Part shown: positions 1 to 64,000 of the stretch, piece after piece | Position numbering within the stretch: position 1 is the stretch's first letter | How the letters are laid out: every line of letters starts with the position of its first letter | Assembly (NCBI GenBank): GCA_977017575.1 | Contig: CDRNVI010000187.1 | Coordinates: forward strand, 49,704-113,703 | Source of the DNA: Paramoeba atlantica | Lineage: Eukaryota > Protista > Discosea | Direction of reading: 5' to 3' | Length of the DNA: 64,000 nucleotides | Program-made: the position numbers and the translations under genes | Notes under the pieces: model-generated | Told to the model about the DNA's origin: nothing | What the model saw: only the letters and a program-made list of their open reading frames with translations | Database searches by the model: none

Positions 1-3000
1 TCGTTCCTCCAACTCGATAAGTCTCTCTGACCCATTCGGAGAATACAAATCTCTCTGCAAAAGAGCGAGATGATAATCAGTCCCAACCACACCCTTCAAA
101 ATATTCGGAATTTCTTTCATTTCAGTCAAAGAAGAATTCAATTGGAGAGAAATTTTCGTTGGAGCTTGAGAAACCCACATCTCACCAGACATGGTAACTT
201 CATCACTACCACCGCTCTCGTCATCAAGATAAAAGGTCACAAAACGTTCCGGACTATCATCGACAAGAACAGGGAGCTCCACAGCCTTCCCAGCAAAGGT
301 TAAAAGTTGTTTTGCTTCAGTGATAATTTGATCATCATCTTGCTTTCCAGGACGAGAAGAAGCGAAAACATAGACTCCTTCACCTGTTCCGGAAGTCCGA
401 ATCTCTTCAAGAAGATCGACTCGAGATTGTCCGCCAAGCCCAAAACTGTGGATGAAAACGTTTCTTCCTGTGGCTCTGTGGGGAGAGAGAGAGAGATTAG
501 AATTTAGGAGGAGGGAAAAAAGGAACCAAAAAAAAATGGTAATAAAAATAAAAAAAGAAAATAAAAAAATAAATAAATAAATAAATAAAAATGAATACTT
601 TTTAAATTGGAGAATAGTGGCTCTCAAATCATGAAGAGAAACACCATGTCCTCTCGGAGCCAAAGGAGCATCAGAAGGAGCTCCATCAGTCATGAAAACA
701 AAATCAATCGAATCTCCCCCTCTCCTCTCAGTTCCTTCTCTCTCTCCTCCTCCTTCTCTCTTTCCTTTTAATTGGGAAGAAGAAGAAAGAGATTTGAGGT
801 ATGAGTTCATGCAGTGGAAAGCGAGACGGAAGTTTGTGATTCCGCTTTGCCATTTTGAGGTGAGTTCTTTGCCTTGAAAAAACAAATGAAATTAGAAAAT
901 AAGAAGGAGAAGAAAAGAAGAGAGAAAAGATAAAGAAAAAGAAAAGAAAGAAGAAAGAAGAAAGAGAGAAGAAAAAGAAAAGAAAAAGAAAAGATACTGA
1001 GTTGAGGGTTTGTTCCTGTCAAGAACTGAGCGGAAGTCGAATAATTAATAATTTTAAATTCCAATCCCTTTGAAAAAAGAAAATGAGTAAAATAAGAAAT
1101 GAAAATGAGAAATAAATAATAATGGAAAAAAAAGAAGAAAAGAAAACCTCTTCTTCCAAACTTGAAACAGCTTTCAAGATTTGGTTTTTTGGAGTTCCAG
1201 ACATTGATCCAGATGTATCACATACAAAAATCACTTCCTTTCTGAGAAGAGAAAGAGAGAGAAAGAAAGAATGAGAAAGAAAATAAGAAAAGGGAGGGAG
1301 AAAAAAAAGAAAACGAATTCCTTCAAACAAATAAAACAAAAAAAAAAATAGAAAAATTAAAAAATAAATAAAAAGAAAAGAAAATAAAAAAAAACCTCTC
1401 TTTTGTTTTCTCAACAGGAGCAACAATCTTCACCCAAACATCCTCCCCTCTCTCCTCCCCTCTCTCTCTCCCTCTCTCTCTCTCTTCCTCTCCTCTCTCG
1501 CTCTCTCTCTCTTCTTTCTTTCTCTTAGGAGTATAAACAGTGGCAGAAAGAGAGGGAAGAAGAGGAGAAGAATCGATATTTTGTTCCAATAAATCGAGAG
1601 TTTCTACTATGTAACCAGAGGGTTCTGCTAACTTAATTTCGAATCTATTTTTTTTTTTTTTAATATTTCATTTTATTTTATTATTTTTCTTTTTCTTTTT
1701 TTTCTTTTTCTTTTTTCTTCTTTTTTTATCTCTTATCTTTTTATCTTTTTTTTTTAAAACTTTTTTAAATACCTTGTTTGGAAAGGGACATCACCATTCC
1801 GAGAGATGACAACGAGCCGATCGACCAGAATGGTTGCGGAAAAGCAACGAGAAAGATTGAGTCTCTTTTCCAACTCTGAGAGAGATACCGTGTGTGAGAA
1901 GAGAAAAAAAAGCTAAAAAAAAAAACTAACAAACAAAAAACAAATAAATAAAAATAACAAACCAAAAATAAAAATAAAAAAAAATAACAAACCAAAAATA
2001 AAAACAAAAATAAAAATAAAAAAAATAAAAATAAAAATAAAAATAAAAATAAAAACCATTGATAGAAATTTTAGAAGACCATTGTCCAATGGTCAAATGA
2101 GGGAGCAATTTTTGTCTCGCTTTTGCATCTTTCAAATAATTTGGAAAGATTTTTAACAATCCTTTTTTTTTATTTTTTATTTTTGTTAATTTTTTTTGGA
2201 GGAATGTTTTTTTTTTCTTTTTTCTTTTTTCTTTTTTCTTTTTCTTCTTTCTTTCTTTTTCTTTTTTCTTTCTTTCTCTTCTCTTTTTTCAAAAGAAACA
2301 AACAAACAAACTTTCATACAAATCATCAAAAGCTGTTTCCGGTTCAGTTCTCGGTGCCAAATGCACTGTTTGGCTCTTTCCCTAAAAAAAGAGTAAATTA
2401 AAGAGAAAAAAAGATCAAAAATACAATGAAAAATACAGAGAAAAAATCCAAAAAAAATCCAAAAAAAACAAATAAAAATCCAAATAAAAATACAAGTAAA
2501 AATACAAATAAAAATACAAAAAAAAATACAAATACAAATAAAAATAAAAATACAAATAAATAAATAAATAAATTACTTGTGGGAAAGATTGCAAATCCTC
2601 AAATTCCAACAAAAAAGAAGGAAAATCTCTCAATCCTTCTCTCAATTTTTCCACCGCTTGATTAATTTGTTTTCCTGAAAAAGAAATTATTTTAGAAAAG
2701 AAGAAAGGAGAAGAGAGAAGGAGAGAAGAGAAAAGAGAAAAGAGAAAAGAGAAGATAAATAAAGAGGAGAGAGATAAAATCAAAGCAAGAAGATTTTGGG
2801 TGGCCATTTTGAATGGTTTCCTTTGGATTTGAAATCATTTCAAAATTAAATCAACAGAAAGAAACAAAAAAGAAAAAAAACAAAACCAAAAAAACAAAAC
2901 AAAAAAAAAACAAAAAAAAAAAACAAAAAACAAAACAAATAAAATAAAAATAAAAAACCATCAGAATCAGGAAGATAAAGATCATCAAGAACAAAAGGAA

Positions 3001-3296
3001 ACATGATGTTCAAATGTGGCATCCATCTTTGGAAGGCCTTGTCGTGGAACTTTCGAATTGTGTTTATTTCCTGGACAAAAGAAAATTGAGAAGAGAAAGA
3101 AAATTGAGAAGAATAAAAAAAAGAAAGAGAAAAGAAAGTTCAAAAAAGAAAAAGAAAAAAATCAAAAAAGAAAAAAAAGAAAAAAAAAAACCTTATGCAA
3201 ATTCTCAGGAACACCAACCATCAAAGCACTCGAATAAGACCACTCAAACTTCCCCTCTCTCTTATCCCCTCTCTTTCCCTCCTTCTCTTTCTCCAT
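1..3296 (-). CDS. Multi-exon gene: N-terminal 2H-phosphoesterase (LigT / 2'-5' RNA ligase-like) domain plus C-terminal von Willebrand factor A domain; 3' end runs out of the window
   Basis: Manual GT-AG splicing from ATG at 3296 gives MEKEKEGKRGDKREGKFEWSYSSALMVGVPENLHK|EINTIRKFHDKAFQRWMPHLNIMFPFV (2H motif 1), PHLTIGQW (motif 2, ~2100), LVVISRNGDVPFQTR, then the vWA MIDAS elements VIFVCDTSGSM (~1220), GITNFRLAF (~830), FVFMTDG (~690) and VFIHSFGLG (~450). Confidence 0.85.
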
Positions 3297-3646
3297 TTTT
3301 CTTCAAAAAAATTCTTTTCAAAAAGAATAAACTTTTGGAAAAGAAAGAAAGAAAAGAGAGACATCTTTTTTTGAGAGAAGAAAAAGGAAAATCGGAAGAA
3401 TTTCACTTTTTCACAGAAAACAAACAACAAAGAGAAAATGACGAAAATTGCGTGAATTTATTTTTAGTATTGAAAAATGGTTTGAAGGATTATCACATGT
3501 AAAAATTAATTTGTGTCTTTTTTGTTTCATTTTTGTTTTTTCGACGGTTGGATTTAATTTTGTGATATTTGTTGAAATGAAAACAAATTGGAGACATTGA
3601 ACAAGAACATTGTACAAGAACAAAAAAAAAACAGAAAAAATTGTCT

Positions 3647-6600
3647 TTATTTCTCAACAACAAAAAAATGAGAAGCTTTGTTTTTGAATTCAGCCAAGTT
3701 CGGTTCCATTGGCAAATAATTGCGATAAAATCCGAGATGACAACCGGAATGGAGACACGATTCAAATGAATAAACAGGTAAAAATTCTCCTGTGTTGTGT
3801 TTTTGTGCTTTTTCTCTTTTGTTTTTTTGAGAGGGGGGAAAGAGGAGAAAAGAGAAAAGAAGAAAAAAGTTAGAAAAAGAAAAAGAAGAAAAGAAAAAAA
3901 GAAAAGAAAGAATTACTTGTGAAGATAGACATAAAATTCAGACTGTTTTGGAAGAGCAGTTCTTGTTAAAGAATCAGGAGAAGGAATACTTAAATAGTAT
4001 GAGTTGTGTCCAGCATTTCGAAGTCGAACTCTGGTCTCATCCTATTTTTTTTTTTTTGGTGATTCATTGAAAAAAGAAAAAACCAAAAGAAGAGAAAAAA
4101 GAAAAGAAAGAAAAAGAAAAGAAAAAAAAGAAAAGAAAAAAAAAAAGAAAAAAAGAAAAGAAAAAAAAATGAAAAAAAGAAAAACAAGAAATTACCTCCA
4201 AACTTCTTTCAATCATAAAATGTCCATAAGATCCAGTGTGGCCTGCTGCCTCAACTCTTTTTTGAAATTGAGAGACGAAAATGTTTTTTCCTTTTTGTTG
4301 AATCAATTTAGAACCACAAAAAATAAATCAAACCGAAAATGATATTAAATAATTGAATCAAAAATCCAGTTTTAAAGAAAAAAAAAAGAAAAGAATTCAG
4401 AAGAATTTAAGTAACAGAAAGAATGAAATGGTTTTAAACAAAAAAACAAAATAGAAGAAAGCAATTTTATGAATTTTAAAAAAAATAAAAATTAAAATTA
4501 AAACCTGTATTTACAGAAACAAGTTTAACAATTGTCCCATGTTCAAATGGAGGTTCCAAATGCATAATTTTCTCCGCTTCAACTTCTTCTATTTTAAATT
4601 GAAATAAAAAGGGTGAGAGATAAAAAGAAAAAAGAAAAAAGAAAGAGAGGAAAGAGAGGAAAGAGAGGAAAGAATAAAAAAAAATGAGACCTGAATATGA
4701 ATCAATTTGCATAGATTCCCCCATCTCCCTTTCTTCTTCTTTTCCTTTCTCTTGTTCTATTTCTTGAAGTTGATGAGCAATCATTGAATCTCTTTTCTCT
4801 CTTTCTCTCTCTTCTTCTAGACTCTTTCTGAAAGCAAGTGGTGGGGTCATCTCATCTCCTACATTTTTCTTTCTCTCTCTTTTCTCTTTCTCTCCTTTCT
4901 TTTGGGCTTTGAGGACACGAAGAGAGAGCGCTCGTGTAAAAAATTGATCTCGTGAAAGCTTTCGAAGGACACGAAGATATTCTTTTATATCAAACGAAGA
5001 AGGAGTAAAAGAAGAAGAAGAGAGAGAAGAAATATGAGAAGATAAGATATAAAACGTATCTTCAAAAGCGCGGACTCTTGCTGTTAAACAGAGTTGTTGT
5101 GTATCAAGTTCAGTTTGACAAGAATAACTCTCTTCCCAACTTCTCTTTCTCTTTCTTTTTCCTTTCCCTTCTTCTCCTTCTACTTCAGTCATTTCTTCAT
5201 TTTCTTCTTTCGCAGAAGAAAGGAGATTTGAGAGAGTTTGAGTTCGAGAATGGAGAGTGTTGAGTTCACCGTCTTGTTTTTGTGAAAGTTGATCCAGTTG
5301 CTTTGCAACCTGTTTTGTATTTTGGAGAATGAAGGAGATTTAAGTCTAAAAAGGAAGAATTTTTTCGAGGAAAAAAAGAGAGAAAAAAAATTAAGAAAGT
5401 AAAACATTATTTAAATAAGTATGGCGGCTTTCGAGGGCATTTTTTGTGGTTGTTAATTCCCCAACCTCTCTAAAAAACAAAAAGAGTCAACCAAAAACAA
5501 AAGAGAGGAGAAAATGAGAGAAAAAAAAAGGAAAAAAGGAAAACCTCAGGACGTAAATACTTAATTCATCATATCTTTTTGATAATTTTCCTAAAAGAAT
5601 TTCCATTTTCTTCTCTTTTGGAGTTGGAACTGGCCTGTGTCCTGATTGAGGTGTCATACTCATCATGGTCCCTGGATTTGTAGTGACATTCATTGTGACA
5701 CCTGGATTGGATGGTGCGTTACTTCCATTGGAAGTTGGTTGAGCTGAGATTGAGGAAGAGAAAGAAGAAGAAGAGTAAGAAAATTGGCGATGGTCCGTTG
5801 TTGTTGAAGAATATTGTGGAGATTGGGAGGTTGGGATTGTTGTTGTTGGGGTTGTCAAGAGTTTTGGAGTTGTTGTTGCTATTATTGGTTGAGTTGGTTG
5901 AGTCGGTTGGGAAGGAGGTGTTACAGTTGTAGTTGGAGGTGTTGGCGATTTTGGTGGTGGGCTTGCCTGCCCTCCATAAGAAGGAAAAGTTGTTGATTGA
6001 TGATAAGATGGAGGTGGGGCTCCTGTTACAGTTGGAGCTGTATTTGAAGGAGGTGGACTTTTGTAATTTGGAGGTAAAGGGTATCCTGTTCCTGGAGTTG
6101 TATAACTAGGAGAAGGGACATTGGCTCTTGGAGGAGGAAAAGGATTGGGAGGAGGTTGGGAAGGTTGTATTTTGGGCTGAGGTTGTTGGGGAGGTCTGGT
6201 TTGAGGTTGAGAAGGTTGAGGAGGTTGAGAAGGTTGAGGAGGTTGAGAAGGTTGAAAAGATTGAGAAGGTTGTTGGGAAGGTTGAGAAGGAGGTTGAGAG
6301 GGAGAGACGGAGTAAACTGGGGGGTTGACAGCAAAGACGCGGACCATATCGTGAATGATGTGGGCGGCTGTGGATGATCTTGGGTTCCACTGGTTGAGGG
6401 AAGGGAGAAAACATTGGCCCTGTTTGGTTAAAGTTGAGAAGAGAGAGCGATGAAGAAAAGGAGAGAGGAAAAGAAGAAGGAAGAGGAAAAGGAAAAAAAG
6501 AAGAAAAAGGCGAAAAAAAAAGAGATGGGAAAAAAAGAACCTGACGATTGACATGAGGATGATTTTCTTGAATTTTAATCCCACTCGTTGCTTCAACATA

Positions 6601-6987
6601 TGCCAAGGGAGGAGAGTTTGGATAGGTTTTTCCAAGAGAAATTCTGATGGGAATATTGTAGATTCTTCCCTATTCTTCAACGATTAGAAAGAGATCATTG
6701 GGAGAAAATTTCTTGGGTGGAAGAGATCTTAAAACCTTAAAAGAGACAGGTATAGTCCCAACAAGACATAGGAGAGGGGGGTTCAATAATTGTGAGAGAT
6801 ACAATCCTGTTTCATTTTTGTGTGTCAGATTTCAAAAAGGGATGAATAATAAAAGGCAAGAAAGAAGAAGACCAGCAAAAAGCGAAAGGCACTCTCTTGT
6901 ATCAGCAATAACCTTGTTTCGATTCACATAACCCGCAACAAACGAAGTCACTCTCCGATCGTTCGGATCTCTTGTTCTGAAAGCCAT
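3647..6987 (-). CDS. TSG101: ESCRT-I subunit Tsg101/Vps23 (UEV, Pro-rich, coiled coil, steadiness box), apparently extended in frame into a C-terminal beta-trefoil-like domain
   Basis: UEV motifs LLCLVGTIPVSFK|GRIYNIPIRISLGKTYPNSPPLAYVEATSGIKIQENHPHVNRQ|GQCFLPSLNQW...FAVNPPVYS; Pro/Gln/Thr-rich linker 5700-6330; SB box QQLCLTARVRAFEDTFYIL...KEYLRVLRKLSRDQFFTRAL (~4920-5100). There is no stop after the SB box; four further phase-compatible exons end at TAA 3647-3649. Confidence 0.85.
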
Positions 6988-7280
6988 CTCGATTCCCCCC
7001 CTCGATTCCTTTTCTCTCTTCCCCTTTTTTCTTTCTTCTCCTTTTTTCTCCTTTCTTTTTCAAATCCTTTTCTGCCAATTTCTGATTTTCAATCAGAAAT
7101 TTTTTTTCGGTTTTTCACACGGTGAGATAAAATAAGGGTGTCCCAAAATATAGGGACACCATTCTTTTTTCGGGTTTTTGTTTTTGTTGTTTTTTCTCTG
7201 TTTGCGTGATTGAAAAAAGAAGTTTTTGTTGGTTTTTTTTTTTGTTTTGTTATTTTGATCTTTGACTTTTTGGGGAAAGA

Positions 7281-9342
7281 ATGGAAGATCGAGAAGATGA
7301 TGAAGAGGAATTTGAACAAGTTTATGAACTTCAAAGTTGGATTGGCGAGTTTGTTTTTATTTTCTTTTTTAGTTCAAGTTTGAGTAGACTCAAAAAACAA
7401 AAAGAGAATTCAATCAAGACATTGAACTAAAAAAAAGAAAGCAAGAAACAAAAGAGAAGTTATTCTTTACTATCAAAAAAAAGAGACAACACAAAGAAAA
7501 AAAAACAAAAAAATATATTTTCACAAAAAATATGATCAGAGAGCAGATATTCAAAGAAAAATTAAAAGAAAACAAAGAGAGAGAGAAAGAAAAAAAAACA
7601 AAAGAAGAAGAGGCTATCTTTCAAAGGAAAAGAAAGAATCATAAAGAATCAATAACAAAAAAAATCCAACAATCACTGATAAATTCAATAAAATAATTAA
7701 TAAAAGAAAGAAAAGAAAACAAAGAAAGAAAAAAATTGAATAAAAATAAATAAAAATCACCTTAAAGTCTAAATCAAAAATCAAAAAAGAAAAAAATCAA
7801 AAATAAATAAAAAAATAAAAAAAAATAAAAAAAAATAAAAAAAGTAAACTAATAAAAAAATAAATAAAAAAACAGAGGAGCGAGTTGTGCAGTACACATT
7901 GGAATAAACCGAAACACAAACGAAGAAGTGGCAGTGAAAGTTATTTCCAAGAAAATTATTGAATCCAATCCGTTTTTTTTTTCTTTTTTTTTCTTTCTTT
8001 TTCTTTTTTTTCTTTTTTTTGTTTTTTTTGTTTTTTGTTTTTTGTTTTTTGTTTTTTCTTTTTGAGTTTTTTTTCTTTTTTTTTTTTTCCTCTTTTCTTT
8101 TTTGTTTTTTGTTTTTCTCTTTTCTCTTTCTTGTTTTCTGCTTGATTGTTTATTTCTCATTTTCTCTTTTCTCAGGGGATTGACGAAAGAAATTAATATT
8201 TTGAAAGAATTGGATCATCCAAATATCGTGCATTTAATTGATGCTCACACAACAAAGAAAAATCTTTACATTGTGATGGAATTGTTTGTTTTTCTTTTTT
8301 TTTTTGAAAAAGAAAGGAGAGGAAAGAAGTGAAGAGAGAAGAGACAAGACCTCGAAAAGAAGTGCAAAACAAAAAAAAAGAGCAAAAAATAAAAAAATAA
8401 AACAAAAAATAAAAAAAAATAAAAAAATAAAACAAAATAAAAAAACAAAATAAAAAAACAAAAAATTAAAAAATAAACTAAAAATAAAAAAAAAAAGGAT
8501 CTGCGGAATGCCACTCTTCGACACAATATTAGAAGAAAAAAACTTCAACGAAAGAAAAGCACAACAAATTTTAGAGAAATTATTTTCTGTTCTTTCATAT
8601 CTCCACAAAAAGAGAATTGCACATCGAGATTTGAAGCCTGAAAATGTTATTTTTTCTTCTATGGAAGAGGATGCTGAACCGAAAGTTCTTGATTTTGGTG
8701 TTTCTAGATGTTTTTGTGATGGTTTGTTTTTTTTGTTTTTGTTTTTTTTTTTTATTTTTTATTTTTTATTTTTATTTTTTTTTGGAGAGATTTTTTATTT
8801 TCTTTTTAGAAAAATACTTTTATTTTGATCGAAAATTATAAAAAACAAAAACAATATTATTTTTCCTTCAAATAAAAAGATATGTCATTCATTCTTGTAT
8901 TTAATTTATTAATAATTTCATCTCATTACCATATAATCTGATGCCAAATTCTTCCTTAGAAGAAGATATTGTAGAAGAGGATTATGATGGAATTGGAACT
9001 TTGGGATATAAAGCCCCTGAAATGGTCCTCAATCAACCTAGTAAATTACAGGTTTTCATTTTTTTTTTTTTTTAATTAAACTTTTTTTTCTTTCTTCTTC
9101 TTTCTTTTCTTTTTTCTTTTCTCTCAAAAACCTTTCTTTCTTCAATTTTGACATCTCTCATGTCTATTTTTTTTAGGTTGATTGTTGGTCAATGGGAGTG
9201 ATCGCATACATTATGTTATGCGGATTTCCTCCCTTTTTTAGTGATCCAAGAGATCGAGACGATCAAGATCAACTTATGAATGCCCCTTTTTGGTTTTTTT
9301 GTAACTCACCAACTGATGAACTCATATCTCAGGTTATTATCC

Positions 9343-9373
<31 letters not shown>

Positions 9374-10861
9374 TCTCTCTTCTCTCTTCTCTCTTCTTTT
9401 TAGAGGTAACCATTTTATTAAAAAACTCTTCCTCTCTTTCCCCTTTCCTTTCCCGTTTTAAAATAGATCACAACGGCGGATTTTTCATTTCCAGAGGCGT
9501 TTTGGAAAGATATTTCTCCTTCTGCAAAAGATTTTGTTTCGAAATTGTTAGTTGTTGATCCAAATGTCAGAATGTCAGCTGATCAGGTAAAATATATGTT
9601 TTTTTTTTTGTCCTTATTCTTTTTTCATCTCTTCTAAAAGAAAGCTAACCTTCAACCTTTGTGATTCACAAAACTATTTTCTTTTGAATTGAATCATTTT
9701 TTCTCTATTCCTTTCTTTCCTCAAGGCACTCGCACATCCTTGGATGAAAGGAGAAAAAGAAGTAAAAGAAGAAATTCCGCTTGCCCCTCTTCCTTCTCAG
9801 AGAGTGTTACGTAGACAAGAGACAGTTTGTCAAAGTATGCAAGTTTTACCAATTTCTCCAAGTTCGTAATTTGCTTTCTTTCTTCACCATTCATTTTTTT
9901 TTATTATTTTGAAATCAAAATTTTCTTTTCTTTTTCAAATTTTGAAATTTTAGAGCCGAATTATCAAGATTTTTTGAAAAAAACTGAGTCCACTCTTCTG
10001 CTTGGTGATGGTCGTTCCACTTTAAGGTTTTTTCCTTCTCTTTTTTTTTTTAATTTTTTTTTTCTTTTTATTGAATTGAATTGTTTTTTTTTTGTTTTTT
10101 TAAATTTGATCATTTCTCACTCCCATTTCTTTTTTTTCTCCTTTCTCAAAAATAGAATGGCACAAAAGAAATGGACAGACTCAGCAACGACAACAATCTC
10201 GTTTGCTCTTCCTGGTGGTTTGGAAGACTTTGCAAAAGCCTCTCAAGCACTTGCTGCAGCTGAGTCAGCAAAAAAGGAAGACAAAGAGCAAGAAGGGAAA
10301 AAAGAAGAAGAGAGTGGAAAGGAGAGTGGAGAGAGTGTACCAACAACTTCTCGAATGGTTTTCAAGAGAGCTGATGCGCATCCTGATTTGTTGAAATCGA
10401 GAAAATCTTTTGAGTTAAATTTACCTTTTGTGCAAGAAAAAACTATCGAAGATGGGGATGATGGGAGGCTTAATTCAGGGGATCGGTTGAAACGAGATCG
10501 AAAAAGAGAGAAAGAAAAGAAAAAGAAAAGAAGATCATCAAGAAAGAAAAATTCCGATCAGTATGCGGTTTCAGAGCCAATTTGGAGTTCAGGCTCAAAA
10601 GTAGGAGAAGAGAAAGGAAAGATGGGTTGGACAATGGATTCCTTGCAGGGCGAAGATCTTGCCATCCGTCCAAGATCAAAGAAAAAGAAAGGGAGAAAAA
10701 TGGATGTAGATAAGAAAAAGAAAGAAGAGAAAGAGAAGTCAAAGGAAGTTCTTGAGTCTCATTTGGCTTCGAAAATTGAAGGAGGGAAAAAGAAAAGGAA
10801 AGATTCAAAAGTTCTCGGGTCCCATTCATCTGCAACAATTGAAGAAAAAAAAAAGAAGTGA
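7281..10861 (+). CDS. CAMK-group Ser/Thr protein kinase (CaMK1/MLCK-like) with a long Lys/Glu-rich C-terminal tail; multi-exon
   Basis: Exons give IGE|GASCAVHIG, VAVKVISK, KEINILKELDHPNIVHL, HRDLKPEN, LDFG, GTLGYKAPE, DCWSMGVIAYIMLCGFPPF, ISPSAKDFVSKLLVVDPNVRMSADQ|ALAHPW, separated by T-rich GT-AG introns. Confidence 0.93.
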
Positions 10862-11052
10862 AATAAAAGGGAAAGAAAAAAAAAAAGAGTGAGAGAGAGA
10901 GAGAGTGGGTGAGGGTGATGGAAAGAAAAGAATTTTTTCTGAAATAAAGGTTTTAATTTGCAAGTCAAGTTTTTAAGTTCTCATTTTTTTTTTGAATTTT
11001 TCTCTGTCTCTTTTTCTCTTTCTCTGTGTTTCACACACTTTTGGAAGACTAA

Positions 11053-12681
11053 TTACTTTGCTGCCCATCTCTTTTCAATCCCATCCATGTGAGCTAAAAA
11101 TCATCTTTGATTAGTCTTTTATCTTAACCAAAAAGAAAAAAACAAAAAAAACAAAAAAAACAACAAAAAAAAAACAAAAAAACAAAAAAACAAACAAAAA
11201 AAACAAACAAAAAAAACAAACAAAAAAAAACAAACAAAAAAACAAACCAAGACCAACAACAGCAACAACCCTCTTCCCCTCCAACTCCCAAAGCTGATCC
11301 ACCATATACTGATCACGATCATGCAACATCACCTCTCCCGCTCTAGGCAACAAACGATCAACAATTGAAATATATTTTCGAACTGTTGGTCTATCTTTCA
11401 TTCCTTCAACTCCTTCTTCTATTTGTTGTTTGATATTTTTGTTTGGGTCGAATTGCATGTTTTGTCCAAATTCGTGTTGGAGATCGGTTGGTGGGTTCAT
11501 CATTAATTTCATGATATCGAAAGTTGAAACTATTTGAACCGAAACTTTAAACAAAGAAAGAAAAGAGAAAGAAAAGAAAAGAGAGATCAAGTTAAAAGAG
11601 AGAAAAACCTGAATTTTTGAGTTTTGTTAGTGTTTGTTGGATTGGCTTATCACCATTAACAATTGAAGGTCCTTTTCCTGACTTTCTAGAGAAAAAAGAA
11701 TAATGGAGAAAGAAGAAGAGATAATCAGAAAAGAGAATTGGAGAGAGAAAAAGAAGGAAGTAAAAGAAAAAAAAATACTTTTTCATTTCATTGACTGTTT
11801 GCATTGCAGTTTGAAATTCAATTCCAGGAACAAAACCAATACTTTTTAAAAAAAAATATAATTCCTGTTATTTTTGAAATGAATATTTCAATCATTTTTT
11901 TAATTTAGAAAAAAAGAGATAAACAGAATTGGGAATTCCCATGAACCTTGATCATAGTTCCAAAAGTTCCGCCTTGAAATCCTTGAAACATTGTCACTAC
12001 AAAATTAATAAAGTGAGAGAAGAGAGAGAGGAAACAAACGAAAAAGAAAAAACAATTCAAAAAAAAAGATAAAAGAAAGAATACAATTTGAATTTCGAAA
12101 AAACTCTTGAACTGCTGTTGTTTCATCCTCATTTATAAACGATTCTCTTCTCATTTTTGCCGCTCTTTCTTCACAAAGTTCTAAAAACACAACATCTAAC
12201 GATGAAATAAAAGGACCATTCAATGAAGGAAAAAGAGAGAAAAGGAAAGAAAGAGAAAGAAAGAGAGAGAGAGAGAGAGAGGAGAGAGATTCTAAAGACC
12301 TGGTTCGACATTCTGGATAATATCTCTCACTTGAATGGCACTCTTTTCTGATATATGAGCAGTTCCTAGGAACCAAAAAATAAGAAAGAAAAGAGAAAGA
12401 AAAGAAAAGAGAGAGAAAAAGAGAAAAGAGAGAAACAAGAGAAAGAAAAGAAAAGAACCAACTAAATAAACTTCTTGTCCTTTTCTTCCCTGGAGAAAAG
12501 AAACAGTTTGTTGATCTTTCCCAGCAAGATTTCTCTCTTCTTCTCTCTTCTCTTCTTTCTCTTCCCCCTCTTCTTGATTCGATTTGATTCGGATTGTCCG
12601 AAAGAGAAGAGAATGAGAAGAGAGATAAGGAGAGAAAGAAAGAAATTGGTGCTGCTGTCTCCGCACAAGATTACAAAACAT
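11053..12681 (-). CDS. TraB/PrgY-family protein (TRABD-like), probably organelle-targeted; multi-exon
   Basis: VYLV|GTAHISEKS...IQNVEP|DVVFLELCEER, EFQTAM, GDKPIQQTL, HDRDQYMVDQL and VVAVVGL|AHMDGIEKRW are TraB-family motifs; the N-terminus is Arg/Ser/Leu-rich. Confidence 0.88.
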
Positions 12682-13046
12682 CTTTTCTCTCTCTCAAAAT
12701 CGCGTGTCAAAATAACGGAACAAAAAAGAGTTTTTTGTTGATTCTTTCGAAAAGGAGTTGTGTTTTTTTGACTTAGAGGAGTCCCTCTGGTGTCTACACC
12801 TTGCCCTTTCTTTTTCCAAACTTCTCTGAAAGAAAAAATTCTTTGCCTTCTCCTCCTTTCTTTTTCAAAGAACCAAGAAATTTCACTGGAAAAAGGGTCG
12901 GAATAAACTCCTGACCCTCTCAACATTTTTGGGCTATTTAGTCCATACTCTCGCCAATGCAAACCCCTCTTCCGCTCTTGGAAAAATTTTGATTTGTCTT
13001 TGTCAGTTACTTCCAATTTTCCAATTTTACGAAATCGAAAAAAATA

Positions 13047-13253
13047 ATGGCTTGTCCTGGATGCGGTTCTCCTAATTACTCGAAAGGTCTTTTTCCCTTT
13101 TTCTTCTCTTTCCAACTTCCTTATTGAGTTAACACGCTTTGTGTTCCAGGTGGTGGTTCCCCAAAATGTGGTGGCTGCGGCGCCCAACAACCAAGCAATG
13201 TCTGCTCGAAGTGCAAGACCAACTACTGCTCGAAGTGTGGGAGTCGAAAGTGA
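13047..13253 (+). CDS. Two-exon 47-aa Cys-rich microprotein with four CxxC motifs (putative double zinc ribbon)
   Basis: ATG at 13047; intron 13087-13149 (GT, pyrimidine tract, TTAAC, CAG); TGA at 13251. Product MACPGCGSPNYSKGGGSPKCGGCGAQQPSNVCSKCKTNYCSKCGSRK. Absent from the supplied ORF track. Confidence 0.75.
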
Positions 13254-13303
13254 TTGAGAAATTTACTTCTCCTTCCTGGCCCAATAAATATTGAATATTT
13301 GAA

Positions 13304-14050
13304 ATGATTGTGAAGAATTCGGTTTCTGTCGCTTCCGTGAATTTATTTCATTGGAGAAAATGGCTCAGTACAAGTACAGTCTTTTGATTTTTTCACTTTC
13401 TCAAAAAACCAACTCTTTTTCTGCTTCAAAGCAAGCATCATCGTCAAGACGTCACGCCAAGGTGAAAGGCACAAAGACAGATGCTGATTTTACAAATTCG
13501 GTGCAAATTCGGTGAACGTCCCGGCGTTTTTTTTTTGCTCCTTTTTTATTGAACTCGTTTTTGTTTCTCTTTTTGTCTCTCTTTTTGTTTCTCTGTCGGA
13601 TCCCCAAATGGCATCGTTGTGGATGGGAGGCTTTTGATTGAGAGATTTCATTGAATTGGACCGACCAATTTCCCTTCCTCTCTTTCCTTCCGCTCTTTGA
13701 GATTTGAAGAGCTTGATTGACGGAGAGAAGAAGAAGATGGAGGAACATCATGTGGTTCGCCTTCTCTTTCTTCCATCTTGTTGCTCCTTGGAGAAAGGAA
13801 AACAATCAAAAAAAAAGTTTGGGAGGAGAGGAATTCGGTGGTCAGAGTGGCTGAAGTCCTTCGACCGTTTCTTTCTTTTTCCTCGATGGTTTTTTTTTTC
13901 TTTTCCATCCTTTTCTTTTTTGAATTTTTTTTGTTAGGATGGTGAAACGGCTTTCAGATCAGACAGAAGCAAGTCATTTTGAGCGCATCTTCAGCTTTAA
14001 AAAAAACCTTGAGCATCAGTATCTTTGGAGAAGAATGATGTTGGGATAAT
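13304..14050 (+). CDS. Possible multi-exon gene of unknown function (exon structure unresolved)
   Basis: T-rich intron-like tracts on the + strand (e.g. 13888-13937, GT...TTAG) separate CpG-containing, protein-like segments (MEEHHVVRLLFLPSCC...|MVKRLSDQTEASHFERIF). No family recognised. Confidence 0.3.
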
Positions 14051-14501
14051 TTTGAGGTATGACATGGTCTTCCATTTGGGTAATTGTTGAGAGGTAAGGA
14101 ATTATGGGGGTGTTCTGCCTCTTTTTTTACTGACCAACAGAGAAAAAAAATTAAAATCAAAAATAAAATATTTCTGGCTTGAAAAGCGGCTCTAAGATGA
14201 AAATATTTTTTGAGCTCTGAGAGTTCATCTCCAATAATCAAGAACAAAAACATTGAAAGAAATGAGAACACATTTAAACAATGAAAAAATATGGATCACA
14301 TCATTACTGTTCTTTTCTGAGAATGGATCTATTCTTTTTTAGATAAATTTTTTGGGCATTTTCAGAATCCTTTCAAGAGATCCAAAAAAGAAGAAGAGAG
14401 AAGAGAGAAGAGAGAAGAGAGAAGAGAGAAGAGAGAAGAGAGAAGAGAGAAGAGAGAGAGAACAGAAAAGAGAGAACGATCTTTCCCTTTTTTTTTTTTT
14501 T

Positions 14502-15076
14502 TCAACGAGCATGTTTGATATTGACATCACCTTCAACTGCAGTTTTCATTCGAAAAATTTCATTTTGTGCTATTGCCACTTGAATGAGCGAATAACAAGA
14601 ATAAAAATATCCAATCAAACAATCCTCAATTGGCATGGAACAGCGCCAACAACAGCCAATTTGACTCGAACAAAGAAAATCAAATCTCTCTAAATGTTCC
14701 CCAAAATGTCTCTCATACCCCAGAAGAAGCCCAAAAAGACATGGTACGACAAGACAGATAAATGATGAAAGTTCAACACCACGGCAAGACCAAGGAGGAT
14801 ATCGTTCAAATTGAGATTCTGTCAATGGATTTTCAGGAGTGCTCTTGGTTAAATCAACCCCAAAATAATATGTTTGATCATATAATGGAAAAGGACAGAG
14901 AAATCCCCACAAACATAAACTTCTTCCTCCTTTTCAAACAAAAAAAGAATGAATTTTGACCCCGCCACTTTTTGGTCTCTCAAAAGAGAAGAAAAACAAA
15001 GAAGAAAAAAAAAACCAGAGCAACAATCAAGGAGACCAGTTGGCCATGGTTCACGTTCAATTGTTGTTTCTTCCAT
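14502..15076 (-). CDS. PLAC8/DUF614 Cys-rich membrane protein; two exons
   Basis: MEETTIEREPWPTGLLDCCS|GGRSLCLWGFLCPFPLY...CCWRCSMPIEDCLIGYFYSCYSLIQVAIAQNE matches the PLAC8 W-x-x-GL-x-DC and C-terminal Q...E pattern. Confidence 0.75.
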
Positions 15077-15476
15077 CTTTCACACACATCACCCCCACAC
15101 TTTTGTTTTTCTTTCAAAATACCAACCAACCCAGTCGAGAAAAAAAAAATTAAAATCAAAAATAAATTATTTCTGGCTTGAACGCGACTCGAACTTGGGC
15201 TGACCAAAACCTTTTTCTCTTTTTTGCAGTGATTTGTGAAATCCATGTTCGACAAAAATTCTCCAAATTGCCATTCAAACAGAAATATTTTCAAGAAAAT
15301 CCAAGCTTTCTTTGGAAGATTAATGTTATGCACCCTTCTTGTTTTTTTCAAATCACTGAATTTCAAGAAAAATCAAACCAACAACCCTGAACCAAAGTTT
15401 TTTTATTTCCATTGCCAAGGATAAAAAAAGAGGGAAATAAAAATTAATTATCAAATAATGAAGAATAGGGAAAAGC

Positions 15477-16979
15477 TCACTCCCTCATCTCAAGCTCATC
15501 TCTCCTCAAACGCCTCATCTCTTGTATTTCTTGAGCGAGAGAACAACAATGACAGAAAAAATGAAGCAAACAATCACACCAAACACTTCCCTCCAGAGAA
15601 TACCGCAACCTCATGTCAACACGATGAATAAAACCCAACACCCACTGAGAACAAGAACAACAACAACAGAGAAAAATATAAACAAAACACCACAATGTAC
15701 TTGAACTCTCCTCCTGGTTTCCTTCACGGAGTGCTTGAAGATTCCCAAAGTTTACACAAGGACAACAGAGATCTCTGAGGTCACATCCCCACATCCCATA
15801 TTCCCATGGATCCTGAGGAGTTATTAGTGTTTCCTCTCTTCTTTCTCCTTCTTCTCCTTCTTCTCCTTCTCTTTCTCCTTCTCCTTCTCCTCCTTCTCCT
15901 CCCAAATCCATGAGCAATACTTCATCCAGGTGTTCACCTCCTCTTTCCATAGAGAGACCAGCATTTTCAATCTCATTCTCATCAACATATCCCTTCCAGG
16001 TTGGTTGAAATTTAACAATCAATACAACAACCCACAACAAACACAACCAACCAACACACAAAAGAACAAAAGAGAAGATTCCAGAGTACAAATACAACCA
16101 AAAGAAAGATAACGTGTCATAAAATGAAGAGTATTCAGAGTAGAACTCGAGTAACCAAGCAATAACAAGCAAAAAATCTGCGAAAAGTAACACACACACA
16201 AACCCAACCACCAACTCACGTTGTCGAATAAAAAACACAATCAAGCACTTCCCAACCAATGACACAAACACCACAATTGAAGCAATAAAGAAAACTACAT
16301 CCAAGGGACCAGAAAAAGAAAATGTGGGCCAGAAGGGGAAAAGATCAAACATCGAGGCAAAATACCACACACTCAACACTCCCCACACCCTCCATGGTGT
16401 CACTTTTGGGCGAAGAGAGAGAGAATTAACTTGAGCTCCTTCTCCTTCTTCTCCTTCTGTGCAGTTCTCCATCTTGCTGTTGGATAACATCCATCGCCAG
16501 CTGATGTAGTAGAAGTATGTTGTGGCAGCAACAACAGACAGATGAATGCATGAGGAAAAGAAGTTAAAGTATTCAAAAAAGAGGGGATCGATATAATCCC
16601 AGTCGAAAAAGTCACGATGTTCAATAAAGGAGTAAGTAACAGCGATTGCCATTTGGACATACCCAAGGATATTGGTGAGAGCGGCCAAAAAAAGGAGGCG
16701 AGAGGATGTTTTCCCTCTCAGATGAAAGACCAAGAGGGAGGCAGTTGTGAGGAGGATTGAGACAGTGAAGAAGAAGAAACAGAGGAAGAGTCGTGGAGCT
16801 GAGCGTGGATTATCGTTCCTGAAGTCAGCAAAAAACTCAATGAGGTTCCTTGATGATTCCAGGATCAAAAAACCATAAATTGGCATTGAAAGGCCAAGAA
16901 AAGGGATGAGAAAGAGAGGAAGAGTTGGGTTTACTTCTCCTGTTGAGGACAAAAGAAAGATTTCTTTCACCCATTCCAT
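15477..16979 (-). CDS. Intronless multi-pass membrane protein (~8 predicted TM segments) with a C-terminal PLAC8 domain
   Basis: Uninterrupted ORF (15477-17234 in the track; likely ATG at 16979, ~500 aa). C-terminus WEYGMWGCDLRDLCCPCVNFG...RVDMRLRYSLEGSVWCDCLLHFFCHCCSLAQEIQEM is a canonical PLAC8 domain. Confidence 0.88.
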   Translation of the reverse strand: MEWVKEIFLLSSTGEVNPTLPLFLIPFLGLSMPIYGFLILESSRNLIEFFADFRNDNPRSAPRLFLCFFFFTVSILLTTASLLVFHLRGKTSSRLLFLAALTNILGYVQMAIAVTYSFIEHRDFFDWDYIDPLFFEYFNFFSSCIHLSVVAATTYFYYISWRWMLSNSKMENCTEGEEGEGAQVNSLSLRPKVTPWRVWGVLSVWYFASMFDLFPFWPTFSFSGPLDVVFFIASIVVFVSLVGKCLIVFFIRQRELVVGFVCVLLFADFLLVIAWLLEFYSEYSSFYDTLSFFWLYLYSGIFSFVLLCVGWLCLLWVVVLIVKFQPTWKGYVDENEIENAGLSMERGGEHLDEVLLMDLGGEGGEGEGEREGEEGEEGERREETLITPQDPWEYGMWGCDLRDLCCPCVNFGNLQALREGNQEESSSTLWCFVYIFLCCCCSCSQWVLGFIHRVDMRLRYSLEGSVWCDCLLHFFCHCCSLAQEIQEMRRLRRDELEMRE

Positions 16980-17444
16980 GTTTGTTGTTTGGAAACTTTT
17001 GAAAGCGAGGAAGAGCGTGAGAAAGGCGAGAAAGGAGGAAGAAGGAGATAAGAAGGAAACAGTCAGAATAAATCGAGGAGTCCCGGATTCTTTGAGACAA
17101 ACCTTTTTCGCTGAATTCTCTGTTTCGATTTTTCCTTTTTCCGTTTCACCTTTGGTGATGATTTTCTTTGTCAGGTGGCGAAGGGGAAGAAGAAAGGAAG
17201 AAAAGAGAGAGAGATTCAAAACCTTGACGAACAAGGACGACTTGAGATTTTCGAGGTTTTCTCGCTCTTCTTCTTCTTCTTTTCTCCTTCATTTCTCTTT
17301 TTTGAATCTCATCATTTTCTTTGTTTCTCTCACTTCTTTTTTCCTTTTTTCCTTTCTCTCTCCTTCTTTCACTTTTGTTCCCTCAATGTTTCTTTTTCTT
17401 TTTCTTTTCTTTTCTCCACCTGCTGATCCAGTTCTAATATTTTT

Positions 17445-18400
17445 ATTCAAAATAAAAGAATCATCAATGGTTGCTCAGAGAAACTCTGAAAGAGAGAGAC
17501 AACAGATCGAGGGAGTTCCCTACAACCTACACAACAGGTTTCATTCATTTTTTTCATTCATTTTTTTCATTCAATTCTTTTTTAAAATTTTTATATCTTT
17601 ATTAAATATTATTTATTACAGGATTATCTTGGGGGGTTGAGGCTGTCTCTGGGGCTGTCGCTGGTCATATCAATTCTCTTGAAAAACAAGTTCTGAACGA
17701 ATTTACTCAAAAACCTTCTCAGCCCTCTCTTTTTCACAGCAGCGATCGAAAATGACCGACTTTCGGGAAGGGATGTCCAAATTGTGGGGGTTGGTCTAAT
17801 AATAGAACTCAGAAATGCCCTTCTTGCCAAACCAAATTACCAAAAGAGCGATCAGCAAAGAAGCTTACTGGAAAAACTTTAAGACTGGCAAAAAATCTAA
17901 ACTACGAGTGATTTTCAGCTTTGTGGATCAGAATCAAAAAAAGATCTCCTGATGATTGATTGATGTGAATTTGATTGGAACCCAAAATGCATTGAATGAT
18001 ATTCCTTGCAACTCAACAACCACTCGCAACCCTTCATCTTCTGCTGCTGCTGTGCTGCCAAGTCTAAGCATGGACCCAATGGACGAGAATCCTTCCAGCA
18101 AAGAAAGTGTCAAGCGGATCCTCGAGCAGATTTTGAAGGATATTCCTCTGGGTCCTCATTCTTTTTTGCCAATTTGCACCATCTCATGGTCCCATTGAAG
18201 TTTCTTTTCAAATTTCAAAAAGAAGAAGAGAAATTTCAAAATATTCTTCCAATCCTTGGCTCAGGGCATGAGGAATTGAACATATGTTGAAAGTGTTCAA
18301 CTCCCTTGTTTGGCCTCTGTGGGGTAAGACAGTTTTTTGCCTCTATCTCTTCATTCATTCATTCATTCTTTCTTCTCTCCTCAGGTAAAGACTTTGACAG
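17445..18400 (+). pseudogene. Fragmented ORF of unknown, possibly transposon-derived, family
   Basis: Protein-like segments in shifting frames (GLSWGVEAVSGAVAGHINSLEKQVLNEF; CPNCGGWSNNRTQKCPSC; ENPSSKESVKRILEQI; ILGSGHEELN) with stops and GT-AG introns at ~17538-17622 and ~18324-18384. Confidence 0.4.
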
Positions 18401-18899
18401 AAATAAAAGGAGTGTTAATGATAAACACAAATTGTGTATGGAAATTAAATTATGATTTATTTACAAAACATAGTCACAGGTGTTACACAACAATATGTCA
18501 TTGGAGTCACACAAGGGAGTCACAGGCATGTCAGCAAATAGTGCCAAAGATGAGATTGTGAACTCACATGGGGAAATAATAACCCACAGAGAAATGGACT
18601 GAATTGAGGAACATGGAAAACAATAGAAGGGACCAGGAGGATAAGGAAGAGACTGAAATGAGGGCAAAAGGATAACATGGGAAAGATGCAGAAATGAGTG
18701 GATCATCATTGAACAAATAAGGAAGTGTTACAACTGGATTTTAACACACTCCACAATGATTGATCACCATGAATCATCAGCAAAAAAAAATTAACTCAAT
18801 CAACAATCAAACTTCTTAGCCATTTAAACCTCCCACTTGACTTGAATGATTTGGTTAGAATATCTGCAATGTTGTAGTTTGTTTTGATGTAATCAATGT

Positions 18900-19390
18900 G
18901 AGCATGACCAGAGTGGAAAAATTCCAGAATTCAATGGCAGCAAATATCAATGTAGTGTAAATGAGAGTTCTCAGGATCATTCTTCTTGACCAAGGCAATC
19001 ACAGGTTGTGAGTCAGTGAAAACAGTGGGAACAAGAGGATAGTTAAAACTAAGAGTATTCAACTTATTCACAAGATTGATAATCCACATCAGCTTTTTCA
19101 TTTCATCACTCAACACAATATATTCAACCTCTGCAGAGCTTGTTGCAGTGCACTTCTGTTTGTTGGAGGAGAAAACCACCAGAGTTCCACTCAAGAAAAC
19201 AACACAGCCAGAAGCAGACTTGTGATTCAATTGAATATTTTTGAAACTTGAGTCCACCATTAAGGTAAAGGAGGAGTCATTGTCTTGATTAACTGTGATA
19301 CCAAGGTTGAAAGTGCTCATCAAATATCAAACCAGATGCTTGATGGCTCCCCAGTGCTCAATGTGAGGATCTTTTTGAAATTGAGACAAA
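18900..19390 (-). mobile_element. Degenerate Ty1/Copia LTR retrotransposon fragment (RT C-terminus and RNase H)
   Basis: KDPHIEHWGAIKHLV*YLMST...MVDSSF...KSASGCVVFLSG...SNKQKCTATSSAEVEY...VFTDSQ...HYIDICCH follows the Copia RNase H consensus. Confidence 0.85.
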
Positions 19391-19392
19391 AG

Positions 19393-19635
19393 GGTTGGTG
19401 CTTGTAGTTTAGTCATAAATTCAACTATATCCAACCCCAGGGGGGTGAGTTCAAATCCCAGTTTTTCGATATTATAGAAAATTTTTCTGGTGCTGTAGAG
19501 TGATTTGATTGGAGTGAAGAGCTCTTGAAGAAATGTGAAAATCAAAACAAGTTACATCTCAGCCCTGTCTGCTAAAAAGTTGAGAATAAATTCCCTTGGA
19601 AAAAGCTTTGAATTATTCTCCCTTCTGATGTGCAT
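19393..19635 (-). repeat. 243-bp dispersed repeat, hypermutated copy (partner at 28907-29149, inverted)
   Basis: Gapless manual alignment to 28907-29149 with 19 differences. Confidence 0.93.
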
Positions 19636-19939
19636 AGTTGAGTCCTCTACAGAATAGTATAGAAATAGAGACAAAAACAGAGAATAAGAACAAAGAACAA
19701 AAAAAGAACAAGCTTGGTTCAATGTCTTTTATTAAATGTGTTCCAAAAGCCAAAAAGAACAAAAAAAGTTTACACTTTTTTGCCCACAAATGGGTCCAAA
19801 GAACAAAACCTCTTTTGTACAAAAAAGAACAATAAATAATTTACAATTATTCACAATTAGAAAACACATACAAAACAGTTCAGTGTTTCTGCTCACCAAT
19901 AAAATGATAAAGTCAACAAAACCAACTATGACAATCCAA

Positions 19940-21795
19940 CACCCCCTGCAAGTGCACTTGCTCACAATTCACAACACAATAAAAACAAAACAAAACGAAA
20001 AAAATAAAACAACCAACACAACAAACATCACAACAGAAATAGTTCCTCATTTCTTCTTTACACACCATGTTGATTTTCTCTACTTTACATTGTATTCTCA
20101 AATCACATCATTTGCCAAAAAATCACTTGCAGGTTGCCAAGATGTCTCATCATAATATTTCCATTTGACAAGGTACTCCTTTTTGCCATCTTTGCCCTGA
20201 TCATTCAAAATTTTCTCAAATTCATAGATATCAAATAAATTCATTTCTCCTGGAATCACTTTCAATTGTGCAATAGAAACTTCTGCTTCAAGAACTCTCC
20301 CATCAATACATTCCAGTGAATAACCTTTTGTCTCATTGTTATATTTAGCAATATGAAAAGGGCCTTCCTAGCATTGCTACCATTTTATAGTTTTTTTATC
20401 CACTTTTTTCATAACTGAAGTGCCAATTGCCAGAGGTTTAGGTCACAAAGATCTTTTTTTCTGTCTCATTTCATTCACATCATCACAGCCTTTCTTACCT
20501 GCTTCTTTGGATAATTTCACAAGTGCTGGATAAACTGAATAGACCATCTTCTGATTTCTTTCTAACAATTTTTCAAGAGTTGCAACTTCCAATTCCAACC
20601 CCTTATATTTTGCTGCTTGGTTCCTCTCTTTCACAAACATCACTACAAAGGGAGTAAACTTATGTCTCAAAATATAGCAATTATTCAATGACATTTGAAT
20701 AACTGGCAAAAATTTCACCCAATTTGTTATATCTCCTTCCAGCAATTTTACAATCAAATTCAAAACTTCTCTCACATATCTCTCAACTGCACCATTTTGA
20801 GCAGAGTAATATTTCATCACTTTTCTTGATTTTGCAGTTGAAGCATTACGAAAAGCCTCCATAACTTTATTGAAAAACGATGGATTTTAATCACTTTGAA
20901 TCTCCTTAGGGACACTAAAATTCACAAAAACAGATAGCAAAGCTTCTACAACTGATTCCACTTCCTTGAAAATTAATTTATACAGTATCACAAAATGACT
21001 TGCAATATCTATTACAATAAGAACAATTGTATAGCCCTCATTCAACTCAAGCAACCCACAAATAAAATCCATACCAATTATATCCATAAACAACACTGAA
21101 GTAACTGGGGTAATCAGATGAAATCCAATTCTCCCATGATTGTATTTCAAACATACCATACAACTTCAACAGACTGTAATTACCATCCTTCTCATTGATG
21201 GTTAATAGTAGCTTGCATGAAATAGTTTCCAAACTATTTCTGAAATATCAATATAACTTTTTTCATGCTTTTCTTTTACCAAAAGCAGTTTCTCTTCTTC
21301 CTCTAGTTCTTTTTTACCAAGTACATTCCCAATAAACTCTTTAAGATATCTTTTAGTTTCTTCAACAGACTCATTCTCACACTCAAGTGCAGCAACATTA
21401 CAAGCATTAATTGTTGGTTCAGTAGAATCATTTGTAACTAAGTATTTTTCTTGATATAATCAAGAGAAATAGTCTGGTAAAACATTATGGATCCCTTTTT
21501 AATAAACAATATAGAAGTTGTAATTCAACAAAAAATCCAACCAATCCAAAATTATAAACTTTGTACTTGAATTCAAATACACAAGTGCCTTATGATCTGT
21601 CTTCACTCTAAACTTTTGCCCAAAAACATATGAATGAAACTTCTTAATCACAAAAATAATTGCCAAAAGTTCCCTCTTCAGTACAAGATAATTTTGTTGC
21701 CCTGCTTGAAGAGTTTTCAATGCAAATATAATATAATTGTCAAGTGGCGGGGTTTGGCAGAAGAAGATTGCTGAGAAAAGAAAAGAAAGGTGCAA
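19940..21795 (-). mobile_element. Degenerate Ty3/Gypsy chromovirus fragment (RNase H, integrase, chromodomain, putative PPT)
   Basis: RNase H QQNYLVLKRELLAII...KTDHKAL; integrase GMDFICGL...IQSD*...QNGAVER; chromodomain YEFEKILND...KEYLVKWKYYDETSWQP (~20120-20240); a GCAGGGGG purine tract followed by TGTTGG at ~19940. Confidence 0.88.
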
Positions 21796-22269
21796 ACTTC
21801 ATTCCATGGCAAGAGCCAGGAACGTGAAAAACAAAGTTTCTTACACATTTATTTATGAACAAGTTTCAAGCACATATTTGTTAATGTGACACCAAGTGCA
21901 AAAACAAAGAAACACACACAAATAAAAGCACACATAAGAGACACAAAGACACAACAAGTTTAAGGAAGGGAACAACAGATGATCAGGCTGAAAGATCAGA
22001 ATATGAAGAATAAACTATGCAATCAAATTAGGTCTGAAATAGAGCAAAGGTATTTTTGAAGGCACAATTCAATGATTGATCAATATCTCAGTGTGTAGTT
22101 GTCAGATTCAGATGGAACTAGCACCATTCAAAAGAGGAAGATGAGGCGCTTCAGGATAGTACATCTTGTGATCATAGAATTCACAAATAATGTTCTTCAT
22201 TAAGTCAAACATTCTTCAAACCAAGAATACTGATATTCTAACACTTCTTTTCATCATGAAGTTAATTCA

Positions 22270-23950
22270 TAGAACAACAGAGATGAATAAAGTTATTTCA
22301 ATGAAGTGTAAACACATTGAGTCCAAGAGGTTTTGTAAAAATATCAGCAAAGTTATCTTTAGTGGGCACATAATCCAATTCAATCAAGCCATCTTGCAAT
22401 GCTTTTCTTGTGTAAAGATCAAAGGCTTCAATTTGCTTAGTTCTTTGGTTTACACAAGGAATCTTTGCAATAGCCATTGCAGGTTCAGAATCAGATTGGA
22501 GCAAGAAAGGTTTTTTGTACAGGATGCACAACTCAGAGAGAATGTTATTAACAAATTTCAATTCACAGGATGCTTCAGCAAGGGCATGGTATTCAGATTC
22601 ACAACTGAACCAACAAATTTAAGGAGATTTCTTGGAACACTAGGAAATGGGGGAACCATTTGCAAAAATAGCAAAACCATAAGATGAGGATCTGTCTTCT
22701 GTAACATCTTGATGGCTTGAGTCAGCTTGGGCAGAAATCACAAGTTTTTTAGTCTTAGATTTGGATTTAAGAAACACCAATTCATAATCAGGATATTTGA
22801 CAAGATAACCTAGAATTTGCAAAGCAGCTTTGTTATGATCTTCAGTGTGGATATTCAAGAAGCAAAAGCATTGGAAAACAGCATATGAAATATCAAGGCA
22901 AGTTTTCATCAATCAAATTAAAGAACCAACAAGACTTGCATAGGAAAAATCAATAGAAGGTTCATCAAACTTAGGCATAAGCAAAACTTTACTCACAGCA
23001 GGAGTATCACTTTTTCTTATTTTGTGGCAGTCAAAACTCTTCAATAAATTGTTGAAAAAGGTACACTGATTGAGAGAAATTTTTTTGTGATTTTGTTTCA
23101 CACCACAACCAAGAAACCAAGAGCATTTTCTGCTAGGCTTCCACTTGAATCTTTCAATCAATTTGGAGTAAATCTCTTCACAGAGCTTTGAACAAGTACA
23201 AACATCCAAATTATCATCAACAACAGTTGGAAATAAACAGAAGTTTTCATCAGATTTAATACAAATGTAGAAATTGGAGTCAGCAGTCAGACAATAGAAT
23301 TGCAACTTTTCAATAAGAAATTTTTGAAAAGTCAGATTCCAACATTGTTCAACAATTGGCACACCATAGAGAGCTTTGTTCAATTAACAGAGATATTTAG
23401 GATATTCAGGATCTTTGAAACCTTCAGATTGAGTGACATAATAAACAATATCACCATCAAGAATGTTAGCTTGAATATAGGCACTTGGGACATCTTCAGA
23501 ATTTACATCAAGGTCAAACATAGCAACAATAGCAAATGTTAAATTGAGAAATTCAATGGTTGTAGTTCCAGCATAATTATCTTCTTGATTAAAATTGGGA
23601 TTTTTCACAAAATTATATTTTACATAAGAACTGTTTGCACAAAATTGAGCTTTGAACTTAGATATTACACCATTTTCAGTTTTAATTCAAAATTGCCACA
23701 GATCTTGTATAATAATGTGTTTTTTTCCATCTTTAAGGAACTTCAGGGGAGGCACCAATTTCCAAGTTTTATTTTCAATATAAACATTATATTTTCTTTT
23801 GCAGGCTTATTTCCATTCTTCTTTTTCATTTGAACAAGCAGCTTGCTTGTAGGATTGAGGGGTAACTTTGTCATTAACAATTTGATCAGTATAGAAGGCA
23901 TAGTTAAGAAAATTAAGATTTTTGTAACCATGGTCAGGTTCACCAAACAT
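22270..23950 (-). mobile_element. Second degenerate Ty1/Copia fragment (RT and RNase H)
   Basis: DVPSAYIQA...LC*LNKALYG...PTVVDDNL...FLG...YASLVGSLI*LMKTCLDISYAV...ADSSH...SDSEPA...DNFADIFTKPL. Confidence 0.9.
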
Positions 23951-25924
23951 ATTCCAAGGTATTTTTAGAGCATTGAACACTTTTCTAATGGTGCTATGTT
24001 GGTAGTTAGGGTCTTGGAAGTGAGCAGAATGTCTTACTTCTTCAGCTGCATCATCAGATTCATTTGGTTCAGAGATGTTAATTTCATCATCAGGTTAAGG
24101 TTAAGTAATAAAATTAAAATCAACTTTAAAATCAATTTCAGAGTTGTATGTAAAGGAAGAGTAAGGAGATGCAGATTGATTTGCAGGGGCATAAGAGTCA
24201 GAATCATGATTATTTGATGAATAAATGAACATTTTATAATTATCAAGGTCAATCAGCAATTCAGATTCATTTTCATTAGCAGAATCATTTTCAGTTCCCT
24301 ATACATTGCAAAAAACTAATGAATTTTTTCGAAAGATTTACGAATCGAATTGATTAAGGTGATGATTCTATCCAAAAGAGACGAAAAACATCGAAGCATA
24401 AGGTGTGCTAAAAAAGAAACCTTTTGTTTTTCTTTGATTTTCTCAATTCTTTCTTTTGATTGTGTGTGGAAAAGTGAAATAATTGATCTGGTGGTGTTGT
24501 TTTTAATAGTTTGTGAATAAAGAAAAAAAAAAAGAATAACAAACTAAAACATTTACTTGAAATATGGAATAAAAAAGTTCATTGGTAAATCAAACAATCT
24601 ATCATGTATCTTTCCAAACCTTTCAACTCTTCTTTTCTTTCAATTTCTTTCTTTTCTCTTTTTGTTTTTCTGTTTTTTTCTCACCCGCCACTTTTTTTTC
24701 TGAAAAAGAAAAAAAAAATCCAATTCCCAATCAAATGTTGTCACATCATCCATTTTCTTTTTCTTTTTTTGGTTTTTTTTTAGTTTTTTTTTGATTTTAG
24801 GGTTTCGAACAGTTTTTTTTTTTCTTTTTTGTTTGTGAGAAAGAAAGAAAAAAAAAAAAAGAAAGAGAAAGAGAAAGATTCAACAAAAAAGAGAAAAAAA
24901 CAAAAAAAAACAAAGAAAAAGGATTGTATGACCAAAATTGATTGAAAAAATCCAAATACAAACCAAAAATAAGATTAAAAAAGAAAAAAAGAAAAAGAAT
25001 TGAATTTGTATTGGTCCTATCTTGATGGAAGCTTGAACAACTAAGAAAAAACAAGAACATTTGAATTCTTTTTCACCTCCTTGCCAAATTTCAAGAAAAA
25101 AAATCACATCCAAAATAAAAATCAGTTTTTCAGCAAAAAAGTTTTTCTTTTTTGTTTTTTGTTTTTGTTTGATTTTTGTGTTTGGTTTTTGTTTTTTGAA
25201 AGATGAAAAAAATAGACTTTTAGAAATCAAGAGATTTTTAGTTTTTTCAATGTATCACTTTTATATTAAGAAAGAGAAATGAAAAACCAATCTATTTTTC
25301 TCAAAGTGAGAAAGATAAGAGAATTCACAAGGTTTATCCAGTGATTCAATTCTTTGAGGTTTTCTTTCTTTTCTTTTTTCCTCTTCTTTTTCTTGTTTCT
25401 TTTTTTCTTTTTCTCTTTTTCTTTTTTGTTTCTTTTTTCTTCTTTTTCTTTCATCTCTTTTTTTTTTTTACTTTTTTTCACACAAAATTGTTTTTTTTTT
25501 TCTTTTTTCTTTTTTCTTTTTCTCTTTTTTCTTTTTCTCTTTTTTCTTTTTCTCTTTTTTCTTTTTCTCTTTTTCTTTTTCTTTTTTGAAAAGATTTAGA
25601 AAAATAAAAAACTAATTCTTTTTATTCTCAGAATGAACAATAAAAAAAATCAAAAGGAATTCATTTTCTTTTGTGTTGAGTGGGAATAGGATTTCTTTTT
25701 TTTCAATGGTTTTTTGATTTCTTTTTTGATTTATTTTTTTCTTTTTCTCTCATTTTCTTTTTTTTTTTTTCTTTTTATTTTTTTTTATTTCTTTTTTATT
25801 TCAGGGTTTTGAAAGTTTAAAAATATAAAAGTTTGTTTTTTGTTGTTTCTTTTGAGTTTTAATCTTTTTGTTGATATTCGGAATTTTTTTTGTTTTATTT
25901 TTTTTTATTTTAATTGTTTTTTTT

Positions 25925-27965
25925 CTTCAGAAAGTGTTTTTTATCATTGAAAATAACATCATCTTATTCCCTGTGATTTACTGTATCCAAAGAATCCTAT
26001 TTTTCTCTCAGATAAAGCACAATGTGATGTGATGGGTTAGAGGTTCAGTTTCTTTTTTCCAACATTTTTTTAAACAATATTTAAATAATTAAAGTTTTAA
26101 TGTTTTTTCCTTCAGAAACTGTTCTTTATCATTGAAAATTATATCATCTTATTCCTTGTGATTTACTGTATCCAAAGAAATCTATTTTTCTCTCAAATAA
26201 AACACAATGATGTGATGTGAGGAGTTCAGTTTTTTTTTTCTGATATTTTTCTAAACAATATTTAAATAATTTTGTTTTATTGTTTTTTCCTTCAGAAACT
26301 GTTCTTTATCATTGAAAATAATATCATCTTATTCCTTGTGATTTACTGTATCCAAAGAAGCCTATTTTTCTCAGATAAAGCACAATGATGTGATATGAGG
26401 GGTTCAGTTTCTTTTTTCGGGTATTTTTTTAAATAATAACTAATTACTTTTTTTTATTGTTTTTTCCTTCAGAAACTATTCTTTATTATTGAAAATGATA
26501 TCATCTTATTCTTTGTGATTTACTGTATTCAAAGAAGTCTATTTTTCTCAGATAAAGCACAATGATGTGATGTGAGGGGTTCAGTTTCTTTTTTTCAATA
26601 TTTTTTTAAACAATAACTAATTACTTTTTTTTATTGTTTTTTCCTTTAGAAACTGTTCTTTATCATTGAAAATCACATTGTCTTATTCTCTGTGATTTAT
26701 TGTATCCAAAGAATCCTATTTTTCTCAAATAAAGCACAATGATGTGATGTGAGGGGTTTAGTTTCTTTTTTTTAATATTTTTTAAAATAGTAACTAATTA
26801 CTTTTTTTTATTGTTTTTTTCTTTAGAGAGTGTTTTTTATCATTGAAAATTATATCATCTTATTCCTTGTGATTTACTGTATCCAAAGAATCCTATTTTT
26901 CTCTCAGATAAAGCACTTGATGTGATGTGAGGGGTTTAGTTTCTTTTTTTTCAATATTTTTTTAAACAATAACTAATTACTTTTTTTTATTGTTTTTTCC
27001 TTCAGAAACTGTTCTTTATCATTGAAAATCACATTGTCTTATTCCCTGTGATTTATTCTCTCCAAAGAAGCCTATTTTTCTCAAATAAAGTACAATGATG
27101 TAATGTGAGGGGTTTAGTTTCTTTTTTTCAGTATTTTTTTAAACAATAACTAATTACTTTTTTTTATTGTTTTTTTCTTCAGAGAGTGTTTTTTATCATT
27201 GAAAATTACATCATCTTATTCCTTGTGATTTACTGTATCCAAAGAATCCTATTTTTTTCTCAGATAAAACACAATGTGATGTGATGGGTTAGGGGTTTAA
27301 TTTCTTTTTTCTGATATTTTTTTAAATAATATTTAAATAATTAAAGTTTTAATGTTTTTTTCTTTCAGAGAGTGTTCTTTATCATTGAAAATAACATTGT
27401 CTTATTCCTTATGATTTACTGTATCCAAAGAAGTTTATTTTTCTCTCAGATAAGCACCTGATGTGATGTGAGGAGTTCAATTTCTTTTTTTCCGACATTT
27501 TTTTAAACAATAACTAATTACTTTTTTTTATTGTTTTTTCCTTCAAAGAATGTTCTTTATCATTGAAAATTACATCGTCTTATTTCTTGTGATTTACTCT
27601 CTCCAAAGAAGTCTATTTTTCTCAGATAAAACACAATGATGTGATGGGTTAGAGGTTCAGTTTCTTTTTTCTGGTATTTTTTTAAACAGTAATTAATTAC
27701 TTTTTTTTATTGTTTTTTTCTTCAGAGAGTGTTTTTTATCATTGAAAATTACATCGTCTTATTCCTTGTGATTTATTGTATTCAAAGAATCCTATTTTTC
27801 TCTCAGATAAAGCACAATGTGATGTAATGGGTTAGGGATTTAGTTTTTTTTTTCTGATATTTTTTTAAATAATATTTAAATAACTTTTTATTTTAATGTT
27901 TTTTCTTTCAGAAAATATTCTTTATCCATTGAAAAATTGTATTGTCTTATTTCCTGTGATTTACT
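25925..27965. repeat. Tandem satellite, about 12 units of ~177-186 bp
   Basis: Unit consensus CTTCAGAAA(C/G)TGTTCTTTATCATTGAAAAT...TGTGATTTACTGTATCCAAAGAA...CAGATAAAGCACAATGATGTGATG... recurs at ~25925, 26110, 26290, 26467, 26643, 26821, 27000, 27177, 27363, 27541, 27720 and 27905. Confidence 0.95.
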
Positions 27966-28039
27966 CTTGCTTTGAAACCACCAAGAAATAAGAGCACTCT
28001 TATTTTTTAATGGACTGAGATTTTTTTGTGCTTTGGTTT

Positions 28040-28070
<31 letters not shown>

Positions 28071-28175
28071 CTTTTATTTTTTCTCTTCTTTTTCTTTTTT
28101 TTTCTCTCTTTTATTCTTTTTTGTCTCTTGCTCCTCCAATCCTTTTTTTTTTTCTCTTTTCCCTCTTTCTTTCTT

Positions 28176-28231
<56 letters not shown>

Positions 28232-28906
28232 TCTTTTTTCTTTTTGCTAATTTTCCTCTTTTGCCTCTTTCTCTCTTACCAAAGTATTGTTGGAGGTTTA
28301 GGAGTGATATTGTGGACCACATTTAATTAGGTTTACAAGCTTTTCTTCCTTTCCTTTTATTGCTTTTCCTTTTTTCCTTCCCTTCCTCCCTCTCTCTGTG
28401 TTCAATTTGCTTTCCTTTCTTTTATTTCATCTTTGACACATCCTGTCCGTATGCAGCCAAAATCTACTCTCCTCTTTTCTGATTTATTTTTTTTCTTTTA
28501 CTTTCTCTTTTGTTTTTTGGAGTTCAAAATAATAAAAAAGAAAGGTTAAAGGTTTGTTTTGTTTTTTTGAAAAATCAAAAAAATATTAATAAAAAAATTA
28601 ATTTTTGATTTGTTTTATTTTTTGGTTTTTTTGAAAAAAAATGAAAAACACAAACACACAACACAATGATCACAAATGAAAAACAAACTAATATCACCTT
28701 AACAACAAAGAAAAAAACCATTAACTCTTTTTTTTTTTTTTTTGAGGCAGACTTTATTCAATTAGTAGTTCTTAATCTAAGCCATTTGAATTACATTAAA
28801 TTATGTTTGTTTTTAACCTCTAACAAGAGGTGAAGTTTTAAACTTCAGCTTAGTTCAGTCGGTCTTTATGCTGAACTTTAGAACTTCTGCAAGTTCAGGC
28901 TGGAGG

Positions 28907-29149
28907 ATGCACATCAGAAGGGAGAATAATCCAAAGCTCCTTCCAAGGGAATTTATCCTCAACTTTTTAGCAGACAGGGCTGAGATGTAACCTGTTCCGA
29001 TTTTCACACTTCTTCAAGAGCTCCTCACTCCAATCAAATCACTCTACAGCACCAGAAAAATTTTCCATAATATCGAAAAACTGAAATTTGAACTCGCCCC
29101 CCCGGGGTTGGACATAGTCGAATTTACGACTAAACTACGGGCACCAACC
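28907..29149 (+). repeat. 243-bp dispersed repeat, less-mutated copy (partner at 19393-19635)
   Basis: Retains 7 CpGs, of which only 1 survives in the partner copy; open frame TLLQELLTPIKSLYSTRKIFHNIEKLKFELAPPGLDIVEFTTKLRAPT. Confidence 0.93.
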
Positions 29150-29849
29150 AAAACCATTAACCCTTTCTTTTATCAACACCAACTATTGCACAAGTCTCCG
29201 GACTTATGGAGAGTTGACCTCCTCCCTTCAGCAGTGGTATGGTGCCCCTCTGTCTGTGTAAAGATGGCAAGAAGATGAAAAATCTGGAAATTGAAACACT
29301 AGGGTTTAGAGTTGTTATTTGGTTGTTGTTGGTTGTGTTGTTGCCTCTTTATGCTTGGTGAATCAGCAAACACTTTTATTTTTTCTTGGAAGAGGAGGGG
29401 ATGTCTCTTTAAAGTTTTTAGGGTTTAGACTTCAATTTTCAGTGTGCCAGTAAACTACTTCTTAAATCTTTTTTTTTTGTTTTAAGAACTCTGCCAACAT
29501 AGCGGTAGAGTTCTCTTTTGTTTTTTTTCTTCTCTAAACCCACAAATATTCTAACAAAAAAAAAATAAAAAAATTCTCAAAAATTCTTAAAAAAATTTTC
29601 AAAAAATTCTCAAAAAAAAACAAAAAAAAATTCTCACAAAAAAAAAAATAAAAAAAAGCAAAGTTCCTACCCCCTCCCATTTTTCAGACACAAAAATCTC
29701 TCTTTTGAAGACACTTTTTTTTGTTTTTTTTTGAGAATTTTTTGTTTTTTTTTTTGTTTTTTTTTGTTTTTTTTTTTATTTTTTTTTTTTTTTTTTGAAT
29801 TCTCCACAAAGAGAAATATTGAACAAATTTTTTGTGTTAGTTTCTTTCC

Positions 29850-30977
29850 ATGTCCCATAAAGTCCTTTTTCCTTCTCTTTGTCAAAAAGACTGCCGAACA
29901 TACTGGTGTTTACAAAAAAGAGAAGAAAGAGAAGCAAAAAAGCGAAAAGTACAAACGACAAATGAGAACAATTTTTACTTAACAGCATTTCAATGCAACC
30001 CCCCTTCCTCTTCTTTACCACCTTTGAGAAAGGAGGAGGAGAAGTTTACGATATTACCACCTTTTTCAGTTTCTATTCCAAAGCCTTTCAAAAATTATTA
30101 TTTTTCCTCCTCCATTCTCAGCAACAGCAGCAGAAGCAGCCTTTTAAACCCTCTCAACAAACCTAGAAAAGAACACAAAATTCTTCCCTTTTTTTCACTT
30201 CATGAATATTATATCTTTACGAATACAAACCTTCCTCAACCACTTCTAACATTTCCACCAGTTCTTTCCCAATATTTGAGCATTTTCTTTTTCTTTTTGA
30301 AAAATTCTTGTCATTTTTCACAAAAACAAACTTCAAAAAATTTTGATTTTAAAGGAACAATTATGATTGGGTATACTGTTAATGCAATTGAGGCAACAGG
30401 TTTTTTCTTTAATTTTTTTTTCTTTAATTTTTTATCTTTTTTTTCTTTGTTTTTTTTGTTTATCTTTTTTCTCTAACCTTATTTTTGTTTCTTTTTTGTC
30501 TGTTCGTCTTATACCCTAACCCACTCCCTTTAATTGTTTTCCTCTAATTTTGGATTAGGTTTTGAAAAACTCTACAATTTTGTCTGCCATTTTGGAGTTG
30601 CTAATAATCCATTTGAACGAAAAATTCCCCAATGGAAAAAACAATTATGGCTTCAAGGGAAATACCTATATTCTCTTCTCGATGATTGCTTCGCTTCTGG
30701 GAAATTTGTAATCTATGTTTCTTTAATGACATCAAATGACCAATCAGTCAAATGGTACTCTAATGAATGCGATATTACATTTCAAATTGTTATTTTTTTA
30801 GGAACGTTTGTTGGTGAGAGTTTTTTTGAATTTAAAGACCCAACAGAAGTATATACAATTCGAATTCCAATTATTTCAGGAACAATAATTGTTTTTGACA
30901 GACATTTGCGACATTGAAAAATTGTAATGGAAAGTTTTCATGGGGAACAATACACTGTTATTTTTTTTAAAAATTAG
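29850..30977 (+). pseudogene. Two-exon gene remnant with a C-terminal 2OG-Fe(II) dioxygenase-like domain
   Basis: ORF 29850-30399 joins ORF 30559-30977 through a phase-1 GT-AG intron with a CCCTAAC branch site. C-terminus KWYSNECDITFQIVIFLGTFVG...IIVFDRHLRH*KIV...GEQYTVIFF resembles HxD...LGxFxGG...FDG..H...GxRYxVxF; one in-frame TGA at 30915. Confidence 0.55.
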
Positions 30978-31046
30978 GGTTTAGGCTGTAGTTTTTTTTG
31001 TTTATTTGTTTAAATTTGTTTTTTGAAGCAAATAAAAAAATTTAAA

Positions 31047-31090
<44 letters not shown>

Positions 31091-34000
31091 AATTTATTTT
31101 AATTGTAAACAAAGAAGAAAAAGAAAGATAAAACATTTTGAATGTCTTTAAAGAGGAGCACTTAGAGACTTTACTTTTTAAAGTACAGAGTTTTGCTGAA
31201 TAGATCTCATGTTTCTCACCATGCTATCAATGAGTACAACAGAAAGTCATCACTATGTATATTATAAGAAAGTTCAATAAAAATCTTGATCTAATATCAT
31301 ACCTTTCTGCAAAACCTCAGAAGCAATGCACTTCAGAAAGCTTGTTACATTTGGTGAAACTGTACTGTCTAATGAAGTTAACATAAAAAGAAAGAAAACT
31401 TCTTTTTTTAAAGAGTTGAACAATTTAATTTCTTTAAAGATCCTCACTTCTTCAGGGGTATTGTTATCTCTTCTTGCATTCAACATTTTGATGTGTAGGT
31501 GTTTTGGTAGATATTCATTCAGCTTTCAGATTCTCATTATGTGTGAAATTGCAAGTAAATTTCTGGGGTTGCACATATTTGATATGCCTATTGCCATACC
31601 TTGAAACCTAGATATTGCATTTCTGCCTTGAACTGAAGTGACTATAGCATCTAAACACAAGTGTCTCCCACCTTACCAATGTTTGAAAGTTAAATTTGAC
31701 TTCTTGTTGCAATAACCAATAGAAGGAAAATGGCCATCTAGAACCACATCAAATTGTACAAGTTTGGAGATTTGGAGAAGCTGTTTTACAAAATGATGAT
31801 GCCTATCATTCATACCTTGGTTGTATTTTACACAGTCAGAGAGGTGGAGGGAACTTGACATAAGTTTGGAGCAGGCCTTGCAAGTAACAGTGCTTTGACT
31901 TGAGAGAGACAAAAGAGTGGGATCTGTAATATCAAAACAGCACCAATAAGCAAAGCAATACTCCTCAGCATTCAAAAAATCTGATCTATTGTAGTGAGTA
32001 TCTTCTCCCTTAGAATTTGGATAGACTGTTATCCACACATGAGAAATTGAGCCAGCTTCATTCTCTCAGAGCACAGCTTGCAGTAGAATAAAGTTATTAT
32101 TTTGAATTATCTTTTTTCTGTTTTCTTGAAACTGATAGCTAGTGAGCTTCTTTTGATACTTGAGAGCTGCTGAGTAGTTGGATTCTAGGGGTAGATTGGT
32201 GAGCCTAGTGAGGAGTTGGTAAAAGGATAGGTTTTTTGTTTCTGCAATCTTCCACTCAATGTTAAGTTTGGCTTTAAACTTAACATATACATTGGAAATT
32301 GCTTGTTTCTCAAGGAAATCATTTTTTTTTTTTAATGAAAGAGATTTTTATTCAAAATAGATGGTTGTAAGAGAAAGAAATAGAAAGAAAAAAAGAGAGA
32401 AAAAAAGAAAAAGAAAAAGAAAAAAAGAGAAGAAAAGAGAGAAAAGAAAAAGAAAAAGAGAATAGAAGAGAGAAAAAAAAAGAAAAAAAAAGAAAAAAAA
32501 TTAAATTGTTACCTTCTTTGGAATGAAGAGGAGTATTGTGTATTGTGCACAGAATTATTGAAATAAAAACTGAATCTTTTTGAAGATTAAAAAGATATTT
32601 CACAAATCCTAGGAATAAAATGAAAAAGAGAATTTAAGTGAAAAAAAAAGAAAAAGAAAGAAAGAAAAGAAAGGGAGAAAGAGAGAGTATTGGAGAGAAA
32701 AAGGAGAAGAAAAGAAAAAAAAAGAGAAAAAAAGAGAAAGAAAAAGAAAAAAAGAAAAAAGAAAAAAAAGAAAAGAAAGAAAAACCAATAATCAATTAAT
32801 GTGAAGAGAACACACACATACACAGAGAGAGAGAGAGAGAAAAAGAGCATCAAATTTAAGGTGAGTAGGGAAGGATTAATGATTCACTTAAATAAAAAGT
32901 ATTTAAAAAAAAAAAGAAAAAAGAAAAAAAAAAAAAAAGAAGAGAAAGAAAAAAAAAACCTTTCTATATTATTGTCTTTTTTGTGTTCAAGAAAGTTGAA
33001 AAAGAAAAAACTCACAAAAATACCATATTATCATATTCAATGAAAGTAAATTAAAAAGGAAAAAAAAAAAAAAAGAAAAGAAAAGAAGAAAAGAAAAAAA
33101 GAAGAAAAAAGAAGAAAAAAGAAGAAAGAAGAAAGAGAAAAAGAGAAAAAAGAAAGAGAAAGAGAGAAAGAGAAAGATGAGAGAAAGAAAAGACCTTCAT
33201 AAATATTGCATTTCAGAACTATAAGCACATTCATACTTTTTGCACTAAAAAAAAATTAATTTCCAAATTCAAATCTAAGAAAGAGAAAGAGAGAAAAAGA
33301 AGAAAGAAAGAAAAAGAGAAGAGAGAGAGAAAGAGAGAAAGAGAGAGAAAAAAAAAAGAGAAAAGAAAAAGAAAAAAAAAAGAGAGAAGGAGGAAAAGAG
33401 AAGAGAGAAAGAAAGAGAGAGGAAGAAGAAAGAGAGAAAGAAAGAGAAAGTTAAAAAAAACCTTGTTGTAATACTATGATGATATCTTTTTCCTCTGATT
33501 TTATTAATCAGAATCTATTTTATTTTTTTATTATTGACTGAAAGAAAAAGAGAATAAGAAAAGAAAAAAGAAGAGAAGAGAAAAGAGAGAAGAAAAGAAA
33601 AGAAAAGAGAAGAGAGAGAGAAAAAAAAGAGCAAGAAAGAGAGAAGAGAATAAAAAAAGAACAGAAAAAGAGAAGAGAGAAAAGAACTATTGCTTTTTTA
33701 ACTTGAAAAGACCAATTCTTATGCTTCAAAACAGAAGATAAGGGTTTAGGGTGGTTCATACACATTCTAAAAGAAAATTATTATTATTATTTATTATTTT
33801 AAAGAGAAAAGAAAGAGAGGAGAGAGAGGGGAGAGAGGGGAGAGGGGAGAGGGAGAGAGGGAGAGAGGAGAAAGAGGAGGAAGAAGAGAGAAAGAGGAGA
33901 GGAAGAAGAGAAAGAAAGAGAAAAAAAAAGAACTAAGAGAGTCACTTCTCCACCAAAAACAATTCCCACCTTAGTTAACATTCTCTTTGTTGCATATACA

Positions 34001-36823
34001 TCTGGAGAAAAAGAAAAGAGAGAGAAGAGATTAGGGGAGAGGAGAGAAAGGGAAAAAAAGAGAAAAGAGGATGAGAAAAATAATTCCTTGAGAAGAAAGA
34101 AAAGAGAAGAGAGAGAGAGAAGAGAAGAGAAGAGAAGAGAAGAGAGAGATAAGAAGAAAAAGAGAAGAGAAATAGAGAGAACAAAGAAGAGAAGAGAAGA
34201 GAAGAGGAAAGGAGAGACTTTGTAAACATTAATTAATTTTAATTCATTTGAGATTTGAACAACCCATATTTCCTCTGTACCATATAAGTCTAATAAAAAT
34301 GAAAGAGAAGAGAAAAAAGAGAAGAGAGAAAAAAGAAGAAAAAGAAAGAAAAGAGAAAATTTATTAATTTAAACATACACACTCAAGAAAATAAAAAATC
34401 AAGAGAGAGAAAGGAAGAGAAAAGAGAAAAAGAAAGAAGAAAGAAAAAGAAGAAAGAAGAAAGAAGAAAGAGAAAGAAGAAAAAAAAAGAAAAAAGAAAA
34501 AAGAGAAAGAGAGAGAGAAAGAGAAAAGACCTTCATAAATATTGCATTTCAGAATCATAAACACATTCATACTTCTTGCAAGAGACACCAAAAAAGATTG
34601 ATTTCCAAATTCAAATCTGAGAAAGAGAGAGGGAGAGAGAGAGAGAAAGAAGAATGAAAAAAAAAGAGAAGAAAGAGAGAAAGGGAGAAAGAGAGAGAAA
34701 GAAAAAGAAGAGAAAGAAGAAAAGAGAAAAGAGAGAAAAGAGAGAAGAGAGAAGAAGAAAAGAACTAAGATTATTTTTGGTAGAGAAAGAAAAAGAGAAA
34801 GAAAGAGAAAGAGAGAAGAGAGAGAGAAAAAAGAAAAAACCAAAAAAAAAGAGAACAAAAATAGAGTCCAATTTAAAAGTAAGGAGTAATGAATCAAACA
34901 AAAATTTAAAAAAAAAGAAATTGAAAGAAGAGAAAATAAAAAAAAATGAGAAAAAACCAAAGAAAACATTTTTCTTTTTGTTCAGTGGGACAAAAAATAT
35001 TAAAAAACAAAAATAAAAATAAAAAAAAAGGAAAGGAGAGGAGAAGAGAGGAGAGGAGAGGAGAGGAGAGGAGAGAAGAGGAGAGGAGAGGAGAGGAGAG
35101 GAGAGAAGAAAAAAAAAACAGAGAAAGAAAAGAGAGAAAAAAAACCTTTTAATTTTTCAGAAATATATTTTTCTCAGTTTTATGTGCATGAAAGAAAGAA
35201 AGAGAGAGAGAAAAAGAAAAATAAAAATAGAAAAAGAAAAAAAAGAAAAGAAAAAAACCTTTTCTCTATGGAGAGAAGAAAATTAAATTATTGAATCATT
35301 TCATCAGTTTCATTTTCTATTTTATCAAATAAAATATTTTAAAGAATGAAGAGTGGAAAGAGAAGAGAAGAGAAGAGAAAAGAAAGAGAGAGAGAGAGAG
35401 AGAAGAGAGAATGAAAAAAGAGAAAAGAACAAAGAATAAAGAAAGAAAATGAAAAGAAAAAAAAAAAGAAAAAGAAAAGAGAAAAGAGAAAAGAAGGGAA
35501 AGAGAGGGAAAGAGAAAAGAAAAGAGGAAAGAAGTGAGAAGACAAGAGAGAAAGAAGAGAAGAAAAGAGAGAAGAGAAGGAGAGAAGGAGAGAAGAGAAG
35601 AGAAGAGAAGAGAAAAAAAAGAGAAAAGAAAACCATTGCTTTTTTAACTTGAAAAGACCAATCCTTATGCTCCAAAACATAAGATAAGGGTTTTGAGTGG
35701 TTCATACACATTCTATAAGAAAATTATTATTATTTATTTATTATTTTAGAAAAAGAAGAGAGAGAAGAAAGAGGAAGAAGAGGAGAGAAAGAGGAGAAAG
35801 AAAGAGAAGAGGGGAAAAGAAAAAAAGAACCAAAAGAGTTATTTCTTAAAAAAAAACAATCCTCACCTCAGTTAACACTCCTTTTTGTTGCATACACATC
35901 TAAAGAAAAAAAAAAGAGAGAGAAAAGATTAGGGGGGAGAGGAGAGAAAGAGAAAAAAAGAGAAAAGAGGATGAAAAAAATAATTCCTTGAAGAGAATAA
36001 GAAGAGAAAAGAGAGAGAGAAGAGAGAGAGAGAAGAGAAGAGAAGAGAAAAGAAGAAAAAGAGAGGAGAAAGGGAGAAAGGAGAGGAGAGGAGAAGAGAA
36101 GGGAAGAGAAGAGAAGAGAAATCCTAGAAACATAACCCTTTTGATATTACCAGTAACATTTATTGATAAATAAGAACTTCTCTCATATGTGTATATATGC
36201 TTTCTAAGAAAGGAAGAAGAAGAAAAAGAGAAAAAAAGAAGAGAAAAGAAGAAAAAGGATATTTTAGTCAATCAAAAGGGAAGAAAAACAGAGAAAAAAA
36301 AAGAAAAAGAAAAAGAAAAAGAGGAGAAACTTTGGAAACAATTAATTTTAATTCATTTGAAATTTGAACCACCCAAAAATATTCCTCTGTACCAAAGAAG
36401 GTTAATTAATAAGAATGAAAAAGAATAGAGAGAAAAGAGAAAAGAGAAAAGAGAAGAAAAAGAAAGAGAAGAGAAAACTTATTCATTTAAACACACACAC
36501 ACTCAAGGAAATATATGTATTTTAGAGAGAAAGAGAGAGAGAGAGGAAAGAAAAAAAATTGAGAAAAACCTCAAAGGAGAGGAGGAGTGATGAAAAAAAG
36601 GAGGTGAACACTCTTGAATGTTCAATTAGAGAGGAAATTTCTTTTTTTTGTGTTTTCCTGTGTATTGAGAAGAAAGAAAATGAGAGGAGAAAGCAGAGAA
36701 AAGAAAAGAAAAAGAAAAGAGAGAGGAAGAAAGAGAAACCAGAAACAAGAACAGAAAATACATATCAATCAGTACAAAAAGAACTTTTAATTTTTGTTTG
36801 TTCTGTATTTTAAAAAGAAAGAA
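30974..36823. repeat. Subtelomeric segmental duplication, copy 1 (partner 48477-54591, same orientation)
   Basis: Shared start ATTAGGGTTTAGGCTGTAGTTTTTTTTGTTTATTTG and collinear unique islands through ...GAACTTTTAATTTTTGTTTGTTCT(G/A)TATTTT(A/G)AAAAGAAAGAA. Confidence 0.93.
31052..32300 (-). mobile_element. 3' part of a degenerate CRE-like (restriction-like endonuclease clade) non-LTR retrotransposon, copy 1
   Basis: Minus-strand frame ...LLQAVL*ENEAGSISHVWITVYP...FLNAEEYCFAYWCCFD...CKACSKLMSSSLHLSDC...NDRHHHFVKQL...LCLDAIVTSV...FLKCIASE: CCHC knuckle, RH and D-x-x-V pattern of RLE elements. AATAAA followed by a 30-nt poly(A) (T run 31052-31081). No RT domain found. Confidence 0.65.
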
Positions 36824-37898
36824 AATGAGAAAGAACAAAGAAAGAAGAAAAGAGGAGAGAAATTTGAGGGAGAGAAAACAGGGGAGAAAATAGAGAGAAA
36901 GAGAGAGAGAGAAACCAGAGAAAGAGGGAGGAGAGAAAGCAAAAAAGAAATTGGAGGAGAAATCAACAAGAAGAGAGCTCATTCAATGATGTTATTTGTT
37001 CTGTATTTTGAAAGAAAAAATAAGAAAAAAAAAAAGAGAAAAAAGAGAGAGAGAGAGAGAGGAAAAAAGAAAAAAATAATTCAAAAAATTGAACCTAAAA
37101 AAGAGTCATTAAACATCATTGTATTTTTCTTTCCACTTTACTGAAACAAAAAATATAATTTAATAAGAGAGAGAGGATGAGACAAGAAAAAAAAGAAAGG
37201 GAAAAGAAAGAGAGAAAAACCAGAAGAGAGGGTTTCAAGGGGGGAGAGGAGGAAAACAAACAACAAAAAATAAAAATCAGTGAAGAAATCAACAGCAAAG
37301 AAAACTCAGTGAGGAAATCAAAAACTAAATCAGCAGCAGCAGAAAATGAAACTAAAATAATAAAAATTGAAAGAAAAGGAAGGAAAAAGAAGTGTGGTTA
37401 GAAAAGAAAAACCAAAACTGAAAAATTTATTTTTCTTTTTATAAACTAAACTAACAAACAAACAACCAAATTGAAAAACTTGAAAACTTGAAAGAGAGAA
37501 AAGAGAAAGAAAAAGAGAGAAATAAAATAAAACCCTTTTCTGTGAATTAATTCATTTTAGAATTTGGTAAGAGAAGTTTTAAAACAAAAAAAGTGTTTTA
37601 AAGATAATTTTCTCCATTATGTAAAATTCATCTGAAAATATCAAAAGAAAAATGAGAACTCAGTGAGGGAGAGGAAAGAAAAAAATACAAAAAATGAAGT
37701 TTTAGGTTTGTTCTTTGTGAATTGTATTTTTTTTTGAGAAAAAAGAAAGGAAAAATAAAGAAAAAGAGAGAAAGAAAGAAAAAAAAAAACTAAAATAACA
37801 AAAATTAAAAGAGAAATTCCAAGAGAAATCAACACAAGAAAAATTGGTAGAATACAATTATTGTTCTGTGTTTTGTGTTTTGAGAAAAATGAAAAAAA

Positions 37899-37939
<41 letters not shown>

Positions 37940-40400
37940 ACTAAAAAATTGAGGGAGAAACTAAAGAAAGAAATCAAAAAAAAAGAAACTTGAAAAAAGA
38001 AAGAAGGTTGCAAAGTGGTGAAAAAGAGGACATGAAAAAAAATCACATTGTAGTGTTTTGACTGATGAAAAAAAGAACACACCCCCCCACACATGGTGTT
38101 GTGTGCATGCAACTTTGAACTTATTCTTTGTTCTGAGAAAAAAAAAAAGAAAATGAGAATAAAATAATAAAAAAAAAAGAGAAAAAAAAAAGAAAGAAAA
38201 GAAAGAAAGATAAACACACACACACCAGAGAGAGAAGAATCAGTAGAAGAATTGGCAGAAAAACATTGCAGAGGAATTGACAGAGAAAAAAGATGAACAA
38301 CTTGGCAGGGGAATTGGTGGAGAAATATTACAGAGAAACTGGTAAACAAATTGATAGAGGAACCAGCAGAGAAATAATTGGCAGAGAGATTGGGATTGAT
38401 GAAGGAATCAAAAAATCTTTTTATTTTTATTCAGTGGAACAAAATATCAAAAAAAGAGAAAGAGAAAGAGAAAGAGAAAGAGAAAGAGAAAAAGAAAGAG
38501 AAAGAGAAAAGAAAGAGAGAGAGAGAAAGAAACCAGAGAGAGGGAGCAAGCAAAGAAATATTGAAGAGGAATTCCAAAAGAAATCAACAGGAAAATATTG
38601 TGGAGAAATTAACAAGGGAAATTGGAAATAAATCAGAAGAGAGAGAAGAGAAGAGAGAAGTGAGGAAATATTTGTAACAAAAAAAAATAAAAAGAAAGAA
38701 AGAGAAAACCTTTTTTGAAATAATAAAAGAATTTGAGGTGACAGATCAATAGAACAAATAGTAAGTCCAAAAAAAAAAAGCGATTCATAGATACAGTAGT
38801 GTTATGTGTATGTGCAAAATATTGAATCTTTGTTCTTTGCTTTATGTTCTGAAAAAGAGAGAGAAGAGAAAGGGGAAAGGAAAAAAGAGAGAAAAGAAAA
38901 AGAGAATGGAAAGAGAGAAAAGAAGAAAAAAAAAAAAGAAAGGGAAAGGAAAGAATGAAAAATTAATGAAAGAATAAAAGTGAAAGAAAGATCAAGGATG
39001 GGATTGGGGGGGGGAGAGAAAAAAGAAAGAAATAAACAACACTCACTGTTGGAGTGGCAGTGAAAAAAAAAGGAATAAATAAAAAAGAACTAAAAAAAAA
39101 TCATGTTTTGTTGTTTTGGTAGCTAAAAAAAAATGTGATGTGTGAAAAGAAAAAAGAAAAGGAAAAAATAAAGAAAAAGAGGAGAGAAAGAAAACCAGAA
39201 AGAAAGCAAAGAAAGATTGCAGAGGAATTAACAGAAGAATCAATGGAGGAACCAGCAGAGAAAGAAACTCAATCTGGAGTAAAGAAAAAAGGTGAACAAA
39301 TCAGTGGAGAAATTGGCAGAGAAATATTGCAGAGAAATTGGTGAACAAATTGGCAGAGGAACCAGCAGAGAAATAATTGGCAGAGGGATTGGTGAAGAAA
39401 TTAGAAAATCTTTTTATTTCTGTTCAGTGGAACAAAATATCAGAGAAAGAGAAAGAAAAAGAGAAAGAGAGAGGGAGCAAGCAAAGAAATATTAAGAAAC
39501 AATCAGTCAAGATTTTAGTGAACAAATTGGCAAGGGAATTGATGGAGAAATATTGCAGAGAAATTAATAAAAGAAAGAAAGGAAAAAAGACAACCTCTTT
39601 AATAAAGAAAAAAAGAAAGAAAGGGAACCTGAAAAAAGGAAGAAAAAAACAAAAAATGAGTAACACACACTGTTGGAGTGGCAGTGAAAAAAAAAGGAAT
39701 AAATAAAAAAAAACTAAAAAAAATTGTGTTTTGTTGTTTTGGTGATTAAAAAAAAATGTGATGTGTGAAAAGAAAAGAAAAGGAAAAAATAAAGAGAGAG
39801 AAAGAGAGAAAGAAACCAAAGAGGAAGCAGAGAGATATTGCAGAGGAACTGGCAGAGGAATTGGCAGGTATCAGCAAAGAAAGAAAATCAGATCTGGAAA
39901 TAGAGGAATTGGTGGAGAAATATTGCAGAGAAATTGGTGAACAAATTGGTAGAAACATCAGCAGAGAAAATGATAGAGAAATTGGTGAAGAATTACAGTA
40001 GAAATATAAGAGGAGAAATCAATGGGGTAGGAAGGAGGGAAATGGAGGAAAAACCAAGGAAAAAACAGAAGAGAAAAACAAAAAAGAAATATCAGAAGAG
40101 AAAAGAAAGAAAACCCCAGAAAAAGAAAGTACATTTGAGGTGGACACATGTTGAAGTTGATTTTTGTTCTGTAAATTTTGAGAAAAAAGAAAAGGAGAAA
40201 AAAGAAAAAAAAAAAAAGAAAAAAGGAAAAAAAAAAGAGAGAAAGAATAAGAGAGAGAAAGAAAGACCAAAGAAGGTAAGGAGAAATCAGTGGGAAAATA
40301 TCTAGTAGGAAAATCAGTTGAGAAACCAGCTGAGAAATTGGGAAAAAAATCAGTGTGGAGAAACCAAAAAAGAAAACTTGGATTAAAAATTGGAGGACCA
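32350..40400 (-). pseudogene. Decayed multi-exon gene remnants (exon-like islands in GA-rich intron-like DNA), internally duplicated
   Basis: Complex 90-150-bp islands bounded by AG and GT on the minus strand (e.g. a 96-nt phase 1-1 exon at ~32512-32607), repeated at 33190/34530 and 33680/35630. Confidence 0.5.
38230..40000. repeat. Degenerate tandem repeat with a ~625-bp period
   Basis: CACTGTTGGAGTGGCAGTGAAAAAAAA(A)GGAATAAATAAAAAA at ~39044 and ~39669; AATTGG(C/T)...AGAAATATTGCAGAGAAATTGGTGAACAAATTGG motifs at ~38300, ~39310 and ~39905. Confidence 0.8.
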
Positions 40401-41138
40401 ATAAATATGAGAGGAAAAAACCTGAAGGAAAAAGCAGAGGAAAAATATTGAATTCATTTTTCTTTTTCATCTTCCTCTTCTTCTTGTATGTTGTGGTGTG
40501 ATGTAGTACAGAAGTTGTTGTTGTTGTTGTAGTATTGATTTGTTGGTGTGGTGTGATAATAATTTTCAAAAAAAGAGAGAAAAGAAAGAAAAAAAAAGAA
40601 AAAAAAAAGAAAAAGAAAGAAAAAGAAAGAAAAAGAAAGAAAAAGAAAGAAAAAGAAAGAAAAAGAAAGAAAAATAAAGAAAAATAAAAAAAAAGGAAAT
40701 TTATTTTTGAAAAAAATTAAAAAATGAAAATAAAAAAAAAACCAAAAAATGTTCAAATACACACGAAAAAATGAATAAAAGAGTTGAACACACACAAACA
40801 TCAATTAACAAAACTAATTTCATCCAAATTTTCTTTTTTTTGTGGGGAGGGTTCAGGGAGTTATTGATAAAATGTCTCTCTTCCATTTGTCAATCATAAG
40901 AACACATATAATAAATGTGTTGCTCTCCTCAAATATTTTTTTGTGCAAAACCTTTAAAATGAAACAAAAAATGAAAAAATCAGTGTTTGGGAAGATTCAT
41001 ATTGAGGTAATTATATGTTTTCAAGAAATAAACATAATATAGAAAAAAATAGTTTTTTTTTAAGAAAGATAAATAATAAAAGAAATTTAAAAAAAAAAAA
41101 AACCTCTTTGAAAGGGGTTCAAGAGAAGAAGAATTTTC

Positions 41139-41755
41139 TTATTCCTCTTCATCCTCCTCCTCTTCTTCTTCAATAATGTCATCATCATCATCATTGTCAT
41201 TCTCTTCTTCCTCCTTTTCTTCTTCAATAATATCATCATCATCATCACTGTTATTGTCTTCTTTTTCATTATTCTCATTGTCAAAATCATCATTATCTTC
41301 TTCATCTTTAAGGCAGCTTCCTTTTTGTTGAGAAAATCGTCGGGAAACTCCAGAGTTTAGTTGCCTCATTCTTTTTTGATTTTTTTCTTCACCATGATCA
41401 TTATTGTAGATTTCCCAAAAAACATTAACTTTATGATTCTAAACGGTTTCTGCAACAAATTGAATATATTTGCTCCCTTCTTTTTTTCACATAGTTTGAG
41501 ACTTTTGAACAGCATGAGTTGTTTTCATATGCCAGATTAATATTGATGTCAAATAAAGAGACAATGGCCCATTTTCACCTGGAATTGATTTCTCAAATTT
41601 TTGACTTGCGATGTAGAAATTGTTATAAAAGGATCAATCACTAAGTTGATAACCATTAGCAGTCAAAAAGAGACCAATAAAAGAGTCATCCCAAGATTGA
41701 AGTTCAGACTTGCAAGTGGAAGAGCAAAGAGTGGAATGCTGAAAAAAAAAGAAAA

Positions 41756-41786
<31 letters not shown>

Positions 41787-44700
41787 AGGGGAGAAGAAAA
41801 AGAGAAGAAAAAGAGAAAAAAAAGAGAAAAAAAGAGAATAATTAGTATGTTTTTATTTGTTGTTTTTGAATTAAAAGAAGGAAGAGAAAGAAAATCCACC
41901 TCTCCAGAAAAAAAAAAAAAGAAGAAAAAGAAGAAAAAAAAACAAAACAAAAAAAAATACTCTGCAAAGATATTTGAGAAAGCGAAGTTTCATCAAAAGA
42001 GGGCGAAGACATTCAATATAGTAATCAAAAACAAAAGAAAGGCAATTAGAATACTCTAAAACAGTATCCATAGGTCGAAGTGAAGTTTTTTCTGGAAAAA
42101 CACAAAAAATTCCCCAAAAAAATCCAACTTTTCAAAAATTCTCAATGGTGAGAGAGACAAAAACTTCTTTTCTAAGAAAGAAGAAGAAAAAAAAATAAGG
42201 AGAAATAGGAAAGAAAATGAGAAAATGAGAAAAGAGAAAAGAGAAAGAAAAGGAGAGAAAAAATAAAGGTTTTAATAAAATAAAAAAATAAAAAAAATCC
42301 ATTACTGAAAGAGATGGACTAAAAAGAAGAGAAGAGGAGATTAAGGAGGGGGAGAGAGGGAGAGAGAGAGGGATAGGGGGGAGAGGAGAGAAAGAGAAAA
42401 AAGAGAAAAGAGAGAGAGAAGGAAAAACAAAAAAAAATTATGTACCATGGACCTCCGATATTTCCAATACTCAATAACAAAATACAAAGTTGAAGATAAT
42501 TTTTGATCAGGTTTTTGCAAGTTGAATTAAATGAAATCTGTATTGTTCATTTCTTTCCATATTCAATTGGAAAAAGATTAAAAAATAAAATAAAAAGAGG
42601 AGGAAGAAGGGGGAATGATTAAAGATGGAAAATTAAAGAGAAAAAATAAGAGAAAAAAAGAAAAGAACTTTGAGCTTTTGAATTCGGGATTGAATTTCTG
42701 AGGTGAACTAAACATTAGCAGCCGCTATTTCTTCGTTCATTTCAGTTTGAAGTTTCTTTGCATTGGTTAATAATTGAAAAACCAATTGTTCACAATTTTT
42801 GATTGTTAAAGACTAACAGACAACACACACACACACACCAAAGAAAACAAAAAGAAAAGTAAAAAAATATTAATTTTTGATGAGAGAGAGTTTAAAATTA
42901 AAAAAAAGAAATAATTTACAACAAAAAAAAAAAGAGAAAAGAATTCAAAAGAAAAAATATATTAATGAATCAGAGAAAAGGAGAGAGAGAGAGAGAAAAA
43001 AGAAAAAACTTTGTTGTTTTGGAGTTGGGATTGGAATGACTTGGCTCCTCTCTTTCATTCAAGATCCTGAACAGATCTTCGAGGTCTTGATGCTCCAATA
43101 GAAAAGGATGTACCATAAATCATAGCATTACAATTTGAAAGAAACCATTGATTTGTTTTCCTTTTTCAGAAATATAGAAAATTAAATAAAAAAAATTGGG
43201 TTTAGAAAACATTTGAAACAAAAATTAAGAGAGAAGAGAGTTAAAGAGAAGAGAGAGAGAGAGAGAGAGAGGGAGAAGAAAGTTTGTTATATTTTTGTAA
43301 CAAAAAAAAAAAAAAATACCAAATCCAATTTGCCAGTCTTTGGAAAGTGAGCCCATAAGAGGAAATAGTTTTTTTCTTTAAAAACAATGACAGAGTCTTT
43401 AAGAAAAAGGCTAATAATTTCTTGGAACAAAATATTAACCACCCTAAACCCCCAATCACAAAATATGAGAGAGAGAGAGAGAGAGAGAAGAAAAAAATGA
43501 AATGAGAGGAAAAATGAAAGAAAAATGAAAAAAAAATGAAAAATAAAAAAAACAAAAACCACAAGAAGAAAGAGATATCTTCAACTTGTCAAAAATATGA
43601 ACAACAAAACGGAAATACTGCTGAATATGAGAAAGTGGCCCACTAACAACAAGGATAACTTAAGTAGGAATTTTTTGTTTTCTCTTTTTATAATTTTTTT
43701 TTTCAATTTCAAATAATTTGTTCGAAAAATATTTCTCAAAAATTTCAATAAGAAAAAGAGGAAAACCATGTTGGAAAAAAGACCAAAAGAGATCCTAAAC
43801 CACTGCCCACACAACCACAACACAACCACAACACAACCACAATACAACCACAATATACACACAAAAAAAAAAAACAATTAATCAATAAAAATAAAAAAGA
43901 AAAGAAAAGAGAGAGAGAGAGGAGAGGTTGGGTTTTTTGAGAGAACAAAACAAAGAAAAACAAACAGTTTCTTCTTGTGAAGGGAATTTTGATGGTTCAA
44001 ATCTGTGAGCCAACTGGTCAGATAAGTCAAAAGGAAATACAGGGCAGCATTGATCTTTAAAATCATTTGAATCTTGCATTTTCCTTATCCAAGGAGGATA
44101 ATTCCCATGAGGAAAGGCTTCTTTCGTTTTACTGTTTGCAAGACTGGCAAATCTAAAACCCAAAATAAATAAAATTAAACCAAGTTGGTTGGTAATAAAG
44201 AAAAAAAGAAAAAAAACAAAAAAAAAAAAAACATACTTTGCTCCATTGATTGGACAATTTGAAGAGCCTTCTTGAGACAAAGAAGGAACAAAATGACCCC
44301 ATTGTTGAAGAGAACATCCATAGTGTGATGGTGGTCCTCTTTCTTGATCAACATAAAATCCAAGAACCCAATATAAGATTTTCTTATCCTGTCGATGTTT
44401 CTTGGGATACTTTTTTATCCTCTCAGAATAAGATTCGATCGGAAATGAAACAGAAGAAGAAGGTTGTGGTTTTGGGTTTGAATTTAAATTTGCAGCAGTG
44501 GCAACATCAGGTATTGAATCAAAAATGGAGTTGTCATCATCACCATCAACCTCATCATCATTATCAGCAAAATCAAGATCAGAATTTTCCTTATCATCCA
44601 AATTAGAATCAGAATCAAAATCAAAATCATTACCCAAATCAGAATCATTGTCACTACTATGATAATAATCACTAGAGTCACCACTTTCATCATAACCATC

Positions 44701-46450
44701 TGACACAACCACAACATGCTCAGCAGCACTTTGATCAAAATAGGAATTATTAGAAGAAGAAGAAGAAGAAGTATCCACAGCAATACAAGAAGAAGGATTG
44801 TCACTACTCAAGTCCTCATCAGAAGAAGAAGCATCATCAGAGTCATCATTATCACTACAAAAAGAAGCATTCATCTTTTTCTTCCAATGATATTATTGTT
44901 GTTGCCCACCACCACCACCATTTTTACCATTTTGAACTTTCGGGAATGTTTCTAGAGAGTTGGATGGAGAGTAGAGAGAAGTTTTTGTAAGAAAAGAAAG
45001 ATTTCTTTTTTCAATATGGGTTTGGGGTTTGGGGTTTGGGGTTTTAAGAAGAGAATAAAAAAAAAAGAAAAACAAAAAGAATTCAAGAAGACAAAAAAAA
45101 TTTAAAAATAAATTAATGTTTAATAAAACAAAATTAAAAATAAAAAATTTAAAAAAACAAACTTTTTTTTTGCTTATCCTTAGAGGGAGGGAGAAATGAC
45201 AAAATAGTTGTGGGTTGCTTCAACTTTAAGAGATTTCACTTTTTCTTTTGAACAGGAGGAGAAAGTTCATCACATGAAGAAGAAGAGATATCAAGAGGAG
45301 CAACAGCAGCAGCAGTAACAGCAGCAGCAGTTCCACCATTTGTTGTTGTTGTTGTTGTCTGATGTGATTGTTGTCTGATGATTCTTTTTCGTTTGAAAGA
45401 AGCTTGCTGTTGGTATGCTATTATTGTTTGGAATGAGTGTGTGGTGGTGTGGGCGAAAGAAAGAAAGAAAAGAGAGAAAAAAGAAAAAAGAAAAGCAAAG
45501 AAAAGCAAAGAAACATTGAAAAAAAAAAATTGCAAAGAAAGAAAAAAAAAATTTCTGTTACCTTCTGGAGATTTGTCTGGTCATTGCCTTCTTCCTTGAT
45601 GAGCAGCTGCTGTTTTTGAAGAGGAGGAGGAGAAAGAAGGAGAACATCATGGTTGGTTCTCTTTGGCTGAACAAAAAAGTTTTCATGGTGGTGGTTGTGG
45701 TTTTTGAAACTGTGGTGGATGTATCAAAGAACTTTTGAAAGAATTTGGTGGTGGTGGTGGTGGTTGAGAAGTTTTGGATAGCAAAAAGGAGGGAATTGGA
45801 GATGAGGGGGGGGTCTGAGGTGAACCAAGGATTTGGTCTGCTGGATCTTGTTCCTCTTCCGTCATAAGATTGTCAACAACAGCAATAGTATCGAATGATG
45901 ATAGTTTAATAAAATCATTATTAAAACTTGATACACTCACAATTATGATGTCATCATCATCATCACTATCACTGCTGCTGCTGCTGCTGCTGCTGCAATT
46001 TTCATCACCATGGTCATTTCCATGTAATGAACCGGAGTTGTAAATGTCTTCTTCTTCCTTAAAAAAATGAAAAAAGAAAAAAAAAAGGATCATTAAAAAA
46101 AATAAAAGAAAAAAAATGAAATTTTTCTTTTTGTGGAAAAATATTGAAAAAAAACAAAATGAAAAGCAAAAGTATGGGGTGATGTGGGTGGGAATAAAAA
46201 ATGAAAATCTGAAAAAGGTGGGGAGAGGGCAAGGGTGGCAGTGGTGGTAATTGTGGTGGCAGTGGTGGTGAATAAAGTTGTGAGAGTTGTAGTTGTTGAG
46301 GAGGTAAATGAAGTGAAGCACAGTGTTGCAGTTGTTGTGGTGGTGGTGACAATTGTTGTTGAAGAGGTGGTTGTGATGGTTGTGGCAGTTGTTGTGGTTG
46401 TTGGGATGAAGAAAACCAAATTTCACTCAAAAGTGGTTTGATTCTCCGAT
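41139..46450 (-). pseudogene. Large multi-exon gene with acidic low-complexity regions and several in-frame stops; family unknown (DDE-transposase-like is speculative)
   Basis: 330-aa ORF at 43882-44874 with an internal intron (...CPINGAK|...|GFRFASLA...); further exons GKQINGFFQIVML*FMVHPF, SWDDSFIGLFLTANGYQLSD*SFYNNF and YIQFVAETV*NHKVNVFWEIY carry TGA/TAG stops one transition away from sense codons. Confidence 0.5.
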
Positions 46451-47899
46451 AAATTTCTTTGGTACTCTTTGAGTGAAAATAAACTTTAGAGAGAAAGGTA
46501 GTCAAAGGGTCAAGTTGTGGGATAGAAAAAAAGGAGTGAACAGCCAAAATTTCTTGAAAATTGGCTTGACATTTTTGTTGTGTGGTAAATTGTTTGTTAA
46601 GTTTGGAAAGTGAAAAAGAAGAAGAAGTATTATGTGAAATTAGGGTGGGGATTGTTGTTGTTGTATCAAGAACACCACTTAGAAAGAATTGAAAAAGCTT
46701 CGAAACAAAAAGAAAAGCCTAAAGATAGCTTTGTAATTCAGTGAAGGATGAACAACTATTTAAGTGATCAGAGTATTTATGAAGGTCATCATGATAATGA
46801 AAAGAAGGGGAAGAATGAAAAGTCTTTTTCAGTACGTTCCATGTTTTCTGGAAAGAAGGAAATGTGGCAGAGGTGGAGTTTTTCTTTTTCATATTTTTCC
46901 AAAATAATCAAAATTGCACGTAAACACACACAAAGAATTTGATTTCCTTTTTGGAAAATAAAAAAAAAATTGAGAAAAAGGAAGAAAATGAGGAAGGGAA
47001 AAAGAAGGTGGGGAGGGGGAGGAGGAGGGAAAGAAGAAAAAAAGAGGGGAAAAATGAAAAGAAAAAAAAAAAACAAAAAGAAGGCGAAAAGATAAAAGTT
47101 GTAAAAATAGCACCTTAAGAAGAGTGATTGAATATTCTTGAATTTGAATTTTTCAAACCCAAAAAATGTTGGACAAATTCCTTTCAACAGTGATTTTGAT
47201 CTTAGTTTCTGTCTGCCCAGACAGAAAAAAAAATAAAAGGTCTCAAATCTCTTTGAGAGAATTAGAAACCCCCAAGTTGCTTGTGTTACATCACCAAGCA
47301 AGACAAGAGTCTGTTTTCAAAAGAGAAGATAATATTCTCAGTCAAATACTTTTTTTGAGAGTAAAATAAAAACCAACTTGATCCGAAAAAAAGAACAATC
47401 TTGTGTGTATGGTGTCAGAGGTTAAGTGAGTCAGAGGTTAGGAGAGGGGTTGGATTAATCCACCATCTTGATGGGGTTTGAATTGATTCATTCGAAAAAA
47501 TGGAAATCTCCATTCTATCACAAAGAAAAATTACAAAAATACGAAACAAAAAGGTTTTCTTTTAAAATTATTGAGAGAAAATAAAAAAATGAAAGAACTT
47601 GATTTTCGTAAATATCAGAGAGAGAGAAAATAAATCAATTGACAAATCACAATAGGAATTGATGAATTGTATGTGTGTGTGGAGGAAAGATTCTTCTGTG
47701 TGAGTGTGTGTGGGTTTCTTTTTTTGCCAAAAAAAAAAAAAATAAAAAAAAAATTGACCAACTCGTGACATAATTTAACACTCTAAAAATGATATTATGT
47801 TGTTTTTTTTTTTGCCTTCATTTTGTGTGAATGATACCTTGTTTGCCTTCCAGCTTTTCTGAGAATTTTGTTGTTTTCTCTTTTTGTGAGTGGTTCTTA

Positions 47900-48480
47900 A
47901 AATTTTCGAAAAGGAAAAGATTTAATAAATTTGTGGAGATGTGAGGAAACTTCAGTTCTTCCAAGAAACTCCAAACAACCAATGGGATATTTATGAGAAG
48001 GGGGTTTGTTCAATGCTGAAAAAACCACCAATAAGAACCATCTGGTTTGAACTTCGCTCACTCCTTCCGGAATACTTCCATCATTTTGTCCTTGCCAAGG
48101 GGTGGGAGAAATACTCACAAGAAAATGTAAGCATGTGTTGTTGCATTATTGTTGAGTCTCTTTCTTCTCACAAATCATCTGGATTCTCCACCGAAAAGTG
48201 GATTATGAATCAAAAGAAGAAACTTGCTTGCTTGCTTGCTTTTCTTGTCCTCCTGATTGGCCACTTTACTACAAAATCAGATTTGATTTTGATTGGGATG
48301 TGATCAAGAAAGAATTCTTTGAAGAAGTTCCAAGGCAGAATGACAAGTGTGACCACAATCCTAAAATCACATCCCCTGTCTCTGTAAAACAGGAAGAGAA
48401 TGGAAAGAAAGATAAAAAGAAAGATGAGAAAGAAAAAGAGAAAAAGAAAAATAAGAAAGAGAAAGAGAAAGATGAATTAG
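47900..48480 (+). pseudogene. Degenerate ORF of unknown family truncated at the start of duplication copy 2
   Basis: Protein-like frame PSFCPCQGVGEILTRKCKHVLLHYC*VSFFSQIIWILHRKVDYESKEETCLLACFSCPPDWPLYYKIRFDFDW runs into TTAGGGTTTAGG at 48477. Confidence 0.3.
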
Positions 48481-48557
48481 GGTTTAGGCTGTAGTTTTTT
48501 TTGTTTATTTGTTTAAACTTGTTTTCTGAAGCAAATAAAAAAAAAAAATTTAAATTT

Positions 48558-48604
<47 letters not shown>

Positions 48605-51600
48605 TCTAATTTATTTTAATTGTAAACAAAGGAGAAAAAGAAAGATAAAACATTTTGAATATCTTTAAAGAGGAGCACTTAGAGACTTTACTCTTTAAAG
48701 TACAGAGTTTGCTATGGCAGATTGTTAAAAGAGAGAGAAGAAGAAGAAATATGAAAACCTTGTTGAATAGATCTCATATTTCTCACCATGTTGCCAATGA
48801 GTACAACAGAGAGTCATTGTTGTGTAAATTGCAAGAAGGCTCAATAGAAATCTTGATTTAATATCATACCTTCCTGTAAAACCTTAGAGGCAATGCACTT
48901 CAGAAAGCTTATTATATCTGATGAAACTGCACTGCCTAATAAAGTTAATATAAAAAGAAAGAGAACTTCCACACTTGAAAAGATGAACAATTTAATTTCT
49001 TTAAAGGTCCTCACTTCTTCAAAGATGTTGTTATCTTTTTTTGCATTCAACATTTTTATGTATAAGTGTTTTGATAGATATTCATTCAGCTTTCAGATTC
49101 TCATTATATATGGAATTGCAAGTGAATTCCTAAGGTTGCACATATTTGATGTGTTTGTTGTCATACCTTGAAACTTAAATATTGCATTTTTACCTTGGAC
49201 TGAAGTGACTATAGCATTCAAACACAAGTGTCTCCCACCTTGCCAATGTTTGAAAGTTAAGTTTAGCTTCTTATTGCAATGACCAATGAAAGGGAAATGA
49301 TCTAGAACTATATTAAATTATGCAAGTTTGGATATTTAGAGAAGTTGTTTCACAAAATGATAATGTCTGTCATTCATACCTTGGTTGTATTTCACATAGT
49401 CAAAGAGGTAGAAGGAACTTGGCACAAGTTTGGAGCAGGCCTTGCAAGTGACAGTGCCTTGACTTGAGAGAAACAAGAAGGTGGGATCTGTGATGTTAAA
49501 GCAGCACCAATAAGCAAAGCAATACTCCTCAGCATCCAAAAAATCTAGTCTATTGTAGTGAATATCTTCTCCCTCAGAATTTGGGTCAGCTATCATCTAC
49601 ACATGAGAAATTGGGCCAGCTTCATTCTCTCAGAGCACAGCTTGCAGTAGAATAAAGTTATTATTTTGAATTATCTTTTTTCTGTTTTCTTGAAACTGAT
49701 AGCTAGTGAGCTTCTTTTGATACTTGAGAGCTGCTAAATAGTTGGATTCTAGGAATAGATTGGTGAGCCTAGTGAGGAGTTGGTGAAAGGATAGGTTTTT
49801 TGTTTCTACAATCTTCCACTCAGTGTTAAGTTTGGTTTTAAACTTAACATATACATTGGAGATTGCTTGTTTCTCAAGGAAATCATTTTTTTTTTTTCAA
49901 TAAAAGAGATTTTTATTTAAAATAGATGATTGTAAGAGAAAGGAATAGAAAGAAAAAAAGAGAGAAAAAGAGAAAGAGAAAAAGAGAAAAAGAGAAGAAA
50001 AGAGAGAAGAGAAAAAGAAAGAGAGGATAGAAGAGAGAAAGAAAAAGAAAAAAAAAGAAAAAGAATTAAATTGTTACCTCCTTTGGAATGAAGAGGAGTG
50101 TTGTGTATTGTGCACAGAATTATTGAAATGAAAACTGAATCTTTTTGAAGATTAGAAAGATATTTCACAAATCCTAGGAATAAAATGAAAAAGAGAATTT
50201 AAGTGAGAAAAAAAGAAAAAGAAAGAAAAAAAAGAAAGGGAAAAAGAGAGAGCATTGGAGAGAAAAAGGAGAAGAAAAGAAAAGAAGAGAGAAAAAAAGA
50301 GAAAGAAAAAGAAAAAAAGAAAAAAGAAAAAAAAGAAAAAAAAGAAAAACCAATAATCAATCAATGTGAAGAAAACACACACATACACAGAGAGAGAGAG
50401 AGAGAGAGAAAAAGAACATCAAATTCAAGGTGGGTAAGGAAGGATTAATGATTCACTTAAATAAAAAGTATTTAAAAAAAAAAAGAAAAAAGAAAAAAGA
50501 GAGGAGAGGGAGAGAGGGAGAGAGGAGAAAGAAGAGGAAGAGGAAAGGAAGAGAAGAAAGAAAGAGAGAAAAAAAGAACCAGAAGAGTCACTTCTCTACC
50601 AAAAACAATCCCCACCTTAGTTAACATTCTCTTTGTTACATACACATCTGGAGAAAAAGAAAAGAGAGAGAAGAGATTAGGGGAGAGGAGAGAAAGGGGA
50701 AAAAAGAGAAAAGAAGATGAGAAAAATAATTCCTTGAAAAGAAAGAAAAGAGAAGAGAGAGAGAGAAGAGAAAAGAAGAGAAGAGAAGAGAAAAGATAAG
50801 AAGAAAAAGAGAAGAGAAATAGAGAGAATAGAAAAGAGAAGAGAAGAGAAGAGGAGAGGAAAGACTTTGTAAATACTAAATAATTTTAATTCATTTGAGA
50901 TTTGAACAACCCATATTTCCTCTGTACCATATAAGTCTAATAAGAATGAAAGAGAAGAGAAAAAAGAGAAAAGAGAAAAAAGAAGAAAAAGAAAAAAAAG
51001 AGAAAATTTGTTAATTTAAACATACACACTCAAGAAAATAAAAAATCAAGAGAGGGAGAGAAAGAGAAAAGAGAAGAAAAAAGAAGAAAGAAGAAAGAAG
51101 AAAGAAGAAAAAAGAAAGAAGAAAGAGAAAGAAAAAAGAAAAAAGAGAAAGAGAGAGAGAAAGAGAAAAGACCTTCATAAATATTGCATTTCAGAATTAT
51201 AAACACATTCATACTTCTTGCAAGAGGCACCAAAAAAGATTGATTTCCAAATTCAAATCTGAGAGAGAGAGAGAGAAAGAAGAATAAAAGAAAAAGAGAA
51301 GAAAGAAAGAAAGGGAGAAAGAAAGAGAAAGAAAAAAGGGAGAAAAGAAAAAGAAAGAAAAAGAAAGAAAGAAAAGAAAGAAAAAAGAGAGAAGGAGGAA
51401 GAGGAGAAGAGGAAAGTGAGAGAAGAGAGAGAGAAGAGAGAAGAAGAGAGAGAAGAGAGAGAAGAGAAAGAAGAAAAGAGAAAAGAGAAAAAAGAGAGAG
51501 AAGAGAGAAGAAGAAAAGAACTAGGATTATTTTTGGTGAAGAAAGAGAAAGAAAAAGAAAGAGAAAGAGAGAAGAGAGAGAGAAAAAAGAAAAAACCAGA

Positions 51601-54591
51601 AAAAAAAAGAACAAGAATAGAGTCCAATTTAAAAGTAAGGAGTAATGAATCAAACAAAGATTTAAAAGAAAAGAAATTGAAAGAAGAGAAAATAAAAAAA
51701 AAATAAGAAAAAACTGAAGAAAACATATTTCTTTTTGTCCAGTGGGACAAAAAAATATTAAAAAACAAAAATAAAAAAAAAAATAAAACTAAGAAAAAAG
51801 GAAAAGAGAGGAGAGGAGAGGAGAGGGGAGGAGAGGAGAGGAGAGGAGAAGAGAGGAGAGGAGAGAAGAAAAAAAAAACAGAGAAAGAAAAGAGAGAAAA
51901 AAAACCTTTTAATTTTTCAGAAATATATTTTTCTCAGTTTTATGTGCATGAAAGAAAGAAAGAGAGAGAGAAAAAGAAAAATAAGAATAGAAAAAGAAAA
52001 AAAAGAAAAGAAAAAAACCTTTTCTCTATGGAGAGAAGGAAATTAAATTATTGAATCATTTCATCAGTTTCATTTTCTATTTTATCAAATAAAATATTTT
52101 AAAGAATGAAGAGTAGAAAAAGAAGAGAAGAGAAGAGAAAAGAAAGAGAGAGAGAGAGAGAAGAGAAAATGAAAAAAGAGAAAAGAACAAAGAATAAAAA
52201 AAGAAAATGAAAAGAAAAAAAAAGAGAAAAAGAAAAAAGAAGAGAAAAAAGAAGGGAAAGAGAGAGGGGAAGAGAAAGGAAAAGAGGAAAGAAGTGAGAA
52301 GACAAGAGAGAAAGAAGAGAAGAGAAGAGAGAAGGAAGAGAAAGAAGAAAAGGAAGAGAAGGAAGAGAAGAGAGAAGAGAGAAGGAGAAAGAGAGAAGGA
52401 GAAGAGAAGAGAAGCTTCTTTTTGATAAAAAACATATCTGGTACACCAACACCAATCACCCTGAAAAGAAAGACAAGAAGAGAAGAAGAGAAGAAAAGAA
52501 GAGAAGAAGAGAAGAAGAAAAGAAGAGAAGAAGAGAAGAAAAAAAGAGATAAAAAAAGAGGAAGAGAAAAGAGAAAAGAAGAGAAATGAGAAAAGAAATG
52601 AGAAAAGAAATGAAAAAAGAAAAATGAAAAAAGAGAAAGAGAAGAGAAAGAGATTTTCTCTTTCTCTTCTTTTTCTCTTTCTCTTCCTTTTCAATATTTT
52701 TGAAAACTCTTTTTCTCTTTTTCTCTCTCTCTTTTTCTCTCTTTCTTTCTTTTTCTTTCTTTCCCTTTTCTTCTTTTTCTCTCCTTTCTCTCTTCTTCTT
52801 TCAAACCTGGTAACAATTTGAATCATCAAAGCAAATAATCCCACCAAAAAAGAGAAAAAGAAAGATGATGAGAGAGAAAAAGCAATCCTTCAAAAAGAAT
52901 TGAGCAAATGATTTTGTTCATTATCTTTGAAACATTATTCTTTTCTGTTGAGAGAAAGAAAAAAAAAAAAAAAGAAGAGAGAAAGAGAGAAAAAGAGAAG
53001 AGAGAAAGAGAAAAAGAAAAAAAGAGAGAAAGAAAGAAAGAGAAAAAGAGAAGAAAAAGTTTTAAAACCTTGTTTGAACACTATAATAATATCTTTCTCC
53101 TCTGATATTTTTCAGAATCTGTTTTATTTTTTTGTCATTGATTGAAAGAAAATAAGAGAAAGAAAAAAAAAAGAAAAGAAGAGAAAAGAAGAAAAGAAGA
53201 GAAGAAGAGAAGAGAAAAGAGAAAAGAAAAGAAAAGAGAAGAGAAGAGAGAAGAGAAGGAAAGAAGGAGAGAAGAGAAGAGAAGAGAAGAGAGAAAAGAG
53301 AGAGAAAAGAAAACCATTGCTTTTTTAACTTGAAAAGACCAATCCTTATGCTCCAAAATATAAGATAAGGGTTTCAGGTGGTTTATACACATTCTATAAG
53401 AAAATTATTATTATTTATTTATTATTTTAGAAAAAGAAGAGAAAGAAGAAAGAGGAAGAAGAGAAGAGAAAGAGGAGAGAAAGAGGAGAAAGAAAGAGAA
53501 GAGGGGAAAAGAAAAAAAGAACCAAGAGAGTCATTTCTCCACCAAAAACAATTCCCACCTCAGTTAACACTCTCTTTGTTGCATACACATCTGGAGAAAA
53601 AGAAAAGAGAGAGAAGAGATTAGGGAGGAGAGGAGAGAAAGAGAAAAAAAGAAAAAGAGGATGAGAAAAATAATTCCTTGAAAAGAAAAAAGAGAAAAGA
53701 GAGAGAGAAGAGAGAGAGAGAGAAGAGAAGAGAAGAGAAGAGAAGAAAAAGAGAGGAGAGAGGGAGAGAGGAGAGGAGAGGAGAAGAAAAGGGAAGAAAA
53801 GAGAAGAGAAATCTTAACCCTTTTGATATTACCAGTAACATTTATTTACAAATAAGAACTTTTCTCATGTGTGCATACATGCTTTCTGAGAAAGGAAGAA
53901 GAAGAAAAAGAGAAAAGAAGAAGAGAGAAGAAGAAAAAGGATATTTTAGTCAATCAAAAGGGAAAAAAAACAGAGAAAAAAAAAGAAAAAGAAAAAGAAA
54001 AAGAGGAAAAACTTTGGAAACAATTAATTTTAATTCATTTGAGATTTGAACCACCCAAAAATATTCCTCTGTACCAAAGAAGATTAATAAGAATGAAAGA
54101 GAAGAGAGAGAAAAGAGAAAAGAGAAAAGAGAAGAAAAAGAAAGAGAAGAGAAAACTTATTCATTTAAACACATACACACTCAAGGAAATATATGTATTT
54201 TAGAGAGAAAGAGAGAGAGAGAGAGGAAAGAAAAAAAATTGAGAAAAACCTCAAAGGAGAGGAGGGGTGATGAAAAAAAGGAGGTGAACACTCTTGAATG
54301 TTCAATTAGAGAGGAATTTTCTTTTTTTTGTGTTTTCCTGTGTATTGAGAAGAAAGAAAATGAGAGGAGAAAGCAGAGAAAAGAAAAGAAAAAGAAAAGA
54401 GAGAAGAAGAAAGAGAAACCAGAAACAAGAACAGAAAGCAGAGAAAGCTCAGAGAAAATCAAAAAGAAAGCAGGTGAGAAAAATTGGAGAAGCATTTCAC
54501 AACATCTCACAACATTTAATAATAAATACACATCAATCAGTATAAAAAGAACTTTTAATTTTTGTTTGTTCTATATTTTGAAAAGAAAGAA
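48477..54591. repeat. Subtelomeric segmental duplication, copy 2, capped by the telomere
   Basis: Collinear with 30974-36823; lacks ~32930-33810 of copy 1 and has extra sequence at ~52400-53300 and ~54435-54520. Confidence 0.93.
48561..49870 (-). mobile_element. CRE-like non-LTR retrotransposon 3' fragment, copy 2
   Basis: Homologous to 31052-32300 (FLDAEEYCFAYWCCFN...CKACSKLVPSSFYLFDY...NDRHYHF); T run 48561-48599. Confidence 0.65.
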
Positions 54592-54944
54592 GGGTTTAGG
54601 GTTTAGGGTTTAGGGTTTAGGGTTTAGGGTTTAGGGTTTAGGGTTTAGGGTTTAGGGTTTAGGGTTTAGGGTTTAGGGTTTAGGGTTTAGGGTTTAGGGT
54701 TTAGGGTTTAGGGTTTAGGGTTTAGGGTTTAGGGTTTAGGGTTTAGGGTTTAGGGTTTAGGGTTTAGGGTTTAGGGTTTAGGGTTTAGGGTTTAGGGTTT
54801 AGGGTTTAGGGTTTAGGGTTTAGGGTTTAGGGTTTAGGGTTTAGGGTTTAGGGTTTAGGGTTTAGGGTTTAGGGTTTAGGGTTTAGGGTTTAGGGTTTAG
54901 GGTTTAGGGTTTAGGGTTTAGGGTTTAGGGTTTAGGGTTTAGGG
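54592..54944 (+). repeat. Telomere array (TTTAGGG)x50, G-rich strand pointing right (chromosome end)
   Basis: Perfect heptamers from 54595 to 54944 (350 bp), then one degenerate TTTAGTG TTTAC. Confidence 0.98.
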
Positions 54945-54956
54945 TTTAGTGTTTAC

Positions 54957-56546
54957 TTTGGCCTGCATCAATGCTTTTACCAAAATCTCATAGGATAAAC
55001 CTTTGACCTTGATGTCCATCTGACATGCAGTGATACCATCCGCGGTACCAGTAACTTTGAAGTCCATATCACCCAAATGATCTTCGTCTCCCAAAATATC
55101 GGAGAGAACGGCATATTTACCAGAATCTGCATCAGAAATTAATCCCATGGCAATACCTGAAACTGGTTTTTTCAGTTGAACACCGGCGTCCATTAATGCC
55201 ATAGTACCCGAACAAACTGTCGCCATTGATGAGGAACCATTGGATTCCAATACTTCAGATACGACTCTTACCGTATAAGGGCAATCTTCAGGAATCATTC
55301 CCTTCAATGCACGTTGAGCCAAGTTTCCGTGACCTACTTCCCTTCTGGAAGTACCACGAATTGGTCTTGCTTCTCCTGTTGAAAAAGGAGGGAAGTTGTA
55401 ATGCAGGTAAAAAGTTTCTTCACCTTCGAAAGATGGCATATCAATCTGATTTGCTTCTCTTGAAGTTCCTAAAGTAACAGTGGCCAAAGCTTGAGTTTCA
55501 CCCCTAGTAAAGATTGAGGAACCATGAACAGATGGCAAATAATCAATTTCACACCAAATAGGTCTGATTTCATCCGTTTTTCTACCATCCAAACGAAGAC
55601 CTTCTTCTAAAGTAAGGTTACGTACTGCTTCTTTTTCCGCCTTATAGAAGTATTTTGACACTAAATCGCCAAAATCCTCCAATTCTTCTTCAGAAAATGT
55701 TGCTTTTATTTCTTCTTTGATCGCATCGAAAGCAGCACTACGTTCATGCTTTGCAGAACCTGCCTTAGCAACGGCATAAACCTTGTCATAAGTAAAGTCA
55801 TGTACTTTTTTGGCTAAATCCTCATCTTCTCTTTCAGACTCGTACTCACGTACTTCTTTCTTTCCGAAAGCTTCAGCTAATTTTATTTGAGCGGCACATT
55901 GAACTTTAATAGCTTCGTGTGCAAACTTGATAGCCTCTGTCATTTCCTCTTCGGAAATCTCTTTCATCTCACCTTCAACCATCATTACAGAATCAGCAGA
56001 AGCACCAATCATCATATCAATGTCGGATTCTTTTAACTGCGCTCGGGTTGGGTTAATGATAAACTCTCCATTAACACGGCCAACTCTTGCTTCTGAGATA
56101 GCACATTCAAATGGAAAATCTGAAAGCTGAATGGCAGCTGAAGCGGCTAATCCAGCCATTGCATCTGGCATCACCTCATCATCATGAGACATCAGCTGAA
56201 TCATTACTTGAGTTTCAGCATGATAATCTTTAGGAAATAAAGGTCGTAATACTCTATCCACCAAACGCATGGTCAATACTTCACCATCGCTTGGTCTGGC
56301 TTCACGTTTGAAAAATCCACCAGGGTAACGCCCAGCAGCTGCGAATTTTTCACGATAATCCACCGTAAGTGGTAAAAAATCAACATCGCTTTGTTTGTAG
56401 TTGGAGACAACGGTACATAACAACATACATTTGCCTGATTGGACAACAACAGAGCCATGTGCCTGTTTTGCCAATTTTCCGGTTTCAATAGAAATCTCTC
56501 TACCGTCACCAAGGTCAATGACCTCTTTAAAAGTTTTTGGAATCAT
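54957..56546 (-). CDS. pnp: Polyribonucleotide nucleotidyltransferase (PNPase), Bacteroidota type, 3'-truncated at the telomere junction
   Basis: [46 protein letters not shown] and [10 protein letters not shown] motifs; ends ...KALMQAK, with VNTKP* read from the junction and telomere bases; no KH or S1 domains. Confidence 0.97.
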
Positions 56547-56733
56547 AAATAATATCTTACCCGTTTAAATTGATACGGGTCGTTAAACATTTGGTCTACC
56601 GCCATCCGGACGGTCGGGTTGTGTTGTTGTTGTGTGTGCCTAAGGCACTGACCAATGAAAAACTATAGGTAGCTTTTTGTGTTGCCCTTAACTTATAGGG
56701 TCTTTTGTGCTGAAACCAGTTCAGTAAAAAATA

Positions 56734-56757
56734 AAGGGGAAGCCAAGACCTCCCCTT
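56734..56757 (-). terminator. Intrinsic terminator after rpsO
   Basis: AAGGGGA...TCCCCTT stem with a T-rich tail on the minus strand. Confidence 0.65.
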
Positions 56758-56763
56758 CAATTT

Positions 56764-57033
56764 TTATTTTCTAATACCTAGCTCCTTAATTAGGATACGG
56801 TATTTTTCAATATCTTTTTTCTTTAGGTAATCCAAAAGACTCCGTCTTTTACCTACCAATTTTACCAAAGAACGCTCAGTATTATAATCCTTGTGGTTCT
56901 TTTTTAGGTGTTGTGTTAGATGGTTGATACGGTGTGTGAACAAGGCTACTTGCCCTTCCGTAGAACCTGTGTTGCTCTCAGAGCCGCCGTGCTTCTTAAA
57001 AAGTTCGGCCTTTGCTTCTTTTGTTAAATACAT
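56764..57033 (-). CDS. rpsO: 30S ribosomal protein S15
   Basis: 89 aa; TGSTEGQVALFTHRINHLTQHLKKNHKD...LVGKRRSLLDYL...LGIRK. Confidence 0.98.
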   Translation of the reverse strand: MYLTKEAKAELFKKHGGSESNTGSTEGQVALFTHRINHLTQHLKKNHKDYNTERSLVKLVGKRRSLLDYLKKKDIEKYRILIKELGIRK

Positions 57034-57087
57034 TCCAATATTTAGTTAAATGATTTTTATGTATGCGATTGTCTTTCAATCAGCGTG

Positions 57088-57095
57088 CAAAGATA
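57088..57095 (-). promoter_or_regulatory. Bacteroidota -7 promoter element for rpsO
   Basis: TATCTTTG on the minus strand matches TAnnTTTG, ~55 bp upstream of the start codon. Confidence 0.75.
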
Positions 57096-57185
57096 ACTCT
57101 TTTTTTGGAACGTAAAATTTTAACACAAGATTAAACCTTTTGTTTTTTGGGAGGTCATAGGAGCAAACCTTTAAATACAATCATT

Positions 57186-58073
57186 ATGAAAAAGAGTCTC
57201 AAACAAATGAACTTTACAAGATTTGCCCCACTATTTCTTGGTTCTATGCTATTACTGGTAACCTCCTGTTCCGATGGGGATGAATCCAACGAAGAATTGG
57301 TGGACACAAGTACAGAGGTAATCTCATCCACGGAATTGCAATACAGTGATGAATCTGAAATGATTTCTGAAGAGGTCACAACAATTGCCGAAGATGTCTA
57401 TGCTACAGACGAAATTTCCTTGACCTCCAAGTCGGACTATACCTCTGATCATTTGCCAGATTGTGTAACCATTACCACAGTGGTAACGGATACAACCCGG
57501 GAAAAGACCATTGATTTTGGAGAAGGCTGCGAGCTGCCCAATGGAAATGTACTATCTGGGATTATTCAATTGAGTTACGCCAAGGATATGGAAGCTGCTT
57601 CCAAGTCTATTGCATTGACTTTGGAAAATTTCACATTTAACGGTGTAGCGGTTGAGGGTGGTGTGGATATTTTGCGCGTACGCTCCAACGAAAATGGCAA
57701 TCCACAGAGTACAGCCAATGCCTCTTTCAGCGCTACTTGGCCAGAAGGGGATACAGCTTCCTTTGAAGGTACCCGTACTCGTGAATGGATTGAGGGTTAC
57801 GGCTCTGGTTTTTGGGGAGACAACGTTTTCCTCATTACGGGTAAGCGTACCTATATAGGCCGTGAAGGGAATGTTTTTGTGAAAGAAGTGATTACCGCAT
57901 TGCGTAGAGAAATGGCCTGTAGGTTTATTGTAAGTGGTATATTGGAAATTTCAAGAAACGAAAACACCGCCAGTTTGGATTTTGGTGACGGTACTTGCGA
58001 TGCCAAGGGTGTTTTAACGCAACCTGATGGTACAGAAGTTGAAATTTTCTTAAGACGTTTTTGGAAGAAGTAG
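57186..58073 (+). CDS. Uncharacterised Flavobacteriaceae lipoprotein
   Basis: Signal peptide and lipobox LLLVTSC; beta-rich body (TIDFGEGC...LDFGDGTCD). Confidence 0.85.
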   Translation: MKKSLKQMNFTRFAPLFLGSMLLLVTSCSDGDESNEELVDTSTEVISSTELQYSDESEMISEEVTTIAEDVYATDEISLTSKSDYTSDHLPDCVTITTVVTDTTREKTIDFGEGCELPNGNVLSGIIQLSYAKDMEAASKSIALTLENFTFNGVAVEGGVDILRVRSNENGNPQSTANASFSATWPEGDTASFEGTRTREWIEGYGSGFWGDNVFLITGKRTYIGREGNVFVKEVITALRREMACRFIVSGILEISRNENTASLDFGDGTCDAKGVLTQPDGTEVEIFLRRFWKK

Positions 58074-58086
58074 AATTTGAAAAAAG

Positions 58087-58112
58087 AAAAGCCCCGACAA
58101 TTCGGGGCTTTT
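58087..58112. terminator. Bidirectional intrinsic terminator between convergent genes
   Basis: AAAAGCCCCGA-CAAT-TCGGGGCTTTT flanked by A and T runs. Confidence 0.88.
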
Positions 58113-58114
58113 TT

Positions 58115-58975
58115 TTATGCTCTGATGGGCTGATTGGTAATCAAGTCGATATACAAATTGATTTTCCTTTTCAACTCCTTTCTGTGCGAAATAAAGTCTA
58201 AAAAGCCATGCTCTTTCAAAAATTCCGAGGTTTGGAATCCTTCGGGGAGGTCTTTCCCAACGGTATCCTTAACAATTCTGGGTCCGGCAAAGCCGATTAA
58301 TGCACCTGGTTCGGCAATATTGATATCCCCCAACATGGCATAGGAGGCAGTTGTTCCTCCAGTGGTTGGGTCTGTACATAATGAGATGTAAGGAATCTTG
58401 GCTTCGGCTAATTGGGCCAATTTGGCTGATGTTTTGGCCAATTGCATTAAGGATAGGGCAGCTTCCATCATTCGTGCACCTCCAGATTTGGAGATCATCA
58501 CAAAAGGAACCTTCTTCTTCTTAGCCACATCAATGGCCCTTGAGATTTTTTCGCCTACCACACTTCCCATAGACCCGCCAATAAAACCAAAGTCCATACA
58601 GGCAATAACCAATTCGTTGCCCATGGATTTGCCCACAGCAGTACGCACGGCATCCTTAAGACCTGTTTTTTGTTGTGCTACCTTAAGTCTTTCCGAGTAC
58701 TTTTTGGTGTCTACAAATTTCAAAGGATCCTTGGCGGACAATTTTTCATCCAATTCCTTGAACTTGTTGTCGTCAAAAAGGATTTCAAAATACTCCTTGC
58801 TTCCAATTCTTACATGATAATCATCCTCTGGACTAACGTAAAAGTTCTTGGCCAAATCCTCCGATTCCACAATTTTACCTGTAGGGGATTTATACCATAA
58901 ACCTTTTGGGGTGTCCTTTTTTTCCTCAGTAGCGGTTTGAATTCCTTTTTCCTTTCTCTTAAACCAAGACGACAT
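58115..58975 (-). CDS. accD: Acetyl-CoA carboxylase carboxyltransferase beta subunit
   Basis: [53 protein letters not shown] and [12 protein letters not shown]. Confidence 0.97.
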
Positions 58976-59012
58976 GCAATCAATTTTAAATTAAACGGCT
59001 ATTTTAAAAACG

Positions 59013-60079
59013 TTATAGTGTATTAACGTTATTAAGATCTTCAAAAGCTTTCTTCAATCGCTCAACAAAAGCATTTTCTCCACCACGAAGCCAAACTCTG
59101 GGATCATAGAATTTTTTGTTGGGTTGGTCTGCTCCATCTGGGTTTCCAATCTGTGCTTGAAGATATCCAGATTTGTCCTGTACATAATCCCTAACACCTG
59201 ATAAAAAGGCATATTGCAGGTCAGTATCAATATTCATTTTTATAACACCATAACCAATGGCTTCTCTAATTTCTTCAACAGATGAACCTGAACCACCATG
59301 GAATACAAAATCGATATGATTGTGCTCTACTCCATATTTTTCTGAAACGAACTCTTGGGAATTCTTCAAGATTTTGGAGTCAATGTAACATTTCCAGGTT
59401 TATATACTCCATGTACATTACCAAAAGCAGCTGCAATGGTAAATTTTGGACTCACTTTAGATAATTCTTCATAGGCATAGGCTACCTCTTCTGGTTGGGT
59501 GTATAATTTGGAACTGTCAATATCTGTATTATCAACCCCATCTTCTTCACCACCGGTTACGCCAAGTTCAATTTCCAAGGTCATATCCATTTTGCTCATG
59601 CGCTCCAAATAGTTCTTGCAAATATCAATATTCTCTTCAAGCGGTTCTTCGGATAAATCAATCATATGCGAGCTAAATAGCGCTTTTCCAGTGGCTGCAT
59701 AATGCTCCTCACTAGCTTCTAAAAGCCCATCAATCCAGGGTAATAACTTTTTTGCACAGTGGTCTGTGTGCAATATCACGGTAGCTCCATAAGCCTCAGC
59801 CAATTGGTGTACATGCTTAGCACCGGCAACTGCTCCTAAAATCGCAGCTTTTTGATTATCGTTGGACAATCCTTTTCCTGCATTGAATTGAGCGCCTCCG
59901 TTGGAAAATTGAACAATCACTGGTGAGTTCAATTCGGCGGCAGTTTCCAATACCGCATTTATGGTGTTTGATCCAATTACATTTACTGCTGGTAAGGCAT
60001 AACCTTTTTCTTTGGCATGGTTGAAAATGGCTTGTACTTCATCGCCTGTGGCAACTCCCGGCTTAATATTGTGGGACAT
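59013..60079 (-). CDS. fbaA: Class II fructose-bisphosphate aldolase, split by a 1-nt homopolymer frameshift at ~59372
   Basis: ILHTDHCAKKLLPW, GVTGGEEDG, FGNVHGVYKPGNV and VFHGGSGS...NIDTDLQ; adding one A in CCAAAATCTTG restores TPKILKNSQ. Confidence 0.95.
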
Positions 60080-60111
60080 AATTTTAGTTAGTTATGGGTT
60101 AAATCAGGGAA

Positions 60112-60119
60112 CAAAAGTA
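60112..60119 (-). promoter_or_regulatory. Bacteroidota -7 promoter element for fbaA
   Basis: TACTTTTG on the minus strand, ~33 bp upstream of the ATG. Confidence 0.65.
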
Positions 60120-60133
60120 ATAAAATATTTAGT

Positions 60134-62762
60134 CTAGAAAGGATAATTGATACCTATATTAAATACGGCATTTCGCAGGTTGTAGCCCCTAAACCAACGT
60201 TTAGACCATTCTTCTGCCGGATTGTAGGTTTTAAAGCCAACATCCAACCTAAAGACAAAGTAGGTGAAATCGTAACGTAGTCCCAATCCAGTCCCTAAGG
60301 CAATGTCCGCCAAGGAGGTAATGTCAGTGAAAATTGCATCAGGATTATCCTCATTATCAAAAACATTCCAAATGTTTCCTGCATCTGCAAACAATGCCCC
60401 CTTTACATCACCGGCAATAGGAAACCGGTACTCCAGATTAAATGCCATTTTAAGATTGGCTTCGTTAAAGTCGTTAATGTTATCTGTGCTTCCAGGGCCA
60501 AGCTCGTAGGCATTCCATGCTCTATTGTCATTTGATCCCCCCGCAAAATAACTTCGAACAAAAGGAACGCTTTCAGAATTGCCATATGGAATGGCTAGGC
60601 CAAGGAAACTCCTAAAAGCCAATACCTGGGAACCAGAAAGCTCCCAATGCCTAATATAATCCACTTCAGACTTAAAATACTGTGAGAAAGGCACACCAAA
60701 CACCAATAATTGGTTGCTGTCATTTTTGTTATATGGAACTACACCATCCAACAAGGAAAGCAAATTTCCGGCACTTTCCAGTTTAAGCCTAAGTTGATAG
60801 AAATCATTGTCATTGATATCCACCCTGCTGTTTTTAGTGAGGGTATAATTACTGGCAAAGATGAGATTGTTCTCGGTAAGTCGTTGGCGCCGTTCATCTA
60901 TGCTGTTGACTTCGCTAAATTCCTCTGGAGTAACAGCAATATCATTGTTCAAAACCGCACGGGCAAAATTGTTGGCACCTGTTGGGATGGATAACCTAAA
61001 AGGATCGTTGGCATCATTCGAGTCTTCAAAGAAGGAGGCATACTGGGGATCTGTGTCGAATGTATCCGCTATGTCGTCTAAATTGTTGTAGGTGTTTTGG
61101 TAGACATTGTAAAAATTATCTGGATTAACGTTACGAACAAAACTCGATATTCATTAATTCGATATTATTCTTTAGGCTGGCAGATGGAGACCAGTTATAA
61201 GATAAAACGGTATTCAAGGTTTGCTTATCCAATCCAATATTTCTCTGAAAATTGGTACCTACTAAAAACCTACTTTGAGGTAGCATATAATGCGGGATAA
61301 TATTCTCGGTATTCAATGGAAACCATATCCTTGGAAAGGTTATATTCACATCACCTCCCAACTCGGAGGTGAACTCCCCATCTGAGAGAGATCCATCACT
61401 TAAAAGTCCAATAGACCCACGCGCCGAAATATTCAAGGTCTCCGCCCCACCAAAAACATTTCTTGTAATTACGGTTGCGCTAAAGGCGGTGCCCACTTGC
61501 TGAATGTTTGAATGGGTGACATCAAAGTCCAGATTTAGGGAGAATTTAGGCCGGGGAGCTAAATATATATTGGAGATTAATTGCGTTTGGGTGGAATCCG
61601 GTATAAATTCAATATTGGGATATTTGAAGGTGTTGAGATTGGTGATCTGTCTATAAGTACGAATTCTGTCCAGGTCACGGTAAACGCTATCCTGTTCAAA
61701 GAAAATAGCATCAGTTAATGCCTTTGGTTTATACTTTAGCTTGTTCTTGTAGTAAATGGTGTAATTTTCATAATCGATTGATTTTAAGGAGTCTGTTCTC
61801 CGACCAATGAGGTAATCGGCATAGATGTTAATTTTCTTTAACCGATGGATTCGATACGGACTGTTCGATGTGCTATCATTGATACTTCTGGGCTTTTGGA
61901 TGTTCAATTGCACATCCATCATTTGGTCATTGGCTACCTGTGAAGTATCCCTAAGAATATCATAATTGATAGAACTCTCCTGAAAATTATATACTCCGGA
62001 ATTTCTAAAAAGTATGGTCAAGCGTTCGCGTTCGCTATTGAAATTGGATAGGTCAAATTGATCACCATTTATTACAAACGAGTTTTCAAAGGAATTATCG
62101 TAAATGGAATCCAACTCCGGTGAGGATATGTTTTTGACAATGGTGTCAATGAGAAAGGGCTTCTCTAAATTAACCTTGTACTCAATCTCCGCCCTTTTTT
62201 TGCGTTTGCCCTTAACAATGGAATAGCTACCCGAGCTGTTGAAATACCCTTTACTATTATAATAGGCTTTGAGTCGGTCCACCGATTTCTGGGTCAGTGC
62301 AGTGTCAATAACGGAAGGTGCTTCACCAATTCTCTTAAAAAAATCACTGGCACCTTTCACTACAAAGGACTCCCTTAACCGGTTCACTTGTTTTTTGGAA
62401 AGTAGGTTATTGAGTCTTTTTTCTCGCTTTTCTTTTCGCTGTAGCCAATTTGCAAAAGAGGAATCTGGATTGTCCTTGGCTAGGTTATACAAATTTAAAC
62501 GGAGTGGATAGCCCAACAAGCTGCTATTGGGTTTTTGGGCAATAAGGCTTCGGACAGCTTCATCCGAAATCTTTTCGTCATCTGCGTAAATGGAATTTTT
62601 GGTCAGTAGAAATTCGTGGTCTTCAACCTTTTTTAGCGTATTGCAACCTGCCATGGTCAACATAAGCAACAATAATCCTATTTTTGCCCAGCAATGCATT
62701 AGACCAAAAAAACCCTTCATAGACGCCAAAAATACACGATTTAGATGGTTACCAAAAACCAA
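60134..62762 (-). CDS. Omp85/BamA-TamA family outer-membrane lipoprotein (TamL-like), split by a 1-nt homopolymer frameshift at ~61140
   Basis: Lipobox MAGC, POTRA-like N-terminal region, YFAGGSNDNRAW, C-terminal ...FNIGINYPF; removing one T from GAGTTTTGTTCG restores EFVRNVNPDNFYNVY. Confidence 0.9.
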
Positions 62763-63467
62763 ATTAAGCTAGTTACCAGCTTACAGCAAAAAAAGTACCG
62801 AAGTCAACACAGGCTATTTTTGGTTGAAGGAAAAAAGACGGTTCACGAGCTTTTGCAGGCCGGACTTTCACTTTATGCCCTGTTTGTTGATGAGCCAAGT
62901 AAGTTAAAAGATTTTGAAGGTGCCGAACTTGTTTCCACTGGCGATTTAAAACAAATGAGCGGACAGACAGCTCCCAGCGGGATTTTAGGAGTTTTTCATA
63001 TACCCAAAACCAAAGAATTGGATGAAACAGGTTGGACAGTGGCCTTGGATGCTGTTAGGGACCCAGGTAATTTGGGTACAATAATTCGGTTATGTGATTG
63101 GTTTGGTGTCAAACAACTTATTTGCTCCACGGATACTGTGGATTGCTACAACCCCAAAGTTTTACAGGCCACTATGGGTTCCATAGCTAGGGTTCATATT
63201 AATTATATTGATTTACAGGATTATCTAAAAAAAACGAACCAGGCTATTTATGGGACATATATGGATGGAGAGATAGTTTATAATCAGAAGCTGCCGGAAA
63301 AAGGAATTTTGGTCATGGGTAATGAGGCTAATGGAATTTCAAAAGAAATCTCCTCCTTTGTGACCCAAAGAATCGCGATTCCACAATTTGGAGGTCAAAC
63401 TGCCGAGAGTTTGAACGTTGCAACCGCCACTGCCATACTTTTGAGCGAGATTGTGCGGGAAACCTAG
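62745..63467 (+). CDS. TrmH/SpoU family RNA methyltransferase
   Basis: FLVEGKK, DAVRDPGNLGTIIRLCDWFG, VMGNEANGIS and ESLNVATA SPOUT motifs. Confidence 0.95.
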   Translation: MVTKNQIKLVTSLQQKKYRSQHRLFLVEGKKTVHELLQAGLSLYALFVDEPSKLKDFEGAELVSTGDLKQMSGQTAPSGILGVFHIPKTKELDETGWTVALDAVRDPGNLGTIIRLCDWFGVKQLICSTDTVDCYNPKVLQATMGSIARVHINYIDLQDYLKKTNQAIYGTYMDGEIVYNQKLPEKGILVMGNEANGISKEISSFVTQRIAIPQFGGQTAESLNVATATAILLSEIVRET

Positions 63468-63525
63468 ATTTTCTAACTTTTGCTAATTACCCCATTTGTG
63501 AATCTAAAAGTGAGGTACCCAAGAA

Positions 63526-64000
63526 CTACTCAAAAGTAAAGTTGATAAAGAATCCTCGGGTGCGCATGGCGTTGATGTTTCCTGTCCAGGGACTATTCGG
63601 GTCGTTATCAGGAACAAGTTCATCAGTAAGGGCAAAAACCCCACGTATGGAAGGAGAAAACTTAAAGTATTCTGTATAGATATCTATTCCAAATCCCAGT
63701 TCATAGCCGTAAACGCTCTTTTTCATTCTAAACTCCCCACTACTGTTATCATCCAGACTATCTTCTTTGCTTCCCAAATTCATAGAGGTGTAAACCCCTC
63801 CAACAACATAAGGTTTCCAGTTACCAAACCTTTTAGCACTTACTTTGAGTAATAGAGGAAATCGGATATAAGTAGACCTAATGTCCCTAAGTGCGTCTGC
63901 CTCACTGGAAAACCCCGGGAATCCTAAAATTCTTTGTGAATACAGCAGGCCGGGTTCAAAACGGACATCCAAAAACTCATTGATACGCAACTCCCCAATC
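63526..64000 (-). CDS. porT: Type IX secretion outer-membrane beta-barrel PorT, 5' part outside the window
   Basis: FEPGLLYSQRILGF...IRSTYIRFPLLLKVSAKR...YFKFSPSIRG...GFFINFTFE; the porT-TrmH-tamL-fbaA-accD order is typical of Flavobacteriaceae. Confidence 0.85.
   Translation of the reverse strand, partial: IGELRINEFLDVRFEPGLLYSQRILGFPGFSSEADALRDIRSTYIRFPLLLKVSAKRFGNWKPYVVGGVYTSMNLGSKEDSLDDNSSGEFRMKKSVYGYELGFGIDIYTEYFKFSPSIRGVFALTDELVPDNDPNSPWTGNINAMRTRGFFINFTFE

Follow-up and report, generated by a model that had tools for sequence, protein, structure and literature searches.

The window analysed here, a stretch of 64,000 nucleotides from the AT-rich genome (33% GC) of Paramoeba atlantica, contains retroelement nests and subtelomeric repeat blocks that have lost nearly all CpG, a gene zone, and a CpG-retaining segment that holds a young SINE. 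The spliced genes of the window were searched exon by exon. The features on which the analysis rests are:

18124..24329, no strand: CpG desert, nest of LTR-retrotransposon remnants holding the 19.4-kb SINE copy (7 CpGs, observed/expected 0.04)
18414..19392, minus: second Copia-like RT-end/RNase H remnant, by inspection; 3' LTR 18414-18743 with TGTTAA...TTAACA ends
19393..19635, plus: older SINE copy, 5' 243 bp, within the Copia-like RNase H remnant
19636..21735, minus: Gypsy-like remnant, integrase-like and chromodomain region, by translation; LTR-like end ~19636-19941
21738..24298, minus: Copia-type RT/RNase H region (RVT_2 match); 3' LTR 21738-22243
28400..30910, no strand: CpG-retaining segment holding the young SINE (24 CpGs, observed/expected 0.41)
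28714..28727, plus: left target-site duplication (TSD) of the 28.9-kb SINE, with C>T at 28726
28728..29149, minus: young full-length 421-bp SINE copy; poly-T at 28728-28743 on the plus strand is its poly(A) tail
29150..29163, plus: right TSD of the 28.9-kb SINE
29850..30976, plus: decayed two-exon TET/JBP-like dioxygenase gene (Atlas feature match 0.94)
30911..38780, no strand: CpG desert, subtelomeric repeat block (0 CpGs, 133 expected)
31193..32330, minus: 3' region of a CRE-like (restriction-like endonuclease) non-LTR retrotransposon, CpG-free; family by motif inspection
48194..54590, no strand: CpG desert reaching the telomere (0 CpGs, 122 expected)
48760..49900, minus: second CRE-like copy, CpG-free

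The SINE family and its neighbours

tRNA-type SINEs carry A and B boxes spaced as in a tRNA, a poly(A) tail and TSDs, and reach high copy number. The 243-bp repeat shared by the 28.9-kb and 19.4-kb sites is a SINE head, covering the 5' end of an element 421 bp long, which rejects its being an LTR end or a coding piece. The family has pol III A and B boxes with tRNA-like spacing (at 13-23 and 57-66 in the family master), poly(A), TSDs of 13-18 bp, a dispersed, high-copy distribution and an empty site. No tRNA or cloverleaf was called in the SINE head by ARAGORN or Rfam, no matching LINE tail was found in 118 kb plus the window, and a pattern search across metagenome contigs gave 0 matches. Two pieces of host genes, a TraB-like exon and a PLAC8 gene, had no match in homologue searches, under a length filter that makes such blanks uninformative. 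The 28.9-kb copy retains all 8 CpGs still present in any family member, and its empty site lies in sequence L008 near 2160-2175. The C>T at 28726 in its left TSD is absent from both the right TSD and the empty site and was therefore acquired in place, after insertion. The 19.4-kb copy ends abruptly at the border of the Gypsy-like element; it has lost 7 of 8 CpGs and is changed at 10 of 89 non-CpG C/G sites.

The neighbouring elements are decayed as well. The Copia element at 21738..24298 has lost 46/46 CpGs, is changed at 17% of its non-CpG C/G sites and contains 8 stop codons, each derived from CAA, CGA or TGG, while the two CRE-like copies differ by 121 transitions and 7 transversions. Neither the second Copia-like remnant nor the Gypsy-like integrase piece has a Pfam match; a stretch homologous to the Gypsy-like remnant in L006 gives a weak Chromo match. 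The TET/JBP-like gene has an in-frame stop, has lost its 3' end where it meets the CRE-bearing block and reads YSN at the HxD ligand site, which is HSD in the L009 copy; its Pfam match is not significant and its assignment comes from the Atlas feature match.

One-way cytosine decay, in place and on both strands

Realigned against 19393-19635 in reverse complement, 28907-29149 shows no gaps and 19 differences, all of them transitions, with C/G in the 28.9-kb copy at 17 sites. This reproduces exactly what a sequence-only reading of the window had described, as does the loss of six of seven CpGs over the 243 bp (7 in the 28.9-kb copy, 1 in the 19.4-kb copy). Chance is rejected as the source of these differences, both for the transitions (19/19, P = 5e-4 assuming a 67% transition fraction) and for the 17:2 direction (P = 7e-4). 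The further claim that most changes are non-CpG holds by count but not per site, where CpG is lost far faster (6/7 dinucleotides vs ~11/91 sites). When 13 further SINE copies, apparently from the same genome, are aligned, all 19 differences prove to be C>T/G>A: 6 are CpG losses and 10 are non-CpG changes in the 19.4-kb copy, one (29066) is a G/A variant at the subfamily level, and the two "reverse" differences (29084-29085) are a CC>TT change in the B box of the 28.9-kb copy. The 17:2 asymmetry arises because the copies differ in age and in the strength of CpG erosion in their zones: the 28.9-kb copy is young and its zone erodes weakly, the 19.4-kb copy is older and lies in a nest where erosion is strong. 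The pair contains four tandem CC>TT changes, but UV damage is rejected as their source, as the family shows no enrichment (13 vs 10.6, P = 0.25) and the rates at ACA/GCA sites do not depart from the average.

Across 15 SINE copies, from which two short divergent matches (L002 3033-3106 and L006 995-1068) were left out, 109/129 CpGs are lost and 181/1736 non-CpG sites carry C>T/G>A (10.4% per site), compared with 3/2912 for A:T>G:C (0.1%) and 7/4907 for transversions (0.14%). The same C>T-biased decay is common to 9 Copia copies (437/5355 non-CpG changes), the CRE-like copies, LTR and TSD pairs and duplicated segments, with 10293 transitions vs 837 transversions when summed over pairs of repeats that are not independent. 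The transition/transversion and context spectra that the same reading had called for by repeat family bear it out, with C:G>T:A transitions dominant in the SINE, Copia, CRE-like and LTR pairs.

The changes arose in place, because TSD pairs and LTR pairs differ: all TSD mismatches are C/T or G/A, and the L005 LTR pair shows 15 transitions and 0 transversions. Both strands are hit, as TG and CA outcomes are balanced in CpG columns and sense-strand C>T and G>A number 98 vs 83 in the SINE and 246 vs 191 in Copia. In Copia the synonymous rate (0.081) equals the non-synonymous rate (0.082), so selection is not shaping the spectrum and is rejected as its source; 39/41 stops in this family derive from CGA, CAA or TGG, and frameshifts are few. 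Mutation loads are continuous among copies, from 1 to 41%. Loads of up to 41%, together with the CpG and zone specificity, reject a sequencing artefact. APOBEC-type editing during retrotransposition is also rejected: in-place changes on both strands extend to TSDs, LTR pairs and non-retro segments, and tests for its hallmarks (sense-strand-only G>A, fixation at insertion, a sharp motif) found none of them.

Outside CpG, context matters little. Rates in the SINE and Copia are 0.07-0.09 for CA, 0.10-0.14 for CC and 0.08-0.09 for CT, with a mild preference for a 5' T (TpC 0.11-0.13 vs ApC/GpC 0.06-0.09); CpG is lost regardless of its 5' base, and TCG is changed at 1/7 sites in the pair. Same-strand neighbours are close to expectation (Copia 227 vs 217, SINE 93 vs 88, P ~0.2), strand heterogeneity among copies is borderline (P = 0.06), and in Copia, private changes lying close together on one strand are slightly more numerous than expected (21 vs 12.7, P = 0.014).

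CpG and non-CpG decay are uncoupled

The CpG component of the decay depends on genomic zone. Repeat blocks have a CpG observed/expected of 0.00-0.04, against 0.53 for CpG and 0.64 for GpC in the gene zone, and the like-for-like ratio of CpG to non-CpG decay is 21-35 in retroelement nests vs 4-5 in CpG-retaining segments, with a 4-7-fold difference in CpG rate between zones. The segment around the young SINE (28400..30910), when compared with its paralog L008, loses CpG only ~4-5x faster than other cytosines, while its non-CpG C>T amounts to 5-7% per copy. Relative to transversions, non-CpG C>T runs at 22-73 per site in the zones tested, with overlapping intervals and little difference from one zone to another. 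The two components are thus uncoupled, which is new here: CpG decay is zone-dependent, and non-CpG decay continues in both zones. Load can also differ between sister copies of one block, where private C>T number 58:12 (P = 2e-8), a ~5-fold difference. All material tested for C>T decay is duplicated DNA.

What erodes the repeats

The pattern is better explained by DNA methylation, or by a process akin to it, than by fungal RIP. With evenly balanced confidence, and judging from the sequence, we favour a reading in which CpG methylation of repeat zones and a weaker non-CG cytosine modification, each followed by deamination, would make repeats decay in place at two speeds. In a first layer, dense CpG 5mC on retroelement nests and subtelomeric blocks may lead to deamination that strips most CpGs soon after a copy's arrival. 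In a second, the remaining cytosines would be modified or destabilised more weakly and with almost no regard to context, most probably through non-CG 5mC of the kind measured in Naegleria repeats; cytosines in CA, CC and CT would become T on either strand throughout a copy's residence, with up to ~40% of sites converted. One layer would not entail the other, the first being weak around the 28.9-kb SINE while the second is presumably still active there. We infer that the mark is 5mC, that non-CG 5mC causes the non-CpG changes and that the process runs in ordinary growth. As in TE-targeted 5mC with deamination of the Acanthamoeba type, CpG loss is confined to the repeat zones while genes keep their CpG, and CpG has become TpG or CpA on both strands after insertion (TG/CA columns, LTR pair, TSDs). 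The TET/JBP-like gene beside the SINE fits a host that uses 5mC. The earlier proposal of a cytosine modification acting beyond CpG stands in so far as one-way, cytosine-directed erosion at CpG and beyond is seen in the 15 SINE and 9 Copia copies, the CRE-like elements, the LTR/TSD pairs and the segments; its RIP label does not, and a dedicated defence system, as opposed to passive deamination, or a restriction of the non-CpG part to repeats, is a candidate reading.

Several observations count against this two-layer reading. Methylation need not mutate (Prasinoderma, PMC11884799), and Acanthamoeba, the nearest measured relative, shows non-CG methylation no higher than background (PMC12344493). 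A cause independent of zone also predicts a similar ratio of non-CpG C>T to transversions everywhere, and the tested material consists of duplicated DNA.

The possibility that keeps most weight among the others, although we consider it a minority view, is that silenced repeats lose CpG through ordinary 5mC deamination while the non-CpG C>T excess is unrepaired deamination of unmodified cytosine, with uracil or G:T repair being weak either across the genome or in silent chromatin alone. The uncoupling of the two components, the slight context preference and the uniform ratio to transversions all agree with it, but the ~5-fold load difference between sister copies does not, and the genome-wide form would bring equilibrium GC to a computed ~1%, far from the 14-34% at fourfold sites of host exons and the 34-41% of intergenic DNA. 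The silent-chromatin form may still hold.

Enzymes may also act directly. We regard it as unlikely that a non-canonical methyltransferase or deaminase outside RID/Dim2/DNMT1-3-5 erodes repeats in all cytosine contexts, independently of CpG methylation; if true, this would be a functional RIP analogue with an origin outside fungi, in an amoebozoan. Also unlikely is an enzyme that mutates silenced DNA in growth, either a mutator linked to a Dim2-like methyltransferase or a DNA cytosine deaminase brought to the chromatin of repeats. The mild 5'-T preference and the weak same-strand clustering in Copia would suit it, but known deaminases have a sharp motif, which is missing here, and overall there are no strand-coordinated runs. 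The spectrum, ~95% C>T, is like that of the Zymoseptoria Dim2 experiment, but Dim2 hits CpA and spares CpG, the reverse of the pattern here (PMC8016269).

A general AT drift, a uniform genome-wide bias that repeats reveal only because selection does not act on them, is improbable: it is in keeping with an AT-rich genome and with tests confined to duplicated DNA, but not with sharp CpG deserts adjoining CpG-normal gene DNA, the zone difference in CpG rate, the sister-copy asymmetry, or a GC content far above the implied equilibrium.

RIP mutation is burst-like and strand-coordinated. Canonical fungal-type RIP (homology-triggered, premeiotic, RID-dependent C>T bursts) is very improbable and, for these repeats, largely refuted, even though C:G>T:A transitions dominate them, stop codons occur and frameshifts are few. 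Neither CpA nor TpCpG is a preferred target, CpA being the slowest or joint-slowest context, loads are continuous and strands are not coordinated. The RIP indices that had been suggested as a check fail in the LTR nest (TpA/ApT 0.61, (CpA+TpG)/(ApC+GpT) 1.67), lying close to the gene-zone values (0.52 and 1.48), which argues that this is not RIP. Contrary to RIP pairing, in which both partners are mutated, load follows genomic zone and sister copies are unequal. Changes occur in 14-17-bp TSDs and in a 243-bp fragment, far under the ~400-bp duplication threshold (PMC3318451), and RID is confined to fungi (PMC12344493).

Comparison with known systems

Most documented cases of repeats being destroyed by mutation at non-CpG cytosines come from fungi. 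Our literature search, which covered few subscription journals, found no description of non-CpG repeat erosion in Paramoeba or another amoebozoan and, supplements included, no paper on Paramoeba DNMTs. A culturable protist with near-pure C>T and separable components makes it testable whether methylation erodes repeats as a side effect or an enzyme does so in defence, and makes any enzyme behind it addressable; the SINE family, short, star-like and flanked by TSDs, is a ready dosimeter for mapping the decay genome-wide.

Acanthamoeba castellanii, an amoebozoan with DNMT1/DNMT3, places mCG on young TEs (PMC12344493), and its 5mC silencing resembles the present case in being CpG-directed and aimed at retroelements, with genes largely spared. 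Its effect is CpG-limited, whereas here non-CpG cytosines also decay, at ~100x the per-site A:T>G:C rate in the SINE family. Naegleria gruberi, a non-fungal protist with DNMT1 orthologues and TET, carries all-context (CX) 5mC on repeats (PMC12344493), and here too repeats are affected at CA, CC and CT as well as CG, with a TET-like enzyme; unlike its sparse marks, equal in the four CpN contexts, CA, CC and CT are similar here while CpG decays 4-35x faster, and what we see is the mutational outcome and not the mark. Dim2 of Zymoseptoria tritici, a fungal enzyme, causes mitotic C>T (>95%) that builds up gradually in repeats, as here, but almost only at CpA (PMC8016269). Neurospora RIP and the TpCpG RIP-like pattern of Pucciniomycotina share the transition-only erosion that kills transposon reading frames (PMC3318451); they differ from the present decay in target, indices, bursts and the length of duplication hit, and in Paramoeba the rate is set by the genomic zone and not by the partner copy.

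Identity and setting of the repeat

The 28.9-kb copy of the repeat extends to a poly-T run (28728-28743), and a duplication of 14-17 bp lies on either side of it. On the minus strand the element measures 421 bp, and its A and B boxes occupy positions 13-23 and 57-66, respectively. In structure it is a SINE, and the spacing of the two boxes makes a tRNA parent likely. The 19.4-kb copy comprises the 5' 243 bp of this SINE and sits among nested remnants of Copia-like and Gypsy-like elements. When the Copia RT next to it was used as the query, all matches were ENA proteins. Comparisons were made with seven loci of assembly ERZ24900291 (118 kb in total), which were treated as the same genome as the window or a very close one because they have the SINE and Copia in common with it; they carry 13 further SINE copies. 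One of them, L008, is paralogous to window 26.5-31 kb and has an empty site in place of the SINE; comparison with it shows that the left target-site duplication (TSD) gained its T at 28726 after insertion.

Features of the window and of the paralogous loci L008 and L009 (spliced genes were searched one exon at a time)
15480-16976, minus strand: apparently single-exon gene for a multi-membrane protein of 499 aa that has a PLAC8 domain at its C-terminus; one length-limited search gave no relatives
29850-30976, L008 2908-4050 and L009 1-520: decayed TET/JBP-like dioxygenase gene, at least three copies
L008 6439-9646: ORFs of 367, 268 and 293 aa in CpG-retaining DNA 3' of the TET-like gene; no Pfam match
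31193-32330, 48760-49900 and L009 4400-5700: CRE-like non-LTR retrotransposon remnants with zinc knuckle and restriction-like endonuclease motifs
54592-54949: TTTAGGG repeats
After 54949 to 64000: Flavobacteriaceae-like bacterial DNA with PNPase, accD, aldolase, BamA-like and rRNA methylase-like ORFs

The region is subtelomeric, since the TTTAGGG array closes the eukaryotic part of the window; the bacterial DNA directly abutting it is a contig join or misassembly and not part of the eukaryote. The CRE-like remnants lie inside duplicated subtelomeric blocks that start near 30975 with a short telomere-like seed.

Spectrum of the changes

The alignment on which the sequence-only reading was based was reproduced: over 243 gapless columns the two copies differ at 19 positions. 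All are transitions (P = 5e-4 if 67% of changes were transitions), and at 17 of them the 28.9-kb copy has the C/G (P = 7e-4); chance accounts for neither result. The reported CpG loss also held, with seven CpGs in one copy and one in the other. When the SINE family is taken as reference, the 19.4-kb copy accounts for six CpG losses and ten non-CpG C>T/G>A changes, a further difference is a G/A variant at subfamily level, and in the two seemingly reversed cases the 28.9-kb copy has undergone C>T within its B box. All 19 are thus C>T or G>A changes, and the 28.9-kb copy is near the master sequence. The sole CpG remaining in the 19.4-kb copy (window 19467, SINE position 75) lies in a TCGA context and is the most frequent survivor (5/13 copies, a small number); TCGA is possibly disfavoured by a putative methylase.

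The same spectrum extends across repeat families. Fifteen SINE copies have lost 109/129 CpGs and changed 181/1736 non-CpG sites by C>T/G>A (10.4%), against 3/2912 A:T>G:C changes (0.1%) and 7/4907 transversions (0.14%). The maximum-likelihood CpG rate is ~25x the non-CpG rate, and loads form a continuum between 1.4% and 41%. Nine Copia RT copies are changed at 437/5355 non-CpG sites, with equal rates at synonymous (0.081) and non-synonymous (0.082) sites; 39 of their 41 stop codons derive from CGA, CAA or TGG, and seeming A:T>G:C changes are mostly subfamily columns common to several copies. The CRE-like pair within the window differs by 121 transitions and 7 transversions. Non-CpG contexts are almost flat (CA 0.07-0.09, CC 0.10-0.14, CT 0.08-0.09), and a 5' T is mildly preferred. 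Changes fall on both strands, with no strand-coordinated runs overall (P ~0.2). Among private Copia changes, close same-strand pairs are weakly enriched (P = 0.014), and strand heterogeneity among copies is borderline (P = 0.06). A 177-bp satellite (25908-27965, ~11.4 units, also present in L008) has a less pure spectrum than the transposons, with 54 C>T/G>A changes, 15 reverse transitions and 25 transversions from its consensus.

Mutation in place and its dependence on zone

TSD mismatches are C/T or G/A without exception, and the two LTRs of a Copia insertion at locus L005 differ by 15 transitions (11 at CpG, 4 elsewhere) and no transversions. The CpG observed/expected ratio falls to 0.04 in the LTR nest and to 0.00 in each of two subtelomeric blocks; in the gene zone it is 0.53, with GpC at 0.64. 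Private C>T changes number 58 and 12 in two sister copies of the CRE-bearing block (P = 2e-8). Mutation rates thus depend on the locus, although private transversions (3 and 0) are not numerous enough to tell this from a general rate difference. SINE non-CpG loads are similar within a contig (31-41% on L006, 1.4-2.9% on L007; permutation P = 0.048); the reason may be a rate or an age that varies by region.

The 28.9-kb SINE sits in a CpG-retaining segment (28.4-30.9 kb) alongside the decayed TET/JBP-like gene. Against the L008 and L009 paralogs this segment has non-CpG C>T at 4-7% per copy and strongly favours transitions: non-CpG transitions and transversions number 79 and 6 in the comparison with the window, and 117 and 11 between L008 and L009. 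Its CpGs decay just 4-5x as fast as other cytosines; by the same pairwise estimator the ratio is 21 for young nest SINEs, and for the two L005 LTRs it is 35. The decay thus has two uncoupled layers, one at CpG and one at other cytosines. Four nest SINEs as young as the 28.9-kb copy have lost 22/31 CpGs at sites where it has lost 0/8 (P = 4e-4); its intact CpGs are compatible with the slow regime (P ~0.2-0.3), not with the fast one (P < 0.005). The 17:2 asymmetry therefore reflects age plus zone rather than one-sided action on a pair of duplicates. The TET/JBP-like copies each bear different C>T/G>A damage within a segment that keeps many CpGs, and the window copy is without ~3.7 kb that L009 carries ahead of the CRE-bearing block.

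Possible mechanisms and known systems

The CpG layer bears the mark that 5mC deamination leaves in silenced repeats, and such deamination would account for it here. For the non-CpG layer the preferred explanation is weaker non-CG methylation, of the kind measured on repeats in Naegleria (PMC12344493). Deamination of plain cytosine left unrepaired, or an active mutator resembling Zymoseptoria Dim2 (PMC8016269), may instead explain that layer. Plain AT drift, one uniform genome-wide bias, is argued against, since a bias this strong implies ~1% GC at equilibrium but GC is 14-34% at the fourfold sites of host exons and 34-41% in intergenic DNA; it should be noted that this argument is indirect because all sequences compared are duplicated DNA.

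The C>T decay is real, and our literature search found it unreported for Paramoeba or other amoebozoans. The window contributes three things: the repeat is identified, an empty site proves that mutation occurred in place, and CpG decay is separated from non-CpG decay. The outcome is that of RIP, elements killed by C>T, but the RIP label fails: the CpA or TpCpG target, the ~400-bp threshold and the bursts are missing, the RIP indices (0.61 and 1.67) do not fit, and RID is on record from fungi alone. The process is not a member of RIP. The CpG layer would correspond to the mCG measured on young TEs in Acanthamoeba (PMC12344493).

Follow-up and report, generated by a model that had tools for sequence, protein, structure and literature searches.

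How a chromosome arm comes to carry two large, similar blocks that each begin at a scrap of telomere repeat is the question raised by this locus of Paramoeba atlantica, which was analysed within a 64,000-nucleotide stretch (the window). The preliminary description had ascribed both blocks to a telomere-targeting, CRE-like non-LTR retrotransposon that attached to former chromosome ends. The arm is composed of the following features.

24289–30972, plus strand: R24-type subtelomeric sequence, the recipient end for block copy 1.
30973–30985, plus strand: telomere seed 1 (ATTAGGGTTTAGG), the proximal boundary of block copy 1.
30973–48475, plus strand: block copy 1, 17.5 kb of a subtelomeric duplicon, ended by the next seed.
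30986–31051, no strand assigned: spacer 1, 66 nt, AT-rich, kept in all eight block copies of the assembly.
31052–32321, minus strand: dead, 5'-truncated 3' fragment of family B, a non-LTR retrotransposon of the restriction-like-endonuclease (RLE) type, with poly(A)30 and AATAAA.
32322–32375, minus strand: 3' tail of retrotransposon family A, poly(A)12 plus about 42 nt, fused to the truncated 5' end of family B.
48476–48488, plus strand: telomere seed 2, the proximal boundary of block copy 2.
48476–54591, plus strand: block copy 2, 6.1 kb, ended by de novo telomere addition.
48489–48560, no strand assigned: spacer 2, 72 nt.
48561–49885, minus strand: second copy of the dead fragment of family B, with poly(A)39 and in a more advanced state of decay than the first.
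49886–49946, minus strand: second family A 3' tail.
54592–54949, plus strand: true terminal (TTTAGGG)n array, about 51 repeats.

The sequence TTAGGGTTTAGG is found exactly at 30974–30985 and 48477–48488, and the flanks upstream of the two blocks are mutually unrelated, as first described. Since the base before each occurrence is A, the shared unit starts at 30973 and 48476, i.e. at ATTAGGGTTTAGG. A seed 12-mer with at most one mismatch is expected by chance 0.26 times per window; the isolated seed form is present seven times genome-wide, each time at a block junction. Homology between the blocks (30972–36757 versus 48475–54437, extending to 54591) amounts to 85–94% identity, and both have the same internal order of seed, spacer, T-run and antisense end of a decayed ORF. 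The T-runs measure 30 nt (31052–31081) in copy 1 and 39 nt (48561–48599) in copy 2, with an antisense AATAAA about 12 nt from each. The conserved spacer and poly(A) reported earlier are present, the spacers being 66 and 72 nt long and not 75–85; this spacer is found nowhere else in the assembly beyond the eight block copies. In copy 1 the minus-strand ORF (32338–31276) keeps to one continuous frame and contains three internal stops, compared with five in copy 2. At the distal end of copy 2 the sequence switches to GGGTTTAGGG, while copy 1 runs on past the equivalent point. The true telomere at 54592–54949 lies on the same strand, so that the 3' end of the element faces the centromere in both copies, in agreement with the preliminary description. 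In this contig, the telomere abuts bacterial-looking DNA at 54950.

From profile and fold searches, the decayed ORF is identified as the C-terminal CCHC and RLE end of a non-LTR retrotransposon, which bears out its earlier assignment. The window ORF aligned to an RLE profile (A3, hhalign) with a probability of 100% and an E-value of 5e-42, and this profile in turn matched residues 906–1024 of 9nl2_A, in the CCHC/RLE region of the R2 protein (E 0.003). An AF2 model built on a 14-sequence alignment reached a pLDDT of 86.8 (a model from only six sequences, with a pLDDT of 35, was unusable); its best Foldseek matches were R2Tg, R2Pm and R2Bm, with a probability of 1.00 for these top three, and it also resembles Hjc resolvases. 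R2Bm is likewise the best PDB match of the family A reverse transcriptase (RT). The elements described here have in common with the R2 protein the C-terminal CCHC, RH(D/N), K-PD, D and K motifs and the fold, but the sequence identity is only 11–14%, they end in poly(A), and no rDNA target was seen. In the window copies the endonuclease motif is mutated: SN or LN stands in place of PD, and N in place of one D. Neither the pieces of the C-terminal ORF nor six further ORFs of the block had a Pfam match, and PDB searches with a single sequence or a shallow profile gave none either; a word-index protein search returned four matches, all unnamed, for which a cluster look-up gave no names, and the ESM Atlas returned generic RT clusters only.

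The first family B fragment aligns with residues 966–1360 of the 1403-aa RT protein P0006 and is 76% identical to the family B locus L010; its decayed ORF end still has the CCHC motif, with KKSN in place of K-PD, while in copy 2 the CCHC and PD..D residues have been destroyed by transitions. The hallmarks of target-primed insertion are present, with AATAAA followed by A30–39 and the 5' end of the ORF cut at 32321. The adjoining family A tail matches L047 839–895 with 89% identity, and the same 3' motif ends at least 20 dispersed copies of family A, which is a second RLE retrotransposon, active, with a genomic distribution that is dispersed and not telomeric. Both tails point their poly(A) towards the centromere, with purine-rich and other DNA beyond them. 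Nesting of family A into family B was considered but is not supported, no family B 5' remainder being found further right. Neither spacer nor seed accompanies a family B copy of 80% identity elsewhere in the genome; outside the eight block copies, the family has one further locus, represented on three contigs (L008–L010), which is seedless and also ends in decayed poly(A). An RT domain is present in relatives (L047, RVT_1, 1e-8; P0006) but was found in none of the eight block copies, nor in 195 kb of these subtelomeres, so that the block carries a fragment and not an element.

The eight junction copies of the assembly lie on at least seven chromosome ends, all of them subtelomeric, as anticipated in the preliminary description. 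The seven with an assembled telomere have one orientation and lie 2–47 kb from it; the eighth contig, C222, ends 8.6 kb distal of the junction without a telomere. The fusion of family B to family A, with its one 5' truncation point, is common to six of the eight, and all eight remain colinear distally through non-retroelement DNA, over distances between 1 kb and more than 20 kb. This common truncation point and distal colinearity indicate that the copies descend from one composite, and not from eight insertions. The unit has the properties of a subtelomeric duplicon: a multi-kb block (at least 20 kb long), present on several ends in a fixed orientation and colinear distal to a telomere-repeat boundary. 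Colinearity from the seed reaches block positions 921, 1130, 5528, ~5850, 8162, 17504 and 20893, and the distal end of a copy is a telomere, the start of T3 or R24 (see below), or another seed. Copy 1 is colinear with C200, C222, C231 and C183; in C200 and C222 the homologues are unbroken and run on past the position equivalent to 48475, and a rolling circle of the 17.5-kb unit was rejected on this ground. The eight copies have eight different flanks and are 88–97% identical to one another. The two window copies are 88.5% identical, copy 1 being closest to C183 (94.6%), and on their sequences they are evidently not sisters. Broken upstream flanks have unbroken homologues elsewhere, with an overlap of 0–2 nt, and the seed is 10–13 nt long in all eight copies.

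The seed is not confined to the block. The T3 family, which is unrelated, also starts with ATTAGGGTTTAGGG, and so do three of the seven real telomeres, those of C200, C231 and C183; AGGG begins the remaining real telomeres and also the seed in the block copy of C142. ATTAGGG, as in the seed, is a frequent start of real telomeres in this genome. T3 and block sequences diverge after the identical seed. The evidence speaks against reading seed plus spacer as read-through cDNA from the 5' region of telomerase RNA, because the spacer is present only in the eight copies and T3 continues differently. A third end family, R24, has a precise, seedless left end, with a CC microhomology in both informative cases; T3 was counted in 17 copies and R24 in 32 copies genome-wide, some of these loci having been read in detail. 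The R24-type flank of block copy 1 is broken at R24 position 6684, and R24 broken at 816, 1352 and 1971 adjoins the seed in C183, C222 and C200, respectively.

The blocks are copies of one composite subtelomeric duplicon, which was probably spread by end breakage, addition of a telomerase seed and copying from a donor. A chromosome end would break or erode, and telomerase would add one template-length seed to the broken end; the seed, or a few adjoining microhomology bases, would then pair with a donor end at its internal telomere tract, and DNA synthesis would copy the distal block of the donor, as in break-induced replication (BIR). Later breaks would be healed by telomerase or by another capture. 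In this arm, copy 1 would have been captured after a first break and copy 2 after a second, at block position 17504; a further break would then have received the telomere. Exposed telomere repeats have been described to invade interstitial telomere tracts by BIR, in a study that also takes identical tract lengths as an argument against transposition and only tracts of at most two repeats as stable (PMC7367193). The retrotransposon fragments are most likely passengers from a single ancestral event, which may itself have been the patching of a chromosome end by reverse transcriptase.

Several observations fit a BIR-like mechanism, which we infer from sequence, less comfortably. A long telomere as donor should leave variable tracts, yet the seeds are all 10–13 nt; under BIR, this uniformity requires either that recombination is restricted to nascent seeds or that tracts of greater length disappear. 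The 8 nt that C153 and C231 have in common immediately upstream of the seed are not predicted by pure telomerase seeding and count against it, as does, against a BIR-type explanation, the 3-nt filler at the C142 junction. The seedless, precise start of R24 and its CC microhomology are poorly explained by homology-driven copying, and the two retroelement tails, head to tail and poly(A)-first, look like reverse transcription onto a free end.

Under an RNA-templated origin, the block, T3 and R24 would be units with defined ends added to free ends by reverse transcription of RNA templates. We consider this unlikely. The activity would come from telomerase or from a template-jumping LINE RT, and the outcome would be a Drosophila-like or Terminon-like stack alongside telomerase. 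Three families have precise left and variable right ends, all in one orientation; short truncated pieces are serially stacked in C153, C174, C210, C159, C151 and C198; the CC microhomology is found at both informative R24 starts; the seed equals one telomerase-type start; and the two LINE tails lie poly(A)-first and head to tail, with the family B 5' remainder absent. Against this, a single RNA is unlikely to run through the internal poly(A) signals of blocks that are colinear over up to ~20 kb. The spacer lacks a source gene of its own, the block and T3 continue differently after the same seed, and R24 could be an insertion element of the usual kind whose copies were truncated afterwards by breaks. 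A doubtful but specific version holds that the amoeba ends are built by repeated templated addition of R24, T3 and block units, primed from broken 3' ends that pair over 0–2 nt with the fixed terminus of a template, via telomerase that runs on or jumps templates or an RLE-LINE enzyme acting in trans. If true, such addition would amount to a Drosophila-like retro-addition system beside normal telomerase, and the stacking of three families with precise starts is of wider interest only if it is RNA-templated.

The telomere-targeting RLE retrotransposon, by which every block start would have arisen through its own target-primed insertion on a former end, is very improbable. In its favour are the confirmed RLE identity, the centromere-facing poly(A), the subtelomeric position (8/8) and uniform orientation (7/7 with an assembled telomere) of the copies, and precedents among the telomeric RLE elements MoTeR, FoTeR and Cnl1 (PMC12857005). 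Against it, the poly(A) is 66–72 nt from the seed; the seed is shorter than two repeats, compared with 3–7 repeats at FoTeR 3' ends (PMC12857005); the other family B locus is seedless; and the related, active family A is dispersed. The reading is left unsupported because the element ends at its poly(A), no subtelomeric copy has RT, the same seed starts T3 and real telomeres, and six copies have one truncation point with kilobases of distal non-element DNA common to all; this shared composite largely refutes it. The arm was indeed extended twice from former ends, but attachment by the retroelement is not supported. Finally, chimeric joins in repeats almost certainly do not account for the junctions: although this contig joins telomere directly to bacterial-looking DNA and C170 and C181 are redundant contigs, the eight copies are non-identical with different flanks and differing truncation points, and several flanks match unbroken homologues to the base.

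Ordinary chromosome-end repair and copying, and not a new telomere-seeking retrotransposon, is thus most likely to have shaped this arm, which offers a base-level record of one protist chromosome arm broken and rebuilt twice. There, the copy boundary of a duplicon present on at least seven ends is marked by a short scar of telomere sequence; this is of use in annotating the subtelomeres of this genome and avoids a false call of a telomere-specific transposon.

Telomere-targeting retrotransposons include MoTeR, FoTeR and Cnl1, SART and TRAS, and HeT-A. In Drosophila HeT-A/TART arrays and in endonuclease-independent LINE-1 insertion at dysfunctional telomeres, poly(A)-first, 5'-truncated pieces stand head to tail with their 5' ends endward; here, by contrast, there is one ancestral two-fragment patch, telomerase repeats cap the end, and the whole composite spread later. 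The fungal MoTeR and FoTeR elements resemble the block in having an RLE-type non-LTR ORF with CCHC at chromosome ends, a 3' end directed centromere-ward and internal telomere tracts at boundaries, and exposed telomere repeats of MoTeR arrays have been documented to engage internal tracts by BIR (PMC7367193). They have intact RT-bearing copies, insertion directly in telomere repeats and telomere-like 5' ends (PMC12857005), whereas the amoeba has a dead 1.27-kb tail with poly(A), a spacer and a seed of less than two repeats, copied only within the larger block. Yeast Y' and similar duplicons spread by recombination or BIR (PMC13177704), a mechanism that for the present block is inferred only. 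The block differs from Y' in its nearly invariant tract of 10–13 nt, in having no intact gene like the Y' helicase and in carrying dead retrotransposon tails; it resembles Y' in the arrangement of multi-kb blocks on many ends, in one orientation, set off by short telomere tracts from the proximal DNA and from one another (PMC13177704).

Two subtelomeric block copies begin in the window at a short telomere-repeat tract, the seed: an exact TTAGGGTTTAGG, preceded each time by A, is present at 30974 and again at 48477. The flanks upstream of the two seeds are unrelated to each other. The terminal array lies on the same strand, and the seeds are therefore oriented toward the real chromosome end.

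Features of the window and related loci
24289–25640, subtelomeric repeat family R24, left end 24289; also at L021, L022–L024, and L034
66 nt (copy 1) and 72 nt (copy 2), spacer after the seed
31052–31081, T30 after the spacer of copy 1
48561–48599, T39 after the spacer of copy 2
54592–54949, same strand as the seeds, terminal (TTTAGGG)n array
L029:551–1645 (minus strand), L033 (contig C142), and L025 (contig C231), subtelomeric repeat family T3

In both copies, the T-run is followed by an antisense AATAAA and by the remains of a retrotransposon, family B, with a single minus-strand frame (32338 to 31276) that carries three internal stops in copy 1 and five in copy 2. A T12 at 32322, together with some 42 nt, makes up the 3′ tail of family A, a motif terminating at least 20 dispersed copies of that family; the block thus runs from the seed through the spacer, the family B tail, and the family A tail into purine-rich DNA. 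Homology between 30972–36757 and 48475–54437 extends to 54591. At 88.5% identity, the two window copies are not each other's sister; the nearest relative of copy 1 is that of C183 (94.6%). Differences run at about 10 transitions per transversion. Upstream, a 421-bp repeat (28728–29148), present in both orientations in C142, C153, C183, and C231, looks like a SINE-type retroposon because it begins with T16 and an antisense AATAAA. Downstream, the telomere array is joined directly, probably as an assembly chimera, to DNA (54950–64000) with a G+C content near 40% and closely packed ORFs of bacterial style, the first of which is a truncated 535-aa frame resembling polynucleotide phosphorylase by eye.

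The preliminary description took the block ORF for a restriction-like endonuclease (RLE) end, and the profile, the fold, and the alignment to RVT_1 proteins show this to be right. The A3 alignment of 14 sequences has invariant C, H, C, K-x-D, and D and near-invariant C, H (of RH), and K; its profile matches the CCHC/RLE region of an R2 protein with all motifs aligned (E 0.003), and the window ORF at E 5e-42, with KKSN replacing K-PD. An AF2 model (pLDDT 86.8) finds R2Tg, R2Pm, and R2Bm as best Foldseek matches, followed by Hjc-type nucleases. An exhaustive search returned proteins of about 1400 aa with a central RVT_1 and the window ORF's domain at the C terminus, residues 966–1360 of one of them aligning with the window ORF. 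A better-preserved relative lies at another locus, L010 (80% identity), and identity to the dispersed, abundant family A (at least 25 copies, 95–98% identical) is 40%. RVT_1 is recognized in the family A copy L047 (1e-8), for which Bombyx R2 is the best PDB match. Family A, at L047 (C170:64740–68465) and at least 25 other loci, dispersed rather than telomeric, has open frames of up to 1007 aa and a 3′ end of AATAAA and poly(A)26, and is a young, probably active RLE non-LTR family. C170 and C181 match at a constant offset (14,226–14,227 bases) and are therefore redundant assemblies, haplotig or overlap, of one region.

The junction motif occurs eight times in the 45.7-Mb assembly, with a different upstream flank each time. 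In agreement with the preliminary description's own check for further copies at chromosome ends, seven of the eight copies lie near one, 2.2–47 kb from a contig-end telomere and in identical orientation; the eighth contig, C222, stops before any telomere. The proposal that each copy is a separate retroelement insertion is nevertheless not supported. Family B ends at its poly(A): at L008–L010, the other locus of this family, the decayed T-run directly adjoins unrelated DNA, and spacer and seed are absent beside it. The family B/A junction is common to six block copies, and the copies are colinear through block positions 921, 1130, 5528, ~5850, 8162, 17504, and 20893. They stop where a telomere, a further seed, or a member of one of two other families begins. 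No RT sequence was found in 195 kb of block-bearing subtelomeres. Together with the divergence of the copies, these sequence comparisons show that all eight descend from one composite, spread as DNA or as a single very long unit.

The block seeds read ATTAGGGTTTAGG in seven copies and AGGGTTTAGG in C142, and the spacer is confined to the eight block copies in the assembly. At several junctions where an unbroken homologue of the flank is available, the break overlaps the seed by 0–2 nt. Telomeres of C200, C231, and C183 start with ATTAGGG joined to nonmatching ends, and those of the window (54592), C153, and C142 with (A)GGG. De novo telomeres begin in these two ways, which suggests that synthesis on the telomerase template starts by default at a set position; the ATTAGGG start occurs even where the end could pair otherwise, e.g. 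after CTTA or CTCT. We infer that the seeds are telomerase healing scars, which would also mark where copying of a donor's distal DNA began. Under this mechanism of scar and donor copying, an R24-type end would have broken at its position 6684, received the seed at 30973, and captured block copy 1; this copy would have broken at block position 17504, been seeded at 48476, and captured copy 2, which in turn would have broken near block position ~5850, with telomere addition at 54592. The second break would have severed the ORF now reading into the seed. This 98-aa ORF (48198–48494, plus strand), in a conserved segment (46799–48475), runs directly into seed 2; its coding region was seemingly cut there, because homologues in C200 and C222 extend beyond that point.

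Extension of the ends by RNA-templated addition is, in our judgment, improbable, with several observations in its favor that healing and donor copying accommodate less easily. Seeds measure 10–13 nt in all block copies, C153 and C231 share the 8 nt immediately upstream of the seed, and the C142 copy carries a 3-nt filler. The two LINE tails stand in head-to-tail order, each with its poly(A) first, and family B lacks the rest of its 5′ portion. R24 (32 copies genome-wide; 18 of 18 minus-strand copies in the first 65 kb of contigs) has a precise left end at CCCTATACATTGC, beyond which the flanks are unrelated; its right ends vary, its start lacks a telomere seed, and at both informative junctions (C153) it shares a CC microhomology of 2 nt with the sequence that was broken. 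T3, about 1.1 kb, 17 copies, and unrelated to the block, is frequently the last element before the telomere. Its three fully read copies all start with ATTAGGGTTTAGGG, and no two of them have the same flank. Several contigs carry series of short, truncated pieces of R24 and T3, stacked one after another. RNA templating would nevertheless have to explain colinearity across about 20 kb spanning internal poly(A) signals. In T3, the base after ATTAGGGTTTAGGG is T or C, and CTAATTAC comes next; the element can also occur in tandem (C218) or at an internal position (C142, where it directly succeeds a block copy truncated at 1.13 kb).

Healing followed by donor copying, the reading we prefer, draws on the anatomy of the sequence and on analogies elsewhere; it has a parallel in Magnaporthe, where internal telomere tracts are invaded by exposed telomere repeats via break-induced replication, transposition is disfavored by identical tract lengths, and stability is limited to tracts of ≤2 repeats (PMC7367193). 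Those are events of the same kind as proposed for the window seeds, and Y′ elements offer a second precedent (PMC13177704).
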